A stretch of 64,000 nucleotides of DNA from Cenarchaeum sp. GTDB lineage: Archaea > Thermoproteota > Nitrososphaeria > Nitrososphaerales > Nitrosopumilaceae. This document shows, piece by piece, positions 1-64,000 of the stretch. Location of the stretch: contig CBDESU010000002.1 in the NCBI GenBank assembly GCA_965242695.1, positions 608,001-672,000 of the forward strand, read 5' to 3'. The first letter of the stretch is position 1; each line of letters begins with the position of its first letter. The notes under the pieces are model-generated. The model saw nothing but the letters and a program-made list of their open reading frames with translations. It had not been told where the DNA came from and ran no database searches. A program made the translations under genes and the position numbers.

Positions 1-1
1 C

Positions 2-190
2 TACCGCTGCGTCGTCCTGGCCAAGATGGGCCGCGTGGAAAAGGCCGCCGAGGCGCTTGACGAGGCCGGGCGGATCCAGCCGGACCACGAAGGGATCGCC
101 GAGGCCCGGGACATGCTACGGGCGGCGGCCGGCGGGAAGCAGGAGGGAGCGCGGCGGGGGAAGAAGGGGCAGAACAGGCGGCGCGGCTAG
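2..190 (+). CDS. 3' end of a probable TPR-repeat protein (partial, runs in from the window edge)
   Basis: Frame 2 reads YRCVVLAKMGRVEKAAEALDEAGRIQPDHEGIAEARDML...RRRG* (TAG 188-190). It has a TPR-like helix pattern and a basic tail like the TPR genes at 12.2-14.1 kb. Confidence 0.5.
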   Translation, partial: YRCVVLAKMGRVEKAAEALDEAGRIQPDHEGIAEARDMLRAAAGGKQEGARRGKKGQNRRRG

Positions 191-580
191 CGGCGCATGC
201 TGCAGGCCATCTGCCAGTGCGGCCAAGATGCCGCATCAAAGGGCGCATCGCCGGATTCAGGCGGCGGCTTCGAATGCTGGCCGCGGCGCAGGCCGTCCTG
301 CACAATGCCGCGCATTCTGCGCCGCAATGCCAGAGGCTCGCGCGCCTGCATCCATGGCCCGGGCCGGCCGGCCACACGCGCATTGCTCGCTGTCCGCACA
401 GGTTCGGCTGGCGCGGGCGATAAAGAGGGGCCCGGCGGTCCTAGTGGCAGGCGCCCTTCAGCCGGAATAATCCCGGCGGTCCCCAACTCCTACTCTGGGC
501 GCCCCCGGCGCTAGGCGGCCGCGGCGGGCTACAGGCGGCGCGCGGCGCGCGGCACGGCGGCGGCGGGGCAGGCGGCATCT

Positions 581-3016
581 TCACTCCTCGTCCGCTGCGC
601 GGACGATACGCGCCATGCCGGGCAGGGTGCGGTCGTACGACGCAGGCAGGCACGACTTGGCCACCACGGCCATGGCCATCCCAAACTTGTCGTCGTAGTT
701 CTCGTCTCCGCGAAGGTCGCGATCGAGCAGCAGCGAGGCAACGTACACGCTAAAGCCGAACCGGTTCTTTGCCTCGGCGGGGTCGGCATCGGTGTGGCTT
801 TTGACGAACTCCACTAGGTAGCGGCAGTCCTCGTTGATCAGGATCGCATCGGACTTGACCTTGCTCACGCTCTCCTCGCCCCACTCCTGCGATTCCCACT
901 GGTCGCGCGCGACCCAGCGCAGCTCCGGCACGTTGACGCCCGCATCCTTGTCAGGATCGTCGCCGGGGCCGTCACCGCTGCCGCCGTCTGCCCCGGCCGT
1001 ATTGCCCTCTCTGGGGGCGCCATAGTACAGCTGCACAATGCACCGCAGCGGCATGGCGTTGGGCCGCGTCAGGGCAACGATCAGCTCGCCGGCATCTCCG
1101 AACTGCGCCCCCTTTGAGCGGATCTTGACGCGCACGACCCCGTCGTACGGCTCGTGGCAAGAGCCGTCGGATGCATCCGGAAACTGGGAAATCAGCTCGC
1201 CGGCATCTGCCTCGCGCGTCGTGTAGTCGTTGGGCGCATCCGTCTCCAAGTACACGTACGATGTGCCACCATCGTGGGGTATCTGCTTTCTAACAACGGC
1301 CGGCTCTTCGCCGCCAGGCGCCCCACGCACGCGCAGATACGTGGGCATGTAGCTTGGCATGAACTCGGGGGCGGGGCCGCCTCCGTCCCCGCCGCCTCCG
1401 TCCCCGCCGCCTCCGTCCCCGCCGCCTCCGTCCCCGCCGCCTCCGTCCCCGCCGCCTCCGTCCCCGCCGCCTTCTACTGCGGTGCCCCCCGCCTTGAGCA
1501 GCTCGGCTATGTAGGGGTTCCTGCGCACGGCGTTGACGATCGCCTGGTCCATGGACTCGTCGTGCACCGAGGCCGAGTCGTCTAGGCTTTTGTACTCGGC
1601 GTCCAAGGCACGCAGCTGGTCGTCGTGCTTGAGATCATGCATGATGGCCTCCTCGAGGGCCTTGTAGTCGGCGGACTTGCGGACGCGATCCCTCGATGCC
1701 ATGAATATCTTCGTCTTTGTCGTCGGTATGCTGGTCAAGTCCATGTGGACCATCATGTGCGGCGCGAGCGACTCTAGGCCCGTCTCAGACTTCAGCCTAG
1801 CCTCGCTGATCGTTGCGTGCGTCTGGCCGTTTTGCGTTAGCATAACAGCCTCCGATTTAGAGCGGAACCTGCCAATGGGCGCGCCCTTGCCCCGGCCGGG
1901 CCCTCCGCCGCCGGCATCGCCGTACGTCAGCGCGTGCCGGAACACGGTCACTTCTATCAGGTGCTTGCCAAACCCGCTCAGCTTGAACTGTATCTCCCGC
2001 CGCAGGCGGACATGGTCGCCGCCGTCCCGCACCACGCGGCCCCGGTTTCCGTGCATGACGGTTCCGGCGCGTCGCGTCCTGTCGCGGTTCCCAAAGCACG
2101 TGCGCGCATCGACCATCATGATGGGCATCATCGGCGCGTACAGCCTAGAGCTGATCTCGCGGTGCAACGATGACGTGATGGCCGACTTGCCTGGCAGATC
2201 GTACCCGAACATCTTGATGTAGCATCCGTCCTCTAGCTGCTCCCCGCCCGGCAACAGGGGCAGCGGGCCCGCGGGCGCGGTCGGCACCGTCCCGCCAGGC
2301 ACTGCCAGAAACTCGTACCATGTGGTCTTGTTTCCCTCGGGCACGTCCGGCTTTTCCCGGACAAGGGTAAAGCCCCACTCGCCCGAACCGCCCTCGCCCG
2401 CCGCGAGATCGGCGCATCGGCGCGAGACGATCAACTCATACCCCGACGCGCAGAACGGCAAGACGCCCGTCCCGCCCATGTTGTACTTGCCCTGGACGAA
2501 CCTGATCGCATTCTTGTTGCCCCGCTGCAGCGAAAGAAGCGTGCTCTCGAAGTCCTCCGGCTTCTGCCCCTCGCCCCTGTCGGCCACCACTATGTTTGGC
2601 CTCTCCTTGGGGCCGTCGGCGATGATCATGACATCGCGCGCCATCGCGTCGACACGCTCCGGGGGCATCGCGTCAAAGTCGCCCCCCTCTATGCCGAGGT
2701 ATTTCTCGACTGCCTTGCGCATCGTGCGCGGGGATCTAGGGCCTTCGGGATCGTCGCCGGCAAGCCGGCAGGCCTTGAGTAGCACGTGATCCATCGAGTT
2801 GACGGGCTTTTCGCACAGGGCGTTGACGGGGTCGGATTGCTGGCTGTGGACGATGCCGTAGTTGGCCTTGCTGCCGCCGAGGGGCCGCCACTCCATAGCC
2901 CTGAAGAATGGATCCCCGAGCATCTCGGTGACCTCCTTCTCGTCGTGCGCGCCAGCCAGTCGCATGAGCATCTCCCTGCTGGCGGAGGGATCCGGGCGGG
3001 GCGGGGCGGCGGTCAT
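581..3016 (-). CDS. GHKL (HSP90/gyrase B/MutL/MORC-like) ATPase domain protein, 811 aa
   Basis: Bergerat-fold motifs ALCEKPVNSMD (ExxxN), VADRGEGQ (DxGxG) and QGKYNMGGTG. Long C-terminal region of unknown function. Confidence 0.8.
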   Translation of the reverse strand: MTAAPPRPDPSASREMLMRLAGAHDEKEVTEMLGDPFFRAMEWRPLGGSKANYGIVHSQQSDPVNALCEKPVNSMDHVLLKACRLAGDDPEGPRSPRTMRKAVEKYLGIEGGDFDAMPPERVDAMARDVMIIADGPKERPNIVVADRGEGQKPEDFESTLLSLQRGNKNAIRFVQGKYNMGGTGVLPFCASGYELIVSRRCADLAAGEGGSGEWGFTLVREKPDVPEGNKTTWYEFLAVPGGTVPTAPAGPLPLLPGGEQLEDGCYIKMFGYDLPGKSAITSSLHREISSRLYAPMMPIMMVDARTCFGNRDRTRRAGTVMHGNRGRVVRDGGDHVRLRREIQFKLSGFGKHLIEVTVFRHALTYGDAGGGGPGRGKGAPIGRFRSKSEAVMLTQNGQTHATISEARLKSETGLESLAPHMMVHMDLTSIPTTKTKIFMASRDRVRKSADYKALEEAIMHDLKHDDQLRALDAEYKSLDDSASVHDESMDQAIVNAVRRNPYIAELLKAGGTAVEGGGDGGGGDGGGGDGGGGDGGGGDGGGGDGGGPAPEFMPSYMPTYLRVRGAPGGEEPAVVRKQIPHDGGTSYVYLETDAPNDYTTREADAGELISQFPDASDGSCHEPYDGVVRVKIRSKGAQFGDAGELIVALTRPNAMPLRCIVQLYYGAPREGNTAGADGGSGDGPGDDPDKDAGVNVPELRWVARDQWESQEWGEESVSKVKSDAILINEDCRYLVEFVKSHTDADPAEAKNRFGFSVYVASLLLDRDLRGDENYDDKFGMAMAVVAKSCLPASYDRTLPGMARIVRAADEE
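1376..1472. repeat. 15-bp tandem repeat (gccgcctccgtcccc) x ~6.5, encoding a (GGGGD)n linker in the GHKL protein
   Basis: Read directly from the sequence. Confidence 0.95.
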
Positions 3017-3600
3017 GACAGCATCACGCTAGGCCGCCCCCGGAAGTCTTCGTATGGGCAGCAACCGCCCCGCGCGGCTGCCACGCCGCAGGCAACACGA
3101 CCGGGCGGGCGAGTGTGCAGGGAGGGCATGCCCCTGCTCGGCACCGCCGGCATCGCCCACATGTATGCAAACTTGGTGCGGGGAATGTCCCGGGCGCGGG
3201 AGCCGGGGGAGGGCCACGGCGCAACAAGTGAGCCGCGAACACCGGCGGCGGCGGGCGCGGCGACGGAAACACCCCGCCCGCGCACACCGCGCGCGGGCCC
3301 CCGTAGCGCCGCACAAGTCAGGCCCGCACTCGGGCCGTATAATTTGTTTGGAACGCGACGCGCGGCGGCGGGCGCGGGCCTAGTGCGCGGGGCGGCAGGT
3401 TGAATGGCAGATACTGCGCGGCGGGCGCACTCTTGGGCCGCATGCGCGCCAGACGAGGGGCGCCAATGCCAAGGCCTTGCCGCTCCTATCATACCTAAAT
3501 ACAGCCGCGCCTCTGTTCGCCCGTGAAGTGTCAGCGCAAAAAGCCGCAACGTCCCGTCCCCGCCCCACCGGCGCCCCGCACTAGGAGGGGAACCTAGACC

Positions 3601-4557
3601 TTGCCGCCGCGCCTCACCGCCAAGGAGCGGGCCAGAAGGGAGAAGGAGCGCGCCGCGGCCCGCAAGGCCGAGACAGAGAGGCGCCGCAAGGAGGCGGCCG
3701 AGCGCAGGGCCAACCTAAAGGCCGACAAGGGCGAGGTGCGCGGGCTGCTCGCGGGCGCGACGGCCGACCAGATGCGCCGCTTCCTCGAAAAGGAGATGGC
3801 CCGCGACGCTACCGTCCTGGACCGCTTCTCGCACGCAACGGGCATCACGCGCGCGCGCCGCACCGACTACCGGCCGCGCATAGCGGCCCTCTTCAGCAAG
3901 GCCGACTCGCAGGTCGAGGGCAGGGGCGGGGCCGACAAGGTCGACTTTGGCGGGATCACAAAGGCCGCAAAGGGGTTCGAAAAGGCCGGCGACAGGGACG
4001 AGGCGGCGAGGATATACATCCAGCTGTGCGATACCATATCCTCGCACATCAAGACGTCGTTCGACTCGGGCGGCCACTACGAGGCGTGGTACGCGCGGGC
4101 GGTGCGCATGCTAGGCGAGTGCGCCCGAAAGATGGACGACGAAAGGGCTCGGCGCGCCGTCCTCTCAAAAATGATCGACGTCTGCGTAAAGAACGACCCC
4201 GAAAACTACGATGAAGAGTACGACGATGCGCTGCTCGGCGCGCTGGCCAACACCGCCGATGCCGAGTACGTCGTCGGCGCCGTCGGCAAGATGCTCCCAA
4301 AGCGGGCGGCGGGAGGGAAAAGGAGGGGGTGGTCCGCGTCCGAGCACCGCGCGATGACGATCCTCAACCTGTACGGCAAGGCGCTCGCCGCCGCCGGCGA
4401 CGGCGAGGGGCTCGCAAAGTTTGCCACCAAGCACGGCAACCGGACGATAATGCTCCGCAACATAAACGAAAACCTCAAGGCGGCAAAGGACATGAAGCGG
4501 GCCATGGACAGGGCCGTGGCAAAGATGATGGCCGGTAGAAGGCGGCTGCCGCCGTAG
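3601..4557 (+). CDS. Alpha-helical hypothetical protein, resembling the region downstream of the SWIM finger in COG4715-type proteins
   Basis: 318-aa ORF. Segment MRRFLEKEMARDATVLDRF...TDYRPRI...VDFGGI...GDRDEAARIY aligns by eye with the ORF at 5796-6944. Confidence 0.6.
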   Translation: MPPRLTAKERARREKERAAARKAETERRRKEAAERRANLKADKGEVRGLLAGATADQMRRFLEKEMARDATVLDRFSHATGITRARRTDYRPRIAALFSKADSQVEGRGGADKVDFGGITKAAKGFEKAGDRDEAARIYIQLCDTISSHIKTSFDSGGHYEAWYARAVRMLGECARKMDDERARRAVLSKMIDVCVKNDPENYDEEYDDALLGALANTADAEYVVGAVGKMLPKRAAGGKRRGWSASEHRAMTILNLYGKALAAAGDGEGLAKFATKHGNRTIMLRNINENLKAAKDMKRAMDRAVAKMMAGRRRLPP

Positions 4558-4569
4558 GGGGCGCGCACA

Positions 4570-5799
4570 ATGCGCCGATCCGGGCGGCGGGAGCGGACGG
4601 CCCGGCCCGACTCGTCCCGAGCCCCGCATCCGGAGGAGGGAGGCGAGGCTGGGAAGCCGGCAAGTCGGCAGCCGCTCATCGTCCTCGACGGCCACGCCGC
4701 GGTGCAGGCCGCCGTCGGGCGAAGATACTCGTACTCGGGGGACCGCCTCATGCCCGGCCGCTTCTACGCGTACGTGGACGCCAACGCGGGCAGGATTGCG
4801 CTTACCGCCGGCGCAAGAAGCGGGGCGGACAGCAGGATACGGAGCCTGGGAGGCCCGAGGACCAAAAAGCGCACCGTGCTCGCCGAGGAAATCGACGCAA
4901 TGGCATCGGCCGACGCGTCCGGCCACGAGGCGTGGCTCGGCAGCATAGAGGCGATGCAGCGCGGGGCGGCCGGCGATCCGCAGTCTAGGACCGCCAGGAG
5001 GTGGATGAGGCTCAGGGAGGACTCGCTGCCCAGGATCATCCTGGGCGAGGATCGGCCGTGGACAGAGTGCCACATAGCCAAGCTCATGCACCCCGAGGCG
5101 TACATGGTCAAGAACTTGGACGACAAGGGGAGGGCCTACATGCTCGGCTGGCTGTACGACCATGCGGCATCCGCGCGCCTTGTCGCCGCCGAGGCGGCAA
5201 GGGTCGCCGAGGGAAGCGGCGGGAGGGGGGCCATACTCGTCGCCATGAACCCCGACATACTCGCGTTCGCCGGCGAGCTGGAGGCGGCGACAGGCGGCAG
5301 GCTGCGCGTCCTAGATGCGGACCGCGTCAGCCTCGGTCCCACCAAGAAGCAGAGGGCCGAGAGGGCCGAGCGCCTGCGCAGGCTGGTTCCCCGCAGGGGA
5401 CAGCCCCTTACGACGGCCGAGCTGAAGAGGCGGCTCGGGACCAAGAGGCTGGGGCGGCTCACGGCGATCAAAGGAGAGAAAATTGTCGTCATAGTGCGGG
5501 AGCGTGACGACGGACTGACGTACGCGAGGAAGGGGTTCGTCATGTGCGTCGGCGAGGGCGGCGAAAACCAGCAGATGGACAGGAACAACAAGGCCATCCG
5601 CGACGCGGGGCCCGAGGGGCACGACATACTGCTCTTTGAGCGCACCGATGCGGACAGGCTGGCCTTCGTGTCCCGCCTCGGGTACGTCTCGCACAGGATC
5701 AGGCGGGTCGGCGAGGAGGGCAGCCCCTTCGGCGGCAGGATCATCGTGTTCAAGCTCAAGAGGGTCGGCGGGGCCGCGGAGGGCGGAGGTCGCGACTAG
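4570..5799 (+). CDS. Protein with a C-terminal SRA-like (ScoMcrA/HNH-associated type) putative modified-DNA-binding domain
   Basis: C-terminus VGEGGENQQMDRNNKAIRD...DILLFERT...LGYVSH...RIIVFKLKRV resembles the G.G..GDQ.M...N.AI...LF...IVF.L pattern of this SRA subtype. Confidence 0.6.
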   Translation: MRRSGRRERTARPDSSRAPHPEEGGEAGKPASRQPLIVLDGHAAVQAAVGRRYSYSGDRLMPGRFYAYVDANAGRIALTAGARSGADSRIRSLGGPRTKKRTVLAEEIDAMASADASGHEAWLGSIEAMQRGAAGDPQSRTARRWMRLREDSLPRIILGEDRPWTECHIAKLMHPEAYMVKNLDDKGRAYMLGWLYDHAASARLVAAEAARVAEGSGGRGAILVAMNPDILAFAGELEAATGGRLRVLDADRVSLGPTKKQRAERAERLRRLVPRRGQPLTTAELKRRLGTKRLGRLTAIKGEKIVVIVRERDDGLTYARKGFVMCVGEGGENQQMDRNNKAIRDAGPEGHDILLFERTDADRLAFVSRLGYVSHRIRRVGEEGSPFGGRIIVFKLKRVGGAAEGGGRD

Positions 5800-6944
5800 C
5801 CGCGGCTGCGGCTGCGGGCGGCCGTCGTGCCCATCCCGCCTAGCCGTTCCATGAGGGCCCTGCGCCGGCCGTACCTGCGGCGCAGCCCGCTTGCGTACCT
5901 CTCAAGCCTTGGCTCTTGGCCGGGTATGCTGCGCATCCTGCGAAGGCATTCGCCCACGATGCGGTAGTCGCCGCCGCTTTTGCCCTCCTTTATTGCCCGC
6001 TCCGCTCTTTTCTTGTATGCGGCAAACAGGCGCTCCCCGTGCCTCGGCGTGGCTAGGGCGTCGTGGTACCGCCTAGGCAGGGCGCCGCGCCAGCGGGCGG
6101 AAAGCACTGTATCTGCCAGCTCGTCGACCATGCCCTCCCCGTGCAGCACCGCCGCAAGCAGATCCTCCCTGCCCTCCAAATCCCTGATCAGCTCGCACCT
6201 GTCGGCGGCCCAGAGCGGCGATCGCCTCTTCAGCTCGTCAAGGTGTTCCTGCGAGCCGGTCAGGACGAACATGCGGCGCAGAGAGGCGCGGTAGTCGGCG
6301 CCCGGCCTCGGGCAGAGCAAGAGCGCAAGCGACTGGACTTCTTTCGACTTGGGAAACCTCCGCGCCCCGTAGGCTGCGATCCGCCCGGCCTTGCCCGGGT
6401 CCCCGCCATCCTGCAGCCGCCGCAGGTATTCTGCGCAGATGCCGGCGCTCTGCGTGTACGTAGAGGCCAGCTGCAGGTCGCGGGCAGCAACGGCGCCTGC
6501 CTTTGCGCACCTCTTGGCCCCCGTGTTGCACTCGTCAAAGATCTCTTTGAACTCGCTTTCCCACTCATTAAAGGATGGCATGTTCTCATATAGAACCTCG
6601 GAGAGGTGCCGGTACAGCCGCTCTGCCTCGAGCAGGTTGCCCCTGCGCTCTAGCGTGCGCGCCTCGTCGAGCACGGGAGACAGGTCGAGGTCGGTTTCGG
6701 CGAACGACTCGACGTCGTAGCCCCCCATCATCTGCGAGACCTCAAGGGCCCTGTCAAACATGTCTCGGATGCGCCGGCGGTGGTCGGTCTCGACACGCCC
6801 CCTTGCCGCCTTGAACCTGTCAATGACGTCCGGATCGAGGGCCGCCTCGGCCCTTAGAAATTCGCGCACCTCGCCATCGGTGACGGCATACGAGGCGTCG
6901 TCCGCCGCCGCTTCCGTCGCCGTTGCGGCCCTGCGCCCTGCCAC
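5796..6944 (-). CDS. Alpha-helical hypothetical protein, paralogue of 3601-4557 (COG4715 C-terminal-like)
   Basis: EVREFLRAEAALDPDVIDRF...TDHRRRI...LDLSPVL...GNLLEAERLY and a C-terminal LRRRYGRRRALMERL. Start inferred at GTG 6944; the longer ORF-track start overlaps DUF5131. Confidence 0.6.
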   Translation of the reverse strand: MAGRRAATATEAAADDASYAVTDGEVREFLRAEAALDPDVIDRFKAARGRVETDHRRRIRDMFDRALEVSQMMGGYDVESFAETDLDLSPVLDEARTLERRGNLLEAERLYRHLSEVLYENMPSFNEWESEFKEIFDECNTGAKRCAKAGAVAARDLQLASTYTQSAGICAEYLRRLQDGGDPGKAGRIAAYGARRFPKSKEVQSLALLLCPRPGADYRASLRRMFVLTGSQEHLDELKRRSPLWAADRCELIRDLEGREDLLAAVLHGEGMVDELADTVLSARWRGALPRRYHDALATPRHGERLFAAYKKRAERAIKEGKSGGDYRIVGECLRRMRSIPGQEPRLERYASGLRRRYGRRRALMERLGGMGTTAARSRSRG

Positions 6945-7030
6945 GCAGCCGGCCGCGCCAGCCCTTGCAAAAAGTGTTGGCGCCGGGCGGGCCGCGCTGC
7001 CGCGAATCCCGTCTTGGCACAGAACGGGCA

Positions 7031-7855
7031 CTAGGACGCAGCCACAAGGGACGCATCGGGCGCCGCGCGCCCCGGCGCCCCGATGTACGACTCCATGGCC
7101 CTCTTTTCTGCCGGCGGCGCCTCGGGCACGGCGGGGTACTCGCTGTATTCCGCGCCGTGCACCAGGCGGCCGCCCGAGTGCGGCCTCGGCCCGCCCCACT
7201 GCTTGAAGAACACGGCCGCGCCGTCCCGCCTGCACATGCCGATGAGCGAGTCGACCCACTCTGGGCTGACGGGCCGGCGGCGCGGGCCGCTCTCGCCGCC
7301 GATGATGGCCCAGTCTATGCCGCGCAGGTCCGTTGCGCGGGGAATCTCGCCGATCAGCGGCTCGAAGCTTACGAACCGGACGTGGCACCGTACGCGGCGC
7401 AGCTCGTCGATGCGGCCTGCCGCGCGCCCGTCCTCGACGCTCGTCCCCAGCCACACGTGCGGCGGCACCCGAAACCCGCAGAGCGCCTCGAACCTGGCCG
7501 CAAACTCGGCCATCCGCGCCGGCCGCTTCGTGAGCACCTGGTACGTGTGCCAGCGGGCGCGGATCATCGTGTCAAAGCACCTGCCGACAAAGGCGTCGTC
7601 GGCCCGCTCGTGGAACAGGTCGGACATGCTGTTGACGAATATGCGGCGTGGGCGGCGCCAGCGCAGCGGGCGGTCCGCCTCCGAGTCGTGCTGCGCGAAC
7701 TCAAAGCCGGCCGCGTACTTTGCGACCCCCATGGCCCGCAGCCGCGACGACAGCGCGTCGGCGTAGCAGTTGGCGCACCCGGCCGAGACCTTTGAGCAGC
7801 CCGTCGTCGGGTTCCACGTCGACTCGGTCCACTCGATGCCGGTCGCGTCGGCCAT
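7031..7855 (-). CDS. DUF5131 / phage Gp37-Gp68 family radical-SAM-like protein
   Basis: IEWTESTWNPTTGCSKVSAGCANCYA (CX6CX2C), IFVNSMSDLFH, LTKRP, SFEPL, IIGGESG and FFKQWGG. Start taken as ATG 7855. Confidence 0.92.
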   Translation of the reverse strand: MADATGIEWTESTWNPTTGCSKVSAGCANCYADALSSRLRAMGVAKYAAGFEFAQHDSEADRPLRWRRPRRIFVNSMSDLFHERADDAFVGRCFDTMIRARWHTYQVLTKRPARMAEFAARFEALCGFRVPPHVWLGTSVEDGRAAGRIDELRRVRCHVRFVSFEPLIGEIPRATDLRGIDWAIIGGESGPRRRPVSPEWVDSLIGMCRRDGAAVFFKQWGGPRPHSGGRLVHGAEYSEYPAVPEAPPAEKRAMESYIGAPGRAAPDASLVAAS

Positions 7856-7935
7856 GCGGCGCCGCCGCGGCGCGGGCCATAAAGGTGGCGGCGGGCGCGG
7901 CCGGATACCGAAAGCCTCCGCATCCCGGCGCAGAT

Positions 7936-8682
7936 CTATCCGGTGTAGGCGCACATGCCCATCCGCGGCGAGTTTACCACCGGCAGGTAGACCGACGGGT
8001 CGGCCGGCTCGCCCTCGTGCTCGTGCCTTTTAGAGCACCTCTTGCACATCAGCGGGCTCTGATCGCCCCACACGCACTCTGTGCAGACCAGCGTGGCGGC
8101 CGCCTTGCCGCACGCGCCGCAGTCGAGCTTTAGCTTGCCGTTCCTTGCGACCACCTCCGCTGTCCGCACCATGCCGGCTGCCGAGCACATTCCGGCCGGC
8201 TTGACGACCAGCTCCGTCGTCGTGCCAAAGTCGTACTCGTAGCTGACGGTGCCGCTCTTGCCAATTACCGCCATTGCGTTCTCCTCCATCGTCTTTGTGT
8301 CCGGGCCGTCGCTTTCCTCCTTCATCACCATGTACGAGGTGCCCCGCACCTGGAACGCGCTATAGTGGCCGCAGCACTCCACCCACGTGTGCCTGATCAG
8401 GGCGTCGATGTCCCTGAGCGTGGCCGTCTTGTGGGCGCGGACGTACAGCCAGTACGTAGCGGGAATGTCGTTGGTGATCGCCAAGAGGAATGCGTCCTTG
8501 TCGGCGGCCTTTGCAGCCCTGGCGCCCCTGGCGGCCTTGGTACCCTTGGCGGCCTTGGTACCCTTGGCGGCCTTGGCCTTGGACGCCCCGCCGCCGGAAA
8601 AGTGCGCAAGAAGGTGGGTGCGCATCTTTTTGTCCGTGCTTTCTTCCCCCTTGCAGATGGCGCACTTGCCGGCCGTTGCCAC
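7936..8682 (-). CDS. pRiA4b ORF-3-like (IS1096 passenger TnpR / MM3350-like) protein with Zn-finger motifs
   Basis: TLRDIDALIRHTWVECCGHYSAF, YEYDFGTTT, CxxC pairs and VVNSPRMGMCAYTG. Contains an 18-bp KAAKGT repeat. Start inferred at GTG 8682. Confidence 0.75.
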   Translation of the reverse strand: MATAGKCAICKGEESTDKKMRTHLLAHFSGGGASKAKAAKGTKAAKGTKAARGARAAKAADKDAFLLAITNDIPATYWLYVRAHKTATLRDIDALIRHTWVECCGHYSAFQVRGTSYMVMKEESDGPDTKTMEENAMAVIGKSGTVSYEYDFGTTTELVVKPAGMCSAAGMVRTAEVVARNGKLKLDCGACGKAAATLVCTECVWGDQSPLMCKRCSKRHEHEGEPADPSVYLPVVNSPRMGMCAYTG

Positions 8683-8808
8683 GGGGAGCCGCCCGAGGGC
8701 CGTGATAAATAGATGCGGTCTCGGATCCGGCGCACGCGCGGCGGAGGCCAACAGGCTGAGGGGCCGCGCGCCCGCCGCGGCGGCGGCGCCCCGCGGCGCC
8801 CGCAGGGC

Positions 8809-10713
8809 CTACCGCGCGCCCGCCGCGGCGGCGCCCATGTCCCCGCCCGCGGCCCCCGCAAGGAACTCGTCCGGGAACCGCAGCGACTCGAAGAACATCG
8901 GGATCAGCGAGAACGACAGCGGCGAGGAGGGGCCGAGCGCCATGAACGGGTACTTGCGCTCGCCGAGGCTGCTCTCGGGGTCGCGGAACTGCTGGTACAG
9001 CCGCAGCGCGGACGGGTTGCCGCCGATCAGGTCGCCTAGCGCGTCTAGCTCGGATCCCCACGCAAGGCCGTACCCGAAAAAGTACATGCGCAGCTGGCTG
9101 ACGATCTCCCTGTCCAGGCTCGCCAGGGTCTGGCTTACGAACATCCAGCCGAGGCCGTACTTGCGGGTCGTGCGGACCGCGTCGCGCAGCGTGGCCCTGA
9201 GCGGCGCAAGCTCCGCATCGCCGTCGTCGCCGCCGCCCCCGGCAGGCCCCCTGCCTAGCGGGCCGCGCGGGGCGAACCGGTGCGCCTCGTCCAGCACGAC
9301 GAGCGTGTTGAGGCCGCCGCCCCTCTCGGCGTACCTGCGCCGCGCGGCGGCGACGATCTCGTCGAGCGTGTGGTTGACGACGATCGCCCTCACCTCGTCG
9401 TTCCAGAACAGCTCCTCGGGCGCGCTCGTCTCGTCCAGGTCGAGCACGACGGCCGCGCCGTCCCCGCGGCCCATCTCGCCGACGACCTCGGAGACGAACC
9501 TCGTGCCAGACATCTCGGGCCGGCCAAACAGGAACAGCACGCCCTGCCACGCCGCAAAGTTGTCGTCGCTGTCGGCCGCCTCGAGCGACAGCAGGAGCCG
9601 CTCGCGCGTCTGCTGGCTTGCGTATATGCGGGTGGCCGCCGGATGCACCGTCTCGCCCGAGGCCGACCGCCGGGCGTGCCCGAGCCGGTTGATCACGTAC
9701 GAAAAGGCCTCGCGCGCGTGGGCCGACGAAAGCGCGATCCCGTCCGGATACCTGCCGTGCCCCGCGTCGTACCGGCCCGACAGTATGGTCCACACCTCCT
9801 CGGCCGCGTACCCCTGGTTCTCCTCTGCCTGCACGCCGATCCTGCGCAGCAGCCCAGACCTGACGAGCAGCCGCATGAACAGGTCCCTGTCCGGCCGCAG
9901 CAGCAGGCCGTGGAGGCTGTGCACGCGCACGTCCCTGCCCATGCCCCGCAGGTGCGGCGCAAGGGCGGGATCCCGGACCGTCCGGGCAAACTCGCCCTGC
10001 GGGTCGAGCACGACGAACGACATGCCGCGGTGCCGCATGTACGACAGCAGGATCATCTTTGCCAGGACGGACTTGCCCGAGCCGGTCTTGCCGAATATTC
10101 CGACGTGCGAGGCCTCGCCCGTGCCCCCCTCCTCGGGCGGGCCAAAGTGGCGGAACCAGCTCGGCATTGCGACTGCGCCGCCGGCCCCCGGAACGCGCCC
10201 GATCGACACGGTCGCCCCCGCGCACGGCGCCGTCAGGGCGGCGAGCGCCCCGTCGGACGCGATCCTGACCGGCGTGCCGGTCGGGGGGACCGTCCCCATC
10301 GAGCCCTGCCGTATGCTCCCCTGCCCGTCCTCGACAAAGACGGCGCTGACGAGCATCTCGGCCGCGTGGACGTCGTGGCCGCCCGTTATGGGGTCGACCG
10401 TGCCGTGCTACCGTATGAGCCCCTTGAGGGTTGGGTCGCGCATGAAGGGGTTCTCGAGGACGACCTCGGTGACCTGGCCGAGCGCGTACGCAGTGCGACC
10501 GTCCTGCCCGAAGCGAAGAATAGCAAGGGCGCCGGCGAGCGAGCGGGCCGCCTTTGAGCCGAGCACGTCGACGGACAGGCGCGACGTGCTCGACGGCGAG
10601 CCGACGACGCCGATCTGCTCGCCCGCGTCGACGGCCTCTTGCGGCGCGGTGGCCGGGGCGGAGGGGCCGCTTCCGCCGTCTTCGACGCCGTTGCCGTCTG
10701 CCACAGGCCTCAC
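8809..10713 (-). pseudogene. herA: HerA-family ATPase/helicase (HAS barrel + P-loop) interrupted by one in-frame TAG at 10408-10410
   Basis: ORFs 10408-10791 (IGVVGSPSST...ALGQVTEVVLEN, HAS-like) and 8809-10356 (GKTGSGKS, VLDPQGEF, VVLDEAH, RKYGLG, SQ) are in the same frame: ...KGLIR*HGTVDPITGGHDVH.... The GTG start overlaps the nurA stop (GTGA). Confidence 0.8.
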
Positions 10714-12017
10714 GTCCTGTACCCGCGCGCGGCTATGTAAAGCTCGGCTATGCCCATGCCGTCGCCGGCTGCCGGCTGCCCCGGCCCCCACGTGCGGGAC
10801 ATGGCCGAGACCGCGATCCCGCGCATGGCAGGCAGTGCCCGCGGCAGGCTCTTGGCCATGCGGTCTGCCATGTACACCGGATACGGCTCCATCAGGCCCG
10901 GCCCCGCCGACTGCAGGCGGACCGCCTCTAGGAGGGCGCCTGTGCGATCCCTGTCGTCGCCGGCGCCGGCATCGCCGGCGCCGATCCCTCCCAGCTCCAG
11001 GCGGATCGCCGGCGAGTAGCTGTGCGGCCTATAGTACAGCACGCGGACGGCGTTGACGGCATCTGCTATCGCCTCTGCCAACGATCTTGTCCGCGGCCCT
11101 CCCGGAATGCGGCCGGACAGCAGGCGGCCGCCGGACGCACTATACGCGGCCCGCCCCGGCGCCGGGCGCCCGGGGGCAAGGGGCCCCACGTACTCGCCCG
11201 GCTCCAGCACTAGCGAGAGCAGGCCCCTGTCGTCGAGGTTCGGCAGGCCGAGCCGCTCGCATATCTCGCTGCGCTGCGAGTACTTTGCGACCGCGGCGAT
11301 CGTCTGCCCCGGCGGCCCAGAGGGGGCGTCGTCCTTGCCGGTGCCCGGCGCGAGCATGCGAAGGTATCCCGACAGCGTCCGCTCGATCGGGCCGAACCGG
11401 ACCCGGCCGCCATCCTCGTCTTCGACGCCGCCGCCGGCCTCGCCCTCCTCCAGGTAGCGGGCCAGCGACGGCGGGCCTCCGCCGCGCTGCCTCAGCGCAA
11501 TGTCAAGGGAGATTGCCGGCGTGGCCAGCGAGCCGTCGACAAACACGACGTCGTGCGGGGCAAGGGATGCGAGCTGCACCTCCATGGCCGACATGACGGC
11601 CCTGGCCGAGACCGGGTTCGCATCGTCGTGGGCCAGGCTCTCGACGTGCACAAAGTGGCGCGGCCTCGGCCACAGGCGCGCCGGCGGGCCGCCGGCGGGC
11701 CGCCGGGCCCCCAGGCCCTCGACCGCCACGGCCCCCATCGCCACTATGTCGGTTGCAAGCATGCGCTCGGCGCAGTGCGAGCCGTCGACTCCGGCCGTAG
11801 AGGGAGGCGGCTCGGGCCTCGGCAGGTCCGAGTCGCGCCCGAGCAGAGGCGCGAGCGACTCGCGGACCGAGCTGCGCATCGACCTCATCGAGGAAATGTC
11901 GTCGGCCAGGCCGCCGGCAAGCCTGCGCGACGAGCCGAGCATCTCGCGGACCATCGCCTGCGGCAGGTCGGCGAACGGCTCGGCGGCGGGGGAGGGCCCC
12001 GCATCGTAAAGGCTCAC
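10710..12017 (-). CDS. nurA: NurA-domain nuclease
   Basis: AGVDGS, VFVDGSL, IAAVAK and EPYPVYMADRMAK motifs; directly upstream of herA. Start inferred at GTG 12017. Confidence 0.85.
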   Translation of the reverse strand: MSLYDAGPSPAAEPFADLPQAMVREMLGSSRRLAGGLADDISSMRSMRSSVRESLAPLLGRDSDLPRPEPPPSTAGVDGSHCAERMLATDIVAMGAVAVEGLGARRPAGGPPARLWPRPRHFVHVESLAHDDANPVSARAVMSAMEVQLASLAPHDVVFVDGSLATPAISLDIALRQRGGGPPSLARYLEEGEAGGGVEDEDGGRVRFGPIERTLSGYLRMLAPGTGKDDAPSGPPGQTIAAVAKYSQRSEICERLGLPNLDDRGLLSLVLEPGEYVGPLAPGRPAPGRAAYSASGGRLLSGRIPGGPRTRSLAEAIADAVNAVRVLYYRPHSYSPAIRLELGGIGAGDAGAGDDRDRTGALLEAVRLQSAGPGLMEPYPVYMADRMAKSLPRALPAMRGIAVSAMSRTWGPGQPAAGDGMGIAELYIAARGYRT

Positions 12018-12231
12018 GGGGCACCATTCTGAGCGCGCAAGATATGCGTTGCGATCGGGGGGAGGGGAGGGCCCAGGCCGGCCCCGGGAAGCCCCGCATC
12101 GTCCCCGGCACACGGCCCCAACCGATAAAGCCGGCCGGGGGGCGCGGCGCGGCGTGTCCGGAAAGGGGCGGGGCAGGCAGGGCGCGGATCGGGGCGGCGG
12201 CGCAGAGGCGCCGGCCAGGCCCGTGGAAAAG

Positions 12232-12966
12232 ATGCTAAAGAGGGCCGTGCGCCTGTCCAAGTCCGGGCGGCACGTCAAGGCCGGGCGGGTGTGCAACGAC
12301 ATTCTCGAGGCGGATCCCGGCAACGTAGGGGCCATGGTAGTCAAGGCCATCGAGGCCATGGCGTCGAACGACCCAAAAAATGCCGCGCGGTGGTACGACA
12401 GGGCGCTGGAGGCGGATCCCGGCGATGTCGTGTGCCTGGCGGGCAAGGCGATGGCGCTCAACATGCGGGGCAGGCACAGGTCTGCCATGAAGTGCTGCAA
12501 CGAGGCGCTGAGGACGGATCCAGACGACGTTGATGCCAACAACGAAAAGGGCCTCGCGCTCAAGAACATGGGCAGGTTCGACAGGGCCCTGCAGTGCTAC
12601 GATCGAGCGCTCGCGGCCAGCCCCGGCAATACGGTGGTCATGTCGAACAAGGGCGTGGCGCTGATGATGAAGGGGCTGCACGAAGAGGCCGTTGCCTGCT
12701 ACGACAGGGCCCTAGCAGGCAATCGCCGCGATGCCGCCGCCGTCTTCAACAAGGGCGTGGCGCTCGGCCACCTTGGCAGGCGCGAAGAGTCGCTCCGGCA
12801 CTTTGGCAGGGCCATGGCCATCAACCCCGCCCTCATAGGTAAAAATATAGGCGTCGTCCTGGACCATATGGGCGCATCCGAGGAGGAGTGGAAAATCGTG
12901 ATGGGCGGGGGCCGCGCCGGTGGCCGGAAGCACGGCGGCCGGAAGATGCTTGGAAGGAAGAGATAG
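12232..12966 (+). CDS. TPR-repeat protein
   Basis: Repeated YDRAL..DP...NKG.AL..G 34-aa units. Confidence 0.9.
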   Translation: MLKRAVRLSKSGRHVKAGRVCNDILEADPGNVGAMVVKAIEAMASNDPKNAARWYDRALEADPGDVVCLAGKAMALNMRGRHRSAMKCCNEALRTDPDDVDANNEKGLALKNMGRFDRALQCYDRALAASPGNTVVMSNKGVALMMKGLHEEAVACYDRALAGNRRDAAAVFNKGVALGHLGRREESLRHFGRAMAINPALIGKNIGVVLDHMGASEEEWKIVMGGGRAGGRKHGGRKMLGRKR

Positions 12967-13296
12967 GCGGCGCCCGGCCGTGCCGCCGTGCGCGCAAGAC
13001 TCCTCGCTTTGCGGCGGGCAGGATCGCCTTCGCCGCGGGCGCCGCCGGCATCGCGTCGTTGCTGCCGCCTCCGCCGCCGCAGGCAGGCGCAAGCATGCGA
13101 AGGTGCCCCTGCAGCGTCCGCTAGATCGGGCCGAGCCGGGCGCGGCGCGGCATCCTAGGCAGGCCCTACAGCATCCCCTGCCCCCAATCCCAACCGATAA
13201 AGCCTATGGGTGGGGCGGCGCGGTGTGTTTTGGAGGGGCCGAGGCAGGCGGGAGGCGGCGCAGCGCAGCGCGGTGCCGGCCAAGTCTGTGGAAAAG

Positions 13297-14061
13297 ATGC
13301 TAAAGAGGGCCGCGCACCTGTCCAAGTCCGGGCGGCACGCCGAGGCCGGCGCAATGTGCGACAGGATTCTCGAGGCAGACCCCGGCAGCGCAGTGGCCAT
13401 GGAGATCAAGGCGGGGACGGCGGTGTCCTTGGGCGACCCAAAAAACGCCGTGCGGTGGTACGACAGGGCGCTGAAGGCCGACCCCGGCAACGTCGACTAC
13501 ATGGCGGCCAAGGCGGCGATCCTCAACTTGCGGGGCAAGCACAAGTCGGCCATGAAGTGCTGCAACGAGGCGCTGAATATCGATCCCGACAACGAGTATG
13601 CCGCAGGCGAAAAGGGCCTTGCGTTCAAGAACATGGGCAAGTTTGACGATGCCCTGGAGTGGTACGATCGCGTTCTCGCCGCCAACCCGGACAACATTGT
13701 GGTCGTGGCGAACAAGGGCGTGGCGCTGATGATGAAGGGGATGCACGAAGAGGCCATCGAGCACTACGACAAGGCCCTAGCGGCCGATCCCCTCGATGCC
13801 GCCGCCGTCTTCAACAAGGGCGTCGCCCTCGGGCACCTTGGGAGGCGCGAAGAGTCGCTCCGGCACCTTGGCCGGGCCATGTCCATCGGCCCCGCCGGCA
13901 TACCAGACATGGTGCGCCGCGCCCTAGGCCAGATGGGCGCATCCAAGGAGGAGCGGGAAAGCGTAATGAGCGCGGGCCTCGAGGGGGTCGGGATAGTGGG
14001 CGGAAGGAAGATGCGCGGAAGGAAGATGCGCGGAAGGAAGATGCGCGGAAGGAAGAGATAG
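13297..14061 (+). CDS. TPR-repeat protein (tandem paralogue of 12232-12966)
   Basis: Same N-terminus (MLKRA..LSKSGRH) and TPR units. The C-terminal GRKMR repeats come from a 15-bp unit. Confidence 0.9.
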   Translation: MLKRAAHLSKSGRHAEAGAMCDRILEADPGSAVAMEIKAGTAVSLGDPKNAVRWYDRALKADPGNVDYMAAKAAILNLRGKHKSAMKCCNEALNIDPDNEYAAGEKGLAFKNMGKFDDALEWYDRVLAANPDNIVVVANKGVALMMKGMHEEAIEHYDKALAADPLDAAAVFNKGVALGHLGRREESLRHLGRAMSIGPAGIPDMVRRALGQMGASKEERESVMSAGLEGVGIVGGRKMRGRKMRGRKMRGRKR

Positions 14062-14279
14062 GCGGCGCGCCGCGGGGGCGCAGCCGGCGCCCGGACGTGC
14101 CGCGCGAGGTAGCCGGCGGCGCCCGGACGTGCCGCTGTGCGTGCTGGGTGTCGCGTTTTGGTGTGGGCAAGATGCACGCTCCACGTTGCCTGCGTCACAA
14201 GACCAGTGTGATCAGTCTCAACCATACGGCCGCATATGAATAAATGTCACCCGTGTGCAGGCACGCCGTGTCGAATACC

Positions 14280-15458
14280 ATGACCATGAAGATCAACCCG
14301 GCTGTCCTTAGATGGGTAATGGACAATGAGGGCTGGGAGGTCGACGAGCTTGCGGCGGAGACGGGCCTGGATCCCGAGCGCATGCGCAGATGGACCACCG
14401 CAGAGTCGTATGTCAGCCTGCGTGACCTGAAAAAGATGTCGTCTAGGTTCAGGCGTCCCATGTCGGTGCTTCTCATGGCAGAAGCACCGACTACCACGGT
14501 TCCCAAGTACAGACGGCAGGGCGGGGATGCTATGGGGACTAGGCTATCCCGGCCGGTTCTCGAGGTGATCCGGAAGGCGCGCTTCGTCCAAGACAACGCT
14601 GCCGAGCTGCTTGACGCAATGAACAAGGATGCCAAGCCGAACGTTCGCAGGGCCACACTAGACCAGAGCCCCGAGTCGGTAGCGGCAGAAAACGCCGCCG
14701 CCCTCGGAATAGAGCCCCCCCGGCGCACGGGCCAAGGAGAGGAGAGGGACAGGGCAAGGTACAGGATGATCAGGGGGAAAATCGAGTCGCGCAACGTGTT
14801 TACCATGCAAGAGAAGATCCCCGAGGACGGAATGGCAGGGTTTGCGCTCGTGGACACCAAACCTGCGATCATACTAGTCAATGGAGGCGATCCTTTACGG
14901 CGTCGAATATTTACAATTCTCCACGAATACGCTCATGTCCTTTTGGACGATGGCAGCGTCTGTCCTACAAGCGGTTCTCCGGCAGACAACGCAGGAGGCG
15001 AGATCAAAATTGAGCGTTGGTGTGATAGATTTGCAGGTGCCGTGCTCATGCCCATGGACAGGTTCAAAGCTGAGCTCAAGAATGCACATAAAAAAGCAGG
15101 CGGCGATCCCCTTCAGGCAGTAACTGATCTGTCGGATAGATTTTGCGTAAGTAGAACGGCGGCCATGGTACGCTCTGTGCACGCAATTGACGACGCTAGC
15201 CTTAGAACGAAGTATTCTCGCTGCTATGGGGCGCTAAGCCAAAAATCGGAGGAAAAAAGCAAAGCAGAGAATGACAAAAACAAGCCTGTTCCCGTGAAGC
15301 AAGCCGTTAGCTGCCTAGCTAAGAAAGGGCATTTATATGCCAACCTAGTCGCAGCTGCATCCAAATCGGGAGCCATCACGACGAGTACAGCCCTCGACTA
15401 TCTCGAGATCAGGCTCAAAAATCTTGATGATCTCAAAATGCGGTGCGGAGGCGACTAG
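14280..15458 (+). CDS. XRE-type HTH + ImmA/IrrE (M78) zinc metallopeptidase
   Basis: N-terminal INPAVLRW..HTH, then RRIFTILHEYAH (HExxH) and ERWCDRFAGAVLMP. An alternative start is at 14244. Confidence 0.92.
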   Translation: MTMKINPAVLRWVMDNEGWEVDELAAETGLDPERMRRWTTAESYVSLRDLKKMSSRFRRPMSVLLMAEAPTTTVPKYRRQGGDAMGTRLSRPVLEVIRKARFVQDNAAELLDAMNKDAKPNVRRATLDQSPESVAAENAAALGIEPPRRTGQGEERDRARYRMIRGKIESRNVFTMQEKIPEDGMAGFALVDTKPAIILVNGGDPLRRRIFTILHEYAHVLLDDGSVCPTSGSPADNAGGEIKIERWCDRFAGAVLMPMDRFKAELKNAHKKAGGDPLQAVTDLSDRFCVSRTAAMVRSVHAIDDASLRTKYSRCYGALSQKSEEKSKAENDKNKPVPVKQAVSCLAKKGHLYANLVAAASKSGAITTSTALDYLEIRLKNLDDLKMRCGGD

Positions 15459-15460
15459 CG

Positions 15461-15934
15461 TTGCAAGACTATGTCGCAGATACAAGCTCATTAATCAACC
15501 TACAACAATACTATCCCAGACCTGCATTTTCAGCACTTTGGGATAATGTTGGATCTCTAATAAGGGAGGAGAGGATGGTGGCTCCAATGCAAGTTTTAAA
15601 GGAATTGGAATCTAAAGACGACGATCTTCTAGGGTGGGCTAGGCAACACAAAACAATGTTTCAAAAAAATAAAAACGTTGATATAAAATTTGCAACTATG
15701 TTGGCAAATAAATATAGTACTATGAGAAATAAAAACGTAGCTGTGGAAAGGGCAGATCGCTATGTCATCGCACTAGCTCACCGTCTAACGCACGGAAGAT
15801 TGGGTGGTAAATGGGTAGTAGTGACAGAAGAGGGAGACGGGCTAAGCCAAATTCCCCAGATTTCAAAATCGTATGAAGTAGATTACTGCAAACTAGTAGA
15901 TGTCATAGTAGAGGAAGGGTGGTCATTTAGGTAG
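15461..15934 (+). CDS. DUF4411 family PIN-domain protein (putative toxin)
   Basis: YVADTSSLI, Y....FSALW, VLKEL, ADRYVIALA, VVTEE and IP motifs. It starts immediately after the peptidase gene and is markedly AT-rich. Confidence 0.88.
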   Translation: MQDYVADTSSLINLQQYYPRPAFSALWDNVGSLIREERMVAPMQVLKELESKDDDLLGWARQHKTMFQKNKNVDIKFATMLANKYSTMRNKNVAVERADRYVIALAHRLTHGRLGGKWVVVTEEGDGLSQIPQISKSYEVDYCKLVDVIVEEGWSFR

Positions 15935-16063
15935 CAAGAATAGGAAGTCGCAGTGCGATCATGCGTTGTGCATCGGCCCGGATCTCGCCGGCGTAGCGCA
16001 AACGACTGTCCGAGGGCCCTAGGGCCATGACCTACGTGCATATGTTCGCATGCGCCGCCCCGC

Positions 16064-16789
16064 TCACCGCGATATCCTGTACTTCTTCCACCGCCGGCTG
16101 TCCAGGCTCATGTCCATGGTGAGCGGCGGGCCCGAGTACTCGTCGATCGTCATCGGCTGCACGTCCGGGGTCGTGATGCGGGCAAGGTCGAACACGGATA
16201 TCCTCTCGTCGCCCACTACGTGGACCGTCCCCGTCAGCCCGGCGTCTAGCACGTCCGATATGCCCTCGGCCACGCCGTCGGCGAACAGGTACGTGCCGAA
16301 CCTGTCGGTAAACGCCTTTGGGTACGGCCACCGCTCCTTTGCGACAAAGTTGGTCCGCACTATGAGCGGGTCGGCGAGGCGGCCCATCTCGTGCTCGCCG
16401 ACGAGCTTTGTCAGGGCGTAAAAGTTCTCGGGGTACGGCACCGAGTCCTCGTCGTACATGCCCGTGTGCCCGTCGAACACGCATGCCGTGCTCACGTAGC
16501 AGAACCGGGCCGGCTCCGGCATGCCGAGGACCGCGTCGACCAGGTTGCGCGTGCCGAGCACGTTCGTCCTCCAGGCCAGCGGCCTGTCCTCCTCGCACGG
16601 CCGTATCCCGGTCAGGGCCCCGCCGTGTATGACGGTCTTGATCCCGGGGTGCGCCCCAAAGTACGACAGGACGGCGGCGCGGTCCGAGACGTCGAGCTCG
16701 GCGTGCGTCGGGGCGAGCGCGCCGGGGAACCGCCGGCGCAGCTGCGTGCCGAGCGCGCCAGACCCGCCGGTGATGAACACGGAGGTCAC
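16064..16789 (-). CDS. dTDP-4-dehydrorhamnose reductase-like SDR (RmlD family)
   Basis: ITGGSGALG, YVSTACVFDG and YALTK. The GTG start overlaps the stop of the upstream epimerase. Confidence 0.85.
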   Translation of the reverse strand: MTSVFITGGSGALGTQLRRRFPGALAPTHAELDVSDRAAVLSYFGAHPGIKTVIHGGALTGIRPCEEDRPLAWRTNVLGTRNLVDAVLGMPEPARFCYVSTACVFDGHTGMYDEDSVPYPENFYALTKLVGEHEMGRLADPLIVRTNFVAKERWPYPKAFTDRFGTYLFADGVAEGISDVLDAGLTGTVHVVGDERISVFDLARITTPDVQPMTIDEYSGPPLTMDMSLDSRRWKKYRISR

Positions 16790-17775
16790 TTGAAGATCGG
16801 CCCCCTCGTGTAGATCTTCTTCTGGATGGACCGGGAGTTGAAGAACGACTTGTAGTTGCTGTACCTGTCGTGGCGGTAGTCTTTGACGTCGCCGGGTATC
16901 ATGCTGCGGAACTCTTTTGCCGCATGCGCTATGTCGCGGCGCGGCCTTATCCCGAACTTGCCGGCCTTTGCGCCGGACACGCGGTAGTCGCGCTTGTCGA
17001 CTATATCCTTGGACAGCGACACCTTTGCCGGCACGCTCCTTGCGACCTCCTTCGCGGCCTGCCGTATGGTCAGGTTCTTCCAGATTATGTTGTACGTGCC
17101 CTCCATGCCCTTGTCGACGGCGTACGCGAACGCGTCGGCCGCGTCGGCCACGTGCAGGAACGGCCTCCACTGCGCGCCCCCGAACACGGTGAGCTTCTCG
17201 CCGTTGAGCGCCTGCGCTAGGAACAGGTTGATGGCCAGGTCGAACCGCATGCGGTGGGACGCGCCGAACAGCGTCCCGAGCCGCAGTATGGTCGGATAGT
17301 CGTACGCCTGGAGTATGGCCCTTTCCGACTCGTACTTTGACTGCCCGTACGAGTCGAGGGGGTTGACCTCTGATCCCTCCGTTATGAGCCGGTCCGGCTG
17401 CGCGCCGTACACCGAGCACGTGCTCGCAAACACAAACTGCCGTATCTTGTACAGCTTGCACAGGTCGGCCAGGCTGCGGGTCGCCAGGTAGTTTATCTCG
17501 ATGGACGCCTTTGGGTCGAGCTCGGACGACTGCGTCCCGACGATCGACGCGAGGTGTATGACGACGTCGGCGCCCTTTAGCGACCTGCTGACTATGGCCA
17601 GGTCGCGCACGTCGCCGGATACCAGCTCTAGGCGGCTGTCGCCGGATACGGCCGAGACCGGCTCGCGGCCAAACAGAAAATTGTCCAGGACGCGCACGTC
17701 GTACCCCTTCTTGAGGAGGCGGCGCGTGAGGAGCGACCCGAGGTACCCCGAGCCCCCCGTGAGCAGCACCCTCAT
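16786..17775 (-). CDS. NAD-dependent epimerase/dehydratase (extended SDR)
   Basis: LTGGSGYLGS, ASTCSVYG, YGQSK and RPFLHV. Confidence 0.93.
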   Translation of the reverse strand: MRVLLTGGSGYLGSLLTRRLLKKGYDVRVLDNFLFGREPVSAVSGDSRLELVSGDVRDLAIVSRSLKGADVVIHLASIVGTQSSELDPKASIEINYLATRSLADLCKLYKIRQFVFASTCSVYGAQPDRLITEGSEVNPLDSYGQSKYESERAILQAYDYPTILRLGTLFGASHRMRFDLAINLFLAQALNGEKLTVFGGAQWRPFLHVADAADAFAYAVDKGMEGTYNIIWKNLTIRQAAKEVARSVPAKVSLSKDIVDKRDYRVSGAKAGKFGIRPRRDIAHAAKEFRSMIPGDVKDYRHDRYSNYKSFFNSRSIQKKIYTRGPIFK

Positions 17776-18221
17776 CGATCCCTCACCTTCCAGACGTCGC
17801 CGTGCGCGTACGGGTCGAGCCGCTCGTCGTCGGGGTTGTCGGCATCGAACGGCTCGCTCGAGACGCCTAGCACTACCGTGCCGTCCTCTAGCGACATCCA
17901 GCCCGTGTACACGCCGGTCGGCACCTCTAGCACGGACGGGCTGCGCGAGGACAGGACGAACGTGTCGGTCGCGCCGCGGGTGGGGCTCGACTCGCGGTCG
18001 TCGACGGCGACGAACTTTGCAGAGCCGGAGGCCGCAAAGAAGGCCTTGCGCTCGCGCGAGTGCTTGTGGAAGCCCCTTACCGTCCCGCGCGCAAAGTTTC
18101 CCGTCGCGTATATGCGGCGTATGGGGAACGGGTCGGAAAAGCCCTCTGGGAGCACCTGCGAGAGGAACCCGCGGTCGTCGACGAACGACCTCACGGGAGT
18201 CAGCCTCACGCCATCGATCAC
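17772..18221 (-). CDS. dTDP-4-dehydrorhamnose 3,5-epimerase-like cupin (RmlC family)
   Basis: DDRGFL, GTVRGFHKH, VAVDDRESSPT and LEVPTGV. Start inferred at GTG 18221. Confidence 0.85.
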   Translation of the reverse strand: MIDGVRLTPVRSFVDDRGFLSQVLPEGFSDPFPIRRIYATGNFARGTVRGFHKHSRERKAFFAASGSAKFVAVDDRESSPTRGATDTFVLSSRSPSVLEVPTGVYTGWMSLEDGTVVLGVSSEPFDADNPDDERLDPYAHGDVWKVRDR

Positions 18222-18268
18222 GCCGCGCGCGGCCGGCGCCTCTCTAATAACGGTAACCGGCCGCAGGC

Positions 18269-19486
18269 CTAGATGCCGTCGGGGTAGGCAGGGTTCTTCC
18301 AGCGGCCGCGGTACCTGCTCGTCTCGCTGCCCGTGCCCGCCCGCGGGTGGTTCCACCACACCTTTGGCGAGCGCGCCTCGGCGTCGATCCTTTCCAGGGC
18401 GCGCACCATCCGCGCCGAGCAGTCGGGGCGGCCGTACGGGTTCTTCCAGCCGCGGCGGCTGCGGCCGAGCACGGTGCGGGCCGCCTCGACGATGTGCCTG
18501 CGCACCACCCCGGCGACGATGTTGGAGCCGGCCTCGACGGTCTCGGGCCTCTCGGTGCTGATCCGCGCCGTCACGCACGGCACCCTGAATATGCAGGTGT
18601 CCTCCTGGACTGTGCCAGAGTCGGTCACGCAGCACATTGCGTTCTTTTCGAGCTTTGAGAACTCTAGGAACCCAACGGGGTCCATCACGCGCACGCCGCG
18701 CGGCACCCTTGCGCCGAGCCGCCTGATCGACTCCTGCGTGCGCGGGTGCGCCGGGAACACGACGGGCGCGCCGTACGTGCGGGACAGCTCGCCGAGGGCG
18801 CCGAGTATGGACGACAGCGGCCGGCGCGAGCCGACGTTCTCGGGGCGGTGGGCCGTGGCCAGAAAGTACCCGCCCCTCTCGAGCCCGAGCTCGTCGAGGA
18901 CGGGGCTCTTGTCTATGCGGCCGGCAAAGTCGGTCAGTACCTCGTAGATGGGCTTGCCGATGCGGTGTATGCGGTGCCGTGCGATCCCCTCGCCGAGCAG
19001 GTTCGCCTCGGTGCCGCGGGTCGGCGTGAACAGATAGTCCGAGATGCTGTCGAGCAGGCGGCGGTTCTTTTCCTCTGGCATGCGCCAGTCGCCGCTGCGC
19101 ATGCCCGCCTCGAGGTGGACGACCTTGACGCCCATCTTTGATGCGACGATCCCGGCAAGGGCTGGGTTTGCGTCCGAGAACGAGAATACCAGGTCGGGCT
19201 TTTCGCGCGCCAGGACGGCCTCGAACTTCCGGGCAAGCTCGGCGAGCTGCTCGGCCTGCGTGCCCGACCCGATGCCGAGGTGGTAGTCCGGCTTTGGAAA
19301 GCCGAGCTGGTCGAAGAAGAGCCCGTTGAAAAAGTAGGAATAGTGCTGGCCCGTGTGCACGATCTTTAGGTCTGCCTTCCGGCGGCGCAGGCGGCGCACG
19401 AGCGGCTCGTAGTTTATGATGTCGGGGCGGATGCCGAGGACTATGACGTACTTTGCCCGCACGGGCGGCGCGGGGCGGCGTTTCAA
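18269..19486 (-). CDS. wecB: UDP-N-acetylglucosamine 2-epimerase (non-hydrolysing)
   Basis: GIRPD, HTGQHY, HLEAGMRS, MPEEKNR, HRPEN, TDSGTVQE and TERPET. Confidence 0.93.
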   Translation of the reverse strand: MKRRPAPPVRAKYVIVLGIRPDIINYEPLVRRLRRRKADLKIVHTGQHYSYFFNGLFFDQLGFPKPDYHLGIGSGTQAEQLAELARKFEAVLAREKPDLVFSFSDANPALAGIVASKMGVKVVHLEAGMRSGDWRMPEEKNRRLLDSISDYLFTPTRGTEANLLGEGIARHRIHRIGKPIYEVLTDFAGRIDKSPVLDELGLERGGYFLATAHRPENVGSRRPLSSILGALGELSRTYGAPVVFPAHPRTQESIRRLGARVPRGVRVMDPVGFLEFSKLEKNAMCCVTDSGTVQEDTCIFRVPCVTARISTERPETVEAGSNIVAGVVRRHIVEAARTVLGRSRRGWKNPYGRPDCSARMVRALERIDAEARSPKVWWNHPRAGTGSETSRYRGRWKNPAYPDGI

Positions 19487-19529
19487 TATATCCCTCGCGC
19501 CGGCCGGGGAGGCGTGCGGGCCCCGCCGT

Positions 19530-22224
19530 GCGAGAGCTCAGGTCTTAGGGCGGGCCGTGGCGGTCGACTTGGCGGCGGCACTGGAGAAGAGCGGCAGGGG
19601 GCGGAGAACAGGCCATGTGCATGCCCGCCGCGCGGCGGCTGGGGCGGGACGCATCAGCCTGCCATCAACCCGCGGCGCCGGCAGGGAGGGGGGCAGGGGC
19701 CGCCGAGGACGCGGCCGGATCCTGCCCCCGGCCTGCCGGCTTCCTTCATCCGGCGCCGCTGCTCCTTGCCCCGCCGCCGCCCGGGGGCATCCATGCCGGC
19801 GGCTCCCCTGCCGGCGGCCCGTCGAGTATGTTCCAGCTGGGATCGGCAATGGCGTAGGTCACGGCCCTGCCCAGCGACATGCCCCGCCTTCCGGCATTGG
19901 CCGCGATCGTCATCTTTCCCGACCCGACGACCATGCCGCGGTGCCCCTTGAACTGCACGTGCGCATCCATGTACCGCTTTGCGACGTTGCGTATGACCCT
20001 CTCCACGTCGTTCGAGTGCGCCGGCATGCCGTCGACCTGCGTGTGGTAGAACAGGCACGGCATCGCATTCTCGTACCGCGTCCTGACAGGATGCTTGTCC
20101 CCGTACCCCTCGAGTATGGCGCACATCGCGCGCTGCAGGGCGAGGGCCACGATCGGGGGCGCCGTGTCGATGCGCGAGCTGACCCTGTAGAGGCACAGGA
20201 GGCCAAAGTACGTGGTCGAGTCCCTGCGGTACCCCGCGATCTCTTTGGCGGTCGGCCTGCGCCCCGACCGCGGCCGGGACGGCGGCGGCGGCGGCGGCGA
20301 TCCCGATGCCGCGTCGCGATCAATTATTCCCGCAAGCCCGCCGCGCCTCGGGCGCCGCACCCCTCCTGCCGCCTTCCCCCTCTTTTTGAGCGCAATGTCT
20401 CCAGCCCGCGGCGGCCGCGGAAGGGAGGCAGGCGGGAGGGGCGCGGCGGCATCCGGGTGGCCGGAGGCGGCGGGCAGGATCGAGCGGATGGCCTTGACAG
20501 TGTCTCGGCCGCATCCGCCGCCGTCGGCCGGCTCGACAGACGGCAGCTCGGCGCCGTCCACCAGCCGGACGCCCGGACTGGACCTGATCATGTCGACGAG
20601 CGGGGGGATTACGGCCCTCTCGACGGCCCTGAACTCGGCGCCGGGGTCTATGCCGGCCTCTTCGGCGTAGTCCCCAAACAGGGTGAGCCACACGTAGACG
20701 GGCTCTTCGGCGCTGCGCAGGTTGTGCACCGAGTCGGACTGCCTGTTCTTGTCGGGGTAGGCGCCGTGCTCGTCCGTGACCTTTGGGAGGCTCCAGATCG
20801 GGCCGAGCGCCTCTTCGAGCGATGCCGCAGATCTGCTCGGGGCGGCCGTGATCAGCACGGCATCGCCGCTGCACGCGGCCACGATGTACGCCCACCTGCC
20901 CATGCTGCGCGCCATGGTCTCGTCGATCACGGCGTAGCCATTGGCGCATATGCGCTCGACTATCCGCGGGATCAGGTGGGCCGCGGCGTCCATGCTCGCC
21001 GACACGGCGTTGGCGACCGCATTCTCGGACACGTCGATCCCGTAGTACCACCGGATGTAGTTGGCCGCATCCTGGTAGGACATGTGCTCGGTCAGGTCCA
21101 GCAGGCGCTCCCTGATGATCGCGCCGAGCGCCGTTCCGGGGATCGAGATCGGCGTGCTCGCCTTCCAAGGCAGCCCGCACGCCGAGCAGCAGCCGACCTC
21201 GAGCTTTAGCGCTACGGCGCAGCCTCGCCCGACGCCGCCGATCCGGACGGCCTCCCTGGCAAGGTCCTGCAGGCGCCTGCCCCTGCCGTTGGTCGCTTCA
21301 AACTCCAAGAGCCATCCTCCGATCAGGTCGTAGAGCCGCTTGACGGCGTACCCGATTACGACATAGTCGGCGCCGCAGCACCACGAGGGCCCGAGCGGGA
21401 CGGCCAGGGTGCACTCGGTCTTTGTGCTGTTCGACTTTCCCGGGCCGCGGCGGCGGCGTCTGGAGGGCGCCGCCGGTTCCGCCACCGCCGTCGCCGCCTG
21501 GGATTCGGCCCCCTTTTTCCTCCCCCTCCTCCCTGCCGCCGCGCCGCCGCTGTCGCCGCCCCTCCGCCGGCTCCCGCTTCCCTCCAGGCCCCGCTCCGGC
21601 GAGTCCGCGTTCATGTCCCTGCCGCCGCCGCCGCTGCCGCCGCCCCTCCGCCTGCCGTCGTCCCCCTCGTTGTACGATCCGATCTTTGCGCGCAGCCTGT
21701 CGCGCTCCCTGTGGCATATCGCCCGCGACGAGGTTGGGCTGTTGGGGTTTTCATGGCGCCGGAGCAGGGTGCGCATGCCCTCTACATCCTCCTCGAGCCT
21801 TCTGCATCTTTCCGACAGCTCGGCGCTCGTACCGGCCGAGGTGGCCAGTGCCGTCTTCTGCAGGCAGCAGGTGATCCTCAGGCCGTCCCGTTCCGCGGTG
21901 ACCTCCGACAGATTGGACACAAGCTGGCGGATGGTCTCGTTGAGGGTTTCCGTCTCGGCGTCATGCCTGCGGTGCACATTCGCAAGCTCCCTGCGGAGCA
22001 GGGTGACCTCGGACGGCGATCCCATGGCCGCGCGCCGAACCAATTTGATCGATAAAGGTTTGGATCCTTGGCGCCAGGTTCGGGTGCCCGGCGCCGCCGA
22101 ACTGCCGCAGCCGCGGCATGTCGTCGGCAGGCTGTGCCAGTGCACCTGCCACCACCTGCAAGCAGCCTCGCCCCCCCCCCCCTCCGTCAGGCGTCAGTGG
22201 CATGGGTGAGACCTGAGCTCTCGC
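19530..22224 (-). mobile_element. IS66-family (ISBst12-like, single ORF) insertion sequence
   Basis: Inverted ends gcgagagctcaggtctta (19530-19547) and tgagacctgagctctcgc (22207-22224) match at 17/18. They are flanked by the direct repeat cccgccgt (19522-19529 and 22225-22232). Boundaries could shift by 1-2 bp because the repeat can be extended to 12 bp. Confidence 0.88.
19746..22025 (-). CDS. IS66-family DDE transposase
   Basis: N-terminal coiled coil, NPNSPTS, Cys motifs, VIDET, VTDEHGAY, HNLR and SNDVERVIR. Start at ATG 22025. Confidence 0.82.
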   Translation of the reverse strand: MGSPSEVTLLRRELANVHRRHDAETETLNETIRQLVSNLSEVTAERDGLRITCCLQKTALATSAGTSAELSERCRRLEEDVEGMRTLLRRHENPNSPTSSRAICHRERDRLRAKIGSYNEGDDGRRRGGGSGGGGRDMNADSPERGLEGSGSRRRGGDSGGAAAGRRGRKKGAESQAATAVAEPAAPSRRRRRGPGKSNSTKTECTLAVPLGPSWCCGADYVVIGYAVKRLYDLIGGWLLEFEATNGRGRRLQDLAREAVRIGGVGRGCAVALKLEVGCCSACGLPWKASTPISIPGTALGAIIRERLLDLTEHMSYQDAANYIRWYYGIDVSENAVANAVSASMDAAAHLIPRIVERICANGYAVIDETMARSMGRWAYIVAACSGDAVLITAAPSRSAASLEEALGPIWSLPKVTDEHGAYPDKNRQSDSVHNLRSAEEPVYVWLTLFGDYAEEAGIDPGAEFRAVERAVIPPLVDMIRSSPGVRLVDGAELPSVEPADGGGCGRDTVKAIRSILPAASGHPDAAAPLPPASLPRPPRAGDIALKKRGKAAGGVRRPRRGGLAGIIDRDAASGSPPPPPPSRPRSGRRPTAKEIAGYRRDSTTYFGLLCLYRVSSRIDTAPPIVALALQRAMCAILEGYGDKHPVRTRYENAMPCLFYHTQVDGMPAHSNDVERVIRNVAKRYMDAHVQFKGHRGMVVGSGKMTIAANAGRRGMSLGRAVTYAIADPSWNILDGPPAGEPPAWMPPGGGGARSSGAG

Positions 22225-22273
22225 CCCGCCGTGCCGCCTGACTTTTTATATTTCGGCCCGGACGGCGCGCGCG

Positions 22274-22846
22274 ATGGAGGGCGGGCACCTGCAGGAGGGC
22301 GGCAGGGGGTACAGGGTGTTCCTGTACGTCTTCTACGCGTGCGCCGCCGCCATGGGCACGATCGCCGCGTATGGCGCGTACGCGATGCACGCCGAGTGGC
22401 AGCAGACCGGCACGTACGTGATGGGCGAGGTGCTCAACACGACGGTCGTTCCGTTCGAGAACTTTGCGCGGCTCTCGACGTGGCTGTTCTTTGCGGCCGT
22501 CATCAGCTGGTACTGCGTCTCCAGGATAGGCTGGACGAGGACGACGGAGGGCAAGATCCCCGGCGCGCGCATGGCGCTGCTGCAGCTCATGCTGCTCGGC
22601 TTTGCCATAATCTGCCTGTACGAGGTGCTCTGGAACTTTGCCGTCCTGAACGCAAAGATCGCCGCCGGCGTCGCGAACGGGGCCGTCCCCGACATCGACC
22701 GGCTCAGCGTGGCGTACCCCGACGAGGCGCGGCCGTGGAACCTGATATTTGCCACCAAGATATTCCTGGCCGGCTTCCTGATCAGCGCGCATGCGTTCTA
22801 CCTGAGCACGAGGCCGCGCAAGCGGCCCGGCCAGGGCCAGGGCTAG
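22274..22846 (+). CDS. Membrane protein (thaumarchaeal-type hypothetical)
   Basis: Four hydrophobic segments and YPD..RPWNLIFATK. TATA-like tttttata at about 22242. Confidence 0.75.
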   Translation: MEGGHLQEGGRGYRVFLYVFYACAAAMGTIAAYGAYAMHAEWQQTGTYVMGEVLNTTVVPFENFARLSTWLFFAAVISWYCVSRIGWTRTTEGKIPGARMALLQLMLLGFAIICLYEVLWNFAVLNAKIAAGVANGAVPDIDRLSVAYPDEARPWNLIFATKIFLAGFLISAHAFYLSTRPRKRPGQGQG

Positions 22847-22880
22847 GCCGGACAGGGGCGCCGGTGGGCGGAGGGCCGGC

Positions 22881-23114
22881 TCAGGGACCCCGGCGGTTGA
22901 CGGTGAGCGTCGAGCGTATGCGGTCCATCTTGTGGACGTTCCACGTCAGGAACTCCTTGAGCTTTTCGATGTTGGACACCTCGATCTTGGCGAGCAGGTC
23001 GTACGCGCCGTACGTGTGGTCGACCCAAACGACCTCCTCCATCTCCTTGAGCTTGTCGGCGACCTCCTCCTCGGCGCCGAGGTCGCACTTTATGAGGGCA
23101 TAGCACACCGTCAC
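22881..23114 (-). CDS. Lrp/AsnC ligand-binding-domain protein
   Basis: YALIKCDLGAEEEV...TYGAYDLLAKIE...IRSTLT. Confidence 0.88.
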   Translation of the reverse strand: MTVCYALIKCDLGAEEEVADKLKEMEEVVWVDHTYGAYDLLAKIEVSNIEKLKEFLTWNVHKMDRIRSTLTVNRRGP

Positions 23115-23199
23115 GGCCGGCCGCGGGCGGCGCACTATTTCAAAGTGTCGGGGGGCGGCCACCCACGGTTTATAGGCGCGCCGGCGGGGCCCTGCGCGC

Positions 23200-24258
23200 G
23201 TGGACATAGACTCTAGGCTGGCCCTCGTCATGCGGCCGCCTACCGAAGAGGTCGTCACCGAGGCCGAGATGAGGGCCCTGCTCGAGTCCGAGGCCGCCCC
23301 CCGCCACTACATAGGGCTGGAGGTGTCGGGGTTCCTGCACCTGGGCAGCCTCGTGAGCACGGGCTACAAGATCAACGACCTGATCGAGGCCGGCGCGAGG
23401 TGCACCGTCTTCCTGGCCGACTGGCACACGATGATCAACGACAAGCTCGGAGGCGACGAGGGGCGCATCAGAGAGGTCGCCGCGTACTACCGCAGCGCCT
23501 TTGCTGCCGTCTGCCCCGGCGCGGACATACGGTACGGCTCGGACCTGTACAAGGACAACCCCGAGTACTGGCGCGAGCTTGTGAGGTTTGCGGGGCACAT
23601 GTCGCTGGACCGCACGCGGCGGGCCCTGACGATCATGGGGCGGTCAGAGGCCGACTCCAGGACAGACCTGGCAAAGCTGCTGTACCCCGCCATGCAGGCA
23701 GTCGACATCAGGTTCCTCGGTGTGGACATCGCTCACGCGGGGATGGACCAGCGCAAGATACACATGCTCGTGCGCGACACGTTCCCAAAGATGGGCTGGA
23801 AGGTGCCCGTCGCGCTGCACCACCGCCTGCTCCCGGGCCTGTCCCGGCCGGCGGAAGGGGAACAGGAGGCCGGCGCCGCCGGAGCGCCCGGCGCGAAGAT
23901 GTCAAAGTCGAGCCCCGACTCGGGCATACTAGTGCACGACACGGCCGACCAAGTACGCTCAAAGATCAAGAAGGCTTGGTGCGAGGAGGGGCGCACGGAT
24001 GCAAACCCGCTGCTCGAGATGTGCAGGCAGATACTGTTCAGGTCGGGGCCGATGCGCATCGAGCGCCCCGACAGGTTCGGCGGCGACGTAGAGTTCGGCT
24101 CGTACGAGGAGCTAGAGGCCGCGTTTGGCGCAAAAAGGCTGCACCCGTCCGACCTGAAGGGGGCCGTCGCCGGCGCGCTCGCGCCGATCGTCGAGGGAAT
24201 CGCCGCCAAGGCGCCGATGAGCGAGCGGGTGCGGCGGATAATAGAGGGAAGGGACTAG
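23200..24258 (+). CDS. tyrS: Tyrosyl-tRNA synthetase (archaeal type)
   Basis: YIGLEVSGFLHLGS, LYPAMQAVDI, GMDQRKIH and KMSKS. Confidence 0.96.
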   Translation: MDIDSRLALVMRPPTEEVVTEAEMRALLESEAAPRHYIGLEVSGFLHLGSLVSTGYKINDLIEAGARCTVFLADWHTMINDKLGGDEGRIREVAAYYRSAFAAVCPGADIRYGSDLYKDNPEYWRELVRFAGHMSLDRTRRALTIMGRSEADSRTDLAKLLYPAMQAVDIRFLGVDIAHAGMDQRKIHMLVRDTFPKMGWKVPVALHHRLLPGLSRPAEGEQEAGAAGAPGAKMSKSSPDSGILVHDTADQVRSKIKKAWCEEGRTDANPLLEMCRQILFRSGPMRIERPDRFGGDVEFGSYEELEAAFGAKRLHPSDLKGAVAGALAPIVEGIAAKAPMSERVRRIIEGRD

Positions 24259-25052
24259 GCCTGCGCGGAAGACGGCGGCTCGCCTCGCAGGGCGTACTTT
24301 GACGTGTACCCGCGCGGGTTGATCATCATGTCCTTGTAGTTGTACGTCGACGAGTTGCCGACTATGACGGTGCTGATCATGCCGAGCTTGTCTGCGTGCT
24401 CCTCCATGCGGCCAAGGTCGGTGAGCACGACAGACTGCGAGCTGCGGAAAGCCCCCTTGATGATGGCCACCGGCGTCGATGCGGCGCGGTGCTCGAGCAG
24501 TATGCGGCGCGCATCGCGCAGCTGGTGTATGCGCCTCTTGCTCGACGGGTTGTATATGACGACGACAAAGTCGCCGCGGGCGGCCGCCTCGACCCTCTTT
24601 GCGATGATCTCCCACGGCACGAGCAGGTCGCTCATGCTCAGGACGGCAAAGTCGGTCATCAGCGGCGAGCCGATGATGGACGCGCACGAGTTGAGCGCCG
24701 ACACGCCGGGGACGACCTCTACGGGCAGGCTGCCCGACTGCGGGTCCCACCCCATCTCGGCGAGCGTCTCGTAGATGAGGCCGGCCATGCCGTATATGCC
24801 CGGGTCGCCGCTGGAGACGAGCGAGACCGTCCTGCCGGACATGGCAAGGTCGATGCACTGCCTTGCCCGCTCCACCTCCTGCGTCATGGCGTAGCGGTAC
24901 ACGTCCTTGCCGGCGATCAGGTCCTGCACGAGGTTGACGTACGTCTCGTACCCGACGATCGTGTCGCTCTCCCCGATGGCCTCCTTGGCGCGGAACGTCA
25001 TGTGGTCGTGGTGGCCCGGCCCGACGCCGACAATGTACAGCTTGCCGCCCAT
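24255..25052 (-). CDS. cobJ: Precorrin-3B C17-methyltransferase
   Basis: LYIVGVGPG, VSSGDPGIYGMAG, DFAVLSMSDLLVPW, YNP and NPRGY. Confidence 0.95.
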   Translation of the reverse strand: MGGKLYIVGVGPGHHDHMTFRAKEAIGESDTIVGYETYVNLVQDLIAGKDVYRYAMTQEVERARQCIDLAMSGRTVSLVSSGDPGIYGMAGLIYETLAEMGWDPQSGSLPVEVVPGVSALNSCASIIGSPLMTDFAVLSMSDLLVPWEIIAKRVEAAARGDFVVVIYNPSSKRRIHQLRDARRILLEHRAASTPVAIIKGAFRSSQSVVLTDLGRMEEHADKLGMISTVIVGNSSTYNYKDMMINPRGYTSKYALRGEPPSSAQA

Positions 25053-25112
25053 GTGTCGCCGCATTGCGGCGGCGGCTATTTTACCGTTGGGGGCTGCGGT
25101 GGTGCGGCGCGG

Positions 25113-26717
25113 CTAGGGTTTGTCGCCGTCATCGCCGGTGCCAGCATCGTCTGCATCGCCGGTGTCGGCATCGCCGGTGTCGGCATCGCCGGTGTCGGCA
25201 TCGCCGTCGCCGCCGCCTCTTTCCCCCGAGCCGCCCTGGAAGGGGTCGATGACGGGGCTGTTCACGACAAAGTCCCTGTTGAGCGGCAGGGCGAGCGTTA
25301 CGGCAATGTCCTCCGAGCCCTCGAGCGCCTCGACGTCGGCGACCGTCTGCAGGACGGACGCCTCCTGCTCGTCGGCCCACTTTGCCACGTACAGGTGCAT
25401 TATCGGCGTGTACGAGTCCTCGCCGGGCGCGGCCGTCGATATGCCCGGCTGGAAGCCGAGCTGGCCCTGCCCCCGCACGCCGTTGCCGAACTCGTACGCA
25501 TCGGCCGCGGCCCCCGTGCCGACGAGCTCGGCGAGCAGCGGGGCCGGTGCGGCGCCCATCGCGCCGGCCGGCCCGCCGGGCGAGGCGTCCGTCACGATCC
25601 GGTATATGGTCCGGCCGTCGGGCCCCCACGCGCGGTGCGCGATGAACGTGGCCACCTTGGACTGCTCGTCGAGGCGGGCAATCTGCGCGCCGTCGTACGT
25701 CTCGTTGCCGATCACCTCGTACCCGTCTGCGCGCACGGCCATCTGCCCGCCGTCCCACTTCACCTGCGGCATGTTGGCCACCACCCCGATGCGCTCGACC
25801 GTCACGCGGCTGTCGTTGCGCGCGCCGAGCACCTCTGCCTCGGACGACAGGACCGACGGGCGCTGCCCGATCTTCCACGAGACCTCGCTGACCTGGCGGA
25901 GGGCGCTGTACTCGCGCGGCTGCCCCGGCGTGCTAGAAAAGACGTCGTCCTGGTAGCCCCGTACGCCGCCGCCCTCGACGCCGTTGGTGAACACGTACAC
26001 GCCTGATACGGCGTCATCGGGCGCGCCGCCGAGGGCCGGCGCATGCTCGACCCGCCACCCCTGCCTCTGCGAGACCATCTCGGCGTACTCGGCCCCGCTC
26101 GCGTCCGTCATGGCGTACAGCAGCCCCGTTCCGTTGTAGAGGCCGGCGTGCAGCGGCAGGTAGGCGGGCACGGCCCCCCTTGCAAGCTCGAGCCGCGGGG
26201 GGCCGGCATCCACCGTGACGGTCCGCATGACGACCTCGGTGGGCGGGCCGCGCACCCACCCGTCCAAGGTCGCAGTGGCCGCAAACCTGCCCGCCGTCGA
26301 GTACAGGGCCACGGCGGCCCCCGTAAACTCGGCCGATCCCGACCTGCGCGGCCCCTCGTGCAGCGACAGGGCGTAGTGGGCCTCTCCGTCGACCGTCCAT
26401 GTCGGCTGCCCTGCCCTCTCCTGCCCGTCTGCCAGCTCGTGGAGGACCATCACGCCGACGGGCCTGCTCGCCGCGTACGTCATCGACCCGTCGAATATGC
26501 TGCCCCCGCTCGGCGAGACGAACATTGCGATCTGCGTGCCGTTGCGCCCCATGCCAGGGTCGGCCCAAGAGTCGAGCGTCTGCGTAAAGTGGAACTTTTT
26601 GGACGGCGGGCGGGCAGAGGCCGCGTCGGACTCGGCCGTGAGCGAGGCCGCGGCAGCGGCCGCAACGAGCAGGGCCGCGGCAGCGGCTACCGCGGGCACG
26701 ACGACGGCCTTTTTCAC
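25113..26717 (-). CDS. Secreted protein with two internal repeat domains (thaumarchaeal type)
   Basis: Signal-peptide-like N-terminus and duplicated Y..TDAS...Y.F.NGV.G.G..G.Q...YS/TP modules. The acidic tail has 15-bp DADTG repeats. Confidence 0.75.
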   Translation of the reverse strand: MKKAVVVPAVAAAAALLVAAAAAASLTAESDAASARPPSKKFHFTQTLDSWADPGMGRNGTQIAMFVSPSGGSIFDGSMTYAASRPVGVMVLHELADGQERAGQPTWTVDGEAHYALSLHEGPRRSGSAEFTGAAVALYSTAGRFAATATLDGWVRGPPTEVVMRTVTVDAGPPRLELARGAVPAYLPLHAGLYNGTGLLYAMTDASGAEYAEMVSQRQGWRVEHAPALGGAPDDAVSGVYVFTNGVEGGGVRGYQDDVFSSTPGQPREYSALRQVSEVSWKIGQRPSVLSSEAEVLGARNDSRVTVERIGVVANMPQVKWDGGQMAVRADGYEVIGNETYDGAQIARLDEQSKVATFIAHRAWGPDGRTIYRIVTDASPGGPAGAMGAAPAPLLAELVGTGAAADAYEFGNGVRGQGQLGFQPGISTAAPGEDSYTPIMHLYVAKWADEQEASVLQTVADVEALEGSEDIAVTLALPLNRDFVVNSPVIDPFQGGSGERGGGDGDADTGDADTGDADTGDADDAGTGDDGDKP

Positions 26718-26782
26718 GGGGGCCGGCCCGGCCCAATGGTTAAATTTTTTTGTCCTGCGCCCGCCGCGCCGCGGCCGCCGCG

Positions 26783-28348
26783 CTAGCCCCCGCGCGCCCC
26801 GGCCAGCCCGAACTCGTCGTGCAGCACGCGCACGGCCGACTCGCAGTCGGCATCCCTGACGACGAACGCCAGGTTGAGCTCGGACGATCCCTGCGTGATC
26901 ATCACCACGTTGATCCCCTCGCGCGCGATCGAGCCGAACACCTGCGAGGCGACGCCGACCGCCCCGCGCATCCCCGAGCCGATCAGGGCCACGACGGCCA
27001 CGCCCGGCGTGACCTCGACCTTCTTGATCATGCCGCCGAGCATGTCCCTCTCAAGGGCGGCCACGGCTCCGTCCATGTCGCGCCTGCTCACCACCATGCT
27101 TATGCTCGACTCGGACGGGTTCTGCGATATCATCGTAACATTGGCGCCCGCGCCGGCAAGGGTCGAGAATATCCTGGCCGCCGTCCCCGGCTCGCCGGCA
27201 AGCTCGTCGCCGCGCACGTCAATGAGCGCGCTGCCGCGCAGAGTGCTGATGCACTTGACGGGCCCCCCATTGGCGGCGGCCGCCGCGGCCGCGGCCGGGT
27301 CGGCCACGACGAGCGTCCCGCCCGGTTGCGCCGCGCCCGGCGGCCGCGCCCGGCCGGCGCCCGGCCGGGCTGCGCCGCGCCCCCTGCCGCCTCTGGGGCC
27401 GCCCGTCGAGGAGCTGCGCACGCGCATGGGTATGCCGCTGCCGAGGAGCGGCTCGAACGTGCGCGGGTGTATCTGCTTTGCGCCAAACATCGCCATCTCC
27501 ATGGCCTCCATGTACGAGACGGTCGGCAGGACGCGCGCGCCGGGCACGATCGACGGGTCTGCCGTCAAGAGGCCGTCGACCTCGCTCATCAGCCATATCT
27601 CGCCGGCGCCGATGCACGCGCCGACCGTCGTGGCCGTATAGTCCGAGCCGCCGCGGCCGAGGGTCGTCACGCGCCCGTGCTGGTCGGCCCCGACAAACCC
27701 GCCGACGACGGGCATCGTGCCGCCGTCAAGGAGCGGGCCGAGCGCCTTGGAGACGCGCAGCCGCGTCGTGTCCATGAGGAGGCGCGCCGAGCCAAAGTTC
27801 GAGTCCGTTACGATGCCGGCCTCGTTGCCGGCAAGGTGGACTGCCGCGGCGCCGGCGTCCCGCACCGCGTGCGCCATCGTCCTGGCCGAGAGCCTCTCGC
27901 CGAACGAGAGCAGGTAGTCCATCGAGCGCGGCGTGACCTCGCCTAGCAGCGACATGCCGTCGACGAGCTCGTGCAGGTCGGAAAAGTCGCGCTGCAGGCC
28001 GTCTAGCAGGCGCCGGCGCTCGGCGGCCCCCTTCACCGACTCGCGGGCAAGGCGCCGGCTGCGCGCGACTATCCTGGACGCGGCCTTTGCGGCGCCGGCG
28101 CGGTCGCCCCTGCGTATGCGCGCCGAGACGGCGATCAGCTCGTCGGTAATGCCGCTTGCCGCCGAGCACACCGCGACCACCTCGCCGGCGGCGCCGGACG
28201 CATCGGACGCAAGGAACGAGGCGGCCTCGCGCATGCGCGCCGGCGTGTCTATGGATGCGCCGCCGTACTTTACGACGAGCCTGCCGAGCGGCTTGTTTCC
28301 GCCGTCCGGCGCCGCCCGCCCCCGAGCCCCGCTGCCGCGTTGGCGCAA
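26783..28348 (-). CDS. lysC: Aspartate kinase
   Basis: VVKYGGAS, TTLGRGGSDYTA, VDGLLTADP, GAKQIHP and two ACT domains. The start position is uncertain. Confidence 0.95.
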   Translation of the reverse strand: MRQRGSGARGRAAPDGGNKPLGRLVVKYGGASIDTPARMREAASFLASDASGAAGEVVAVCSAASGITDELIAVSARIRRGDRAGAAKAASRIVARSRRLARESVKGAAERRRLLDGLQRDFSDLHELVDGMSLLGEVTPRSMDYLLSFGERLSARTMAHAVRDAGAAAVHLAGNEAGIVTDSNFGSARLLMDTTRLRVSKALGPLLDGGTMPVVGGFVGADQHGRVTTLGRGGSDYTATTVGACIGAGEIWLMSEVDGLLTADPSIVPGARVLPTVSYMEAMEMAMFGAKQIHPRTFEPLLGSGIPMRVRSSSTGGPRGGRGRGAARPGAGRARPPGAAQPGGTLVVADPAAAAAAAANGGPVKCISTLRGSALIDVRGDELAGEPGTAARIFSTLAGAGANVTMISQNPSESSISMVVSRRDMDGAVAALERDMLGGMIKKVEVTPGVAVVALIGSGMRGAVGVASQVFGSIAREGINVVMITQGSSELNLAFVVRDADCESAVRVLHDEFGLAGARGG

Positions 28349-28362
28349 CGGCGGCAGCCCCG

Positions 28363-29109
28363 CTAGTTCTCGACCCTGGGCGCCAGGTAAAAGTGGATGC
28401 GGCCCATGTTGGCGACCTTGAACTCGACACGCATCGGCTTCGAGGTGGAAAACTCGCAGACGATCGCGCCGACCGTGTTGCCGACCGCCTTGACCACCGG
28501 CGAGAGGTACTCTAGGCTGTACGTCCCCTCGCTGTCGTTCTTGACCGATATCTCCGTCAGGTCGTCGCTGTCCTTGGCCACCTCGATCGAGACCTCGCCC
28601 GTGTCACCCTTGCCCGAGAACACGGCGCCCTCCTCGCGCACCGACATCGACAGGTACTCGGCGACGACGCCGACGTCGCCGAGCACGCGCTCGAACGACT
28701 GCGCGGGAACCTCGATCCGCGCCTCGTACGGTATGCGCGGCAGCGGCGTGTCCGTCGCCGAGCTCTCGATGAGCCTGATCTTGTACTCCTTGTTGGCGCC
28801 GATCGTGACGAGCAGCTTGTTGTCGTCGGTTATGCTGATCCTGATGCTGTCCTTCTTGTCGGCGCGCTTTATGAGCTTCGAGACCTCCTCGATCCGCACG
28901 CCGAACTTTACGTCGCTGTCGCACTCGAACTTTTCAAACGCCGTGTTCGGCCACAGTATGTCGATGAGCGCCACGTGGGACGGGTCCATCCCCCTGAACG
29001 TGATTCCCTCCGAGGATGCGACGAACGTGGCCTCTTCGACGATCGTAGAGATGGCCGAGATGATCGCCTTTAGATCGTCCGACCCGCTCGTGGTAGCCTC
29101 AAAGACCAT
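28363..29109 (-). CDS. pcn: PCNA DNA sliding clamp
   Basis: GMDPSHVALI, YSLEYL and FYLAPRVE; 248 aa. Confidence 0.97.
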   Translation of the reverse strand: MVFEATTSGSDDLKAIISAISTIVEEATFVASSEGITFRGMDPSHVALIDILWPNTAFEKFECDSDVKFGVRIEEVSKLIKRADKKDSIRISITDDNKLLVTIGANKEYKIRLIESSATDTPLPRIPYEARIEVPAQSFERVLGDVGVVAEYLSMSVREEGAVFSGKGDTGEVSIEVAKDSDDLTEISVKNDSEGTYSLEYLSPVVKAVGNTVGAIVCEFSTSKPMRVEFKVANMGRIHFYLAPRVEN

Positions 29110-29347
29110 GCGCGCGGCCCGCTAGGGACGCAATAAAAGCATACCCTAGGGGGCCTGCGCGGGCCCTAGGCGCCCCAGGCCACGGCCGGCGGGCGGCGGA
29201 GGAGTGGGCGCGGGCCGGCAGGGCGCATGCGCGGGCCGGCAGGGCGCATGCGCGGGCCGGCGGGCGGCCCGGGGCGGGCAGGACTGGCTGCGCCGTGCGC
29301 ATGGAGGGGCGGCAGGCGCGTGTGATGGCAGAGGCCCGAGCGTGCGC

Positions 29348-30385
29348 TCAGTCTCCGCCGCCGCCCTCGGCCTTGGGCTGCGGCTGCGGCTGCGGCTGCG
29401 GCTGCGGCTGCGGCTGCGGCGCGGGGCCGATGATCGTGACCGTCTCGCCCGCAAGCGTCCTTGCCGGTATGACCACGCTCTCGTTGTCGTCCTTTGCCAG
29501 CACGATGTGCATCAGGTCGGCCGAGGTGATCACGCCCTCGTGCCCGCCGATGCGCACCCTCTGCCCGGCCCTCAGCACCGAGCGCCGCTCGGACGCCGAG
29601 TGGATCGCCGCCGGCAGTATGTCCTTGAGGGCAAAGCCGAGCCCGACGGCTATCGCCGCGCCGATGCCGACGGCGATGCTCCACGAGAACGCCGCGATCA
29701 GTATGGGTATGATCTGCTCGCCGATGCCGAGCTGCGTGAGGGCAATGGCCACGATGATCGCGTAGATGACGGCCTTTGCGCCGATCTTTACGTACCTCGA
29801 GCCGCCCAGGTCGGACTTTAGCAGCTCTTGGTCCAGCCACCTGCCGATAAAGCTCGCCACGATCAGCCCGATGACCAGGATCAGGATGAACGCGAGCAGG
29901 TTCGGCACCCACAGCCACAGGTCGGTCAGGGCCGACGACAGCTGCTCGAACTCGAGCGCGTTTATGGCCGCAATGACGAAGAACAGGTAGACGAACCACC
30001 GTATGCTCGCTGCAACGAGGCGGGCCGACTCTTTCTCGCCGGTCGCCTTTGCAATGACGCTGTCCTCGTCGACGTGGGCCCTGTGGAGGAGGCGGCCGGC
30101 GATCTTCTCGACGATGCGGCCGGCCACCTTGCCGGCCACGAGCCCGATGGCGAGCAGCACGGACGCCGCAATGATCTTTGGGCCCGCCTTTGCGACGTCG
30201 GTCAGGAACGCCGAGAGGGCCGCGGCGCCGGGCTCGTAGAGCGCGCTTGCAAAGTCGTCAAGGGTCGGCTCGCCGTGCCCCGCGGCGGCCGCGGGCGCGG
30301 CGAGGAGGGGGGCGATCGCCAAGGCCGCGGCGGCCAGCGCGGCGGCCGCGCGAAGGCGAGTCCGAGGGTGCGATGCGGATGCCAA
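29348..30385 (-). CDS. MscS-related membrane protein with TM-helix repeats
   Basis: PKIIAASVLL / PNLLAFILIL repeats, AIAVGLGFALKD and GQRVRIGGHEG. The C-terminal (PQ)n comes from a (ggctgc)n microsatellite. Confidence 0.82.
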   Translation of the reverse strand: MASASHPRTRLRAAAALAAAALAIAPLLAAPAAAAGHGEPTLDDFASALYEPGAAALSAFLTDVAKAGPKIIAASVLLAIGLVAGKVAGRIVEKIAGRLLHRAHVDEDSVIAKATGEKESARLVAASIRWFVYLFFVIAAINALEFEQLSSALTDLWLWVPNLLAFILILVIGLIVASFIGRWLDQELLKSDLGGSRYVKIGAKAVIYAIIVAIALTQLGIGEQIIPILIAAFSWSIAVGIGAAIAVGLGFALKDILPAAIHSASERRSVLRAGQRVRIGGHEGVITSADLMHIVLAKDDNESVVIPARTLAGETVTIIGPAPQPQPQPQPQPQPQPKAEGGGGD

Positions 30386-30446
30386 CCAAACCGGCGCAGG
30401 CGGGCCCCTATATCATCCTACGGCCGGCGCAGCCCGGCCGCCGGGC

Positions 30447-30779
30447 CTATGCGTAGTTCCGCCAGGTGTAGCCGCACTTTGTGCACCGGTAGAACTGCGT
30501 AGTCGGCTCGTCGGCGCTGCGCGTCTGCAGCATCCACCATATGGCCTCGCCGTGCCCGCACTTTTCGCACTCGATCTCGATCGTCGGCATGGCGTCGCGC
30601 CCCTCGGACTCGCTCAGGACGTTGAAGTCGCCGACGGCCCCGTCCTGGGGGGCCTGCGAGGGGGCGGCAGAGGCGGCGCTGCGGCCCCCCCGGCCCTGGA
30701 CGTGGCCGCACTTTGGGCACTCTACGCGGTCGGCCGCCACCTTGCGCAGCCTCGTATCGCACTTTGGACAGAATTTCAT
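30447..30779 (-). CDS. tfs: Transcription factor S / RpoM-like Zn-ribbon protein
   Basis: MKFCPKC...CPKC and CEKC...QTRSADEPTTQFYRCTKC. Confidence 0.95.
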   Translation of the reverse strand: MKFCPKCDTRLRKVAADRVECPKCGHVQGRGGRSAASAAPSQAPQDGAVGDFNVLSESEGRDAMPTIEIECEKCGHGEAIWWMLQTRSADEPTTQFYRCTKCGYTWRNYA

Positions 30780-31064
30780 CTAGTTTACCTTTATCTTGGA
30801 CTCGAGCATCTTGCGCAGGTCGGCCGTCGCCCCGATCGCCGACTCCGCCGCCGCCGCTATCCTTGCCAGCGGGTCGCCCTTTGACGAGCTGACGCGCAGC
30901 CATATCTCGTTGGTAAGCGGGTGCTTTACGATGACGCCGGCAAAGTCGTCCTTCTCGGCGCCCTTGAGCATCTCGTGCTGCACGGCGTAGAGCGTCCCGA
31001 TGTCGGCGTCCTTGATCGACAGGCTCGCCTGCTCGTCGGACATGCTCAGGATGCTCGCTTCCAC
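30780..31064 (-). CDS. rpoL: RNA polymerase subunit L (Rpo11)
   Basis: 94 aa with DFAGVIVKHPL; lies directly upstream of tfs. Confidence 0.82.
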   Translation of the reverse strand: MEASILSMSDEQASLSIKDADIGTLYAVQHEMLKGAEKDDFAGVIVKHPLTNEIWLRVSSSKGDPLARIAAAAESAIGATADLRKMLESKIKVN

Positions 31065-31122
31065 GCGCCGAAAAAGAACTTATGTGGTTATAAAGGCTTG
31101 CGGGCCGTTGGAGGCGTCAGGC

Positions 31123-31692
31123 GTGGGGCTGGGCGGCGCGGGCGGCGCAAGCGCGATCGCGGCAGCGCAGCTGGCCCTGGACGGGGGCGGCGCGGTGGAG
31201 ACCGACGCCGGGGCGGCCGTGGCCGTCAGGGTCAGGTTCTCGCTGGCCGGCGCCGTGCGCGAGGCGTTCACCGAGGAGAACTGGACGCGCGCCTACGAGA
31301 AGTACGACAACACGCTCAAGATAAAGTACGGGGTGCGCCTGCAGGCCGGCGGCGCCCTCAAGCGGCGCACGATCGGCAGGGAGATCGACTCGTACCGCAA
31401 GGCCTCGATATTCTGGACGCGCAACCCAAAGCTGGTCAACCCCATGAAGGACAAGCGCGTGTGGGTGCAGGTGGCCAAGAACTTTAGGCCCGTCATACGG
31501 CTCACGGAGGAGGAGGTCAGGCAGGAGCTGTTCGACTTTGACGAGCGCATCGTCTTCAAGGCCGCCGAGCTCGGCGGCAGGGGAGGCGCGCATACGGTCT
31601 CGGCCGAGGTGCGCGCATCCTGGCAGAAGCACGACTACATAGGGGCGGGCAGCGCAAAGGCGCGCACGCCCGAGCTGTCCGTCGAGGTCTAG
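31123..31692 (+). CDS. Conserved hypothetical protein
   Basis: Complex, natural-looking sequence (YRKASIFWTRNPKL...). TATA ttataaa at about 31088; start inferred. Confidence 0.7.
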   Translation: MGLGGAGGASAIAAAQLALDGGGAVETDAGAAVAVRVRFSLAGAVREAFTEENWTRAYEKYDNTLKIKYGVRLQAGGALKRRTIGREIDSYRKASIFWTRNPKLVNPMKDKRVWVQVAKNFRPVIRLTEEEVRQELFDFDERIVFKAAELGGRGGAHTVSAEVRASWQKHDYIGAGSAKARTPELSVEV

Positions 31693-31847
31693 CGGCCGCC
31701 GGCGCGGGCGCCCTGCTTGCCTGGGGAGGACGAGGCGAGCGCCCTCGTGAGCAGGTCGGTCACGGCCGCCGAGCGGCTCCTGGCGCCGCTCTTCTCGGCG
31801 TACCGCTCGATCTCGTCTATGACCTCGAAGGGGAGGGTGAACGACAT
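31689..31847 (-). CDS. Ribbon-helix-helix (CopG-like) DNA-binding protein
   Basis: MSFTLPFEVIDEIERYAEKSGARSRSAAVTDLLTRAL. The start may be a few codons upstream. Confidence 0.72.
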   Translation of the reverse strand: MSFTLPFEVIDEIERYAEKSGARSRSAAVTDLLTRALASSSPGKQGARAGGR

Positions 31848-32041
31848 CTTGCGCCTTGTGACGGGGCCTCTCGACACGGCCCGCGGGCGAAGGGGGCACA
31901 CTATAAGCGTGGCGGCGCGGGCCGTCCCGCGGATGCGCCGGCGCCGTCCCGCCGGCAAGTGCATCGGCGCCGGTTGCCAGGCGCCCCAAATTTGGCAGCC
32001 CGGCATACCAATATAAGGCGCGGCCGTATCGGCGCGCGCAC

Positions 32042-32194
32042 ATGGCAAAGTACGACGGGCTGCTCGGCCAGCCCGTGCTAGAGGTCGAGGAGCCCGACAA
32101 GGAGGGCGGCATCACCGTAATCTTCAAGGACAACAGGTTCCTGTTCATAAAGGCCGCAGACGGAAAGGTCGAGACCGTCTCGATCCCGGAGTGA
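32042..32194 (+). CDS. Small hypothetical protein (50 aa), absent from the ORF track
   Basis: MAKYDGLLGQPVLEVEEPDKEGGITVIFKDNRFLFIKAADGKVETVSIPE*. TATA atataag about 30 bp upstream. Confidence 0.8.
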   Translation: MAKYDGLLGQPVLEVEEPDKEGGITVIFKDNRFLFIKAADGKVETVSIPE

Positions 32195-32200
32195 GTGCGG

Positions 32201-32368
32201 ATGGACAAGTTTGATCCCGTCAGGATGCAGGACCTGGTGCGCGTCGACGACCCCGACGCCGACGGCGGCGTGACCCTGGCCTTCAAGGGGGGCCAGACTA
32301 TGAAGATCATCGTCGGAAGCGACGGCAAGCTTGCCTGCACGGTGTCCGCGGGGGACGCCGCATCCTAG
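32201..32368 (+). CDS. Small hypothetical protein (55 aa), paralogue of 32042-32194
   Basis: MDKFDPVRMQDLVRVDDPDADGGVTLAFKGGQTMKIIVGSDGKLACTVSAGDAAS*. Confidence 0.75.
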   Translation: MDKFDPVRMQDLVRVDDPDADGGVTLAFKGGQTMKIIVGSDGKLACTVSAGDAAS

Positions 32369-32886
32369 CCGCCGGCTGCTCCTCCGGGCCGGTCAGCGGC
32401 GGCGTGCCGCTCATAGTACTCTACGGCCCGCTCCTGCTCGTCGCTCTGTATCGAGCCAGGCCGGCGCTCGCGGACGGTCCGAATGGCGTCTGCCGCCGAC
32501 ATGCCCTCGTGCCGCACCAGATAGCACGCCAGGATGGTGCCCGCCCTGCCAAGGCCGGCCGCGCAGTGGACCATGGCCGGCGCGCCCCTCTCGACATGCT
32601 CGCGGATGAACGCCACGGCCGCATCCGTCCCCTCCACCGTGGGCGCGGTCAGGTCGATGGTAGGCACGTGCAGGTAGTCTACGCCCTCGACCCAGCCGGC
32701 GGGCAGCGGGTCCTCGGTCATTGTGACGACGGCCTTGACGCCGCGCTCGCGCAGCCACTCGACCTCGCCGGCCGACATGGGGCGGCCCGAGCCGGCGAGG
32801 CTGCCGTCTATGAGCCATGAAAAATTCGTCGGGCGGCCGGTCACGGCGCCGTGCACCCTCCTCCACGCGTTGCCCGGAGCGCTCAA
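32365..32886 (-). CDS. Dual-specificity / protein-tyrosine phosphatase
   Basis: VHCAAGLGRAG (HCX5R) and VRERRPGSIQ...Q. Confidence 0.93.
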   Translation of the reverse strand: MSAPGNAWRRVHGAVTGRPTNFSWLIDGSLAGSGRPMSAGEVEWLRERGVKAVVTMTEDPLPAGWVEGVDYLHVPTIDLTAPTVEGTDAAVAFIREHVERGAPAMVHCAAGLGRAGTILACYLVRHEGMSAADAIRTVRERRPGSIQSDEQERAVEYYERHAAADRPGGAAGG

Positions 32887-32889
32887 CTG

Positions 32890-34506
32890 TCAGACCCCCG
32901 CATGGCCCGGATCAAATCGGGTCTTCAACTCCTCCCAGATACGGTCTGAACGACGTTCAATAAAGGCATCATAATTATCGTTCCATACACCGTAGGCGTT
33001 CAAGTCGTCGATCAGATGAGTGTTCATGGTTGATCCTAGATCCGAATTTGTGCGTCGGAATTCATCCATATATTTAGATGGCGCTTTATCTTTCATTTCT
33101 TTGTTTAGACGATCGTCCACGAGGGTTATGTTAGCGATCAAGTTTCGTCGACTAGCTACAATATTTTGTTTCTTTAGAAAGGCTTTTGGAAAAAAGTGGT
33201 GATAGCTCCTGCTATTTGACATGTTTAAGCGAGAATTATCCAGTATGATGTCATTGCCGTTCTTGAACGACTTTGGAATGGCGGCTGCAAGTACACACAA
33301 AACGGCATTGTTTATCGATTCACCTACATGGAATTGGAGATCTTGTATGTCTTTCACAGTAAGCGCCACATTAAACTCTTTTCCATAGTGTGGACGATCA
33401 CCGTCTATTATTGTATCTACAAATTTACAGTCGAGTTCGAGCTTGGATTCGACAGAGCTGGTAAATCTAGATGTCAAGGCCGTCTTCCAAAAGTATTCTT
33501 TTAGGTACGTATCTTGCTGCGTGGTGGGATCTGCACTATTTTTGAAAAAAAAGTAGCTAAATGGCACCATAAGGGCGGGATAAGGCAACAAGCGCGAAGA
33601 GGGAATTTTGTACGCTCGCCGGAAGTGGTCAATGGCTTTTTTAATGGAGTCAACGGTATCGTCCCAGATATTGACAATGTCCTCCCGGGGGAGTTCAAGA
33701 ATCACCTTTCGCTTGCACTCTTTCTTCAAGTTAATAGAAACACATTGTAAGAGCTGTGCAGGCGGAATCGCATACGCAACATCGGAAAGATCGTCTTGAA
33801 GAGAGTCATACTTGTCACCAAGATCGAAGGTGTGGTCGTCATATGTTTTTGCAACCATTATTTCAAACAATGTAAGAGATTTGCCGGTCGTGTTAATTCT
33901 GTTAAAGACTTCGACTGCTTTTTCCATGGGATAATCGTTGATTAGAATTGTCGAAAAAGCATAACCACGCAGTACATTTTGATGCGTCTGGATTTTTTCT
34001 AGCTGTTCATTATTGTATTCGCTTGCTAAGTCCGCAATGCCTTTATTGAGAAGATCATAAACGGTTATGCTTGTCCCCTCTGGTTTATCAACGCTTACCA
34101 TGTTTTCCGAATCATGGTGTTTTTCTAAATCTATGTAAATTTTTTTGTAGTCTTCCGATTTGCCATCTTTCTCTACTGTTAATCCATTTAGAATGACAAA
34201 TAGTGAGGCAAGCCTCTGCTGGCCATCTAACACGTACTGAACAAAATTGTCGTCCGGAACTTCGGGCAAGGTTTGATTCCCAAGGCACTTCACGTTGTTG
34301 AGTCGTTCTCTGGTCTTCCAAAGTATAAATGTGCCGATGGGATACCCTTTGAGGATGCTGTCTATGAGGTCGGCCGATTTTTTCTTCTCCCAGACAAAGT
34401 CTCTCTGGAACTTGGGAATCTGAATGTTCCCCTTTTCAATGTCTGAGAGCAGACCCCTATAGTCGCTAAAACCCGGCTTTGGCTGCGCTGGACCCGTGAC
34501 GGCCAT
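32890..34506 (-). CDS. GmrSD-type (DUF262 + C-terminal HNH-like) modification-dependent restriction protein
   Basis: IPKFQRDFVW, LDGQQRL, FNRINTTG and YHHFFPK...IANITL...LN. Strongly AT-rich relative to its flanks. Confidence 0.88.
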   Translation of the reverse strand: MAVTGPAQPKPGFSDYRGLLSDIEKGNIQIPKFQRDFVWEKKKSADLIDSILKGYPIGTFILWKTRERLNNVKCLGNQTLPEVPDDNFVQYVLDGQQRLASLFVILNGLTVEKDGKSEDYKKIYIDLEKHHDSENMVSVDKPEGTSITVYDLLNKGIADLASEYNNEQLEKIQTHQNVLRGYAFSTILINDYPMEKAVEVFNRINTTGKSLTLFEIMVAKTYDDHTFDLGDKYDSLQDDLSDVAYAIPPAQLLQCVSINLKKECKRKVILELPREDIVNIWDDTVDSIKKAIDHFRRAYKIPSSRLLPYPALMVPFSYFFFKNSADPTTQQDTYLKEYFWKTALTSRFTSSVESKLELDCKFVDTIIDGDRPHYGKEFNVALTVKDIQDLQFHVGESINNAVLCVLAAAIPKSFKNGNDIILDNSRLNMSNSRSYHHFFPKAFLKKQNIVASRRNLIANITLVDDRLNKEMKDKAPSKYMDEFRRTNSDLGSTMNTHLIDDLNAYGVWNDNYDAFIERRSDRIWEELKTRFDPGHAGV

Positions 34507-34529
34507 ACAGGGCGTGCGAGACGCATACC

Positions 34530-34540
34530 GTATATATATG
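34530..34540. promoter_or_regulatory. TATA element between the divergent gmrSD-like gene and amrS
   Basis: tatatatat (34531-34539) sits about 20-30 bp from both start codons (34506 and 34560). Confidence 0.55.
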
Positions 34541-34559
34541 AAGCGAAAAGGCAGGGGGC

Positions 34560-35621
34560 ATGGAGGGCAAGGAAGCCGTCCTGTACGAGAAAAAGGAGGG
34601 CGGCAAGGTGCGGTGCACCGCGTGCGCCAGGTACTGCGAGATGGCCCCCGGCCAGGTCGGGCTGTGCGGGGTGCGCGGCAACGAGGGCGGGCGGCTCGAC
34701 CTGTACGTGTACGGCAAGGTCATCGCCGGCCACGTCGACCCCGTAGAGAAGAAGCCGCTGGTGCACTACCGCCCCGGCTCGCCCATATACTCGATCGCCA
34801 CCACGGGCTGCAACTGGCTGTGCCGCTACTGCCAGAACTACGACATCAGCCAGCGGCGAAAGGTCGAGGGCGCAGACATGTCGCCTGCCGACGTAGTCGA
34901 CGAGGCCGTTGCCAACGGCGCCGACGGCATCGCCTACACGTACAACCAGCCGACGATATTCCTAGAGTTCGCGCGCGACTGCGGCTTAGAGGCGCACAGG
35001 CGCGGCCTCTTCAACGCGTTCGTCTCGAACGGATACGACACGCCCGAGGCCGTCGGGATGATGGGCGAGTTCCTCGACTGCATTACCGTCGACTTCAAGG
35101 GAAGCGCCGAGCCTGCCTTCACCAGGAGGTACATCGGCGTGCCCGACCCGCAGCCGATATTCGACACCATACTGGGCATACGCGACAGGACGAACATACA
35201 TGTCGAGATCACCGACCTTATAGTGCCCGAGGTCGGCGACGACCTGGTTGCGGCCAGAAAACTCTGCGAGTTCGTCCGCGACGAGCTCGGCGACGAGACG
35301 CCCGTCCACTTTCTGCGGTTCCACCCCGACTACAAGATGATGGAGTTTGGCAGCACGCCGGTCGAGACGCTCGAGAGGCACCACGCGGTCGCCGTCGAGG
35401 CCGGCCTAAAGTACGCGTACGTCGGCAACGTGCCGGGCCACCCGCTGGAGAAGACGTACTGCCACGGGTGCGGCACGGTGGCAGTCGACAGGTACGGCTT
35501 TGCCATCACGGGCTGGAACCTGGACGACGACAACCGGTGCAACAAGTGCGGCGCGGCCGTCCCCATAACCGGCAGGCCCCCGCCCGGCTACTCGCCGAAC
35601 AGGCTGCGCATACTCGACTAG
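34560..35621 (+). CDS. amrS: AmmeMemoRadiSam system radical SAM enzyme
   Basis: CTACARYC, DPVEKKPL.H..PG, GCNWLCRYCQN, YTYNQP and RFHPDYK. Confidence 0.93.
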   Translation: MEGKEAVLYEKKEGGKVRCTACARYCEMAPGQVGLCGVRGNEGGRLDLYVYGKVIAGHVDPVEKKPLVHYRPGSPIYSIATTGCNWLCRYCQNYDISQRRKVEGADMSPADVVDEAVANGADGIAYTYNQPTIFLEFARDCGLEAHRRGLFNAFVSNGYDTPEAVGMMGEFLDCITVDFKGSAEPAFTRRYIGVPDPQPIFDTILGIRDRTNIHVEITDLIVPEVGDDLVAARKLCEFVRDELGDETPVHFLRFHPDYKMMEFGSTPVETLERHHAVAVEAGLKYAYVGNVPGHPLEKTYCHGCGTVAVDRYGFAITGWNLDDDNRCNKCGAAVPITGRPPPGYSPNRLRILD

Positions 35622-36412
35622 CGGCCGGGCTCCTTGTACCACAGGCCCCGGCGGCTCCCTCCGCCGGCGCGGCGGCGGGGCCTAGACGCGCCGCCGTCCT
35701 TGTACCACAGGCCCTTCCGGCGCCCCGGATCGGTGCCGTCGGGCAGCGGCGGCTCCACCTCGGCCAGGCAGAGCGCCCGCGCCGGCGCCCCCGTCCCGCC
35801 CCTTATCTTCAGCGGCAGGACGGCAAGCCGGAACCGCTCGGTGCGTATCTTTAGCAGCCCTGTCAGGTTCTCGACCACGGGTATGCCTGCGCCGAGCAGC
35901 GCCTTGTGGGCCGGGAACGACGACGCGTTCCCGGCGTCGATGCTCGGCGAGTCGATCCCGACGAGCGCCGGCTTGAGCGAGGCGATGCCGCGCGCGGCAT
36001 CGGCCGACAGGCCGGGGCACTGCTCAAAGTACGAGTCGCGCTCCGGGTGGTCGGACCACCCCGTGCGGATGACGAGCGCCTCGCCCGGCGCCGGCAGGTC
36101 CGGCGGCGGGATGGCGGCAAGGACATCGTTCCGCGTGATCGGCATCGAGGCATCGCGCCCGACGAGCCCGAGTATGACCGCCTCGCAGACCAGCCTGGAC
36201 GGTGCAATGCGGTCGACGGTTGCGCCGCGGCGCACAAAGTGGCGCGGCGCGTCGATGTGCGTTCCCGTGTGGGTGCTCATAAAGACGAGCTCTAGGTTGT
36301 ACCCGTCGTCGTTGATGGTCTCCCACGGGATGACATGCGGGGAGGGCGAGCCGGGAAAGGCCGGCAGGTCCTCCGAGACGGTCATGGTCAGGTCGATCGG
36401 CCGCGAGCCCAT
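35618..36412 (-). CDS. Cyclase family (kynurenine formamidase-like) metallohydrolase
   Basis: HTGTHIDAP, GIDSPSID, VENL and PLKIRGGTGAPARA. Confidence 0.92.
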   Translation of the reverse strand: MGSRPIDLTMTVSEDLPAFPGSPSPHVIPWETINDDGYNLELVFMSTHTGTHIDAPRHFVRRGATVDRIAPSRLVCEAVILGLVGRDASMPITRNDVLAAIPPPDLPAPGEALVIRTGWSDHPERDSYFEQCPGLSADAARGIASLKPALVGIDSPSIDAGNASSFPAHKALLGAGIPVVENLTGLLKIRTERFRLAVLPLKIRGGTGAPARALCLAEVEPPLPDGTDPGRRKGLWYKDGGASRPRRRAGGGSRRGLWYKEPGR

Positions 36413-36503
36413 CCGGCCGCGGCGGCGCGGGCGGGGCCTTATCGGCCTTCCGGCCGCGGCGGCGGCGCGGCGGGCTTAAATAGGGGGGCCGCGTGCCGGC
36501 CCC

Positions 36504-36764
36504 ATGGCCACCGCGTTCGTCCTGATAAACGCCGACTTGGGCTCGGACGGCGACATCATAGCGAGCATAAAGGAGGCCCTCGGGGGCGAAGAGGGCATCG
36601 AGTACGAGGTGCAGGGCGTGTACGGCGTGTACGACATAGTCGTAAAGCTGACGACCGGCGATGCCGCGCTGCTGCGCTCCGTCATCACGGGCAGGATCAG
36701 GCGCATCCCAAAGGTGCAGTCTACGCTGACGATGATGATGATCGACGAGCAAGAGACCCTATAG
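36504..36764 (+). CDS. Lrp/AsnC ligand-binding-domain protein
   Basis: AFVLINADLG...VYGVYDIVVK...VQSTLTMM. TATA ttaaata at 36476. Confidence 0.9.
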   Translation: MATAFVLINADLGSDGDIIASIKEALGGEEGIEYEVQGVYGVYDIVVKLTTGDAALLRSVITGRIRRIPKVQSTLTMMMIDEQETL

Positions 36765-37922
36765 GGCCCGCACCGCGTCGGCTAGCATCAGCACCTCCTC
36801 GTCCGTGTTGAAGTAGTGCGGCGAGGCCCTGAGCACCTTTTTGTCGACAAACTCGCGCACCGCCACGACGATGCCCTGCCGCTCAAGTCGGGCAGCCACG
36901 TCGACGGGGTCGCGCCCGCCGACCTCGAACGGCACTATGCTCGTGCGCGCGCGCTCCTCGTCGGGCCCGTACACGGCGACGCCGGGGATGCGCCCGAGCT
37001 CGCCGCGCAGCAGGCCGGCAAGGCGCGCCGCCTCGCGGCGGATGCCGTCTAGCCCGTTCCGCGCTATAGGGCACATCGCGCCGACAAGCCCCGCCGCCCC
37101 GGGATAGTTGCGAAAGCCCGTCTCTAGGCGCTCGGGCATGGCCTTGTACTCTAGGCGGCCGCCGTCGAGCAGGTCGGCCGACTCGCCGCCGATGCCCAGC
37201 GGCTCGAGAAGGTCCTCCGAGCCGCGCCGGCAGTAGAACAGGCCGATGCCCATCGGGCCGCGCAGCCACTTTGACCCGTTGAACGCCATAAAGTCGCACC
37301 CGATCCGCGAGACGTCCATGCGGCCGATGCACCCGACCGTCTGCGCCGCATCGACAAAGTACGGCACGCCCCGCCTTGCGAGCAGCTCGCCGACCTCTTC
37401 GACGGGCAGGACGGCGCCCGTGTTGTACAGGGCGTGGCTGAGCGAGACGAGCGCCGTCCTGCCGCCGTTGTCGTCTAGCGCCGCCTCCAGGTCGGCCATG
37501 CGAAACAGGCCGTTGTCGTCGACCGGCAGGCTCGAGACGCGGGCCGCGCCGGCGAGCCGCAGCCACGGATAGTAGTTGGCGTGGTGCTCGTGGGCGCCGC
37601 CCCGTATTACGATTCCGGCACCGTCCTCCAGCCGCAGCCCCCTGGCCACCGCGTTGACTCCGTCGGTCGTCGACTGCGCCAGTACAATCTCGTCGGGACT
37701 GCACCCGATGACATCGGCGACCGTCGAGCGCGCCGCGGCCACGACCTTGCCGACGTACTCTGACGCGGCATCCGAGTCTGGCCCCATCGCGCTGTACTCG
37801 GACAGAAAGGAATCTACCGCGGAGATCGCGTCGGCCGGCATCGGCGAGACCGATGCGTTGTTCAAGTACGCCCTGCAGCCGCGCCCCTGCGGCCGCAGAA
37901 AGCCAATGTCAACGTCCTTCAT
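36759..37922 (-). CDS. Class V PLP-dependent aminotransferase (cysteine-desulfurase-like)
   Basis: YLNNAS, EHHAN, VDAAQTVG, GSKWLRGPMG and RASPHYFN. Confidence 0.9.
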   Translation of the reverse strand: MKDVDIGFLRPQGRGCRAYLNNASVSPMPADAISAVDSFLSEYSAMGPDSDAASEYVGKVVAAARSTVADVIGCSPDEIVLAQSTTDGVNAVARGLRLEDGAGIVIRGGAHEHHANYYPWLRLAGAARVSSLPVDDNGLFRMADLEAALDDNGGRTALVSLSHALYNTGAVLPVEEVGELLARRGVPYFVDAAQTVGCIGRMDVSRIGCDFMAFNGSKWLRGPMGIGLFYCRRGSEDLLEPLGIGGESADLLDGGRLEYKAMPERLETGFRNYPGAAGLVGAMCPIARNGLDGIRREAARLAGLLRGELGRIPGVAVYGPDEERARTSIVPFEVGGRDPVDVAARLERQGIVVAVREFVDKKVLRASPHYFNTDEEVLMLADAVRAL

Positions 37923-37951
37923 TATTATACCAGGCCGGCCGCCCCACCCCG

Positions 37952-38608
37952 TTGCCCGTTAAAAACAGTGGCGGGGACGCGGGGCTCCCCGCCGGCCTGT
38001 CGTACGTCGTGTGCGGCGAGCCGCTGCTCAAGGCCGAGTTTCTCGGCCGGCTGGCCGGACAGAGCGGCGGCACCGTCTACATCGATCTCGATATGATGTA
38101 CGGTGGGTTCCTGCGGGCCGGGATGGCGCCGGCGCCGCCCGGCGGCCTTGTACGCATCGGGGCGTCCGGAGGGGACGAGGTGCGCGGGGCGCTCGGCCGG
38201 GCCGTCTCGGCCGTCTCGTCCGGCGGGCCGCGCACCGTAGTCATCGACACCCTCAACGGCATGTACGATGCGGCCGCCGGGATGCCAGACGGCGAGGCGC
38301 GCGCCGATGCGTCCGTCATGATACTCGCGATGGCCGCCATGCACACGTCCTCGCGGGTCGTCGTCGCCTGCGTCGCCGAGCCGGGCAGGGGCTCAAGGGA
38401 GGGGGAGTGGTACCTTATGCCCGGCAGGAGAAGGCTGCCCATGCCGGCCGCGGACACGGGGGGCGCCTCGTGGCTGCGGCTTGCGAGGGGCGATCGCCCC
38501 AAGGGGGGCGGAGAGGGGGCGATCGCGCTCGAGCCGATCGCCCGCGGCCGGCCGGCCTACGGCCGCATGGCCGCCGCATGGCCGCGCCGGGGCGGCCGGC
38601 CGCGCTAG
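37952..38608 (+). CDS. Hypothetical protein, possibly a degenerate RecA/P-loop-like fold
   Basis: VYIDLD and VVIDTLNG strands. Start inferred at TTG 37952. Confidence 0.55.
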   Translation: MPVKNSGGDAGLPAGLSYVVCGEPLLKAEFLGRLAGQSGGTVYIDLDMMYGGFLRAGMAPAPPGGLVRIGASGGDEVRGALGRAVSAVSSGGPRTVVIDTLNGMYDAAAGMPDGEARADASVMILAMAAMHTSSRVVVACVAEPGRGSREGEWYLMPGRRRLPMPAADTGGASWLRLARGDRPKGGGEGAIALEPIARGRPAYGRMAAAWPRRGGRPR

Positions 38609-38622
38609 CGGAGCGGGTGCGC

Positions 38623-38685
38623 CAAACGGCGTTATAGGCCCTTCAAACGGCGTTATAATCAGCCTGCCCGGAGCAAGTTATATTA
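38623..38685 (+). promoter_or_regulatory. Ferredoxin promoter: two 14-bp direct repeats plus a TATA box
   Basis: caaacggcgttata at 38623-38636 and 38644-38657 (21-bp period); ttatatta at 38678-38685. Confidence 0.55.
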
Positions 38686-38710
38686 GCAACCCCGCCGGAC
38701 AACGCACACA

Positions 38711-39010
38711 ATGCCAGTAGCAATACTACCAGACATCAGCGAGCAGATGTGCATCGGCTGCGCCCTGTGCGTCGAGATATGCACCACGCTAGGTCCTGAC
38801 GTACTGAGGGTAAAGCCCGTCGAGGGCTGGAAGAGGGGCAAGGCGTTCGTCTTCTACCCCGAGCGGTGCATCTCGGACGGCGCATGCATCGGCGTGTGCC
38901 CGACGAAGGCGATCTTCTGGATGAGGCCCATGGACTTCACCGTCGGTCAGCCAGTCCCGCTCTACAAGAACTCGGTCTTCGTCAAGGGCTGGACCGAACT
39001 CGTCGACTAG
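38711..39010 (+). CDS. 4Fe-4S dicluster ferredoxin
   Basis: CIGCALCVEIC and CISDGACIGVCP. Confidence 0.95.
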   Translation: MPVAILPDISEQMCIGCALCVEICTTLGPDVLRVKPVEGWKRGKAFVFYPERCISDGACIGVCPTKAIFWMRPMDFTVGQPVPLYKNSVFVKGWTELVD

Positions 39011-39103
39011 TCGGTTCGGTCTTTTCTTTTATTTGCCGCCTCGTGGGGGGCCCTGCGCCTCTCCCCCCCCCCCCCGCGTGCCGGGCAGGCGGCCTGCCGG
39101 ACA

Positions 39104-39564
39104 GCCCGCCTACGAACCAAAGCCAAGCCGCGACCTCCACGACCGCTGCCGTGGTGCGTGCGGCCCGCCTACGAACCAAAGCCAAGCCGCGACCTCCACG
39201 ACCGCTGCCGTGGTGCGTGCGGCCCGCCTACGAACCAAAGCCAAGCCGCGACCTCCACGACCGCTGCCGTGGTGCGTGCGGCCCGCCTACGAACCAAAGC
39301 CAAGCCGCGACCTCCACGACCGCTGCCGTGGTGCGTGCGGCCCGCCTACGAACCAAAGCCAAGCCGCGACCTCCACGACCGCTGCCGTGGTGCGTGCGGC
39401 CCGCCTACGAACCAAAGCCAAGCCGCGACCTCCACGACCGCTGCCGTGGTGCGTGCGGCCCGCCTACGAACCAAAGCCAAGCCGCGACCTCCACGACCGC
39501 TGCCGTGGTGCGTGCGGCCCGCCTACGAACCAAAGCCAAGCCGCGACCTCCACGACCGCTGCCG
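39104..39564. repeat. Perfect 59-bp tandem repeat, about 7.8 copies (not CRISPR)
   Basis: Unit gcccgcctacgaaccaaagccaagccgcgacctccacgaccgctgccgtggtgcgtgcg starts at 39104, 39163, ... 39517. There are no variable spacers. Confidence 0.97.
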
Positions 39565-40677
39565 GCCATCGGGCCGCATCTCAAAGTTGTCGATCATCTC
39601 GTACGTCACGGGAAAGCCGTCGCCGACCATCGTCGCCGCCGGCGAGGCGGGGCGCGGCGCGCCGGGCGGCACGAGCCGCCCGGGAAGGTCGCTTATGCGG
39701 CGCGTCTTGAGGTCGTGCACGCACAGCGCCTTGCCGTTGTCGAGGGAGACGACCGCATCGTCGCTCAGTCCGAGGACCGAGTTCCGCTCGAAGAACCGCA
39801 GCACGCCGCCGCGCTTGAGCTCGATCCTGACGTCGTACGTCATCTTGCTCCCGTAGACGAGGACCTCCCTGGCCGAGACGGCCACGTCGTCCTCCATGTT
39901 GAGGACCATGACGGCGTCCGCCTCTAGGCTCACCGTGTTGGCCACGTTCTCGGCTATTATCCTGCCGCGCGGCGCGTGCAGGCGCGTGCGCCGCTCGGAC
40001 GTCACGTACAGCCCGACCTTGCCGTCGGGATCCTGCACCTGCACCTTCCTGCCGAACACGTTGCCGACGACGATGTTGCCGCGCTCGGCGAGTATCCGCG
40101 CGCCGTTGTCGACCTTGTACTTGTTCTGGACGGGGTCTACGAACTTGAAGTCGCCGCGCGCGACGGCGATGCTCGTGGCGTGCTCGCCGAAGGTCGGGCT
40201 CGTGATGTTGCCGCGGACCATGACGGGGCCGTCGTACTCTAGCGAGCCGGCCATTATGTTGCCCTTTATGGTGAGGGCCCCGTTGGCCGTCCGCTCAAAC
40301 TCCATCTCGCCTAGCGCGCGCGAGCCGAACAGCCGCGAGCCCGTCCCCCCCGTGCGGCCCAGGGCCGCGGCCCACTCCTCCGCGAGCCGCATCTCGCCGG
40401 CGACCTCGCCGGCGAGTATGCGGTTGCGCCGCCTCGCCTCCTCCTCGTCGTCGCCCGTGTACACGCGCGACCGGCGGGCGCGCTCCTCGTCCGTGTCGGG
40501 GTACCTCTTGCCCTCCTTGAGGTCCTCGTACGCCTGCTTTATCCTCTTGAACCGCTCCGTGTCCCCGCCCCGGTCCGAGTGGTGCTGCAGTGCGAGGCGG
40601 CGGAACGCGGCCTGCACCTCCTTGCGGCCGGCGCCGTCGGCCACGCCGAGTATGTCGTAGTTGCTCTCCACCTGCAC
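39523..40677 (-). CDS. J-domain (DnaJ-like) protein with a beta-rich C-terminal region
   Basis: NYDILGV...AFRRLALQHHSDRGGD..RFKRIKQAYEDL; HSD replaces the usual HPD. Confidence 0.85.
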   Translation of the reverse strand: MQVESNYDILGVADGAGRKEVQAAFRRLALQHHSDRGGDTERFKRIKQAYEDLKEGKRYPDTDEERARRSRVYTGDDEEEARRRNRILAGEVAGEMRLAEEWAAALGRTGGTGSRLFGSRALGEMEFERTANGALTIKGNIMAGSLEYDGPVMVRGNITSPTFGEHATSIAVARGDFKFVDPVQNKYKVDNGARILAERGNIVVGNVFGRKVQVQDPDGKVGLYVTSERRTRLHAPRGRIIAENVANTVSLEADAVMVLNMEDDVAVSAREVLVYGSKMTYDVRIELKRGGVLRFFERNSVLGLSDDAVVSLDNGKALCVHDLKTRRISDLPGRLVPPGAPRPASPAATMVGDGFPVTYEMIDNFEMRPDGRQRSWRSRLGFGS

Positions 40678-40806
40678 TCCCCGTACGGACTCGGCGGCGG
40701 CGGCCGTACTTTAGTTGCGCGGCGGCGCGCCGGCGGCGGCCGTCGCGGCGGCCATACTGAACAATGTATAGTCATTGTTATAAGCAATGCCGGCGCCTTT
40801 GTTCCA

Positions 40807-41768
40807 TGGACGCGCGCGGCATGGGCCCGAACCCCGTCCTGGCAGGGGCGGCCGCCGACCCGCTCGGCCGCTGCCCGTGTCCCGCCGGCGCGGCCATTAC
40901 CGATCCGGTAAGGGGCGAGATAATCTGCGGCGGGTGCGGCCTGGTCCTGGTGCAGAGGCTCGAAGAGGCGCACGGCTGGGAGGGCGGCGACATCGGCGGC
41001 GGCGGGGCGTCAACGGGGGCGGCCGCCGCGTACGCGCTCGGCACGACGCCGGGGCCGGGCGGCTCGCTGGCGATGCACGACAGGGGCCTGTCGACCGTAA
41101 TGGGAAGGGACGCGAGTCCGGGCGGGAGGCAGGTGCCGGCGGCGGCGCGGCGGTCGATCGACCGCATGCGCGTGTGGGACAAGCGGAGCCGCCCAAAGAG
41201 GGCCGCGAGCCTTGCAAGGGCCCTGTCGCAGCTCAACTCGGTCAGGGACAGGCTGGCCGTCCCCAGGGCGGCCGGCGAGAACGCAGCCCACATCTACCGC
41301 AAGGCCGTCGGCAAGGGGCTCTCGCGCGGGCGGACCATGTCGTCGCTCGTGGCGGCCTCGCTGTACGCGGCCTGCCGCGAGCTGAACATACCGAGGACGC
41401 TCGACGACGTGGCCAGGGCGGGCAACGTCGAGAAGCGGGTCCTCTCGCGCGACCTGCGCACCATGATAATGCGGCTCGAGCTAGACCTGAACCAGTACGA
41501 CACGGCGGCGTTTGCCGTCAAGATGGCCAACAACCTAGGACTCAGGGAGAAGACCAAGAGGGATGCCGTCGAGACGCTCGGGCGGGCCGAGAGGGCGCAC
41601 ATCAGCGCCGGCAAGAACCCGGTGGCCCAGGCGGCGGCGGCAGTGCACATGGCGTGCCTGCTCAACTCGGAGCCGGTGTCGCAGAGGCAGCTTGCCGCCG
41701 AGTCGGGGATCAGCGCGGTGACGATACGCAACAGGGTCGCCACGATCAAGGAAGGTCTCGGAGAGTAG
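40807..41768 (+). CDS. tfb: Transcription initiation factor IIB (divergent TFB paralogue)
   Basis: Zn ribbon, MHDRGLST, IYRKA...GR...AASLYAACR and SAVTIRNR. Confidence 0.9.
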
Positions 41769-41949
41769 GGCCGCAGGCCCCCGCGGGGCGGAGGCGGCAG
41801 CATCAGCATCGACGGCAGGGGCCGCGGCTCTGTGCCGGAGAGTGGACTGGCGACTTCAGAATCGGCATTGCCCCGCAGGGACGGCCCGAAGCAGGCGCAA
41901 GGCGGACGGCTTTGGACTTGTGGCCTAGCGCGGGCAGGGAGCAGCCAGG

Positions 41950-42495
41950 CTACGCGGCCGGCGCATCGGCCGCGGCGGCGCCGGCCGGCGCGCCGTCCGC
42001 CGGCAGCTCGATGGCGCCGACGAACTTGTCGACCTCGTACACGCCGATCTTGTCGCGGCCGAGCACGTCGAACTTTTGGAGTATGGTCTCAAAGAGGCAC
42101 TCTTCCTCGACCTGCTCGTTGACGAACCACTGCAGAAAGACCGACGTCGCGTGGTCGCCGTCCTTTTGGGCCAGGCTGGCCATCTTGTTGAACAGCACCG
42201 TCACATTCTGCTCGCTCTTGAGCGCTGCCTTGAAGACGTCCTCGAGCCCCTTGAACGAGGCAGGCGGGGCCGAGACGAGCGGGATGGCCGCGCCGACGCC
42301 TATGTTGTTGAGGTGCTTGACTATCTTTAGCATGTGCATGCGCTCCTCGTCGGCCTGCGCGTAGAGCAGCTTTGCCGACCCCTCGTACCCCTTCAGCTCG
42401 CACCACGTGGCCATCGACAGGTAGTTGTTCGACGCGTACGCCTCGGTGCCCACCTGCGAGTTGAGGGCCTTCTTCATCGCAGCCGACATCTTCAT
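41950..42495 (-). CDS. Ferritin (non-haem)
   Basis: LNSQVGTEAYAS..YLSM, QADEERMH and FLQWFVNEQVEEE. Confidence 0.93.
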   Translation of the reverse strand: MKMSAAMKKALNSQVGTEAYASNNYLSMATWCELKGYEGSAKLLYAQADEERMHMLKIVKHLNNIGVGAAIPLVSAPPASFKGLEDVFKAALKSEQNVTVLFNKMASLAQKDGDHATSVFLQWFVNEQVEEECLFETILQKFDVLGRDKIGVYEVDKFVGAIELPADGAPAGAAAADAPAA

Positions 42496-42563
42496 GCTAT
42501 TCAGGCGGGCCGGCCCGCGGGCCCAATAAAAGCCATCGGGAGGGGCGCGCAGCGCCTGGCGGC

Positions 42564-43475
42564 CTAGAGGTTCAGCGACTCCTTTAGGCCCTTGTAGCGG
42601 TTGCGTATCGTAACCTCGGTGACGTTGGCCGCATGCGCGATGTCGCGCTGCGTCTTGTCCTCGGCGTTCTTTACGCACGACAGGTACAGGGCGGCCGCGG
42701 CCAGGCCCATGGGATCCTTGCCGGCCGACACCTCGCTCTTCTGCGCCTGCTTGAGGACCTTGATTGCGTACCGCTTTGTCTTTTCGGCGATGCCGATGCG
42801 GCTGGCGATCCTAGAGACGCACTGGATCGAGTCGGTGATCGGCATGCGCAGGTCGAGCTCCTTGACGAGCAGGCGGTAGCAGCGCGCGATGTCCTTGCGC
42901 TTTATGTTGGCCGCCTCCTCGACGTCCTTTAGGTTGCGCGGCGTGGCCGTGTCGCGGCAGGCCGCGTACAGGGCCGATGCCATGAGGGCCGAGATGGAGC
43001 GGCCGCGGACGAGCCCCTTCTCGAGCGCCTTGCGGTAGATGTAGGCGGCCTTTTCGATGACCGCGTCAGAGATGGCCAGCTTGTCCTTGAGGCGGTTGAG
43101 CTCGCTGAACGCCTGCCTAAAGTTCCGGTCGACCGGCTCGTGGACCTGGCTGCGGCTGTCCCAGGTGCGCAGGCGCTCTATGGTGCTCTTCATGGACGCG
43201 GCGAGGGGGCGGCCCGAGGCGTCCTTGTTGACGGGGTTGATCACGGTGGCCAGGCCCATGTCGTGCATGGTCAGCGACGTCGGCGCGCCTGCCCTGGCCC
43301 GCTCGCCGTGCTCGTCCTGCGAGAACGATCGCCACTCGGGGCCCGACTCCTGTATCTTCTCGGTGACTACATACCCGCACTTTGAGCAGAACATCTCGCC
43401 GGACTCGTTGTCGGTGACTAGCTTGCCCTTGGCGCACCTCGGGCAAGTGTCGTGGGGGCTGGCCTTTTCTACCAT
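42564..43475 (-). CDS. tfb: Transcription initiation factor IIB
   Basis: CPRC...CSKCG, GPEWRSF, GKDPMGLAAAALY and VTEVTIRNRY. Confidence 0.97.
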   Translation of the reverse strand: MVEKASPHDTCPRCAKGKLVTDNESGEMFCSKCGYVVTEKIQESGPEWRSFSQDEHGERARAGAPTSLTMHDMGLATVINPVNKDASGRPLAASMKSTIERLRTWDSRSQVHEPVDRNFRQAFSELNRLKDKLAISDAVIEKAAYIYRKALEKGLVRGRSISALMASALYAACRDTATPRNLKDVEEAANIKRKDIARCYRLLVKELDLRMPITDSIQCVSRIASRIGIAEKTKRYAIKVLKQAQKSEVSAGKDPMGLAAAALYLSCVKNAEDKTQRDIAHAANVTEVTIRNRYKGLKESLNL

Positions 43476-43579
43476 ATCTCTACACCGGCATGCATAATAT
43501 TGGGTTATATATACCCGGCCCCCCGGCCCGCGCCGGCCCCGTGCGAATGTAGAATAACCGCGCGCGGGCAGGGGAGGGC

Positions 43580-44644
43580 ATGGCAGGCGGGGCGCGGCGG
43601 GGCATAGGGGCGGCCCCGGGGGGTCGCAGGGGCGGGCACGGCGCAGGGGCGGCTAGGACGGTGCTGGCCGCCGCTGCGGTGCTGGCCGCCGTTGCCGCCG
43701 CAGGCGGGACAGGGGAAGCCGCGTGGCAGGCGCATGCCGAGACCATACGGTACGATGTCGGCGACGGGATGGAGCTGGAGGTGTCGCATCCCGGGACGGT
43801 CGCGGCAGGCTCCGAGTTCGCCGTGTCCTTTCTGGTGCGCAACGGCGGCTGGGAGGACAAGGATGCGGTCGTGCTGCTCGCCGCGCCCGGCGGGTCGGTC
43901 GCCCCGGCGGGGGCGGCGCCGGGGGAAGGGGCCGGCAACCCGGTCGCGGTCATCGACGCGGGCAAGATCGGCGCCGGCGGGTCGCACGGGCAGGCGGCCG
44001 AGTTTGCCGCCCCGGCCGCGGCGCAGCCCGGCACGCACTACATCAACCTAGAGTACTCGCACGTCCTGCTCGAGAACAACGAGGTCCCAAGGGAGCCGTC
44101 AAGGACGGACATTGCAGTTCCCGTCGAGGTCGTCACGAGGCCGCGCGTGGACGTGGACATCTCGGCGCCCGAGTCGCTGTTTGCCGGCGCCGAGTTTCCG
44201 ATCGGCGTCAAGGTCGGCTCGGGCACGACAGACCTGTCCGATGTGAGGGTCGAGATAGTCGCGCCGCCGGGCGTCGAGCTGCGGGGGCAGTCGCTCCACT
44301 CGTTCTCGCTGATCGGGCGCGGCAGTACAATGGAGGTCGCATCGCGCGTCTGGGTGCCGCCGGCCGACGTCGCGGGCGAGAGCAGGGTGTCGTTGCAGGT
44401 CGTCGTGTCCTACACGGATGCGGACGGCGAGAGCAGGGAGGAGACGAGGACCGTCTCGCCAGTCCTCCGGCCGAGGACGTTCATGGAGCTGACCGGCGAC
44501 GGGGGAGTCTGGATCGGCGACTTTTTCATAGCGCCGTACGTGAGCCTGGGGACCATAATCGGCATACCGGCCGGCGCGCTGCTCTCGCTTGCGATAAGGC
44601 GCAGGGTGACCGGCGGCGGTAAGGGGGGCGAAAAAAATGCGTAG
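43580..44644 (+). CDS. Exported Ig-like (COG1361/S-layer-domain-like) membrane-anchored protein
   Basis: Signal-like N-terminus, two beta-sandwich-like repeats and a C-terminal TM helix followed by RRR. Confidence 0.7.
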   Translation: MAGGARRGIGAAPGGRRGGHGAGAARTVLAAAAVLAAVAAAGGTGEAAWQAHAETIRYDVGDGMELEVSHPGTVAAGSEFAVSFLVRNGGWEDKDAVVLLAAPGGSVAPAGAAPGEGAGNPVAVIDAGKIGAGGSHGQAAEFAAPAAAQPGTHYINLEYSHVLLENNEVPREPSRTDIAVPVEVVTRPRVDVDISAPESLFAGAEFPIGVKVGSGTTDLSDVRVEIVAPPGVELRGQSLHSFSLIGRGSTMEVASRVWVPPADVAGESRVSLQVVVSYTDADGESREETRTVSPVLRPRTFMELTGDGGVWIGDFFIAPYVSLGTIIGIPAGALLSLAIRRRVTGGGKGGEKNA

Positions 44645-46280
44645 CGTTCGCATGGCCGCTGTTGCGGCGGCCGCGGCGGCCGTGATGCTAGCCGCGGCGG
44701 CCGCGGCGGGGCACGAGGCATACGGCCACGGCGTCGGGTACGAGCTGCTCGACCCCGTGCAGATCGACGGTGTGGGCCTTGCCGCCCTAGAGGTCCAGTC
44801 GACGGAGAACGGCGGCCCGGACGGCGAGGACAGGGAGGTGAGGCTGTCGCTGCTCAACTCGGCAAGCGGCGTGACGGTCAGGGACGTAACGTTCGAGCTG
44901 TCCGCCGCCAAGACGAGCACGGACCTGTTCAGCGGCACGTTCGAGACGGGCGACGGCACCCTTGTGATCGTCCTCGACGGGTCGGGCGACCCGTCAAGCG
45001 TCGAGGTCGTCGACGAGGGCAAGAGGGGCGGGCTGCTAGAGTCGCTCATCGGCCTAGACGAGACCGTCGTGCGCGCAAGGGGCGGGCCGCTGGCCGCCGG
45101 CGGGCTGTACCTGTTCGATGTGGCCGTCACGACGGCCGGCTCGTTCGACAGGCAGCTGGACCCCCCTGTCAGGTTCGCCGCCGGCCTGTCCATACCCGAC
45201 ACGACCACATACGCGATCGACGATGCGGACTTTGGGCGGCAGGAGATCAGCGTGATCACGTACTACGACACGATAGGCGGGTTCGAGTACGACCCAGCCG
45301 GCAGGTCCCTCTCGTTCGAGATGCCCTTTGCCTGGGACGTCGGCAACATCAACGAGACGTCCGTCGTCCACGAGGAGCTGTCGTTCGACAGGCGGTTCGG
45401 AGACATGATGGCGTCCCGGTACGACATGTCGGTCAACGGCGTGCAGATGCCCGACCGCGTGGTCACAATAGACGACCTGTCGCTCGACAGCGGGCGCATC
45501 GTCCACATGGTCCTCAACCAGAACGACCTGTACTACCTGCTCGGAAGGCAGGGGCAGGAGGCCGGGCCGGGCGGCTACGGCGGCCTGATGAGGTTCGAGC
45601 TAGAGGCCGGCGAGCGCGCCCCGCTAGGCGCAACGGTCGACAACGGGCAGTTCAAGGTGTCTGTCGGGTGGGACCCGTGGTACATCAGGTCGGGCGGTGA
45701 CGTAGAGTTTGGGTTCAACATAACCGACGTGTTCCTCAGGGACAGGCCGGTGGCCACCAAGTACGACGTGTCGCTCGTGCACGGGGAGAGCGGGGCCGTG
45801 ATTGCGTCGGACTCTGGCACGACGGACGCCTCGGCGGACACCGGTGCGAGGTTTGCGACTCAGATACCCGACGGCGTGGGAGGGCCCGCCGTCCTACGGT
45901 TCGAGAACCTGGGCGGGGCGGCGCTGGCAAGGACCGAGATCCCGGTCGTGATAGACAGGGCCGGCGGGGGCGGTGGGGAGGACGGCGAAGGGGGCGCGAT
46001 CGTCATACCCGGTTGGATCAAGGACAGCGCCCGGTGGTGGGCCGACGGGGCCATCAGCGACCAAGAGTTTGCCCGCAGCCTACAGTACATGATGGCGGAG
46101 GGGATCGTCTCGGTGCCGGGCGCCGGCGGGCCCGAGGGCCCGTCCGAGGACGGCGGTGAAGAGACGATCCCCGCGTGGGTCAAGGACAGCGCCCGGTGGT
46201 GGGCCGACGGGGCCATCAGCGACCGCGACTTTGCCTTTGGCATACAGTACATGGTGGCAGAGGGGATCATCAGGGTGTAG
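44637..46280 (+). CDS. Secreted thaumarchaeal-type protein with two C-terminal IP.W(I/V)K..A.WW repeats
   Basis: Signal peptide and IPGWIKDSARWWADGAISD / IPAWVKDSARWWADGAISD repeats. Confidence 0.8.
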   Translation: MRSVRMAAVAAAAAAVMLAAAAAAGHEAYGHGVGYELLDPVQIDGVGLAALEVQSTENGGPDGEDREVRLSLLNSASGVTVRDVTFELSAAKTSTDLFSGTFETGDGTLVIVLDGSGDPSSVEVVDEGKRGGLLESLIGLDETVVRARGGPLAAGGLYLFDVAVTTAGSFDRQLDPPVRFAAGLSIPDTTTYAIDDADFGRQEISVITYYDTIGGFEYDPAGRSLSFEMPFAWDVGNINETSVVHEELSFDRRFGDMMASRYDMSVNGVQMPDRVVTIDDLSLDSGRIVHMVLNQNDLYYLLGRQGQEAGPGGYGGLMRFELEAGERAPLGATVDNGQFKVSVGWDPWYIRSGGDVEFGFNITDVFLRDRPVATKYDVSLVHGESGAVIASDSGTTDASADTGARFATQIPDGVGGPAVLRFENLGGAALARTEIPVVIDRAGGGGGEDGEGGAIVIPGWIKDSARWWADGAISDQEFARSLQYMMAEGIVSVPGAGGPEGPSEDGGEETIPAWVKDSARWWADGAISDRDFAFGIQYMVAEGIIRV

Positions 46281-46361
46281 CGTACGAGGTCAGATCCCCC
46301 TACGCTGGGAGTCAAGATGTTGTGACTCCCCCCGTCTTATGGTCGCGCCACAAGGCGTGTC

Positions 46362-48761
46362 GTGCATTGTGAGCATGGGTGCCATGTCAGGATCGCCGAG
46401 CTCGAAGCGAGAGTTGACGAGATGGAGGGCGTTGCGAGGCGGGAGCGCGAGGACAAGGAGAAGGCGCTTGCCGCATGCCAGTTCGTCCAGGACCGCCTGG
46501 AATTTATCGAGCCGATGTACTGTACCGTGCGCCGCGACAACGAGGGCCTGTGGGCGGCCATTGCATCCATGCGGACGAGGCTGCGGGGCGAGGAGGCGGG
46601 GCGGGCAGAGGCCGAGGAGGAGCGCGACATGTACCGCGGCGCGGCGGCCGAGGCCCAGTCCCTCCGGGGGCAGCTGGCCGCCGAGACGGATGCCCGGCTC
46701 AATGCGGAGGATCACTGCCGGACGCTGATCAGCCATCTCCGCGTCGATCCGCGCACGGGCAGGACGGTGTACAGGAACGGGCCCAACACGCCGTCGTCGG
46801 CGCGCAAAAAGGCGGCAGTGGAGCAGGCGGCGGCGGCCGACGGCCGGCAGGGGGGCTCGGCAGGAGGAGGGAGAGGCGGCGGCGGCGTGAGGAGGAGGCG
46901 CACCGTGCCGGGAAGGCCCGGCGGCAGGCCGGGCCACCAGGGCCACGGACGCTCCTACAAGCCGACAAGGACGGTACGCAACAACCTCCCGCGAAACCCC
47001 GACGGGACGCTGGCCCTGCAGCCGTGCAGGTGCGGCGGGGGCCACTGGGAGCTTGTCAACAACGAGGGGCGGATCATCCTGGATCTGCGCTACATCCTCG
47101 AGTGCATAAAGTCCGTCCGGGAGATGGCCAAGTGCACCGGCTGCGGCGCGATGCGCCCGGCCGTCGACGGGCTGCCTGCAAAGGGCAGCTGGAGCCGCCC
47201 CCTGTGCGGCTTTGGCGCGTCGCTTCGGGCCCACAAGATGAGCAACGGCGACATCTCAGATGTGCTCACCGACATGGCCCCTCCGGGGATCAAGGTGACA
47301 AAGTCGAACGTGGTCGACTCGCTCGGAAGGATCTGCGATGCGTCAAGGCCCCACTCGGAGGCCATACTCTCGAAGATCAACGACGAGGCGGTGGTCTACG
47401 AGGACGAGACGACGTCGCTTGCGGTGCCGCCCAGGCACACGGCCGAGCGGGCCGAGAAGCTTGCCGTTGCGGGGTCGATCAGCGCGGCCCTGATCGCATC
47501 CGTCCCGCCAAGCGGACTGCCGGCCGTGCTTGCGGTCGATCCCTCGGCCTCGTCGTGGCCAGTCTCGGCTGCCCTGGACGCCAATGCGGCCCTTGGGCTG
47601 GAAGACTATGACTGCGCCCTCGGCATCCCGCCGCCCAGCGCGGCGGGGCCCGGCCCGCCGGCATCGGCGCCCTCGGCGCCCTCGGCTGCCGCATCGGGGC
47701 TGGAAGAGGGTCGCGGCGGCGGCGGCGGCGGCGGCGCTGGCGCCCTCGGCATCCCGCCGCCCAGCGCGGCGGGGCCCGGCCCGCCGGCATCGGCGCTGGA
47801 AGGAGAGTGGAACGGCCGCGTTGCCGCCCCCGCCGCCGCCCGCCCCCGCTGCCAGGCCTCCTCGCACCCCAATGGAGCGGCGGGCCTGCTGGCGGCTGCA
47901 CTGGCGGCGGCGGCAGACGGCATGCCCGGGCGGCCTGCGGCCGCGGCCGCGGCCCGGTGGCCGAGCCTCGGGGATGCGGCCGCGGCCGCGGCCGCAGGCA
48001 TCTCGGCCGCCTCGCTGATCGACGCGGCGGCCCGCACGGCCGCCGGCATCGGGCCGGACGAGGACCTGGTCGGGGCCGCGGCGGAGGCGTGCCTCCGGGA
48101 CGGCTCGGCCGACGGCTCGGGATGGGTATGGGTATTTGCGGCCGCCAGCGGCCTCGTCGCCTACCGGTTTGGGCTGACCCGCGCGGGCGACATGCACGAC
48201 AAGTACATGGCGGGATTCAAGGGAATCCTCGTCTCCGACCGGTTCCCGGTGTACCGGAGCAGGTTCGAGGCCGACGGCAGGCTCCAGCTGTGCTGGGCCC
48301 ACGAGCTTCGCGACATAGCCGAGGCCGCGATACGGCCGGGATCGTCGCTGGCCGTCAGGCGCCTGTACCGGGACGTGCTGGGCGTGTTCAGGGCCGCCAG
48401 GGATGCGGCCGCCGACGCCGGCATTCCCCGCACGGGGGAGCTGCGGGCCATGCACGAGAAGCGCCTGGACGACGTGCTCGACAGGTACCGCGGGTGCGGG
48501 GAGGAGGATGCGGAGAGGATGGTGGCCATGCTGGACCGGGACAAGCGGTCCCTGTTTACATTCCTAGAGCACGAGGGGGTCGAGCCGACCAACAACAGGG
48601 CCGAGAGGGCCCTCCGCTACATCGTCCTGCTGCGCAAGATATTCGGACAGATCAAGGGCGGCCGGATATCCATGGAGCGGTGGGGCCACTTTGCCACGTG
48701 CGTGATGAGCTGGCGGGCCCAGGGCAAGTCGATAATGGCAGAGGTCGCCCGGATCATGTAG
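46362..48761 (+). CDS. IS66-family DDE transposase
   Basis: Coiled coil, NTPSS, RPGGRPGHQG, CxC/CxxC, YEDET, WVWVF, LVSDRF.VY, QLCWAHELR and EPTNNRAERALR. Confidence 0.9.
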   Translation: MHCEHGCHVRIAELEARVDEMEGVARREREDKEKALAACQFVQDRLEFIEPMYCTVRRDNEGLWAAIASMRTRLRGEEAGRAEAEEERDMYRGAAAEAQSLRGQLAAETDARLNAEDHCRTLISHLRVDPRTGRTVYRNGPNTPSSARKKAAVEQAAAADGRQGGSAGGGRGGGGVRRRRTVPGRPGGRPGHQGHGRSYKPTRTVRNNLPRNPDGTLALQPCRCGGGHWELVNNEGRIILDLRYILECIKSVREMAKCTGCGAMRPAVDGLPAKGSWSRPLCGFGASLRAHKMSNGDISDVLTDMAPPGIKVTKSNVVDSLGRICDASRPHSEAILSKINDEAVVYEDETTSLAVPPRHTAERAEKLAVAGSISAALIASVPPSGLPAVLAVDPSASSWPVSAALDANAALGLEDYDCALGIPPPSAAGPGPPASAPSAPSAAASGLEEGRGGGGGGGAGALGIPPPSAAGPGPPASALEGEWNGRVAAPAAARPRCQASSHPNGAAGLLAAALAAAADGMPGRPAAAAAARWPSLGDAAAAAAAGISAASLIDAAARTAAGIGPDEDLVGAAAEACLRDGSADGSGWVWVFAAASGLVAYRFGLTRAGDMHDKYMAGFKGILVSDRFPVYRSRFEADGRLQLCWAHELRDIAEAAIRPGSSLAVRRLYRDVLGVFRAARDAAADAGIPRTGELRAMHEKRLDDVLDRYRGCGEEDAERMVAMLDRDKRSLFTFLEHEGVEPTNNRAERALRYIVLLRKIFGQIKGGRISMERWGHFATCVMSWRAQGKSIMAEVARIM

Positions 48762-49134
48762 CCGGGGCGGCGGACCGGCCGGCCCTTCCGCCGTCCGGCC
48801 TCCTCTTCTCCTTCTTCTTCCCGCCGCCCTTCCCGCTCCCCCCGCCGCCCCGCCAGCTTGCAGCGACTGCGGCCGCGGCCGCGGGGCCGAGCTCTGCCTT
48901 GATCCGCGCCGTCTCGGCCCTGATCCGCGCCGTCTCGGCCCTGACGCGGGCTATCTCTTCCATGTACCAGGCCCTGTCGCCGAGCAGCTGCTCGCGCAGG
49001 CGCATCTGCTCCTTGATGCCCTCCTCAAAGAGCCCGACCTTGGCCATCTTCTCTGCCGCCATGGCGGCCAGCATCCTACTGGCCATCCGATCGCTCGCTA
49101 TGGATCGCCGGAGCTCGTCCTCCCTGTCGCACAT
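48754..49134 (-). CDS. Coiled-coil passenger ORF inside the IS
   Basis: 126 aa with AETARIR heptad repeats. It starts about 80 bp inside the right TIR. Confidence 0.5.
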   Translation of the reverse strand: MCDREDELRRSIASDRMASRMLAAMAAEKMAKVGLFEEGIKEQMRLREQLLGDRAWYMEEIARVRAETARIRAETARIKAELGPAAAAAVAASWRGGGGSGKGGGKKKEKRRPDGGRAGRSAAPAT

Positions 49135-49273
49135 GCCGCACGATCCCGTGTTGCCGCTAGGGTCGCCGTGTCAACATCCTTCTGTCCTGCGGTAAGGGGG
49201 ATCTGACCACGTACGGTGTAGCGGCCAGAACAATGTTCCGCATCTCTTTTATACGCGGCGGGGCAGAAGCCCC

Positions 49274-49711
49274 GTGATCTTGCAGGGGAGGCAGGCGGTC
49301 GAGGGCGGACGCGACGAGGAGGCCCTGCACATGGGCGCGCCCCGCGACATAGGCCGCCATGTGCCGAATGCCGGCGGCGAGGGCAGTGGCGCCGCCACAC
49401 CCGGGCGATCGGCAGGGGAGGTGGTCAGGACGATCGGCAGGCGTCTGTCATCCCTGTTCAGGGGCGGCGACAGGCGCCGCGCCGAGACCGGCGCCCGGCA
49501 GCAGCAACGGCAGCTGCGGCGCAGCAAGTGGTGGTTTTTGTTGCCCATATTTCTGCACGCAGTAGGCGGCATCATGGCCTTCTTTGTGCTACGCGAAGAC
49601 GATGCCAGAACGGCCCGCAACTGCCTGTACCTAGGCCTGTCGCTGACGGCACTCATGCTCGGGCCGCTTGTAGTGCTAGCGGCCATGGCCGGCTCCGGCG
49701 CCATCGACTAG
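49274..49711 (+). CDS. Small membrane protein
   Basis: RSKWWFLLPIF...GGIMAFFVLREDD...ARNCLYLG. TATA ttttata at about 49247. Confidence 0.7.
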   Translation: MILQGRQAVEGGRDEEALHMGAPRDIGRHVPNAGGEGSGAATPGRSAGEVVRTIGRRLSSLFRGGDRRRAETGARQQQRQLRRSKWWFLLPIFLHAVGGIMAFFVLREDDARTARNCLYLGLSLTALMLGPLVVLAAMAGSGAID

Positions 49712-49925
49712 CGCGGCGAGTGCATTATCGCGTCTGCTGCGCGCCAGCGCGAACAAGAATGCAACCACACCACCGGCACAGCGTGACATCACCGTTCCTG
49801 CCCTCACCCCATCCATGCGAGGACCAAGAGATGGCCAGCAAGGCGTGCAGGCATGGCCCACACCACGGCGGCACGGCTAGGTGCCGCCTACGAGGGTTTT
49901 TGTAAGGACGGGTCGGCGGCAGGTC

Positions 49926-52900
49926 GTGGAGATCACTCTTGACGCCGAGCAGAAGAAGGCGGTCGAATACGATGGAGGGCCGCTACTGGTCGTGGCGGGG
50001 CCCGGAAGCGGCAAGACGAGGGTTCTTACCGAGAGGGTCCGCCACCTTGTCAGGCAGGGCAAGGCCACGCCGGAGGAGATCCTGTGCCTTACGTTTACCG
50101 ACAAGGCCGCCGGCGAGATGACCAAGCGGCTGGAAAAACAAGGAATGGACGTATCAAACATGGACATAGGCACGTTCCATTCGTTTGCCAGAAAGGTGCT
50201 GAGCGACAACGAGCTCGATACGGGGCTGGACATACACGGTGGCGTGCTCGAAAAGGCAGAGTCGGCCGTGTGGGCAATCAACCACATCGACGACTTTGGC
50301 CTCAAGAGCGTCAAGGTCGGTAACAACGCAACCGGCGTGATGAGGAGCATCATGGACGGGATCAGTTCGTTTGCAAAGGCGCTGTACACGCCGGACGACA
50401 TTGACAAGTACGTGTCCGAAAGGGTCGGCGGGGCCGACGAGGAGGAGGTGGAGGAGCTTCTCGCACTGGCAGACCTAAGTAGGGTGTACCGCGCATACCA
50501 AGAGTTCAAGAAGAGCATGCACGTAATAGACTATGACGATATGGTGTCCGAGGCCATAAGGCTGTTCGAGGCAAGTCCGACCATACGCCGCAGGTACCGC
50601 AAAAGGTACAAGCACATACTAGTCGACGAGCTGCAAGACAACAACTTCGCGCAGTTCAGTCTTGTGCGGCAGCTGGCCGAAGGCGGCAACGTCACCGGCG
50701 TCGGTGACGGGGACCAGTCGATCTACAGCTTCCAAGGCGCGTACAGGGGCATATTCGACGAGTTTAGGAGCACCTTTGAAGGAACGCATGTCGTGAACCT
50801 CACCACAAACTACCGTAGTACAGAAAACATAGTGCGAGTCACTAACGACTGGATGGAGGACAAGACGGACGCATTCGCAAAGCGGCTGCAATCTGCAAGT
50901 AAGATAGACGGGGAGAAGATTGCCGTCGTCGAGTGCGACGCAGACCGGGGCGAGGCTGAATATGTGGCCAATAAAATAGTAGAGATCGAGGGACTGCCGC
51001 ACGAGGCGGGGGCGGGGGGCAAGGGGGGCAACTACAAGGAAATTGCCATACTTACAAGAAGAAAAATCGACGGCGACAAGTTCGAGGCGGCCTTGGCAGA
51101 GAGAGGCATTCCTGTAAAGTACGCCGGCTCGACAGACCTGCTGTACACGCCAATCGTGCGTGATCTGATGGCACACATCAAGATAGCTGCAAGGCCATCC
51201 ACATCAGGCGCCGAGATCACACAGCTGATGAAAATGCATGGAATTACGGAAAAGAACATTGCGAGGATCAACAGGGCCGCAAAAATGAACATGTTCAAAG
51301 ACAAGAAGGTGGGAGGCGGAGGGGGCGACTACGTCCTCGTGACGATCAAGGGCGAAGATGGATACAGCAGGCCACGAACAACCCAAGAGAGTGAAATGGA
51401 CGAACTAGAAGCAAAAATTGACAGACTTATCGACATAGGGAGAGGAACAATGCCGCTAGACCAAGCAGTTCACGCGATCATGATGTCCGTGTCGGGCCTG
51501 TACAAGAAGGTGGTCCAAGACGACTCGAAGCACGGCAAGATGCAGCGGTGGCAGCTCAACGAAGTGCACCGCATAGCGGTAGAGCACGCAAGGCTCTACA
51601 AGGCTCGCAGTCACGAAGATCTAGAGGATTCGAGCGAGAATCGCATGGCAGAGCGTGCAAAGCGCGACAAGGAATCCACCCTGAAGGGGTTCATAAAGTA
51701 CATGTACCAGATGGGCGAGCAGGAGGGCGAGTCTAGGGACTCTCTGGCAGCCGAGAACGCCGTAGAGATCACTACTATACACCAAAGCAAGGGAAGGGAA
51801 TTCAAAGCAGTCTTCGTGCCCTGCGTTTCAAAAAACAGGCTTCCCACCACGTACAGGTCCAAAAAATTTAACGTGCCCAATGACCTGTCTAGGGACAAGG
51901 ACAGAAAAGCAGACAAGAAAGCCGTGCACAAAAACGAGGAGCGCAGGCTACTGTACGTGGCTATGACTAGGGCCAAGAACAGGCTATTCATAACTTTTTC
52001 AAAAAAGTACGATGGGAATGTAAACGACTCAAAGCCCTCAGACTTTCTTGGCGAGGGCGAGCTGGACTATAAAAACCTCGATCGAATCGCGGCCGAAACG
52101 TATCCCGGAAGCGGCGCCGGTGCTCCTGTCGAAAAGCCGGACGTCGTCGAAAAGTTAATGCGTGACAAGCAGGAGCAGGCCATTACGGCTATCGGAGGTA
52201 TGAGCCTCAATACGGCGGTGCGAAGAATTGTGGAGCTCTCAAAGATCAAATATTTTGAAATGCATGGGAAATTTGCTGGCTTCGATCCGGCAGTGGTGCT
52301 CGAGATGGAGGGGGAGGGGGGCGAAGCGGGTATGGAGGACGAGTTGAGGGGCACCAAGGGGGCGTTGCTTGACGCCGACTCGTACGAGTTTAGCGCATCG
52401 AAGATCGAGGCGTACGAAAAGTGCCCCCGACTGTTCAAGTTCCGCCATGTGCTAGAGGTTCCTAGCCGGTCCGCTGATGCTAGCCGCAAGGGAATTGCCG
52501 TTCACAAGGTTTTAGAACAGATCGGCCTGCGCCGCATGAACGGCGTGGATACTAGCGAAGAGCAGGCGCTGGAACTATTGGAAATGCACTGGGAAGGCGA
52601 TGCGTTCGACAGCAAAAAAACCTCCGACGAGAATAAAGAGGCTGCAAAGGAGATGATTTACGCCGTTATGAAGCGAGACAGTGATGCGGTAGAAGGCAGC
52701 AGTACAATTGTCGGTGTTGAGAAAAAGTTTGCGTTAGAATTGGATGAGGGCTTGAAGTTTGGGGGCAAAATGGACAGGATCGACAAGGCGGCGGACGGAA
52801 GCTACATCGTCATAGACTACAAGACGGGCAAGGCCAAGGACATAAGAAAAATAGCTGAGAATATTCAGATGAATATGTACGCCATGGGTACCGAGAGCAT

Positions 52901-53132
52901 CTACGGCAGGCTTCCCGCCAAAGCGATGCAGCTATATGTGCCAGATCTCAAGGAAGTCGGCTTTGCAATCCAAAAGGGGCAGCTGGACAAACAGCGCAGC
53001 AGGATCGCCGAAGTGGCCAAGGCGGCCCTGCGGGGCGAGTTTGCGCCCACGCCGAGCGCCAAGGCTTGCTACAGATGTGATTACCTAGACATATGCGACG
53101 ACAGACATCCCAGCTCGGAGAAGAGGCGCTGA
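49926..53132 (+). CDS. UvrD/PcrA-family SF1 helicase fused to a C-terminal PD-(D/E)XK nuclease (AddA/AdnB-like architecture)
   Basis: AGPGSGKT, VDELQD, GDGDQSIY.FQG, NYRS, TIHQSKGREF and EERRLLYVAMTRA, then SAS..YEKCP, GKMDRID, IDYKTG, QMNMY and CYRCDYLDIC. Confidence 0.93.
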   Translation: MEITLDAEQKKAVEYDGGPLLVVAGPGSGKTRVLTERVRHLVRQGKATPEEILCLTFTDKAAGEMTKRLEKQGMDVSNMDIGTFHSFARKVLSDNELDTGLDIHGGVLEKAESAVWAINHIDDFGLKSVKVGNNATGVMRSIMDGISSFAKALYTPDDIDKYVSERVGGADEEEVEELLALADLSRVYRAYQEFKKSMHVIDYDDMVSEAIRLFEASPTIRRRYRKRYKHILVDELQDNNFAQFSLVRQLAEGGNVTGVGDGDQSIYSFQGAYRGIFDEFRSTFEGTHVVNLTTNYRSTENIVRVTNDWMEDKTDAFAKRLQSASKIDGEKIAVVECDADRGEAEYVANKIVEIEGLPHEAGAGGKGGNYKEIAILTRRKIDGDKFEAALAERGIPVKYAGSTDLLYTPIVRDLMAHIKIAARPSTSGAEITQLMKMHGITEKNIARINRAAKMNMFKDKKVGGGGGDYVLVTIKGEDGYSRPRTTQESEMDELEAKIDRLIDIGRGTMPLDQAVHAIMMSVSGLYKKVVQDDSKHGKMQRWQLNEVHRIAVEHARLYKARSHEDLEDSSENRMAERAKRDKESTLKGFIKYMYQMGEQEGESRDSLAAENAVEITTIHQSKGREFKAVFVPCVSKNRLPTTYRSKKFNVPNDLSRDKDRKADKKAVHKNEERRLLYVAMTRAKNRLFITFSKKYDGNVNDSKPSDFLGEGELDYKNLDRIAAETYPGSGAGAPVEKPDVVEKLMRDKQEQAITAIGGMSLNTAVRRIVELSKIKYFEMHGKFAGFDPAVVLEMEGEGGEAGMEDELRGTKGALLDADSYEFSASKIEAYEKCPRLFKFRHVLEVPSRSADASRKGIAVHKVLEQIGLRRMNGVDTSEEQALELLEMHWEGDAFDSKKTSDENKEAAKEMIYAVMKRDSDAVEGSSTIVGVEKKFALELDEGLKFGGKMDRIDKAADGSYIVIDYKTGKAKDIRKIAENIQMNMYAMGTESIYGRLPAKAMQLYVPDLKEVGFAIQKGQLDKQRSRIAEVAKAALRGEFAPTPSAKACYRCDYLDICDDRHPSSEKRR

Positions 53133-53137
53133 TCGCC

Positions 53138-54004
53138 ATGGGCAAAGCGCGCCGCCCCCCAACGCCGAACGTGATAGCGGTCATCTGCGACTGCGACGAG
53201 ACCCTCGCGCCGAACACGACGAGCCTGCTGCTCGAGCACAACGGCATCGAAGTCGAGCCGTTCTGGGACGCCATCACGGACGGGTTCGTGCGGCACGGGT
53301 GGGATCCGCCGCAGGCGTACCTGAGCGAGATGCTCCGGCTCATGAGGGAGGGGCGCATCGAGCAGGACACGCCGGCCAAGATGCGCGCCTTTGCCAGGTC
53401 GGCCGTCAGGCCGTACCCCGGCGCGACCACGTTCATCGGCGAGCTGCGCGACTGGCTTGCGTCCGATTCCGGCATTGCCGGCGAGGGGGCGCGCCTCGAG
53501 GGGTACATCATCTCGTCCGGGATAGAGGACATGGTCAAGGGGTGCAGGTTCGCCGGCCAGTTCGACGGCATATTCGGCGCGCGCTACGCAACGGGCCCCG
53601 ACGGGCGCTACGCCGCGGTAAAGTCGACCATAACGTTCACCGAAAAGACAAAGTTCCTGTACGCGATAAACAAGGGGATCAAGGAAAAGAACCTGCGCAG
53701 CAACCCGTACTTGGTCAACACGTACGTCCCCCGCCAAGGGCGCCGCATCCCGTTCGAGAACATGATCTACATCGGCGACGGGCCGAGCGACGTGCCATGC
53801 TTCTCGGCCGTGCGCGACAACGGGGGGCACTGCATGGGCATCATCGACAAGAAGATGCCCAAGAGGGCGTACGAGCTCGCGCACGGCAGGCGCACAAACT
53901 ACGGTATATACTCGGGCGACTTTAGGGCGCGCAGCGACCTGCGGCTGGTCCTCAAGACGATCATATCCGAGATCGGCGAGAAGATGCAGCACTGCGGCGG
54001 CTAG
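53138..54004 (+). CDS. HAD-superfamily hydrolase
   Basis: CDCDETL (DxD), ISSG, EKTKFLYAINKG and YIGDGPSDVPC. Confidence 0.9.
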   Translation: MGKARRPPTPNVIAVICDCDETLAPNTTSLLLEHNGIEVEPFWDAITDGFVRHGWDPPQAYLSEMLRLMREGRIEQDTPAKMRAFARSAVRPYPGATTFIGELRDWLASDSGIAGEGARLEGYIISSGIEDMVKGCRFAGQFDGIFGARYATGPDGRYAAVKSTITFTEKTKFLYAINKGIKEKNLRSNPYLVNTYVPRQGRRIPFENMIYIGDGPSDVPCFSAVRDNGGHCMGIIDKKMPKRAYELAHGRRTNYGIYSGDFRARSDLRLVLKTIISEIGEKMQHCGG

Positions 54005-54831
54005 CGGGCGCCGCGCTGCTTGGCGGCAACGGCCAGCGCGGCGCCGCCTACGGCCAGGCCCGCGATGCCGAGCCCCATGGCCGCGTACGCGATGCCGGGA
54101 TCCGGCGGGGGCGCCGCATCGGCGGCGGCAGCGGCCGCATCGGCGGCGGCAGCGGCGGCCCGCACGCCGGTGGCCAGCCCGTCCAGGTCGGCCCTGATCG
54201 AGTCCAGCTCCGCCGTTATGTTGCCGTGCTCGGCGGCTATCTCGCGGACCCTTGCGTCGGCCGGCGCCGGAAACTCGATGTACGCTCGCTCGTCGACCTT
54301 TGGGGGGTGCATCGACAGGCTGATCCCTGTAGTGGGCAGGTCCCCGATCAGGTTGGCCTGGTAGTATCCGGATACGGTCGGGTTGACGAACGCATAGTAC
54401 TTGCCCTCGGTGTTGTGATCGGCAGACAGCGGCAGCCATATCTTCTCGCCCCTGTACACGAGCTGCACCTGCAGGTCGTCCTCCAGGCCCGCAATGCCGT
54501 CGGCAAACTCCTGCGAGGCCGCGCAGTCCATGGGAACGTCGATGTCGGGGCAGGGCTCTAGCGGGCTGATGTACAGCTCGATCCCGTTCGTCTCGCCGCT
54601 TACGACCGGCTCGTTCATCCAGCCTATCTCGATCCTGTACTCGCCGACCGCGTCGATCGTGTGGGCGTGGGCGGCCGGTAGGAACGGGGCGGCCGCGCAG
54701 GCGGCCGCCAAGGCAACGACGACAGATGCCAAGGCAAGGGTCGTCCCGCGGCCCCGTACCGATGGGCGGGTGGCCACGCCAGATGCAAGGCGGCGCGAGT
54801 GCTTCACGGCGCATCTAGCCGGCCGCCCCAT
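54001..54831 (-). CDS. Exported, membrane-anchored hypothetical protein
   Basis: Signal peptide ending AHAH, IEIGWMNEP and a C-terminal TM helix. The true start is probably downstream of 54831. Confidence 0.75.
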   Translation of the reverse strand: MGRPARCAVKHSRRLASGVATRPSVRGRGTTLALASVVVALAAACAAAPFLPAAHAHTIDAVGEYRIEIGWMNEPVVSGETNGIELYISPLEPCPDIDVPMDCAASQEFADGIAGLEDDLQVQLVYRGEKIWLPLSADHNTEGKYYAFVNPTVSGYYQANLIGDLPTTGISLSMHPPKVDERAYIEFPAPADARVREIAAEHGNITAELDSIRADLDGLATGVRAAAAAADAAAAAADAAPPPDPGIAYAAMGLGIAGLAVGGAALAVAAKQRGAR

Positions 54832-54876
54832 AAATATCCCGGCCCTGCCGCCGCCAGCGCAACGCCGTAGGCGGGC

Positions 54877-56346
54877 CTACGCATCGGCGTACATCGAGAC
54901 TTCCCAGGGCGTCGGGGTCTGCGCGAACGCGACGTACTCTTGGCGCTTCAGGTCCGAGTACTTGTCGAGAAAGTCGCGAGTAAAGACCTCTTCCAGGAAG
55001 CCGCAGTCGCTGCCGAGCGCGTCAAGGGCGCCCTTGAGCGAGGCCGGCAGCGTGCCGATGCCGTACTCGCGCTTCTTCTCGGGCGTGAGCCTGTACGCAT
55101 TCTCCTCAACGGGCGAGCCGGGATCGGCCTTGCGCCGTATGCCGTCTAGCCCCGCCAGCAGCAGCGCCGCCTCTAGCAGGTAGATGTTGGCGGTCGGGTC
55201 CGGCACCCTGTACTCGATCCTCTTGCTCTTTTGCTGGTTGCGGTAGTACATGGGCACCCTGATCGCCGCCGAGCGGTTTCCCATCCCCCAGCACACGTTG
55301 ACCGGCGCCTCGAACCCCGGCACGAGCCGCTTGTACGAGTTTGTCGTCGGGTTGGAGATGGCGCACAGCGCGGCCGCGTGGTCGAGGATGCCGCCGACGT
55401 AGTACCTGCCGGTCTGGCTCAGCTGCGCTACCTCGTCGTCTGGATCGTACATGGCGTTGGTCTCGCCGTTCCACAGGCTCTGGTGCGTGTGCATCGCAGA
55501 CGCGTTGTCGCCGTATATGGGCTTGGGCATGAACGTGGCGACCTTGTTGCGGCGCCTGGCCTTTACCCTCACGACGTTCTTGGCGGCGACCACGTTGTCG
55601 GCCATTGCCATCATGTCGTCGTACACGAGGTTGATCTCGCACTGCCCCGACGTGGCGACCTCGTGGTGCTCGGCCTCTATCTTTATGCCAAAGTAGCGGT
55701 ACAGGTCCTCGCAGATGTCCTTGCGGAACGACTCTAGCGTGTCCTTTGGCTGCGACGGGTAGTACCCCTCCTTGAGGTCGATGGCCGTGCTGATGTTGCC
55801 CTTTGACCACGGCGACTCCTTGGACTCTATCGAGTAGCCGGACCCGCCGTACGAGTGCGTCGCCGCGTACGGGGACGGGTACACCGTGATGGTGTCGAAC
55901 ACGAAGAACTCTAGCTCGGGCCCCCAGAAGGCGTGCGTCAGGCCGGCCTCGGAGAGCTTGGCGGCCGCCTTCTTCGTGATGCCGCGCGAGTCGCGGTTGT
56001 AGCGCGACTCGTACGAGGTGTTGCCCTCGTACAGGTCGCAGATGAGGCGGGCGTTCTTGCGGCGCCCGTCGTCGTACTCGGGAGGCAGTATGCAGAACGT
56101 GGACGGGTCGGGCTTTAGGATCATGTCGGACCGGTTGACCGACTTGAAGCCGAGTATAGAGCTCGCGTCTAGCTTTTCAAGGCCGTTCTTGAAGCTGTCC
56201 GCGTCGATGGCGTAGCTCGGCATGCCCATGCGCCGCAGCTCGCCGAATATGTCGACGAACCAAAAGTCGACGAACGTGATCCGCTCGTCGTCAATCGCCT
56301 TGAGGACGGCGGCCGCATCCAACGCGCGGCGGCGCCGGGGCGGCAT
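54877..56346 (-). CDS. glnA: Glutamine synthetase type I
   Basis: GPELEFF, HHEVA..GQCEI, TFMPKP, HTHQSL, NSYKRLVPGFEAP, NRSAAIRVP and RIEYRVPDP. Confidence 0.97.
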   Translation of the reverse strand: MPPRRRRALDAAAVLKAIDDERITFVDFWFVDIFGELRRMGMPSYAIDADSFKNGLEKLDASSILGFKSVNRSDMILKPDPSTFCILPPEYDDGRRKNARLICDLYEGNTSYESRYNRDSRGITKKAAAKLSEAGLTHAFWGPELEFFVFDTITVYPSPYAATHSYGGSGYSIESKESPWSKGNISTAIDLKEGYYPSQPKDTLESFRKDICEDLYRYFGIKIEAEHHEVATSGQCEINLVYDDMMAMADNVVAAKNVVRVKARRRNKVATFMPKPIYGDNASAMHTHQSLWNGETNAMYDPDDEVAQLSQTGRYYVGGILDHAAALCAISNPTTNSYKRLVPGFEAPVNVCWGMGNRSAAIRVPMYYRNQQKSKRIEYRVPDPTANIYLLEAALLLAGLDGIRRKADPGSPVEENAYRLTPEKKREYGIGTLPASLKGALDALGSDCGFLEEVFTRDFLDKYSDLKRQEYVAFAQTPTPWEVSMYADA

Positions 56347-56377
56347 TAATGAGGGTTGGGCAGGTGCGCAGGGGCGG

Positions 56378-57724
56378 CTAGTCCCTTGCCAGCTTGCGGG
56401 CGCCCGAGTACCTTGCGGCCAGCTCGTCCTCGAAGAAGAACTTGTCGTCGAACGCCGGCCTGAGGTCGTCGAGCCATATGGCCGACTCGTCGTACTCGGC
56501 GTACATCGGCCGGTTGACCCACTCGGGGTTGCGCCCCTGCAGGAACCGCAGCGACATGACCTTCTTGCCGTTGATAACGGGCGTGCCGTCGATCATGACC
56601 TTGCCCGGCGTGGCCGACATGCTCGGGCCCCGCACGGTCCGGCCCAGGCCGCTGACCTGCCTGTAGGCTGTGCGGAATATCTCGTACGCCCGAACGAGCG
56701 GGATGCCAAAGTAGTGCTGCGCGCCGGTGTCGCGCACGACGAACATGTAGTACGGAATGCAGCCGAGCCGGACCTGCTCGCGCCACATCTGCGCCCACAC
56801 GCCGGCATCGTCGTTGATGTGCGAGAGGAGCGGCGACTGCGTGCGTATCTGCGCGCCGGTCGCGCGCACCTTTTTGATCGCGTCCGCCACGGCGGGCGTG
56901 CCCATCTCGACGTGGTGGTTGAAGTGCGACATGATGGCAAGGTGCAGCCCCGCGTCGGTTATCTCGCCGAATACGGAGAGCAGTTCCTCCGCATCGGGGT
57001 CGGTGAGCACCTTGTACGGCCAGTACGCGAGCATCTTTGTCCCTATCCGAATGGTCCGGAGGTGGGGGATTCTGGCCTCTATCAGGGCCCGAACGTACCT
57101 GCCGAACATGCCGGCCTTCATTATCATCGGATCGCCGCCGGTGAACAGGATGTCGGATATCTCGGGGTGCTCCTGCACGTACTGGACTAGCTGCTCGCCC
57201 TCGCGCATCGCAAACTTCATGTCGTCCATGCCGACGAACTGCGGCCACCTAAAGCAAAAGCTGCAGTACGCGTGGCACGTCTGGCTCTGGCTCGGAAAGA
57301 ACAGGCACGTCTCCTTGTACTTGTGCTGCATCCCGTACAGCTTTGTGCCGTCCCTCAGCGACGGGACGTTCAGCTCTAGCTGGCCGGCCGGGTGGGGGTT
57401 GAGCTGCAGCCGTATCTCGTTGGCCGTCTCGGCGACCTCCTTGCGGTCTGCGCCCGCGCGTAGCTTGCCGGCCATCTGCTCAAAGTGCCTCGGCTTGAGC
57501 ATGTTGCGCTGCGGGAACGTCAGGACGTACATCGGGTCGTTCGGCACGTTGTCCCAGTCGATGAGCTGCTCGACGACGTAGTTGTTGGCCTTGAACGGCA
57601 GGACGCTGCCGACGACCTCCATCTCGAAGCGGGTCTCCTCGGGGAGCTTTTCGATCTGGGGCAGCTTGCGAAAGTTCGAGAGCGTGTAGGACGCGAGCGA
57701 CGGCGGCTCGGCCTCGCTCCACAT
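56378..57724 (-). CDS. KamA-family (lysine 2,3-aminomutase-like) radical SAM protein
   Basis: HKYKET, CHAYCSFCFR, LFTGGDP, HFNH and PYYMF. Start inferred at ATG 57724. Confidence 0.88.
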   Translation of the reverse strand: MWSEAEPPSLASYTLSNFRKLPQIEKLPEETRFEMEVVGSVLPFKANNYVVEQLIDWDNVPNDPMYVLTFPQRNMLKPRHFEQMAGKLRAGADRKEVAETANEIRLQLNPHPAGQLELNVPSLRDGTKLYGMQHKYKETCLFFPSQSQTCHAYCSFCFRWPQFVGMDDMKFAMREGEQLVQYVQEHPEISDILFTGGDPMIMKAGMFGRYVRALIEARIPHLRTIRIGTKMLAYWPYKVLTDPDAEELLSVFGEITDAGLHLAIMSHFNHHVEMGTPAVADAIKKVRATGAQIRTQSPLLSHINDDAGVWAQMWREQVRLGCIPYYMFVVRDTGAQHYFGIPLVRAYEIFRTAYRQVSGLGRTVRGPSMSATPGKVMIDGTPVINGKKVMSLRFLQGRNPEWVNRPMYAEYDESAIWLDDLRPAFDDKFFFEDELAARYSGARKLARD

Positions 57725-57839
57725 GGCCTGCTGCTGGAGGGACACTAGGCGTGCCGGAAGGCGGGCCTTTTTAAGTCTTGAATATGGGGCCTGCGCGGGG
57801 CGGCGGCGCCGGCTGGCTTTGGAGGTCTGCGCTGCCTGC

Positions 57840-58340
57840 ACCTGCTCGGCGGCCTGGACGTGGAGGCCATCACGTGGGGCGGGAACGTCACCTCTGCAAA
57901 GGACACGATCACGACGGGCGCGGGCGCTGCGGATGTGGGCGCCGCCAGCGCTGAATATCTGCCTGCGAAGGACGCGATCACGACGGTCTCGGACGCGGGG
58001 AACGTCACGGTGCTGGACTCGGAGCCGTTCAGGGCGGGTCGCCCGGATCTGCTAGCCCCGTCATGTCGATCGTCACGCTGGTGGCATCTCCCGCGCCGGT
58101 GAAGTTGCGCAGTGTGGAGGCGCCATCCATGTCCAGCTCCTTGATGACAGCCCACAGCGGCTCGGGGTCGCCGATGTGGGGCATCACTGGCCCAACGGCA
58201 ATGGCCCCCACGCTGTTGAACTCGTCCTCGGACACGTCGGGGAGCAGGGAGGACGCAAACGTCCCGTTCGGGTTGAGCGCCTGGACTCGATCATCCTGTC
58301 GTCGACTGCGACGATCTCACGGTTTGGCCCGACGGCCATG
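57840..58340 (-). pseudogene. Frameshifted partial copy of the NHL protein region at about 60480-60950
   Basis: Fragments AVGPNREIVAVDD, AIAVGPVMPHIGDPEPLWAV and LNGSESSTVTFPASETVVIASFA/AEVTFPP lie in different frames and match 59431-62643. Confidence 0.85.
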
Positions 58341-58581
58341 TGGCGAGGGCGCCCAGCCCTGTCGGAGCTCGAGCCCCGGCGCTCCGGCACGGGGCCGGAA
58401 CGGGGGGGCGGCGCGATCGACAGCAGGCAGGCCGCCGGCCGCCTTAGGGCCTCTGGCCGCCTCTCAACGCCCGCAAATCCCCACACTCTATCCGGCGCGA
58501 TGCACGGTTGCGGAACGGCCAGCAGGCGGCGCGGCGGCCGCCCTAGTCGGGCGGTCAGCATAGGTGCGGATGAGGAATCAA

Positions 58582-58788
58582 CTAAGGACGCCGTGCAAAC
58601 AAACCAAGAACGACACCGATCGCAAAAACAACAAACCCAACCAAACCTAAAGCCATGGCATCCAATAAGGTCTTACCATTCACAAGAATGCCTTTAACCT
58701 CAACAAAAGACGACGCAATGACCACAAACAAAATGCCCACAACGGCCATGCCCACCCCAACAGCAAACACAGCACGTCCCATAATCAC
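58582..58788 (-). CDS. Small two-TM membrane protein (AT-rich)
   Basis: 68-aa hydrophobic ORF, with ttatattg about 25 bp upstream on the minus strand. Confidence 0.55.
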   Translation of the reverse strand: MIMGRAVFAVGVGMAVVGILFVVIASSFVEVKGILVNGKTLLDAMALGLVGFVVFAIGVVLGLFARRP

Positions 58789-58942
58789 GACCGGCGCCCG
58801 CGCCTAACAATATAATCAATCGCAAACTAACATGAGCTGCCGTCCAGCAGGCAGGCCGGCGGCCGCCGCGTTGGGCCCTCAGGCTGACGGTGCGCCCTGA
58901 CCTGCTGGACGGCCGCCGTCTTGCTCCCCGCCGCTCAAGCCC

Positions 58943-59434
58943 TTACCCCAGGGACTGGCCGCCGGAACGGGGCGCCGCGCGGGGCTCGAGCTCCGGCAAC
59001 CCGCGGCTGGCGTCGACGGCCCACAAGGCCTCCCGCCACACGACGCGCAAAAGATTACCGACGAACTCAAGGCGGTTGCGGGGGACGGCATCCAAGGCCC
59101 AGCGCGGCAAGGGCGCGCCGTACGGACCACGGCACGCACCTGCTCCAGTACCGTGCCGCTTATCCCAGACCTGCGACATATAGACGACGTGCTTGCCGAG
59201 GCGCCGCGCATGGTCGATCTCGTCCTGCGCATCGGCGTCGATATAGAGGCGGCACCGGTGGGCGGCCAGGCCGTCGGGCAAGTCGACGACGAAGACAATC
59301 GACGAGGCCTCAATCTTGTCGCGGTGCGAACCGATCGAGGACACGCTCCAGCCATCGAGAGCGAGCATGCGCGATACGAAATCGGACGCCTCGGCGTGCC
59401 GGACCGGGCAGATCAGGGTGCAGGTGCGGATCAT
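58943..59434 (-). CDS. Small protein with a nucleoside-2-deoxyribosyltransferase-like signature
   Basis: HRDKIEASSIVFVVD...YIDADAQDEIDHARRLGKHVVY. The ATG overlaps the NHL gene stop (ATGA). Confidence 0.5.
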   Translation of the reverse strand: MIRTCTLICPVRHAEASDFVSRMLALDGWSVSSIGSHRDKIEASSIVFVVDLPDGLAAHRCRLYIDADAQDEIDHARRLGKHVVYMSQVWDKRHGTGAGACRGPYGAPLPRWALDAVPRNRLEFVGNLLRVVWREALWAVDASRGLPELEPRAAPRSGGQSLG

Positions 59435-62400
59435 GCAGGGGGCACCACCATGGGAGCGTCCGGCGCGCGCGGGACCGTGGGCGGCGCCGCTGGCTCGACG
59501 CATTCCGCCTGATAGGTAATACTCTGCGTGAGCGTGCCGCCCTGCAAGGCATCGTAAGGCGTCAGGTTGAGCCTGAACGACAAATCAACCCAATTGTCGG
59601 CCCCAAGCCCCCTGCCCACGACGGCCGTCCCGTCGACAAGCGGCGCATAATCAACCCCGTCCCCACTCTCAATGAACTCGCCTCCGACAAAGCGGCCCGC
59701 CTCACGCATCTCGGTTACGCTGGCCGGCATGGTCGCGAGCAGATATGCGGTAAAGACACTTGGCGCAGTGCCCCCAACTTGCCCAGAGGTGGAGGGAGGC
59801 AAGGGCGGGCGTGGCGCGGCCGGCAACGGCATCGCCGCGTCCTGCCAGGGGGTTGCCTCGATCTCGACCTGCGCGAACGGCAGTGATCCCGCATTCTGCA
59901 CCTCCTGGATAAACGGCTCCGAATACCCGCCCGGCATCGCTGTCAAGGCAAATTCAGGCTCGGAGAGGTAAACCGAGCACGTCGGCCCGAACGTCGGCTC
60001 GACGGCGGGATCGGGCGGGGGCACGACGACGACGGGCGGCAGAGGGGCAACCGTTCCGTTGGTGCCATTACTTCCGCCCCCGCCGCCTCCGGGCATGAAG
60101 GATGGGATGGTCGGCTGGTCAGGATCGACGACGATGCCTGGGACGGGGCCCCCGGCGGACACCGTGCCGAACTTGGTCAGGTGATAAGTATGGACCACTT
60201 TGGCGCCGTCCGCAGAGTCTATCTGGCACTCGCCGACGCCGCCCATCTGCTGATGCGCCGCGTCGACATCGTCGGCTGCGCATGCCGCGTCAATGGGAAC
60301 GATCGTGCCGTTGGGCCCCTCGATATAGAACGCGCGGCCGCCCGCCTGTCCCTCAAGCGCTATGCGGATCGGCAGATCAAACATGATGCGCGGGCCCGCC
60401 TCGGCGCCGACCTCGACGACGCTCTGCAACAGCACGACCAGCTCGGGTCCGCTCCCGTTCCGCCCCAGCGCAGCCTGCACCTGCTCGGCGGCCGGCACGT
60501 CGGCGGCCACCCGCAGGGCCAGCTTCCCGCCGGCCGGCACATACGAGGCCGTCACATTGGGCGGGAACGTCACCTCTGCGAAGGACGCAATCACGACGGT
60601 CTCTGACGCGGGGAACGTTACGGTGCTGGACTCGGAGCCGTTCAGGGAATCGGCCCCGCCCGGCCCCGCCAGCGCCGCCACGTCGATCGTCACGTTGGCA
60701 ACGTCCCCCACGTCGGTGAAGTTGCGCAGTATGGGGCCACCCACATCCGGCCCGACGACGGCCCACAGTGGATCGGGATCGCCGATGGGGCGGGGCATCA
60801 CGGGCCCGACGGCAACGGCCCCCACGCCGTCGAACTTGCCCTGGGACACGTCGGGGAGCAGGGCGAACGCAAACGTGCCGTTCGGGTTGAACACCTGGAC
60901 TCGATCAGCATCGTCGTCGACCACAACGATCTCACGGTTCGGGCCGACGGCCACGCTTACGGCATCGACATCGATCTCGGTGGCGAACGCAAATGTCCCA
61001 TCGGGATTGAACACCCGACTGAGGCTGCCCTGAACCACCACGAACCGGCCGTCAGGGCCGACGGCAACCGCATCGGCGGTGCCAAAGAGGTGAGTGGGCG
61101 GCCGATCCAACGGAATGGTAAAGGCCACCGTGCCATTGGGTTCGAATACATGGATGCCCGAGCTCTCGGAATAGGCCTCAGTCACCAGAATTCTGCCGTC
61201 GGGGCTGACAGCCGCCTGCCCCGGACTCCAATGCCAAGAATCACCACGGAGCTCTGACACGGACATACCGTCGGGGCTGAACACCTGAACACGGCCGCCA
61301 GAACCATACGGCGCGTCGACCACCACAATGTTCCCGTTCGGGGCAACGGCCACATCGCGCACGTGGTTGATCTGCCCCGCACCCCCACCACTCGACCCGA
61401 ACGCCAAGGCGGGCGCGCCGTCAGGCTCGAACACCAAGATGCGGTGCTTGCGGGTATCCCCGACGACGATCCTGCCATCCGGCCCGACGGCAACCTGGTG
61501 CGGCTCATAGAACGCATCGTCGCCATGCCCATACTCCCCGAACGCGAAGTCAAGCGTCCCGTTGGGATGGAAGACGCTAATGGTGCGGTTGCCAGGCTCC
61601 GCCACCACGATCCTGCCATCCGGCCCGACGGCCGCATCCGTCGGGCGATCGAACCCGCCCTGCACGCTTCCATGGCCTCCAAAGGTCAGCGCCCGCGTCC
61701 CGTTGGCGTGAAAGACGCGAACGAGGTCGTCATTACTCCCAACCACGATCTCCCCGTTCGGCCCGACGGCAACCCCTGAATAATCCCCGACATTAGTAAC
61801 CTCAATGCCAGGCATGTCCACGATCGTTCCGTTGGTGCCTGGCTTGTAGGATGTTCCGTTGAGGGGAAGGTTTAAGAACGTGCCGTTGGGGAGAGGGCGG
61901 TAGACCTGGACACCATAACTCGTCCCCACCACGATCTGCCCGTCCGGGGCGACGTCGACACCATTAATCACACCACAATGATCATCGTAGACGGCAAACG
62001 AAAGCGCAGCCGTTCCGTTGGGGTGGATGATCCGGACATCGTTTCGATCATAACAACCACCCCGATAATTAAAATCACTCACCACGATCCGGCCGTTGGG
62101 GGCGACGACCATGCCCGTGACGCCCCAAGATCGCGGAGGAGGCTCATCGTGGCGCGACACCCCAAACACGGACGCAAACGTGCCGTCCGGCTCGAACACC
62201 TGGATGCGGCTGGCCTCTGCGACGACGATCCGGCCGTTGGGGGCGACGGCGGCCGCCACAGGATGCTGCACAAGCCCGATGCCCTCACCATGCCACACGA
62301 CCTGGAACGCATACGTGCCATTGGGGTAGAACGCATGGACGCCCAAATACGGCTCGGTCGTCACGATCATCCCGTCCGACCCGATGTCGATTGAATTGGC

Positions 62401-62643
62401 TTTGCCAAATCCCAATCCAAACGTGAAGGCAAATGTCCCGTCTGGGTAGAACGCCTGGAGGCGGTTATTGCCTCGGTCAGCCACGACGATCATGCCCGGC
62501 TCGGCGCCGTCTTGGTCGGCATGGGCCGCCGGCAGGCCGAGCCCCGCCGCCGCGGGAACCATAACCGCCAGGCCCGCGGCGACGACAACGGCGGCTGTCA
62601 GCGCCAGCGCCCTGCCCCCTTCAACTCCTCGCAACCCCCGCAT
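59431..62643 (-). CDS. Large exported NHL-repeat beta-propeller protein (1070 aa)
   Basis: Signal peptide, about 12 repeats of AV.PDG.IVV.D....RIQVF.PDGTF...FG, and a C-terminal beta-rich domain. Confidence 0.92.
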   Translation of the reverse strand: MRGLRGVEGGRALALTAAVVVAAGLAVMVPAAAGLGLPAAHADQDGAEPGMIVVADRGNNRLQAFYPDGTFAFTFGLGFGKANSIDIGSDGMIVTTEPYLGVHAFYPNGTYAFQVVWHGEGIGLVQHPVAAAVAPNGRIVVAEASRIQVFEPDGTFASVFGVSRHDEPPPRSWGVTGMVVAPNGRIVVSDFNYRGGCYDRNDVRIIHPNGTAALSFAVYDDHCGVINGVDVAPDGQIVVGTSYGVQVYRPLPNGTFLNLPLNGTSYKPGTNGTIVDMPGIEVTNVGDYSGVAVGPNGEIVVGSNDDLVRVFHANGTRALTFGGHGSVQGGFDRPTDAAVGPDGRIVVAEPGNRTISVFHPNGTLDFAFGEYGHGDDAFYEPHQVAVGPDGRIVVGDTRKHRILVFEPDGAPALAFGSSGGGAGQINHVRDVAVAPNGNIVVVDAPYGSGGRVQVFSPDGMSVSELRGDSWHWSPGQAAVSPDGRILVTEAYSESSGIHVFEPNGTVAFTIPLDRPPTHLFGTADAVAVGPDGRFVVVQGSLSRVFNPDGTFAFATEIDVDAVSVAVGPNREIVVVDDDADRVQVFNPNGTFAFALLPDVSQGKFDGVGAVAVGPVMPRPIGDPDPLWAVVGPDVGGPILRNFTDVGDVANVTIDVAALAGPGGADSLNGSESSTVTFPASETVVIASFAEVTFPPNVTASYVPAGGKLALRVAADVPAAEQVQAALGRNGSGPELVVLLQSVVEVGAEAGPRIMFDLPIRIALEGQAGGRAFYIEGPNGTIVPIDAACAADDVDAAHQQMGGVGECQIDSADGAKVVHTYHLTKFGTVSAGGPVPGIVVDPDQPTIPSFMPGGGGGGSNGTNGTVAPLPPVVVVPPPDPAVEPTFGPTCSVYLSEPEFALTAMPGGYSEPFIQEVQNAGSLPFAQVEIEATPWQDAAMPLPAAPRPPLPPSTSGQVGGTAPSVFTAYLLATMPASVTEMREAGRFVGGEFIESGDGVDYAPLVDGTAVVGRGLGADNWVDLSFRLNLTPYDALQGGTLTQSITYQAECVEPAAPPTVPRAPDAPMVVPPA

Positions 62644-62828
62644 GGCGCCCCGCTAATCACTGCTCTATAAGAACCCGCACCGCCGACCAAACGTATGACA
62701 GTGTAATACAGCAGGAGCCTCGGCGGGGCGTCGCAACGCGCCGCACGGTCACCCGCACCCGCCCCGCCGACGGCGCGGCGGCCCCTCCGCCGAACGGTTT
62801 TTGAGGGCTCGCCAGCCGCGCCGGCGCG

Positions 62829-64000
62829 ATGGCCAACGGAGAGATCGTCGATGCCGTCTCGGGGCAGGCAGGCCAGTTCGAGGCCGTCTCGCAGCTGCTC
62901 GCGACGCACCCGTCCCTCCAGGTCGCCGTCGTGGCCCTCGTCGCTGGCATCATCGGCATCATGCTTGTATACAGGAGGCTCGCCCGCTGGTCGCTCTCCA
63001 AGAGGTTCTCGTACACCAGACCGCACGTGTCCCGGTTCGTCCGGGTCGCAGTCCTGCCGTTCTTTGCGATCGCCCTAATCAGCTCGATCAACGCCTACGC
63101 CCACGCGTTCGAGCTGTTCGGGCACCACCCGGGCCTGTCGGCAGAGGCAGCCGAGGCCAACCGCATAGCGAGCGAGACGTTTGCAAAGCTGCTCAACACG
63201 ATGAACATCCTCGTCATCGGGTACGCCGTGGCCCACCTGATCCCGATCATCCTCACAAAGCGCGAAAAGTCGCTGCTCGAAAAGGAGGATTTTGACGAGT
63301 GGTTTGCAAGGCGGGGGTTTGCCGACGACGACGGCGACGTGTTCCACACGATGTACAAGTGGACGCCGCCGCGGACGGCCCCCGAAGGCATGGGGGACGC
63401 CGAGTTCCAAGAAAAGCTCGGGACGGACGAGGGACGGAGGCACCTGGAGGAGTACCACACCCCCAAGGGCAACCCGATCGGCAGCTACGAGGAGGTCGCC
63501 GGCGACCCGTTCGAAAAGTGGAAGATCGCCGAGCGGGCAAAGTACGCCAGGTACCTCGACGCGTGCCTGTCGGGCGGCAACGAGTCGGGCAGAGTGCTGC
63601 GCATGGGGCAGAGGCCCGGCGAGATATACCCCATCGACACGTGGAGAGAGGAGAAGCGCCGCGGCGGGCACGCCGGGATATCGGCGGGCGCCCGGCCGCC
63701 GGGCTATGCCGCAAGGAAGCGCAAGGACATGCCCAGGTCGGTCACGCAGATCATGCCGGTCGCGATTTTCCTGTCCGTCGTGCTCGGCGTCGTCAGCTGG
63801 TGGGGCGTCGACCTGATCGTACTTGCGACCGCAACCGGCGGGCTTGCCATCGGCATCGGGTTCGCCCTGCAGGAGACGATGCAGAACTGGTTCGCCTACA
63901 TCATGATCAGAAAGGACAAGATCATGGTCGAGGGCGACCGCGTCCTGCTCGACACGGGGTACAACGGGTACGTCCACAAGATAACGGCGCGGGTCACGTA
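62829..64000 (+). CDS. MscS-family mechanosensitive channel (partial, runs off the window end)
   Basis: The frame from ATG 62829 stays open to the end: TM helices, then GGLAIGIGFALQETMQNWFAYIMIRKDKIMVEGDRVLLDTGYNGYV. Confidence 0.85.
   Translation, partial: MANGEIVDAVSGQAGQFEAVSQLLATHPSLQVAVVALVAGIIGIMLVYRRLARWSLSKRFSYTRPHVSRFVRVAVLPFFAIALISSINAYAHAFELFGHHPGLSAEAAEANRIASETFAKLLNTMNILVIGYAVAHLIPIILTKREKSLLEKEDFDEWFARRGFADDDGDVFHTMYKWTPPRTAPEGMGDAEFQEKLGTDEGRRHLEEYHTPKGNPIGSYEEVAGDPFEKWKIAERAKYARYLDACLSGGNESGRVLRMGQRPGEIYPIDTWREEKRRGGHAGISAGARPPGYAARKRKDMPRSVTQIMPVAIFLSVVLGVVSWWGVDLIVLATATGGLAIGIGFALQETMQNWFAYIMIRKDKIMVEGDRVLLDTGYNGYVHKITARVT

Follow-up and report, generated by a model that had tools for sequence, protein, structure and literature searches.

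The region between positions 581 and 15934 of the window (the whole 64,000-nucleotide stretch of DNA that was analysed) is best read as a mosaic of independent conflict-type modules and not as one system, an interpretation to which we give a probability of roughly two in three. NurA-HerA is the only widely conserved pair of the region, and in this strain its HerA gene is interrupted by a premature stop codon. The GC content is 68%, yet the genome encodes an archaeal AmoA, in agreement with the archaeal origin given in an earlier note on this DNA; the host is an ammonia-oxidising archaeon, apparently one associated with sponges. Hereafter G000 is the genome under study and G001-G004 are four congeners, of which G004 is the sister species.

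Gene content of the region

The Pfam and PADLOC scans of the region covered 12 ORFs (letters are used below for those that lack an established name):

581-3016, minus strand: A, GHKL ATPase of 811 aa with a transducer-like domain, a linker and C-terminal domains
3601-4557, plus strand: B, helical protein of 318 aa, its N-terminal domain paralogous to that of D
4570-5799, plus strand: C, 409-aa fusion of a PIN-like N-terminal and an SRA-like C-terminal part, by fold matches
5796-6944, minus strand: D, helical protein of about 382 aa, start placed from homologues
7031-7855, minus strand: E, DUF5131 protein (Gp37/Gp68-like; E 7e-83)
7936-8682, minus strand: F, pRiA4b ORF-3-like protein of 248 aa that has a CxxC...H motif in its N-terminal part and a cluster of Cys in its C-terminal part
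8809-10704, minus strand: HerA-like (DUF87) ATPase, about 631 codons with one premature stop inside
10408-10410, minus strand: in-frame TAG within HerA (CAG, Gln, in relatives)
10710-12017, minus strand: NurA-like nuclease of about 435 aa; 5 nt separate its end from the HerA start
12049-12966, plus strand: TPR protein 1, tandem paralogue of TPR protein 2
13210-14061, plus strand: TPR protein 2, tandem paralogue of TPR protein 1
14244-15458, plus strand: K, HTH and ImmA/IrrE (M78) peptidase (Peptidase_M78, 46.5 bits, cut-off 22)
15443-15934, plus strand: L, DUF4411 PIN-like protein (74.8 bits, cut-off 23.5)

All the gene types that the earlier note had reported between 581 and 15934 were recovered where it had placed them, and no housekeeping genes lie in this interval, as it had also held. 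It had been unable to match the same-strand run that starts with nurA-herA to a named system, and with the PADLOC models no complete one was recognised here either. Because no gene of the region completes a named PADLOC system, the word "defence" rests on guilt by association. The gene identities, indels, distributions and linkage counts are observed, whereas this function and every mechanism discussed below are inferred.

An accessory block at a synteny break

Compared across relatives, as the earlier note had suggested, the block is syntenic in G004 only (77-83% nucleotide identity); linkage in wider lineages was found for NurA-HerA alone. The block was not found in G001 and G003 (complete genomes of 1.8-2.0 Mb, 99% completeness), and A is the only gene of it present in G002. 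Core synteny with all four congeners is back from about position 22,200 of the window. The 20 kb to the left of this point had no match in G001 or G003, and the genes that adjoin the point in these two genomes lie about 200 kb away in G000; the position of the block is a synteny break. The genes are rare in the lineage as well (HerA 0/40 in the family sample, C 4/301 in the class, A 2/401 in the phylum). Conflict-type genes are found in the flanks, namely an IetA-like gene (E 1e-81), a HipA-like gene, Mrr_N and a second ImmA, and the flanks also hold DUF488 and Prok-E2_E; two ORFs of the window carry IS66-family transposase domains. The restricted synteny, the absence from G001 and G003, the synteny break and the conflict-type genes of the flanks support the earlier reading of a defence or accessory island, and the region would lie within a far larger flexible portion of the genome that was put together by horizontal transfer.

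Both G000 and G004 keep the gene order NurA-HerA-F-D-B-A, with amino-acid identities of 90% for HerA, 72% for NurA, 67% for D and 58% for F; this shared order could reflect a functional unit and counts against the mosaic. The two genomes differ by exact indels at C and E, and in G004 a DnaJ-DinG-like helicase separates B from A and a single TPR gene stands at the place of the two paralogues. Several copies of E, F, K, L and B-like genes exist in G000.

The NurA-HerA pair

HerA scored 42.7 bits against DUF87 (PF01935, cut-off 23.2), and its Walker A (GKTGSGKS) and Walker B (DEAHR, within VLDEAHR) motifs are invariant across 16 homologues. NurA reached 17.4 bits against PF09376, below the cut-off of 21; inspection by eye showed DGS motifs in it. 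If the pair works like the HerA-NurA that have been characterised, a HerA hexamer would translocate DNA into the NurA nuclease. HerA was found in 57 of the 62 loci fetched, with NurA, at 22-36% identity, immediately upstream in 49 of the 57. In 36 of the 49, which come from many bacterial and archaeal phyla, the pair adjoins DruA (DUF4338), and many loci have defence-type neighbours (Schlafen/AlbA_2, NERD, AAA_15/21, kinase-ORC). The pair described here belongs to a NurA-HerA subfamily spread over bacteria and archaea, usually with DruA/DUF4338.

The earlier note was right about the presence of the pair; HerA itself is not intact, since the in-frame TAG cuts it. This codon is carried by contigs of three runs (X1, X2 and X4), and a contig of run X6, from a strain about 1% divergent, has CAG at the same site. 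TAG is the normal stop codon of the organism and the commonest one in G000 (576 of 1044 long ORFs). DruA was not detected in G000, neither as PF14236 nor by tblastn with three DruA proteins (best E 0.34). Given the missing DruA and the premature TAG, the module has probably lost its activity in this strain, although the split HerA could still function as two polypeptides.

The other genes of the block

A is a GHKL ATPase, as the earlier note had recognised. It shows the N-box (ExxxNxxD), G1 (DxGxG) and G2 (glycine loop) motifs of the superfamily together with the Bergerat fold, and residues E69, N73 and D76 (N-box), D146, G148 and G150 (G1) and G176, G181, G182 and G184 (G2) are invariant in 21 homologues; its score against Pfam HATPase_c_3 is 18.9 bits (cut-off 25). 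The AlphaFold model gave 389 PDB matches at E<=0.001 (Foldseek), led by GyrB, Hsp90 and Topo VI-B. A Gly/Asp-rich linker (residues 483-550, approximately) is followed by beta-rich and helical C-terminal domains. Judging from its 715 homologues, 0 of which have a precomputed Pfam domain, A belongs to a large family without a Pfam model. Five further loci with A homologues (four viral contigs and G679) had no shared neighbours, and A is probably a stand-alone GHKL ATPase of this unannotated family.

C had been called SRA-like. Its C-terminal part does appear SRA-like by fold, with matches to ScoMcrA (5zmn, E 6.8e-4), MspJI, SUVH5 and UHRF1 (E 7e-4 to 9e-2, probabilities 0.89-1.0; no Pfam match, moderate model pLDDT of 71), but the protein is probably a PIN-SRA fusion and not SRA alone. 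The N-terminal half matched VapC-type PIN domains (E about 1e-2, probability 1.0), and the alignment contains two candidate Asp residues for the four conserved acidic positions of a PIN domain. C is absent from the block in G004 and has one full-length paralogue in G000 (C2:770870-772003). A relative (L104) has this SRA-like domain fused to a putative Mrr-type nuclease motif, read by eye.

The two paralogous helical proteins of the earlier note are B and D, which have the N-terminal 130 aa or so in common (27% identity, pairwise E 3e-10); the N-terminal domain of B is paralogous to at least seven other places in the genome besides D. The ORF of D is longer than the gene itself. Over its C-terminal half, the product is distantly related to the same half of SWIM zinc-finger/TPR-like proteins, and only 45 relatives of D were found among 1.84 billion representatives. 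F falls below the cut-off of the pRiA4b ORF-3 model PF07929 (20 against 26.6 bits); PF07929 is found in many homologues that are 35-40% identical to it, and the core motifs WVECCGH and YEYDFGTTT are common to them and F.

The duplicated TPR genes noted earlier are indeed tandem paralogues. TPR genes gave 582 tblastn hits across the genome, and these two are probably part of a genome-wide expansion. What had been described as an HTH-peptidase with a PIN protein is the adjacent pair K (ImmA/IrrE) and L (DUF4411), both above their Pfam cut-offs and overlapping by 16 nt, which has the make-up of an ImmA/IrrE-DUF4411 pair. The pair sits in a patch of low GC (53%), and K has 10 further matching places in the genome; judged by the low GC, this toxin-antitoxin-like pair was probably acquired recently.

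One system or several

The same-strand run nurA-herA-pRiA4b-DUF5131-helical protein, with its short gaps, had been proposed in the earlier note as possibly one unnamed system of five genes, and the matches of E to the PADLOC candidate components PDC-M41B (5e-92) and PDC-M30B (5e-88) would agree with this. We consider the proposal very improbable, as E lies on about 935 bp that are inserted between F and D in this strain; G004, syntenic in the rest of the block, lacks exactly this piece and has a gap of 10 bp there. Three further copies of E in the genome have different neighbours, and PADLOC found neither a PDC-M30A nor a PDC-M41A partner among the 12 ORFs, which leaves the candidate systems PDC-M30 and PDC-M41 incomplete; E is probably a solitary multicopy DUF5131 gene. 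A smaller, lineage-specific system of four genes is conceivable but doubtful, one made of NurA-HerA, F and D, with F and D replacing DruA as sensor or regulator and the DUF5131 gene inserted later. Both G000 and G004 have nurA, herA, F and D in this order on a single strand, and F and D hold the position in which four archaeal loci (L010, L011, L014 and L039) carry DruA, downstream of HerA, in a genome that has no DruA; the ENA contigs of a HerA relative (P0005) and an F relative (P0123), both of 3880 bp, are a weak further hint. Against it, F and D are found after HerA in no species other than this one and its sister. None of 80 loci with F-like genes has HerA, NurA, DruA or D-like genes nearby, or a common neighbour, and 0 of the 62 HerA loci contain F or D. 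The insertion of E between F and D is tolerated, and the T-rich motif that is conserved upstream of D points to a separate promoter for this gene. F (a pRiA4b-like zinc protein) and the helical D may be lineage-specific accessories or mere neighbours. We hold as tentatively the related idea that NurA-HerA here is a member of a widespread, unnamed DruA(DUF4338)-NurA-HerA immunity module in which DruA was exchanged for F and D in this genus. If true, the nuclease-motor effector would have been conserved while its sensor or regulator was swapped as a module; PADLOC offers no model of NurA for such a triad, and no paper describing it was found in the literature searched.

NurA-HerA may also serve repair and not defence, since pairs without DruA occur in conserved housekeeping-like contexts, flanked by ilvD-like and RraA-like genes in four loci of Dehalococcoidia, and also in a sister family of the same order, where 15 of 40 genomes have the pair. 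The pair would then be an end-resection/repair module and the rest mobile-element cargo and symbiosis-related expansion, and the region would be flexible without being a true defence island. End resection is the reported role of characterised HerA-NurA (PMC12977600), and the numerous TPR hits and the IS66-family domains fit the cargo and the expansion. We regard this explanation as unlikely: DruA, a Druantia component, accompanies the pair in most of the 49 loci, many of which have defence-type neighbours; the pair is sporadic in its own family and broken in this strain; and the IetA-like, ImmA-PIN and PIN-SRA genes nearby are conflict-type. A mosaic of independent modules is the reading that we prefer.

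Comparison with known systems

HerA resembles that of the archaeal HerA-NurA end-resection complex in its Walker A and Walker B motifs and in lying directly after a NurA-like gene. However, it scores far below the NCBIfam equivalog models of canonical DSB-repair HerA (NF040937, 23.3 bits against a cut-off of 800; NF040819, 19.8 against 970), and the pair is sporadic and accessory in its lineage, with HerA interrupted and NurA below the Pfam cut-off. As to the linkage of HerA-NurA with Mre11/Rad50, the 12 ORFs of the region contain neither a Metallophos nor an SMC/Rad50 domain. With SIR2-HerA and DUF4297-HerA the pair has in common a HerA-like ATPase and a nuclease-type effector within an island of defence genes, and HerA gave weak matches to PADLOC HerA models (E 1e-10 to 1e-11); the partner here is NurA, not SIR2 or DUF4297, and it matched no PADLOC model. 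Druantia type I (DruA-E) is approached through the relatives, whose NurA-HerA adjoins DruA1-type DUF4338 (PADLOC PDLC00002, E 3e-123 and 2e-73), whereas the window and the whole genome are without DruA, and no protein scanned against PADLOC matched the DruB-E models. DruE is a large helicase; none was found among the Pfam-scanned flanking ORFs of related NurA-HerA loci.

K and L have the arrangement of ImmA/IrrE-DUF4411 modules, an HTH and M78 peptidase followed by an overlapping DUF4411 gene. K matches PADLOC capP (E 6e-21); unlike CapP-type regulators, it has no CBASS genes among the PADLOC-scanned ORFs of the region or its left flank, and K-L is multicopy. A keeps the Bergerat-fold motifs and the transducer-like second domain of GyrB, Hsp90, Topo VI-B and MORC, and its top fold matches are GyrB, ParE, Hsp90 and Topo VI-B, not MORC (Foldseek); it departs from GyrB, Hsp90 and Topo VI-B in its C-terminal 250 aa, unlike any of them, and in having no conserved partner gene. 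The C-terminal domain of C matches by fold the SRA-like DNA readers of type IV restriction enzymes (ScoMcrA, MspJI, TagI, AspBHI), and C would differ from these enzymes in a nuclease part that appears PIN-like, not HNH or PD-(D/E)xK; from its modelled structure, C looks like a modification-dependent (type IV-like) nuclease.

Extent of the island

Genes were picked with a GC3 filter and scanned against Pfam, PADLOC, NCBIfam and PHROGs. The scan confirmed the gene types that the earlier note had listed between window positions 581 and 15934, and it likewise found no housekeeping genes in this stretch. The genes that we refer to by letter are the following (window coordinates).

581-3016, minus strand: A, GHKL ATPase, Pfam match below the cut-off
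3601-4557, plus strand: B, helical protein, N-terminal domain common with D
4570-5799, plus strand: C, PIN-SRA protein, by predicted fold
5796-6944, minus strand: D, helical protein, N-terminal domain common with B
7031-7855, minus strand: E, DUF5131 protein (Pfam E 7e-83; PADLOC PDC-M41B and PDC-M30B)
7936-8682, minus strand: F, pRiA4b ORF-3-like protein, by its homologues, with Cys/His clusters conserved at both ends

Beyond F come HerA, NurA and two TPR paralogues. To these is added K-L, an ImmA/IrrE peptidase gene (K) that overlaps a DUF4411 PIN-like gene (L) in a patch of 53% GC.

We searched for the block at the DNA level in 31 genomes of the genus, family and order, and a syntenic block was present only in the sister species G004 (77-83% identity). 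Another congener, G002, has A alone, amid other genes (AAA_13, another HATPase_c_3 protein and an MrfA-like helicase), and in the remaining two, G001 and G003, the block was not found and the matches were short. On the right side, synteny with all four congeners begins at about 22,200, and the sugar epimerases at 16.8-19.5 kb are common only to G004. The 20 kb to the left matched G004 only in scattered places, and G001 and G003 not at all; the genes there include an IetA-like AAA ATPase (PADLOC E 1e-81), a HipA-like kinase, Mrr_N, DUF488, Prok-E2_E and a second ImmA/IrrE protein. PADLOC gave no IetS partner for the IetA-like gene and no match for 20 further ORFs of the flank and window. Across the order, 17 of 201 genomes have HerA; in its own family, apart from the source genome (G000), none of 40 does. 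The sporadic occurrence within the lineage, the synteny of the block with G004 only and the conflict genes in the flank bear out the proposal that this is an accessory or defence island, and it is one built of independent modules. Defence islands of ammonia-oxidising archaea are poorly charted, and the one described here shows how such an island is assembled.

The genes of G001 and G003 past the end of synteny map to G000:C2:833,600-851,000, about 200 kb off, and the region therefore lies at a large rearrangement or insertion point. No tRNA was found, and no Rfam family matched in window 1-23000. Two 799-aa ORFs carry IS66-family transposase domains (19746-22145 and 46362-48761), the first of them at the accessory region's right-hand border, immediately ahead of the core synteny. 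Elsewhere in the window, a low-GC patch (53-59%) at 49881-54004 codes for a 1083-aa fusion of UvrD helicase and PD-(D/E)xK nuclease (PADLOC GajB-like, E 6e-83) and, after it, for a candidate defence protein of the single-gene type PDC-S34 (E 4e-50); the patch has the look of a further defence islet. Within the window, GC dips most strongly (48-54%) at 32000-35000, next to genes for a dual-specificity phosphatase (32365-32886) and for a radical SAM protein (34560-35621).

Is the same-strand run a single system?

The earlier note had proposed that the five genes nurA-herA-F-E-D, which lie on one strand, form one system. The comparison with G004 gives a way to dissect this run. The order TPR / nurA-herA-F-D / B / A is common to both genomes, with amino-acid identities of 90% for HerA, 72% for NurA, 67% for D, 58% for F, 77% for B and 73% for A. 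The gap between F and D is an exact indel, about 935 bp with the DUF5131 gene in G000 versus 10 bp in G004. Three other copies of the DUF5131 gene exist in G000, with different neighbours; DUF5131 therefore belongs to no conserved unit, and the five-gene system is unsupported. The D/B gap is likewise an exact indel, about 1268 bp with C versus 111 bp, and inspection by eye showed no direct repeats where E and C are inserted. At the corresponding place G004 has neither the ImmA-PIN pair nor a second TPR gene; unlike G000, it has between B and A an 851-aa protein combining DnaJ with a DinG/XPD-like helicase (PADLOC typeIV_DinG, E 6e-47; 13771-16326 of L008, the G004 block). The island grows by single-gene insertion into intergenic gaps: DUF5131, PIN-SRA, the DnaJ-DinG helicase and ImmA-PIN are the genes slotted in, and the remaining block is conserved between the two species. 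After A, G004 also has an HNH protein (PtuB-like, E 2e-10; L008 18673-19965) that G000 does not.

A reduced version of the proposal, in which nurA-herA-F-D alone would be one system, agrees with the gene order common to both species, and we consider it unlikely. F-like genes were followed in 80 metagenomic loci, 36 of which span 6 kb or more; HerA, NurA, DruA, D, B and SWIM-type relatives of D were all absent from them at E<=1e-4, and the commonest neighbour cluster of F-like genes occurred in only 6 loci. A prediction of the D and F complex scored 0.00 in a run without controls, and speaks neither for nor against an interaction. In both species the start of D is preceded, at a distance of about 30 nt, by a conserved T-rich motif, CTTTTTGC (window 6950-7000; L008 11425-11445); as a possible promoter element it would suggest separate transcription of D.

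Individual genes

The N-box, G1 and G2 residues of A do not vary across 21 aligned homologues, and its structural model (pLDDT 74) had 389 PDB matches at E<=0.001, the top ones being the GyrB/ParE 43K fragment, Hsp90 and Topo VI-B. By sequence, A matched in the PDB only Gly-rich linkers of engineered proteins, a low-complexity artefact that we discarded. At least 715 homologues, typically of 760 aa, were found at E<=1e-5 among 8000 candidates scored; not one of the 715 carries a precomputed Pfam domain, and the ESM Atlas clusters are annotated "hypothetical protein". A GHKL family of this size without a Pfam model is a lead in itself. Within the phylum, A occurred in 2 of 401 genomes. Among IMG/VR viral contigs, A-like genes appeared in only 4 loci and HerA-like genes in only 3, and no neighbour was common to the relatives of A across the four viral-contig loci and G679, a further genome with a homologue.

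B and D have in common an N-terminal domain of about 130 aa, which in the case of B matches at least 7 further places in G000. Neither D nor C had a Pfam match at E values up to 10. Among 1.84 billion representatives, D has 45 relatives at E<=0.001; the distant ones (about 550 aa) have an N-terminal SWIM zinc finger and TPR-like repeats, and align to the C-terminal half of D. The ESM Atlas leads pointing to DUF6880 or SWIM held up only in part: D itself has neither, SWIM appears in the distant relatives, and one of these has a faint DUF6880 match.

In the model of C (pLDDT 71, from a six-row alignment) the N-terminal half is PIN-like and the C-terminal domain SRA-like; the fold matches include ScoMcrA, MspJI, SUVH5, AspBHI and TagI, and VapC for the N-terminal part; a sequence search of the PDB gave nothing significant. 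C occurs in 4 of 301 genomes of the class and has one paralogue elsewhere in G000. For F, 5039 candidates were scored, of which 1305 are relatives at E<=0.001, and a literature search on pRiA4b found only plasmid and Agrobacterium papers. Genes like F, B and K/L are multicopy in G000.

Source organism

G000 consists of 3.89 Mb in two contigs with 67-68% GC (the window is G000:C2:608001-672000). Its assignment to an ammonia-oxidising archaeon is plausible despite the high GC, because the window contains the archaeal markers PCNA, TFIIB and TFS, the genome encodes an archaeal AmoA (E 2e-118), and five runs labelled sponge metagenome contain 55-74% of the words sampled from a 1-kb segment of the region. 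No RNA runs were listed among the public runs containing this segment. Genomes of the family are otherwise mostly of about 1.6 Mb, and within the genus G001 (2.0 Mb) and G003 (1.8 Mb) are small and complete, and G000, G002 and G004 are large.

Large expansions of repeat proteins and of toxin-antitoxin-like pairs are carried by G000: TPR queries gave 582 tblastn matches across the genome, K matches 10 further places and L 3 further loci, and a 1070-aa NHL-repeat protein is encoded at window 59431-62643. B-like and F-like matches with identical scores and a constant offset at G000:C2:~1652700-1662000 and G000:C1:~6300-15500 suggest an overlap or a duplication in the assembly where contig C2 ends and C1 begins.

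An interrupted HerA

The HerA ORF (8809-10356, 515 aa) and an upstream ORF (10411 to ~10704) are in one frame, split by a single TAG at 10408-10410. The same position is CAG (GLIRQHG) in P0001, a 99%-identical relative of HerA, and in G004. The TAG allele was recovered in Logan contigs of the public runs X1, X2 and X4, from two studies that possibly include the source of this assembly, and the CAG allele in a contig from a fourth run, of another study and about 1% divergent. The nonsense codon is a population polymorphism and not a one-off assembly error. We also considered that the TAG is read as pyrrolysine or read through, and rejected this because the archaeon encodes AmoA, TAG is its commonest stop and the relatives have Gln. 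Since TAG terminates 576 of the 1044 confident long ORFs in G000, it is an ordinary stop codon here, and it follows that this strain has a truncated or split HerA. The HerA motor of G000 is probably disabled by the premature stop, whose polymorphism suggests that the NurA-HerA module is being lost in one strain of the symbiont population.

The NurA-HerA pair in other genomes

HerA has 2880 homologues at E<=1e-10 among 8000 candidates scored, and their alignment led to 62 loci on contigs of one genome per species, from many bacterial and archaeal phyla. By tblastn, HerA was located in 57 of the 62 and NurA directly upstream of it in 49; no match to any of the genes A to F appeared in these loci at E<=1e-4. 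We scanned 78 flanking ORFs against Pfam, comprising same-strand neighbours and two opposite-strand ones (the opposite-strand neighbours of L041 and L054 were left out, and several contigs are truncated). In 36 of the 49 loci (L010-L064), again from numerous phyla of bacteria and archaea, the pair has as its neighbour DruA (PF14236/DUF4338), which precedes NurA or, in several archaea, follows HerA. These genes match the PADLOC DruA1 model (E 3e-123 and 2e-73), and NurA matches no PADLOC model. The neighbours of the triad are often defence-like (Schlafen/AlbA_2 with radical SAM, NERD-helicase, AAA_15/21, kinase-ORC/Cdc6). The pair also occurs without DruA, among others in four Dehalococcoidia loci that have ilvD-like and RraA-like flanks in common and in loci of the order's sister family, so that a role in repair is possible. 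There is no DruA in G000.

If the pair works as characterised HerA-NurA does, it would be loaded onto DNA ends and use ATP to degrade duplex DNA, and in a conflict setting its target would be the linear DNA of an invader. The moment at which NurA-HerA fires may be set by DruA or by a different accessory protein; in this genus, on evidence from two species, F and D are the only candidates for such a role. Of the other modules, A is a predicted ATP-driven switch, K-L a predicted protease-controlled PIN toxin module, and C, judging by its model, a predicted reader-nuclease for modified DNA, whose PIN-SRA architecture may be a new kind of modification-dependent nuclease.

This architecture, the unannotated GHKL family and the DruA-NurA-HerA association are the most useful by-products of the analysis. 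We found no paper describing the triad; DUF4338 is called a GNAT-like acetyltransferase domain in a passage of PMC10853773. A NurA-HerA subfamily that travels in many phyla with DruA, a protein of Druantia, is a candidate new defence system.
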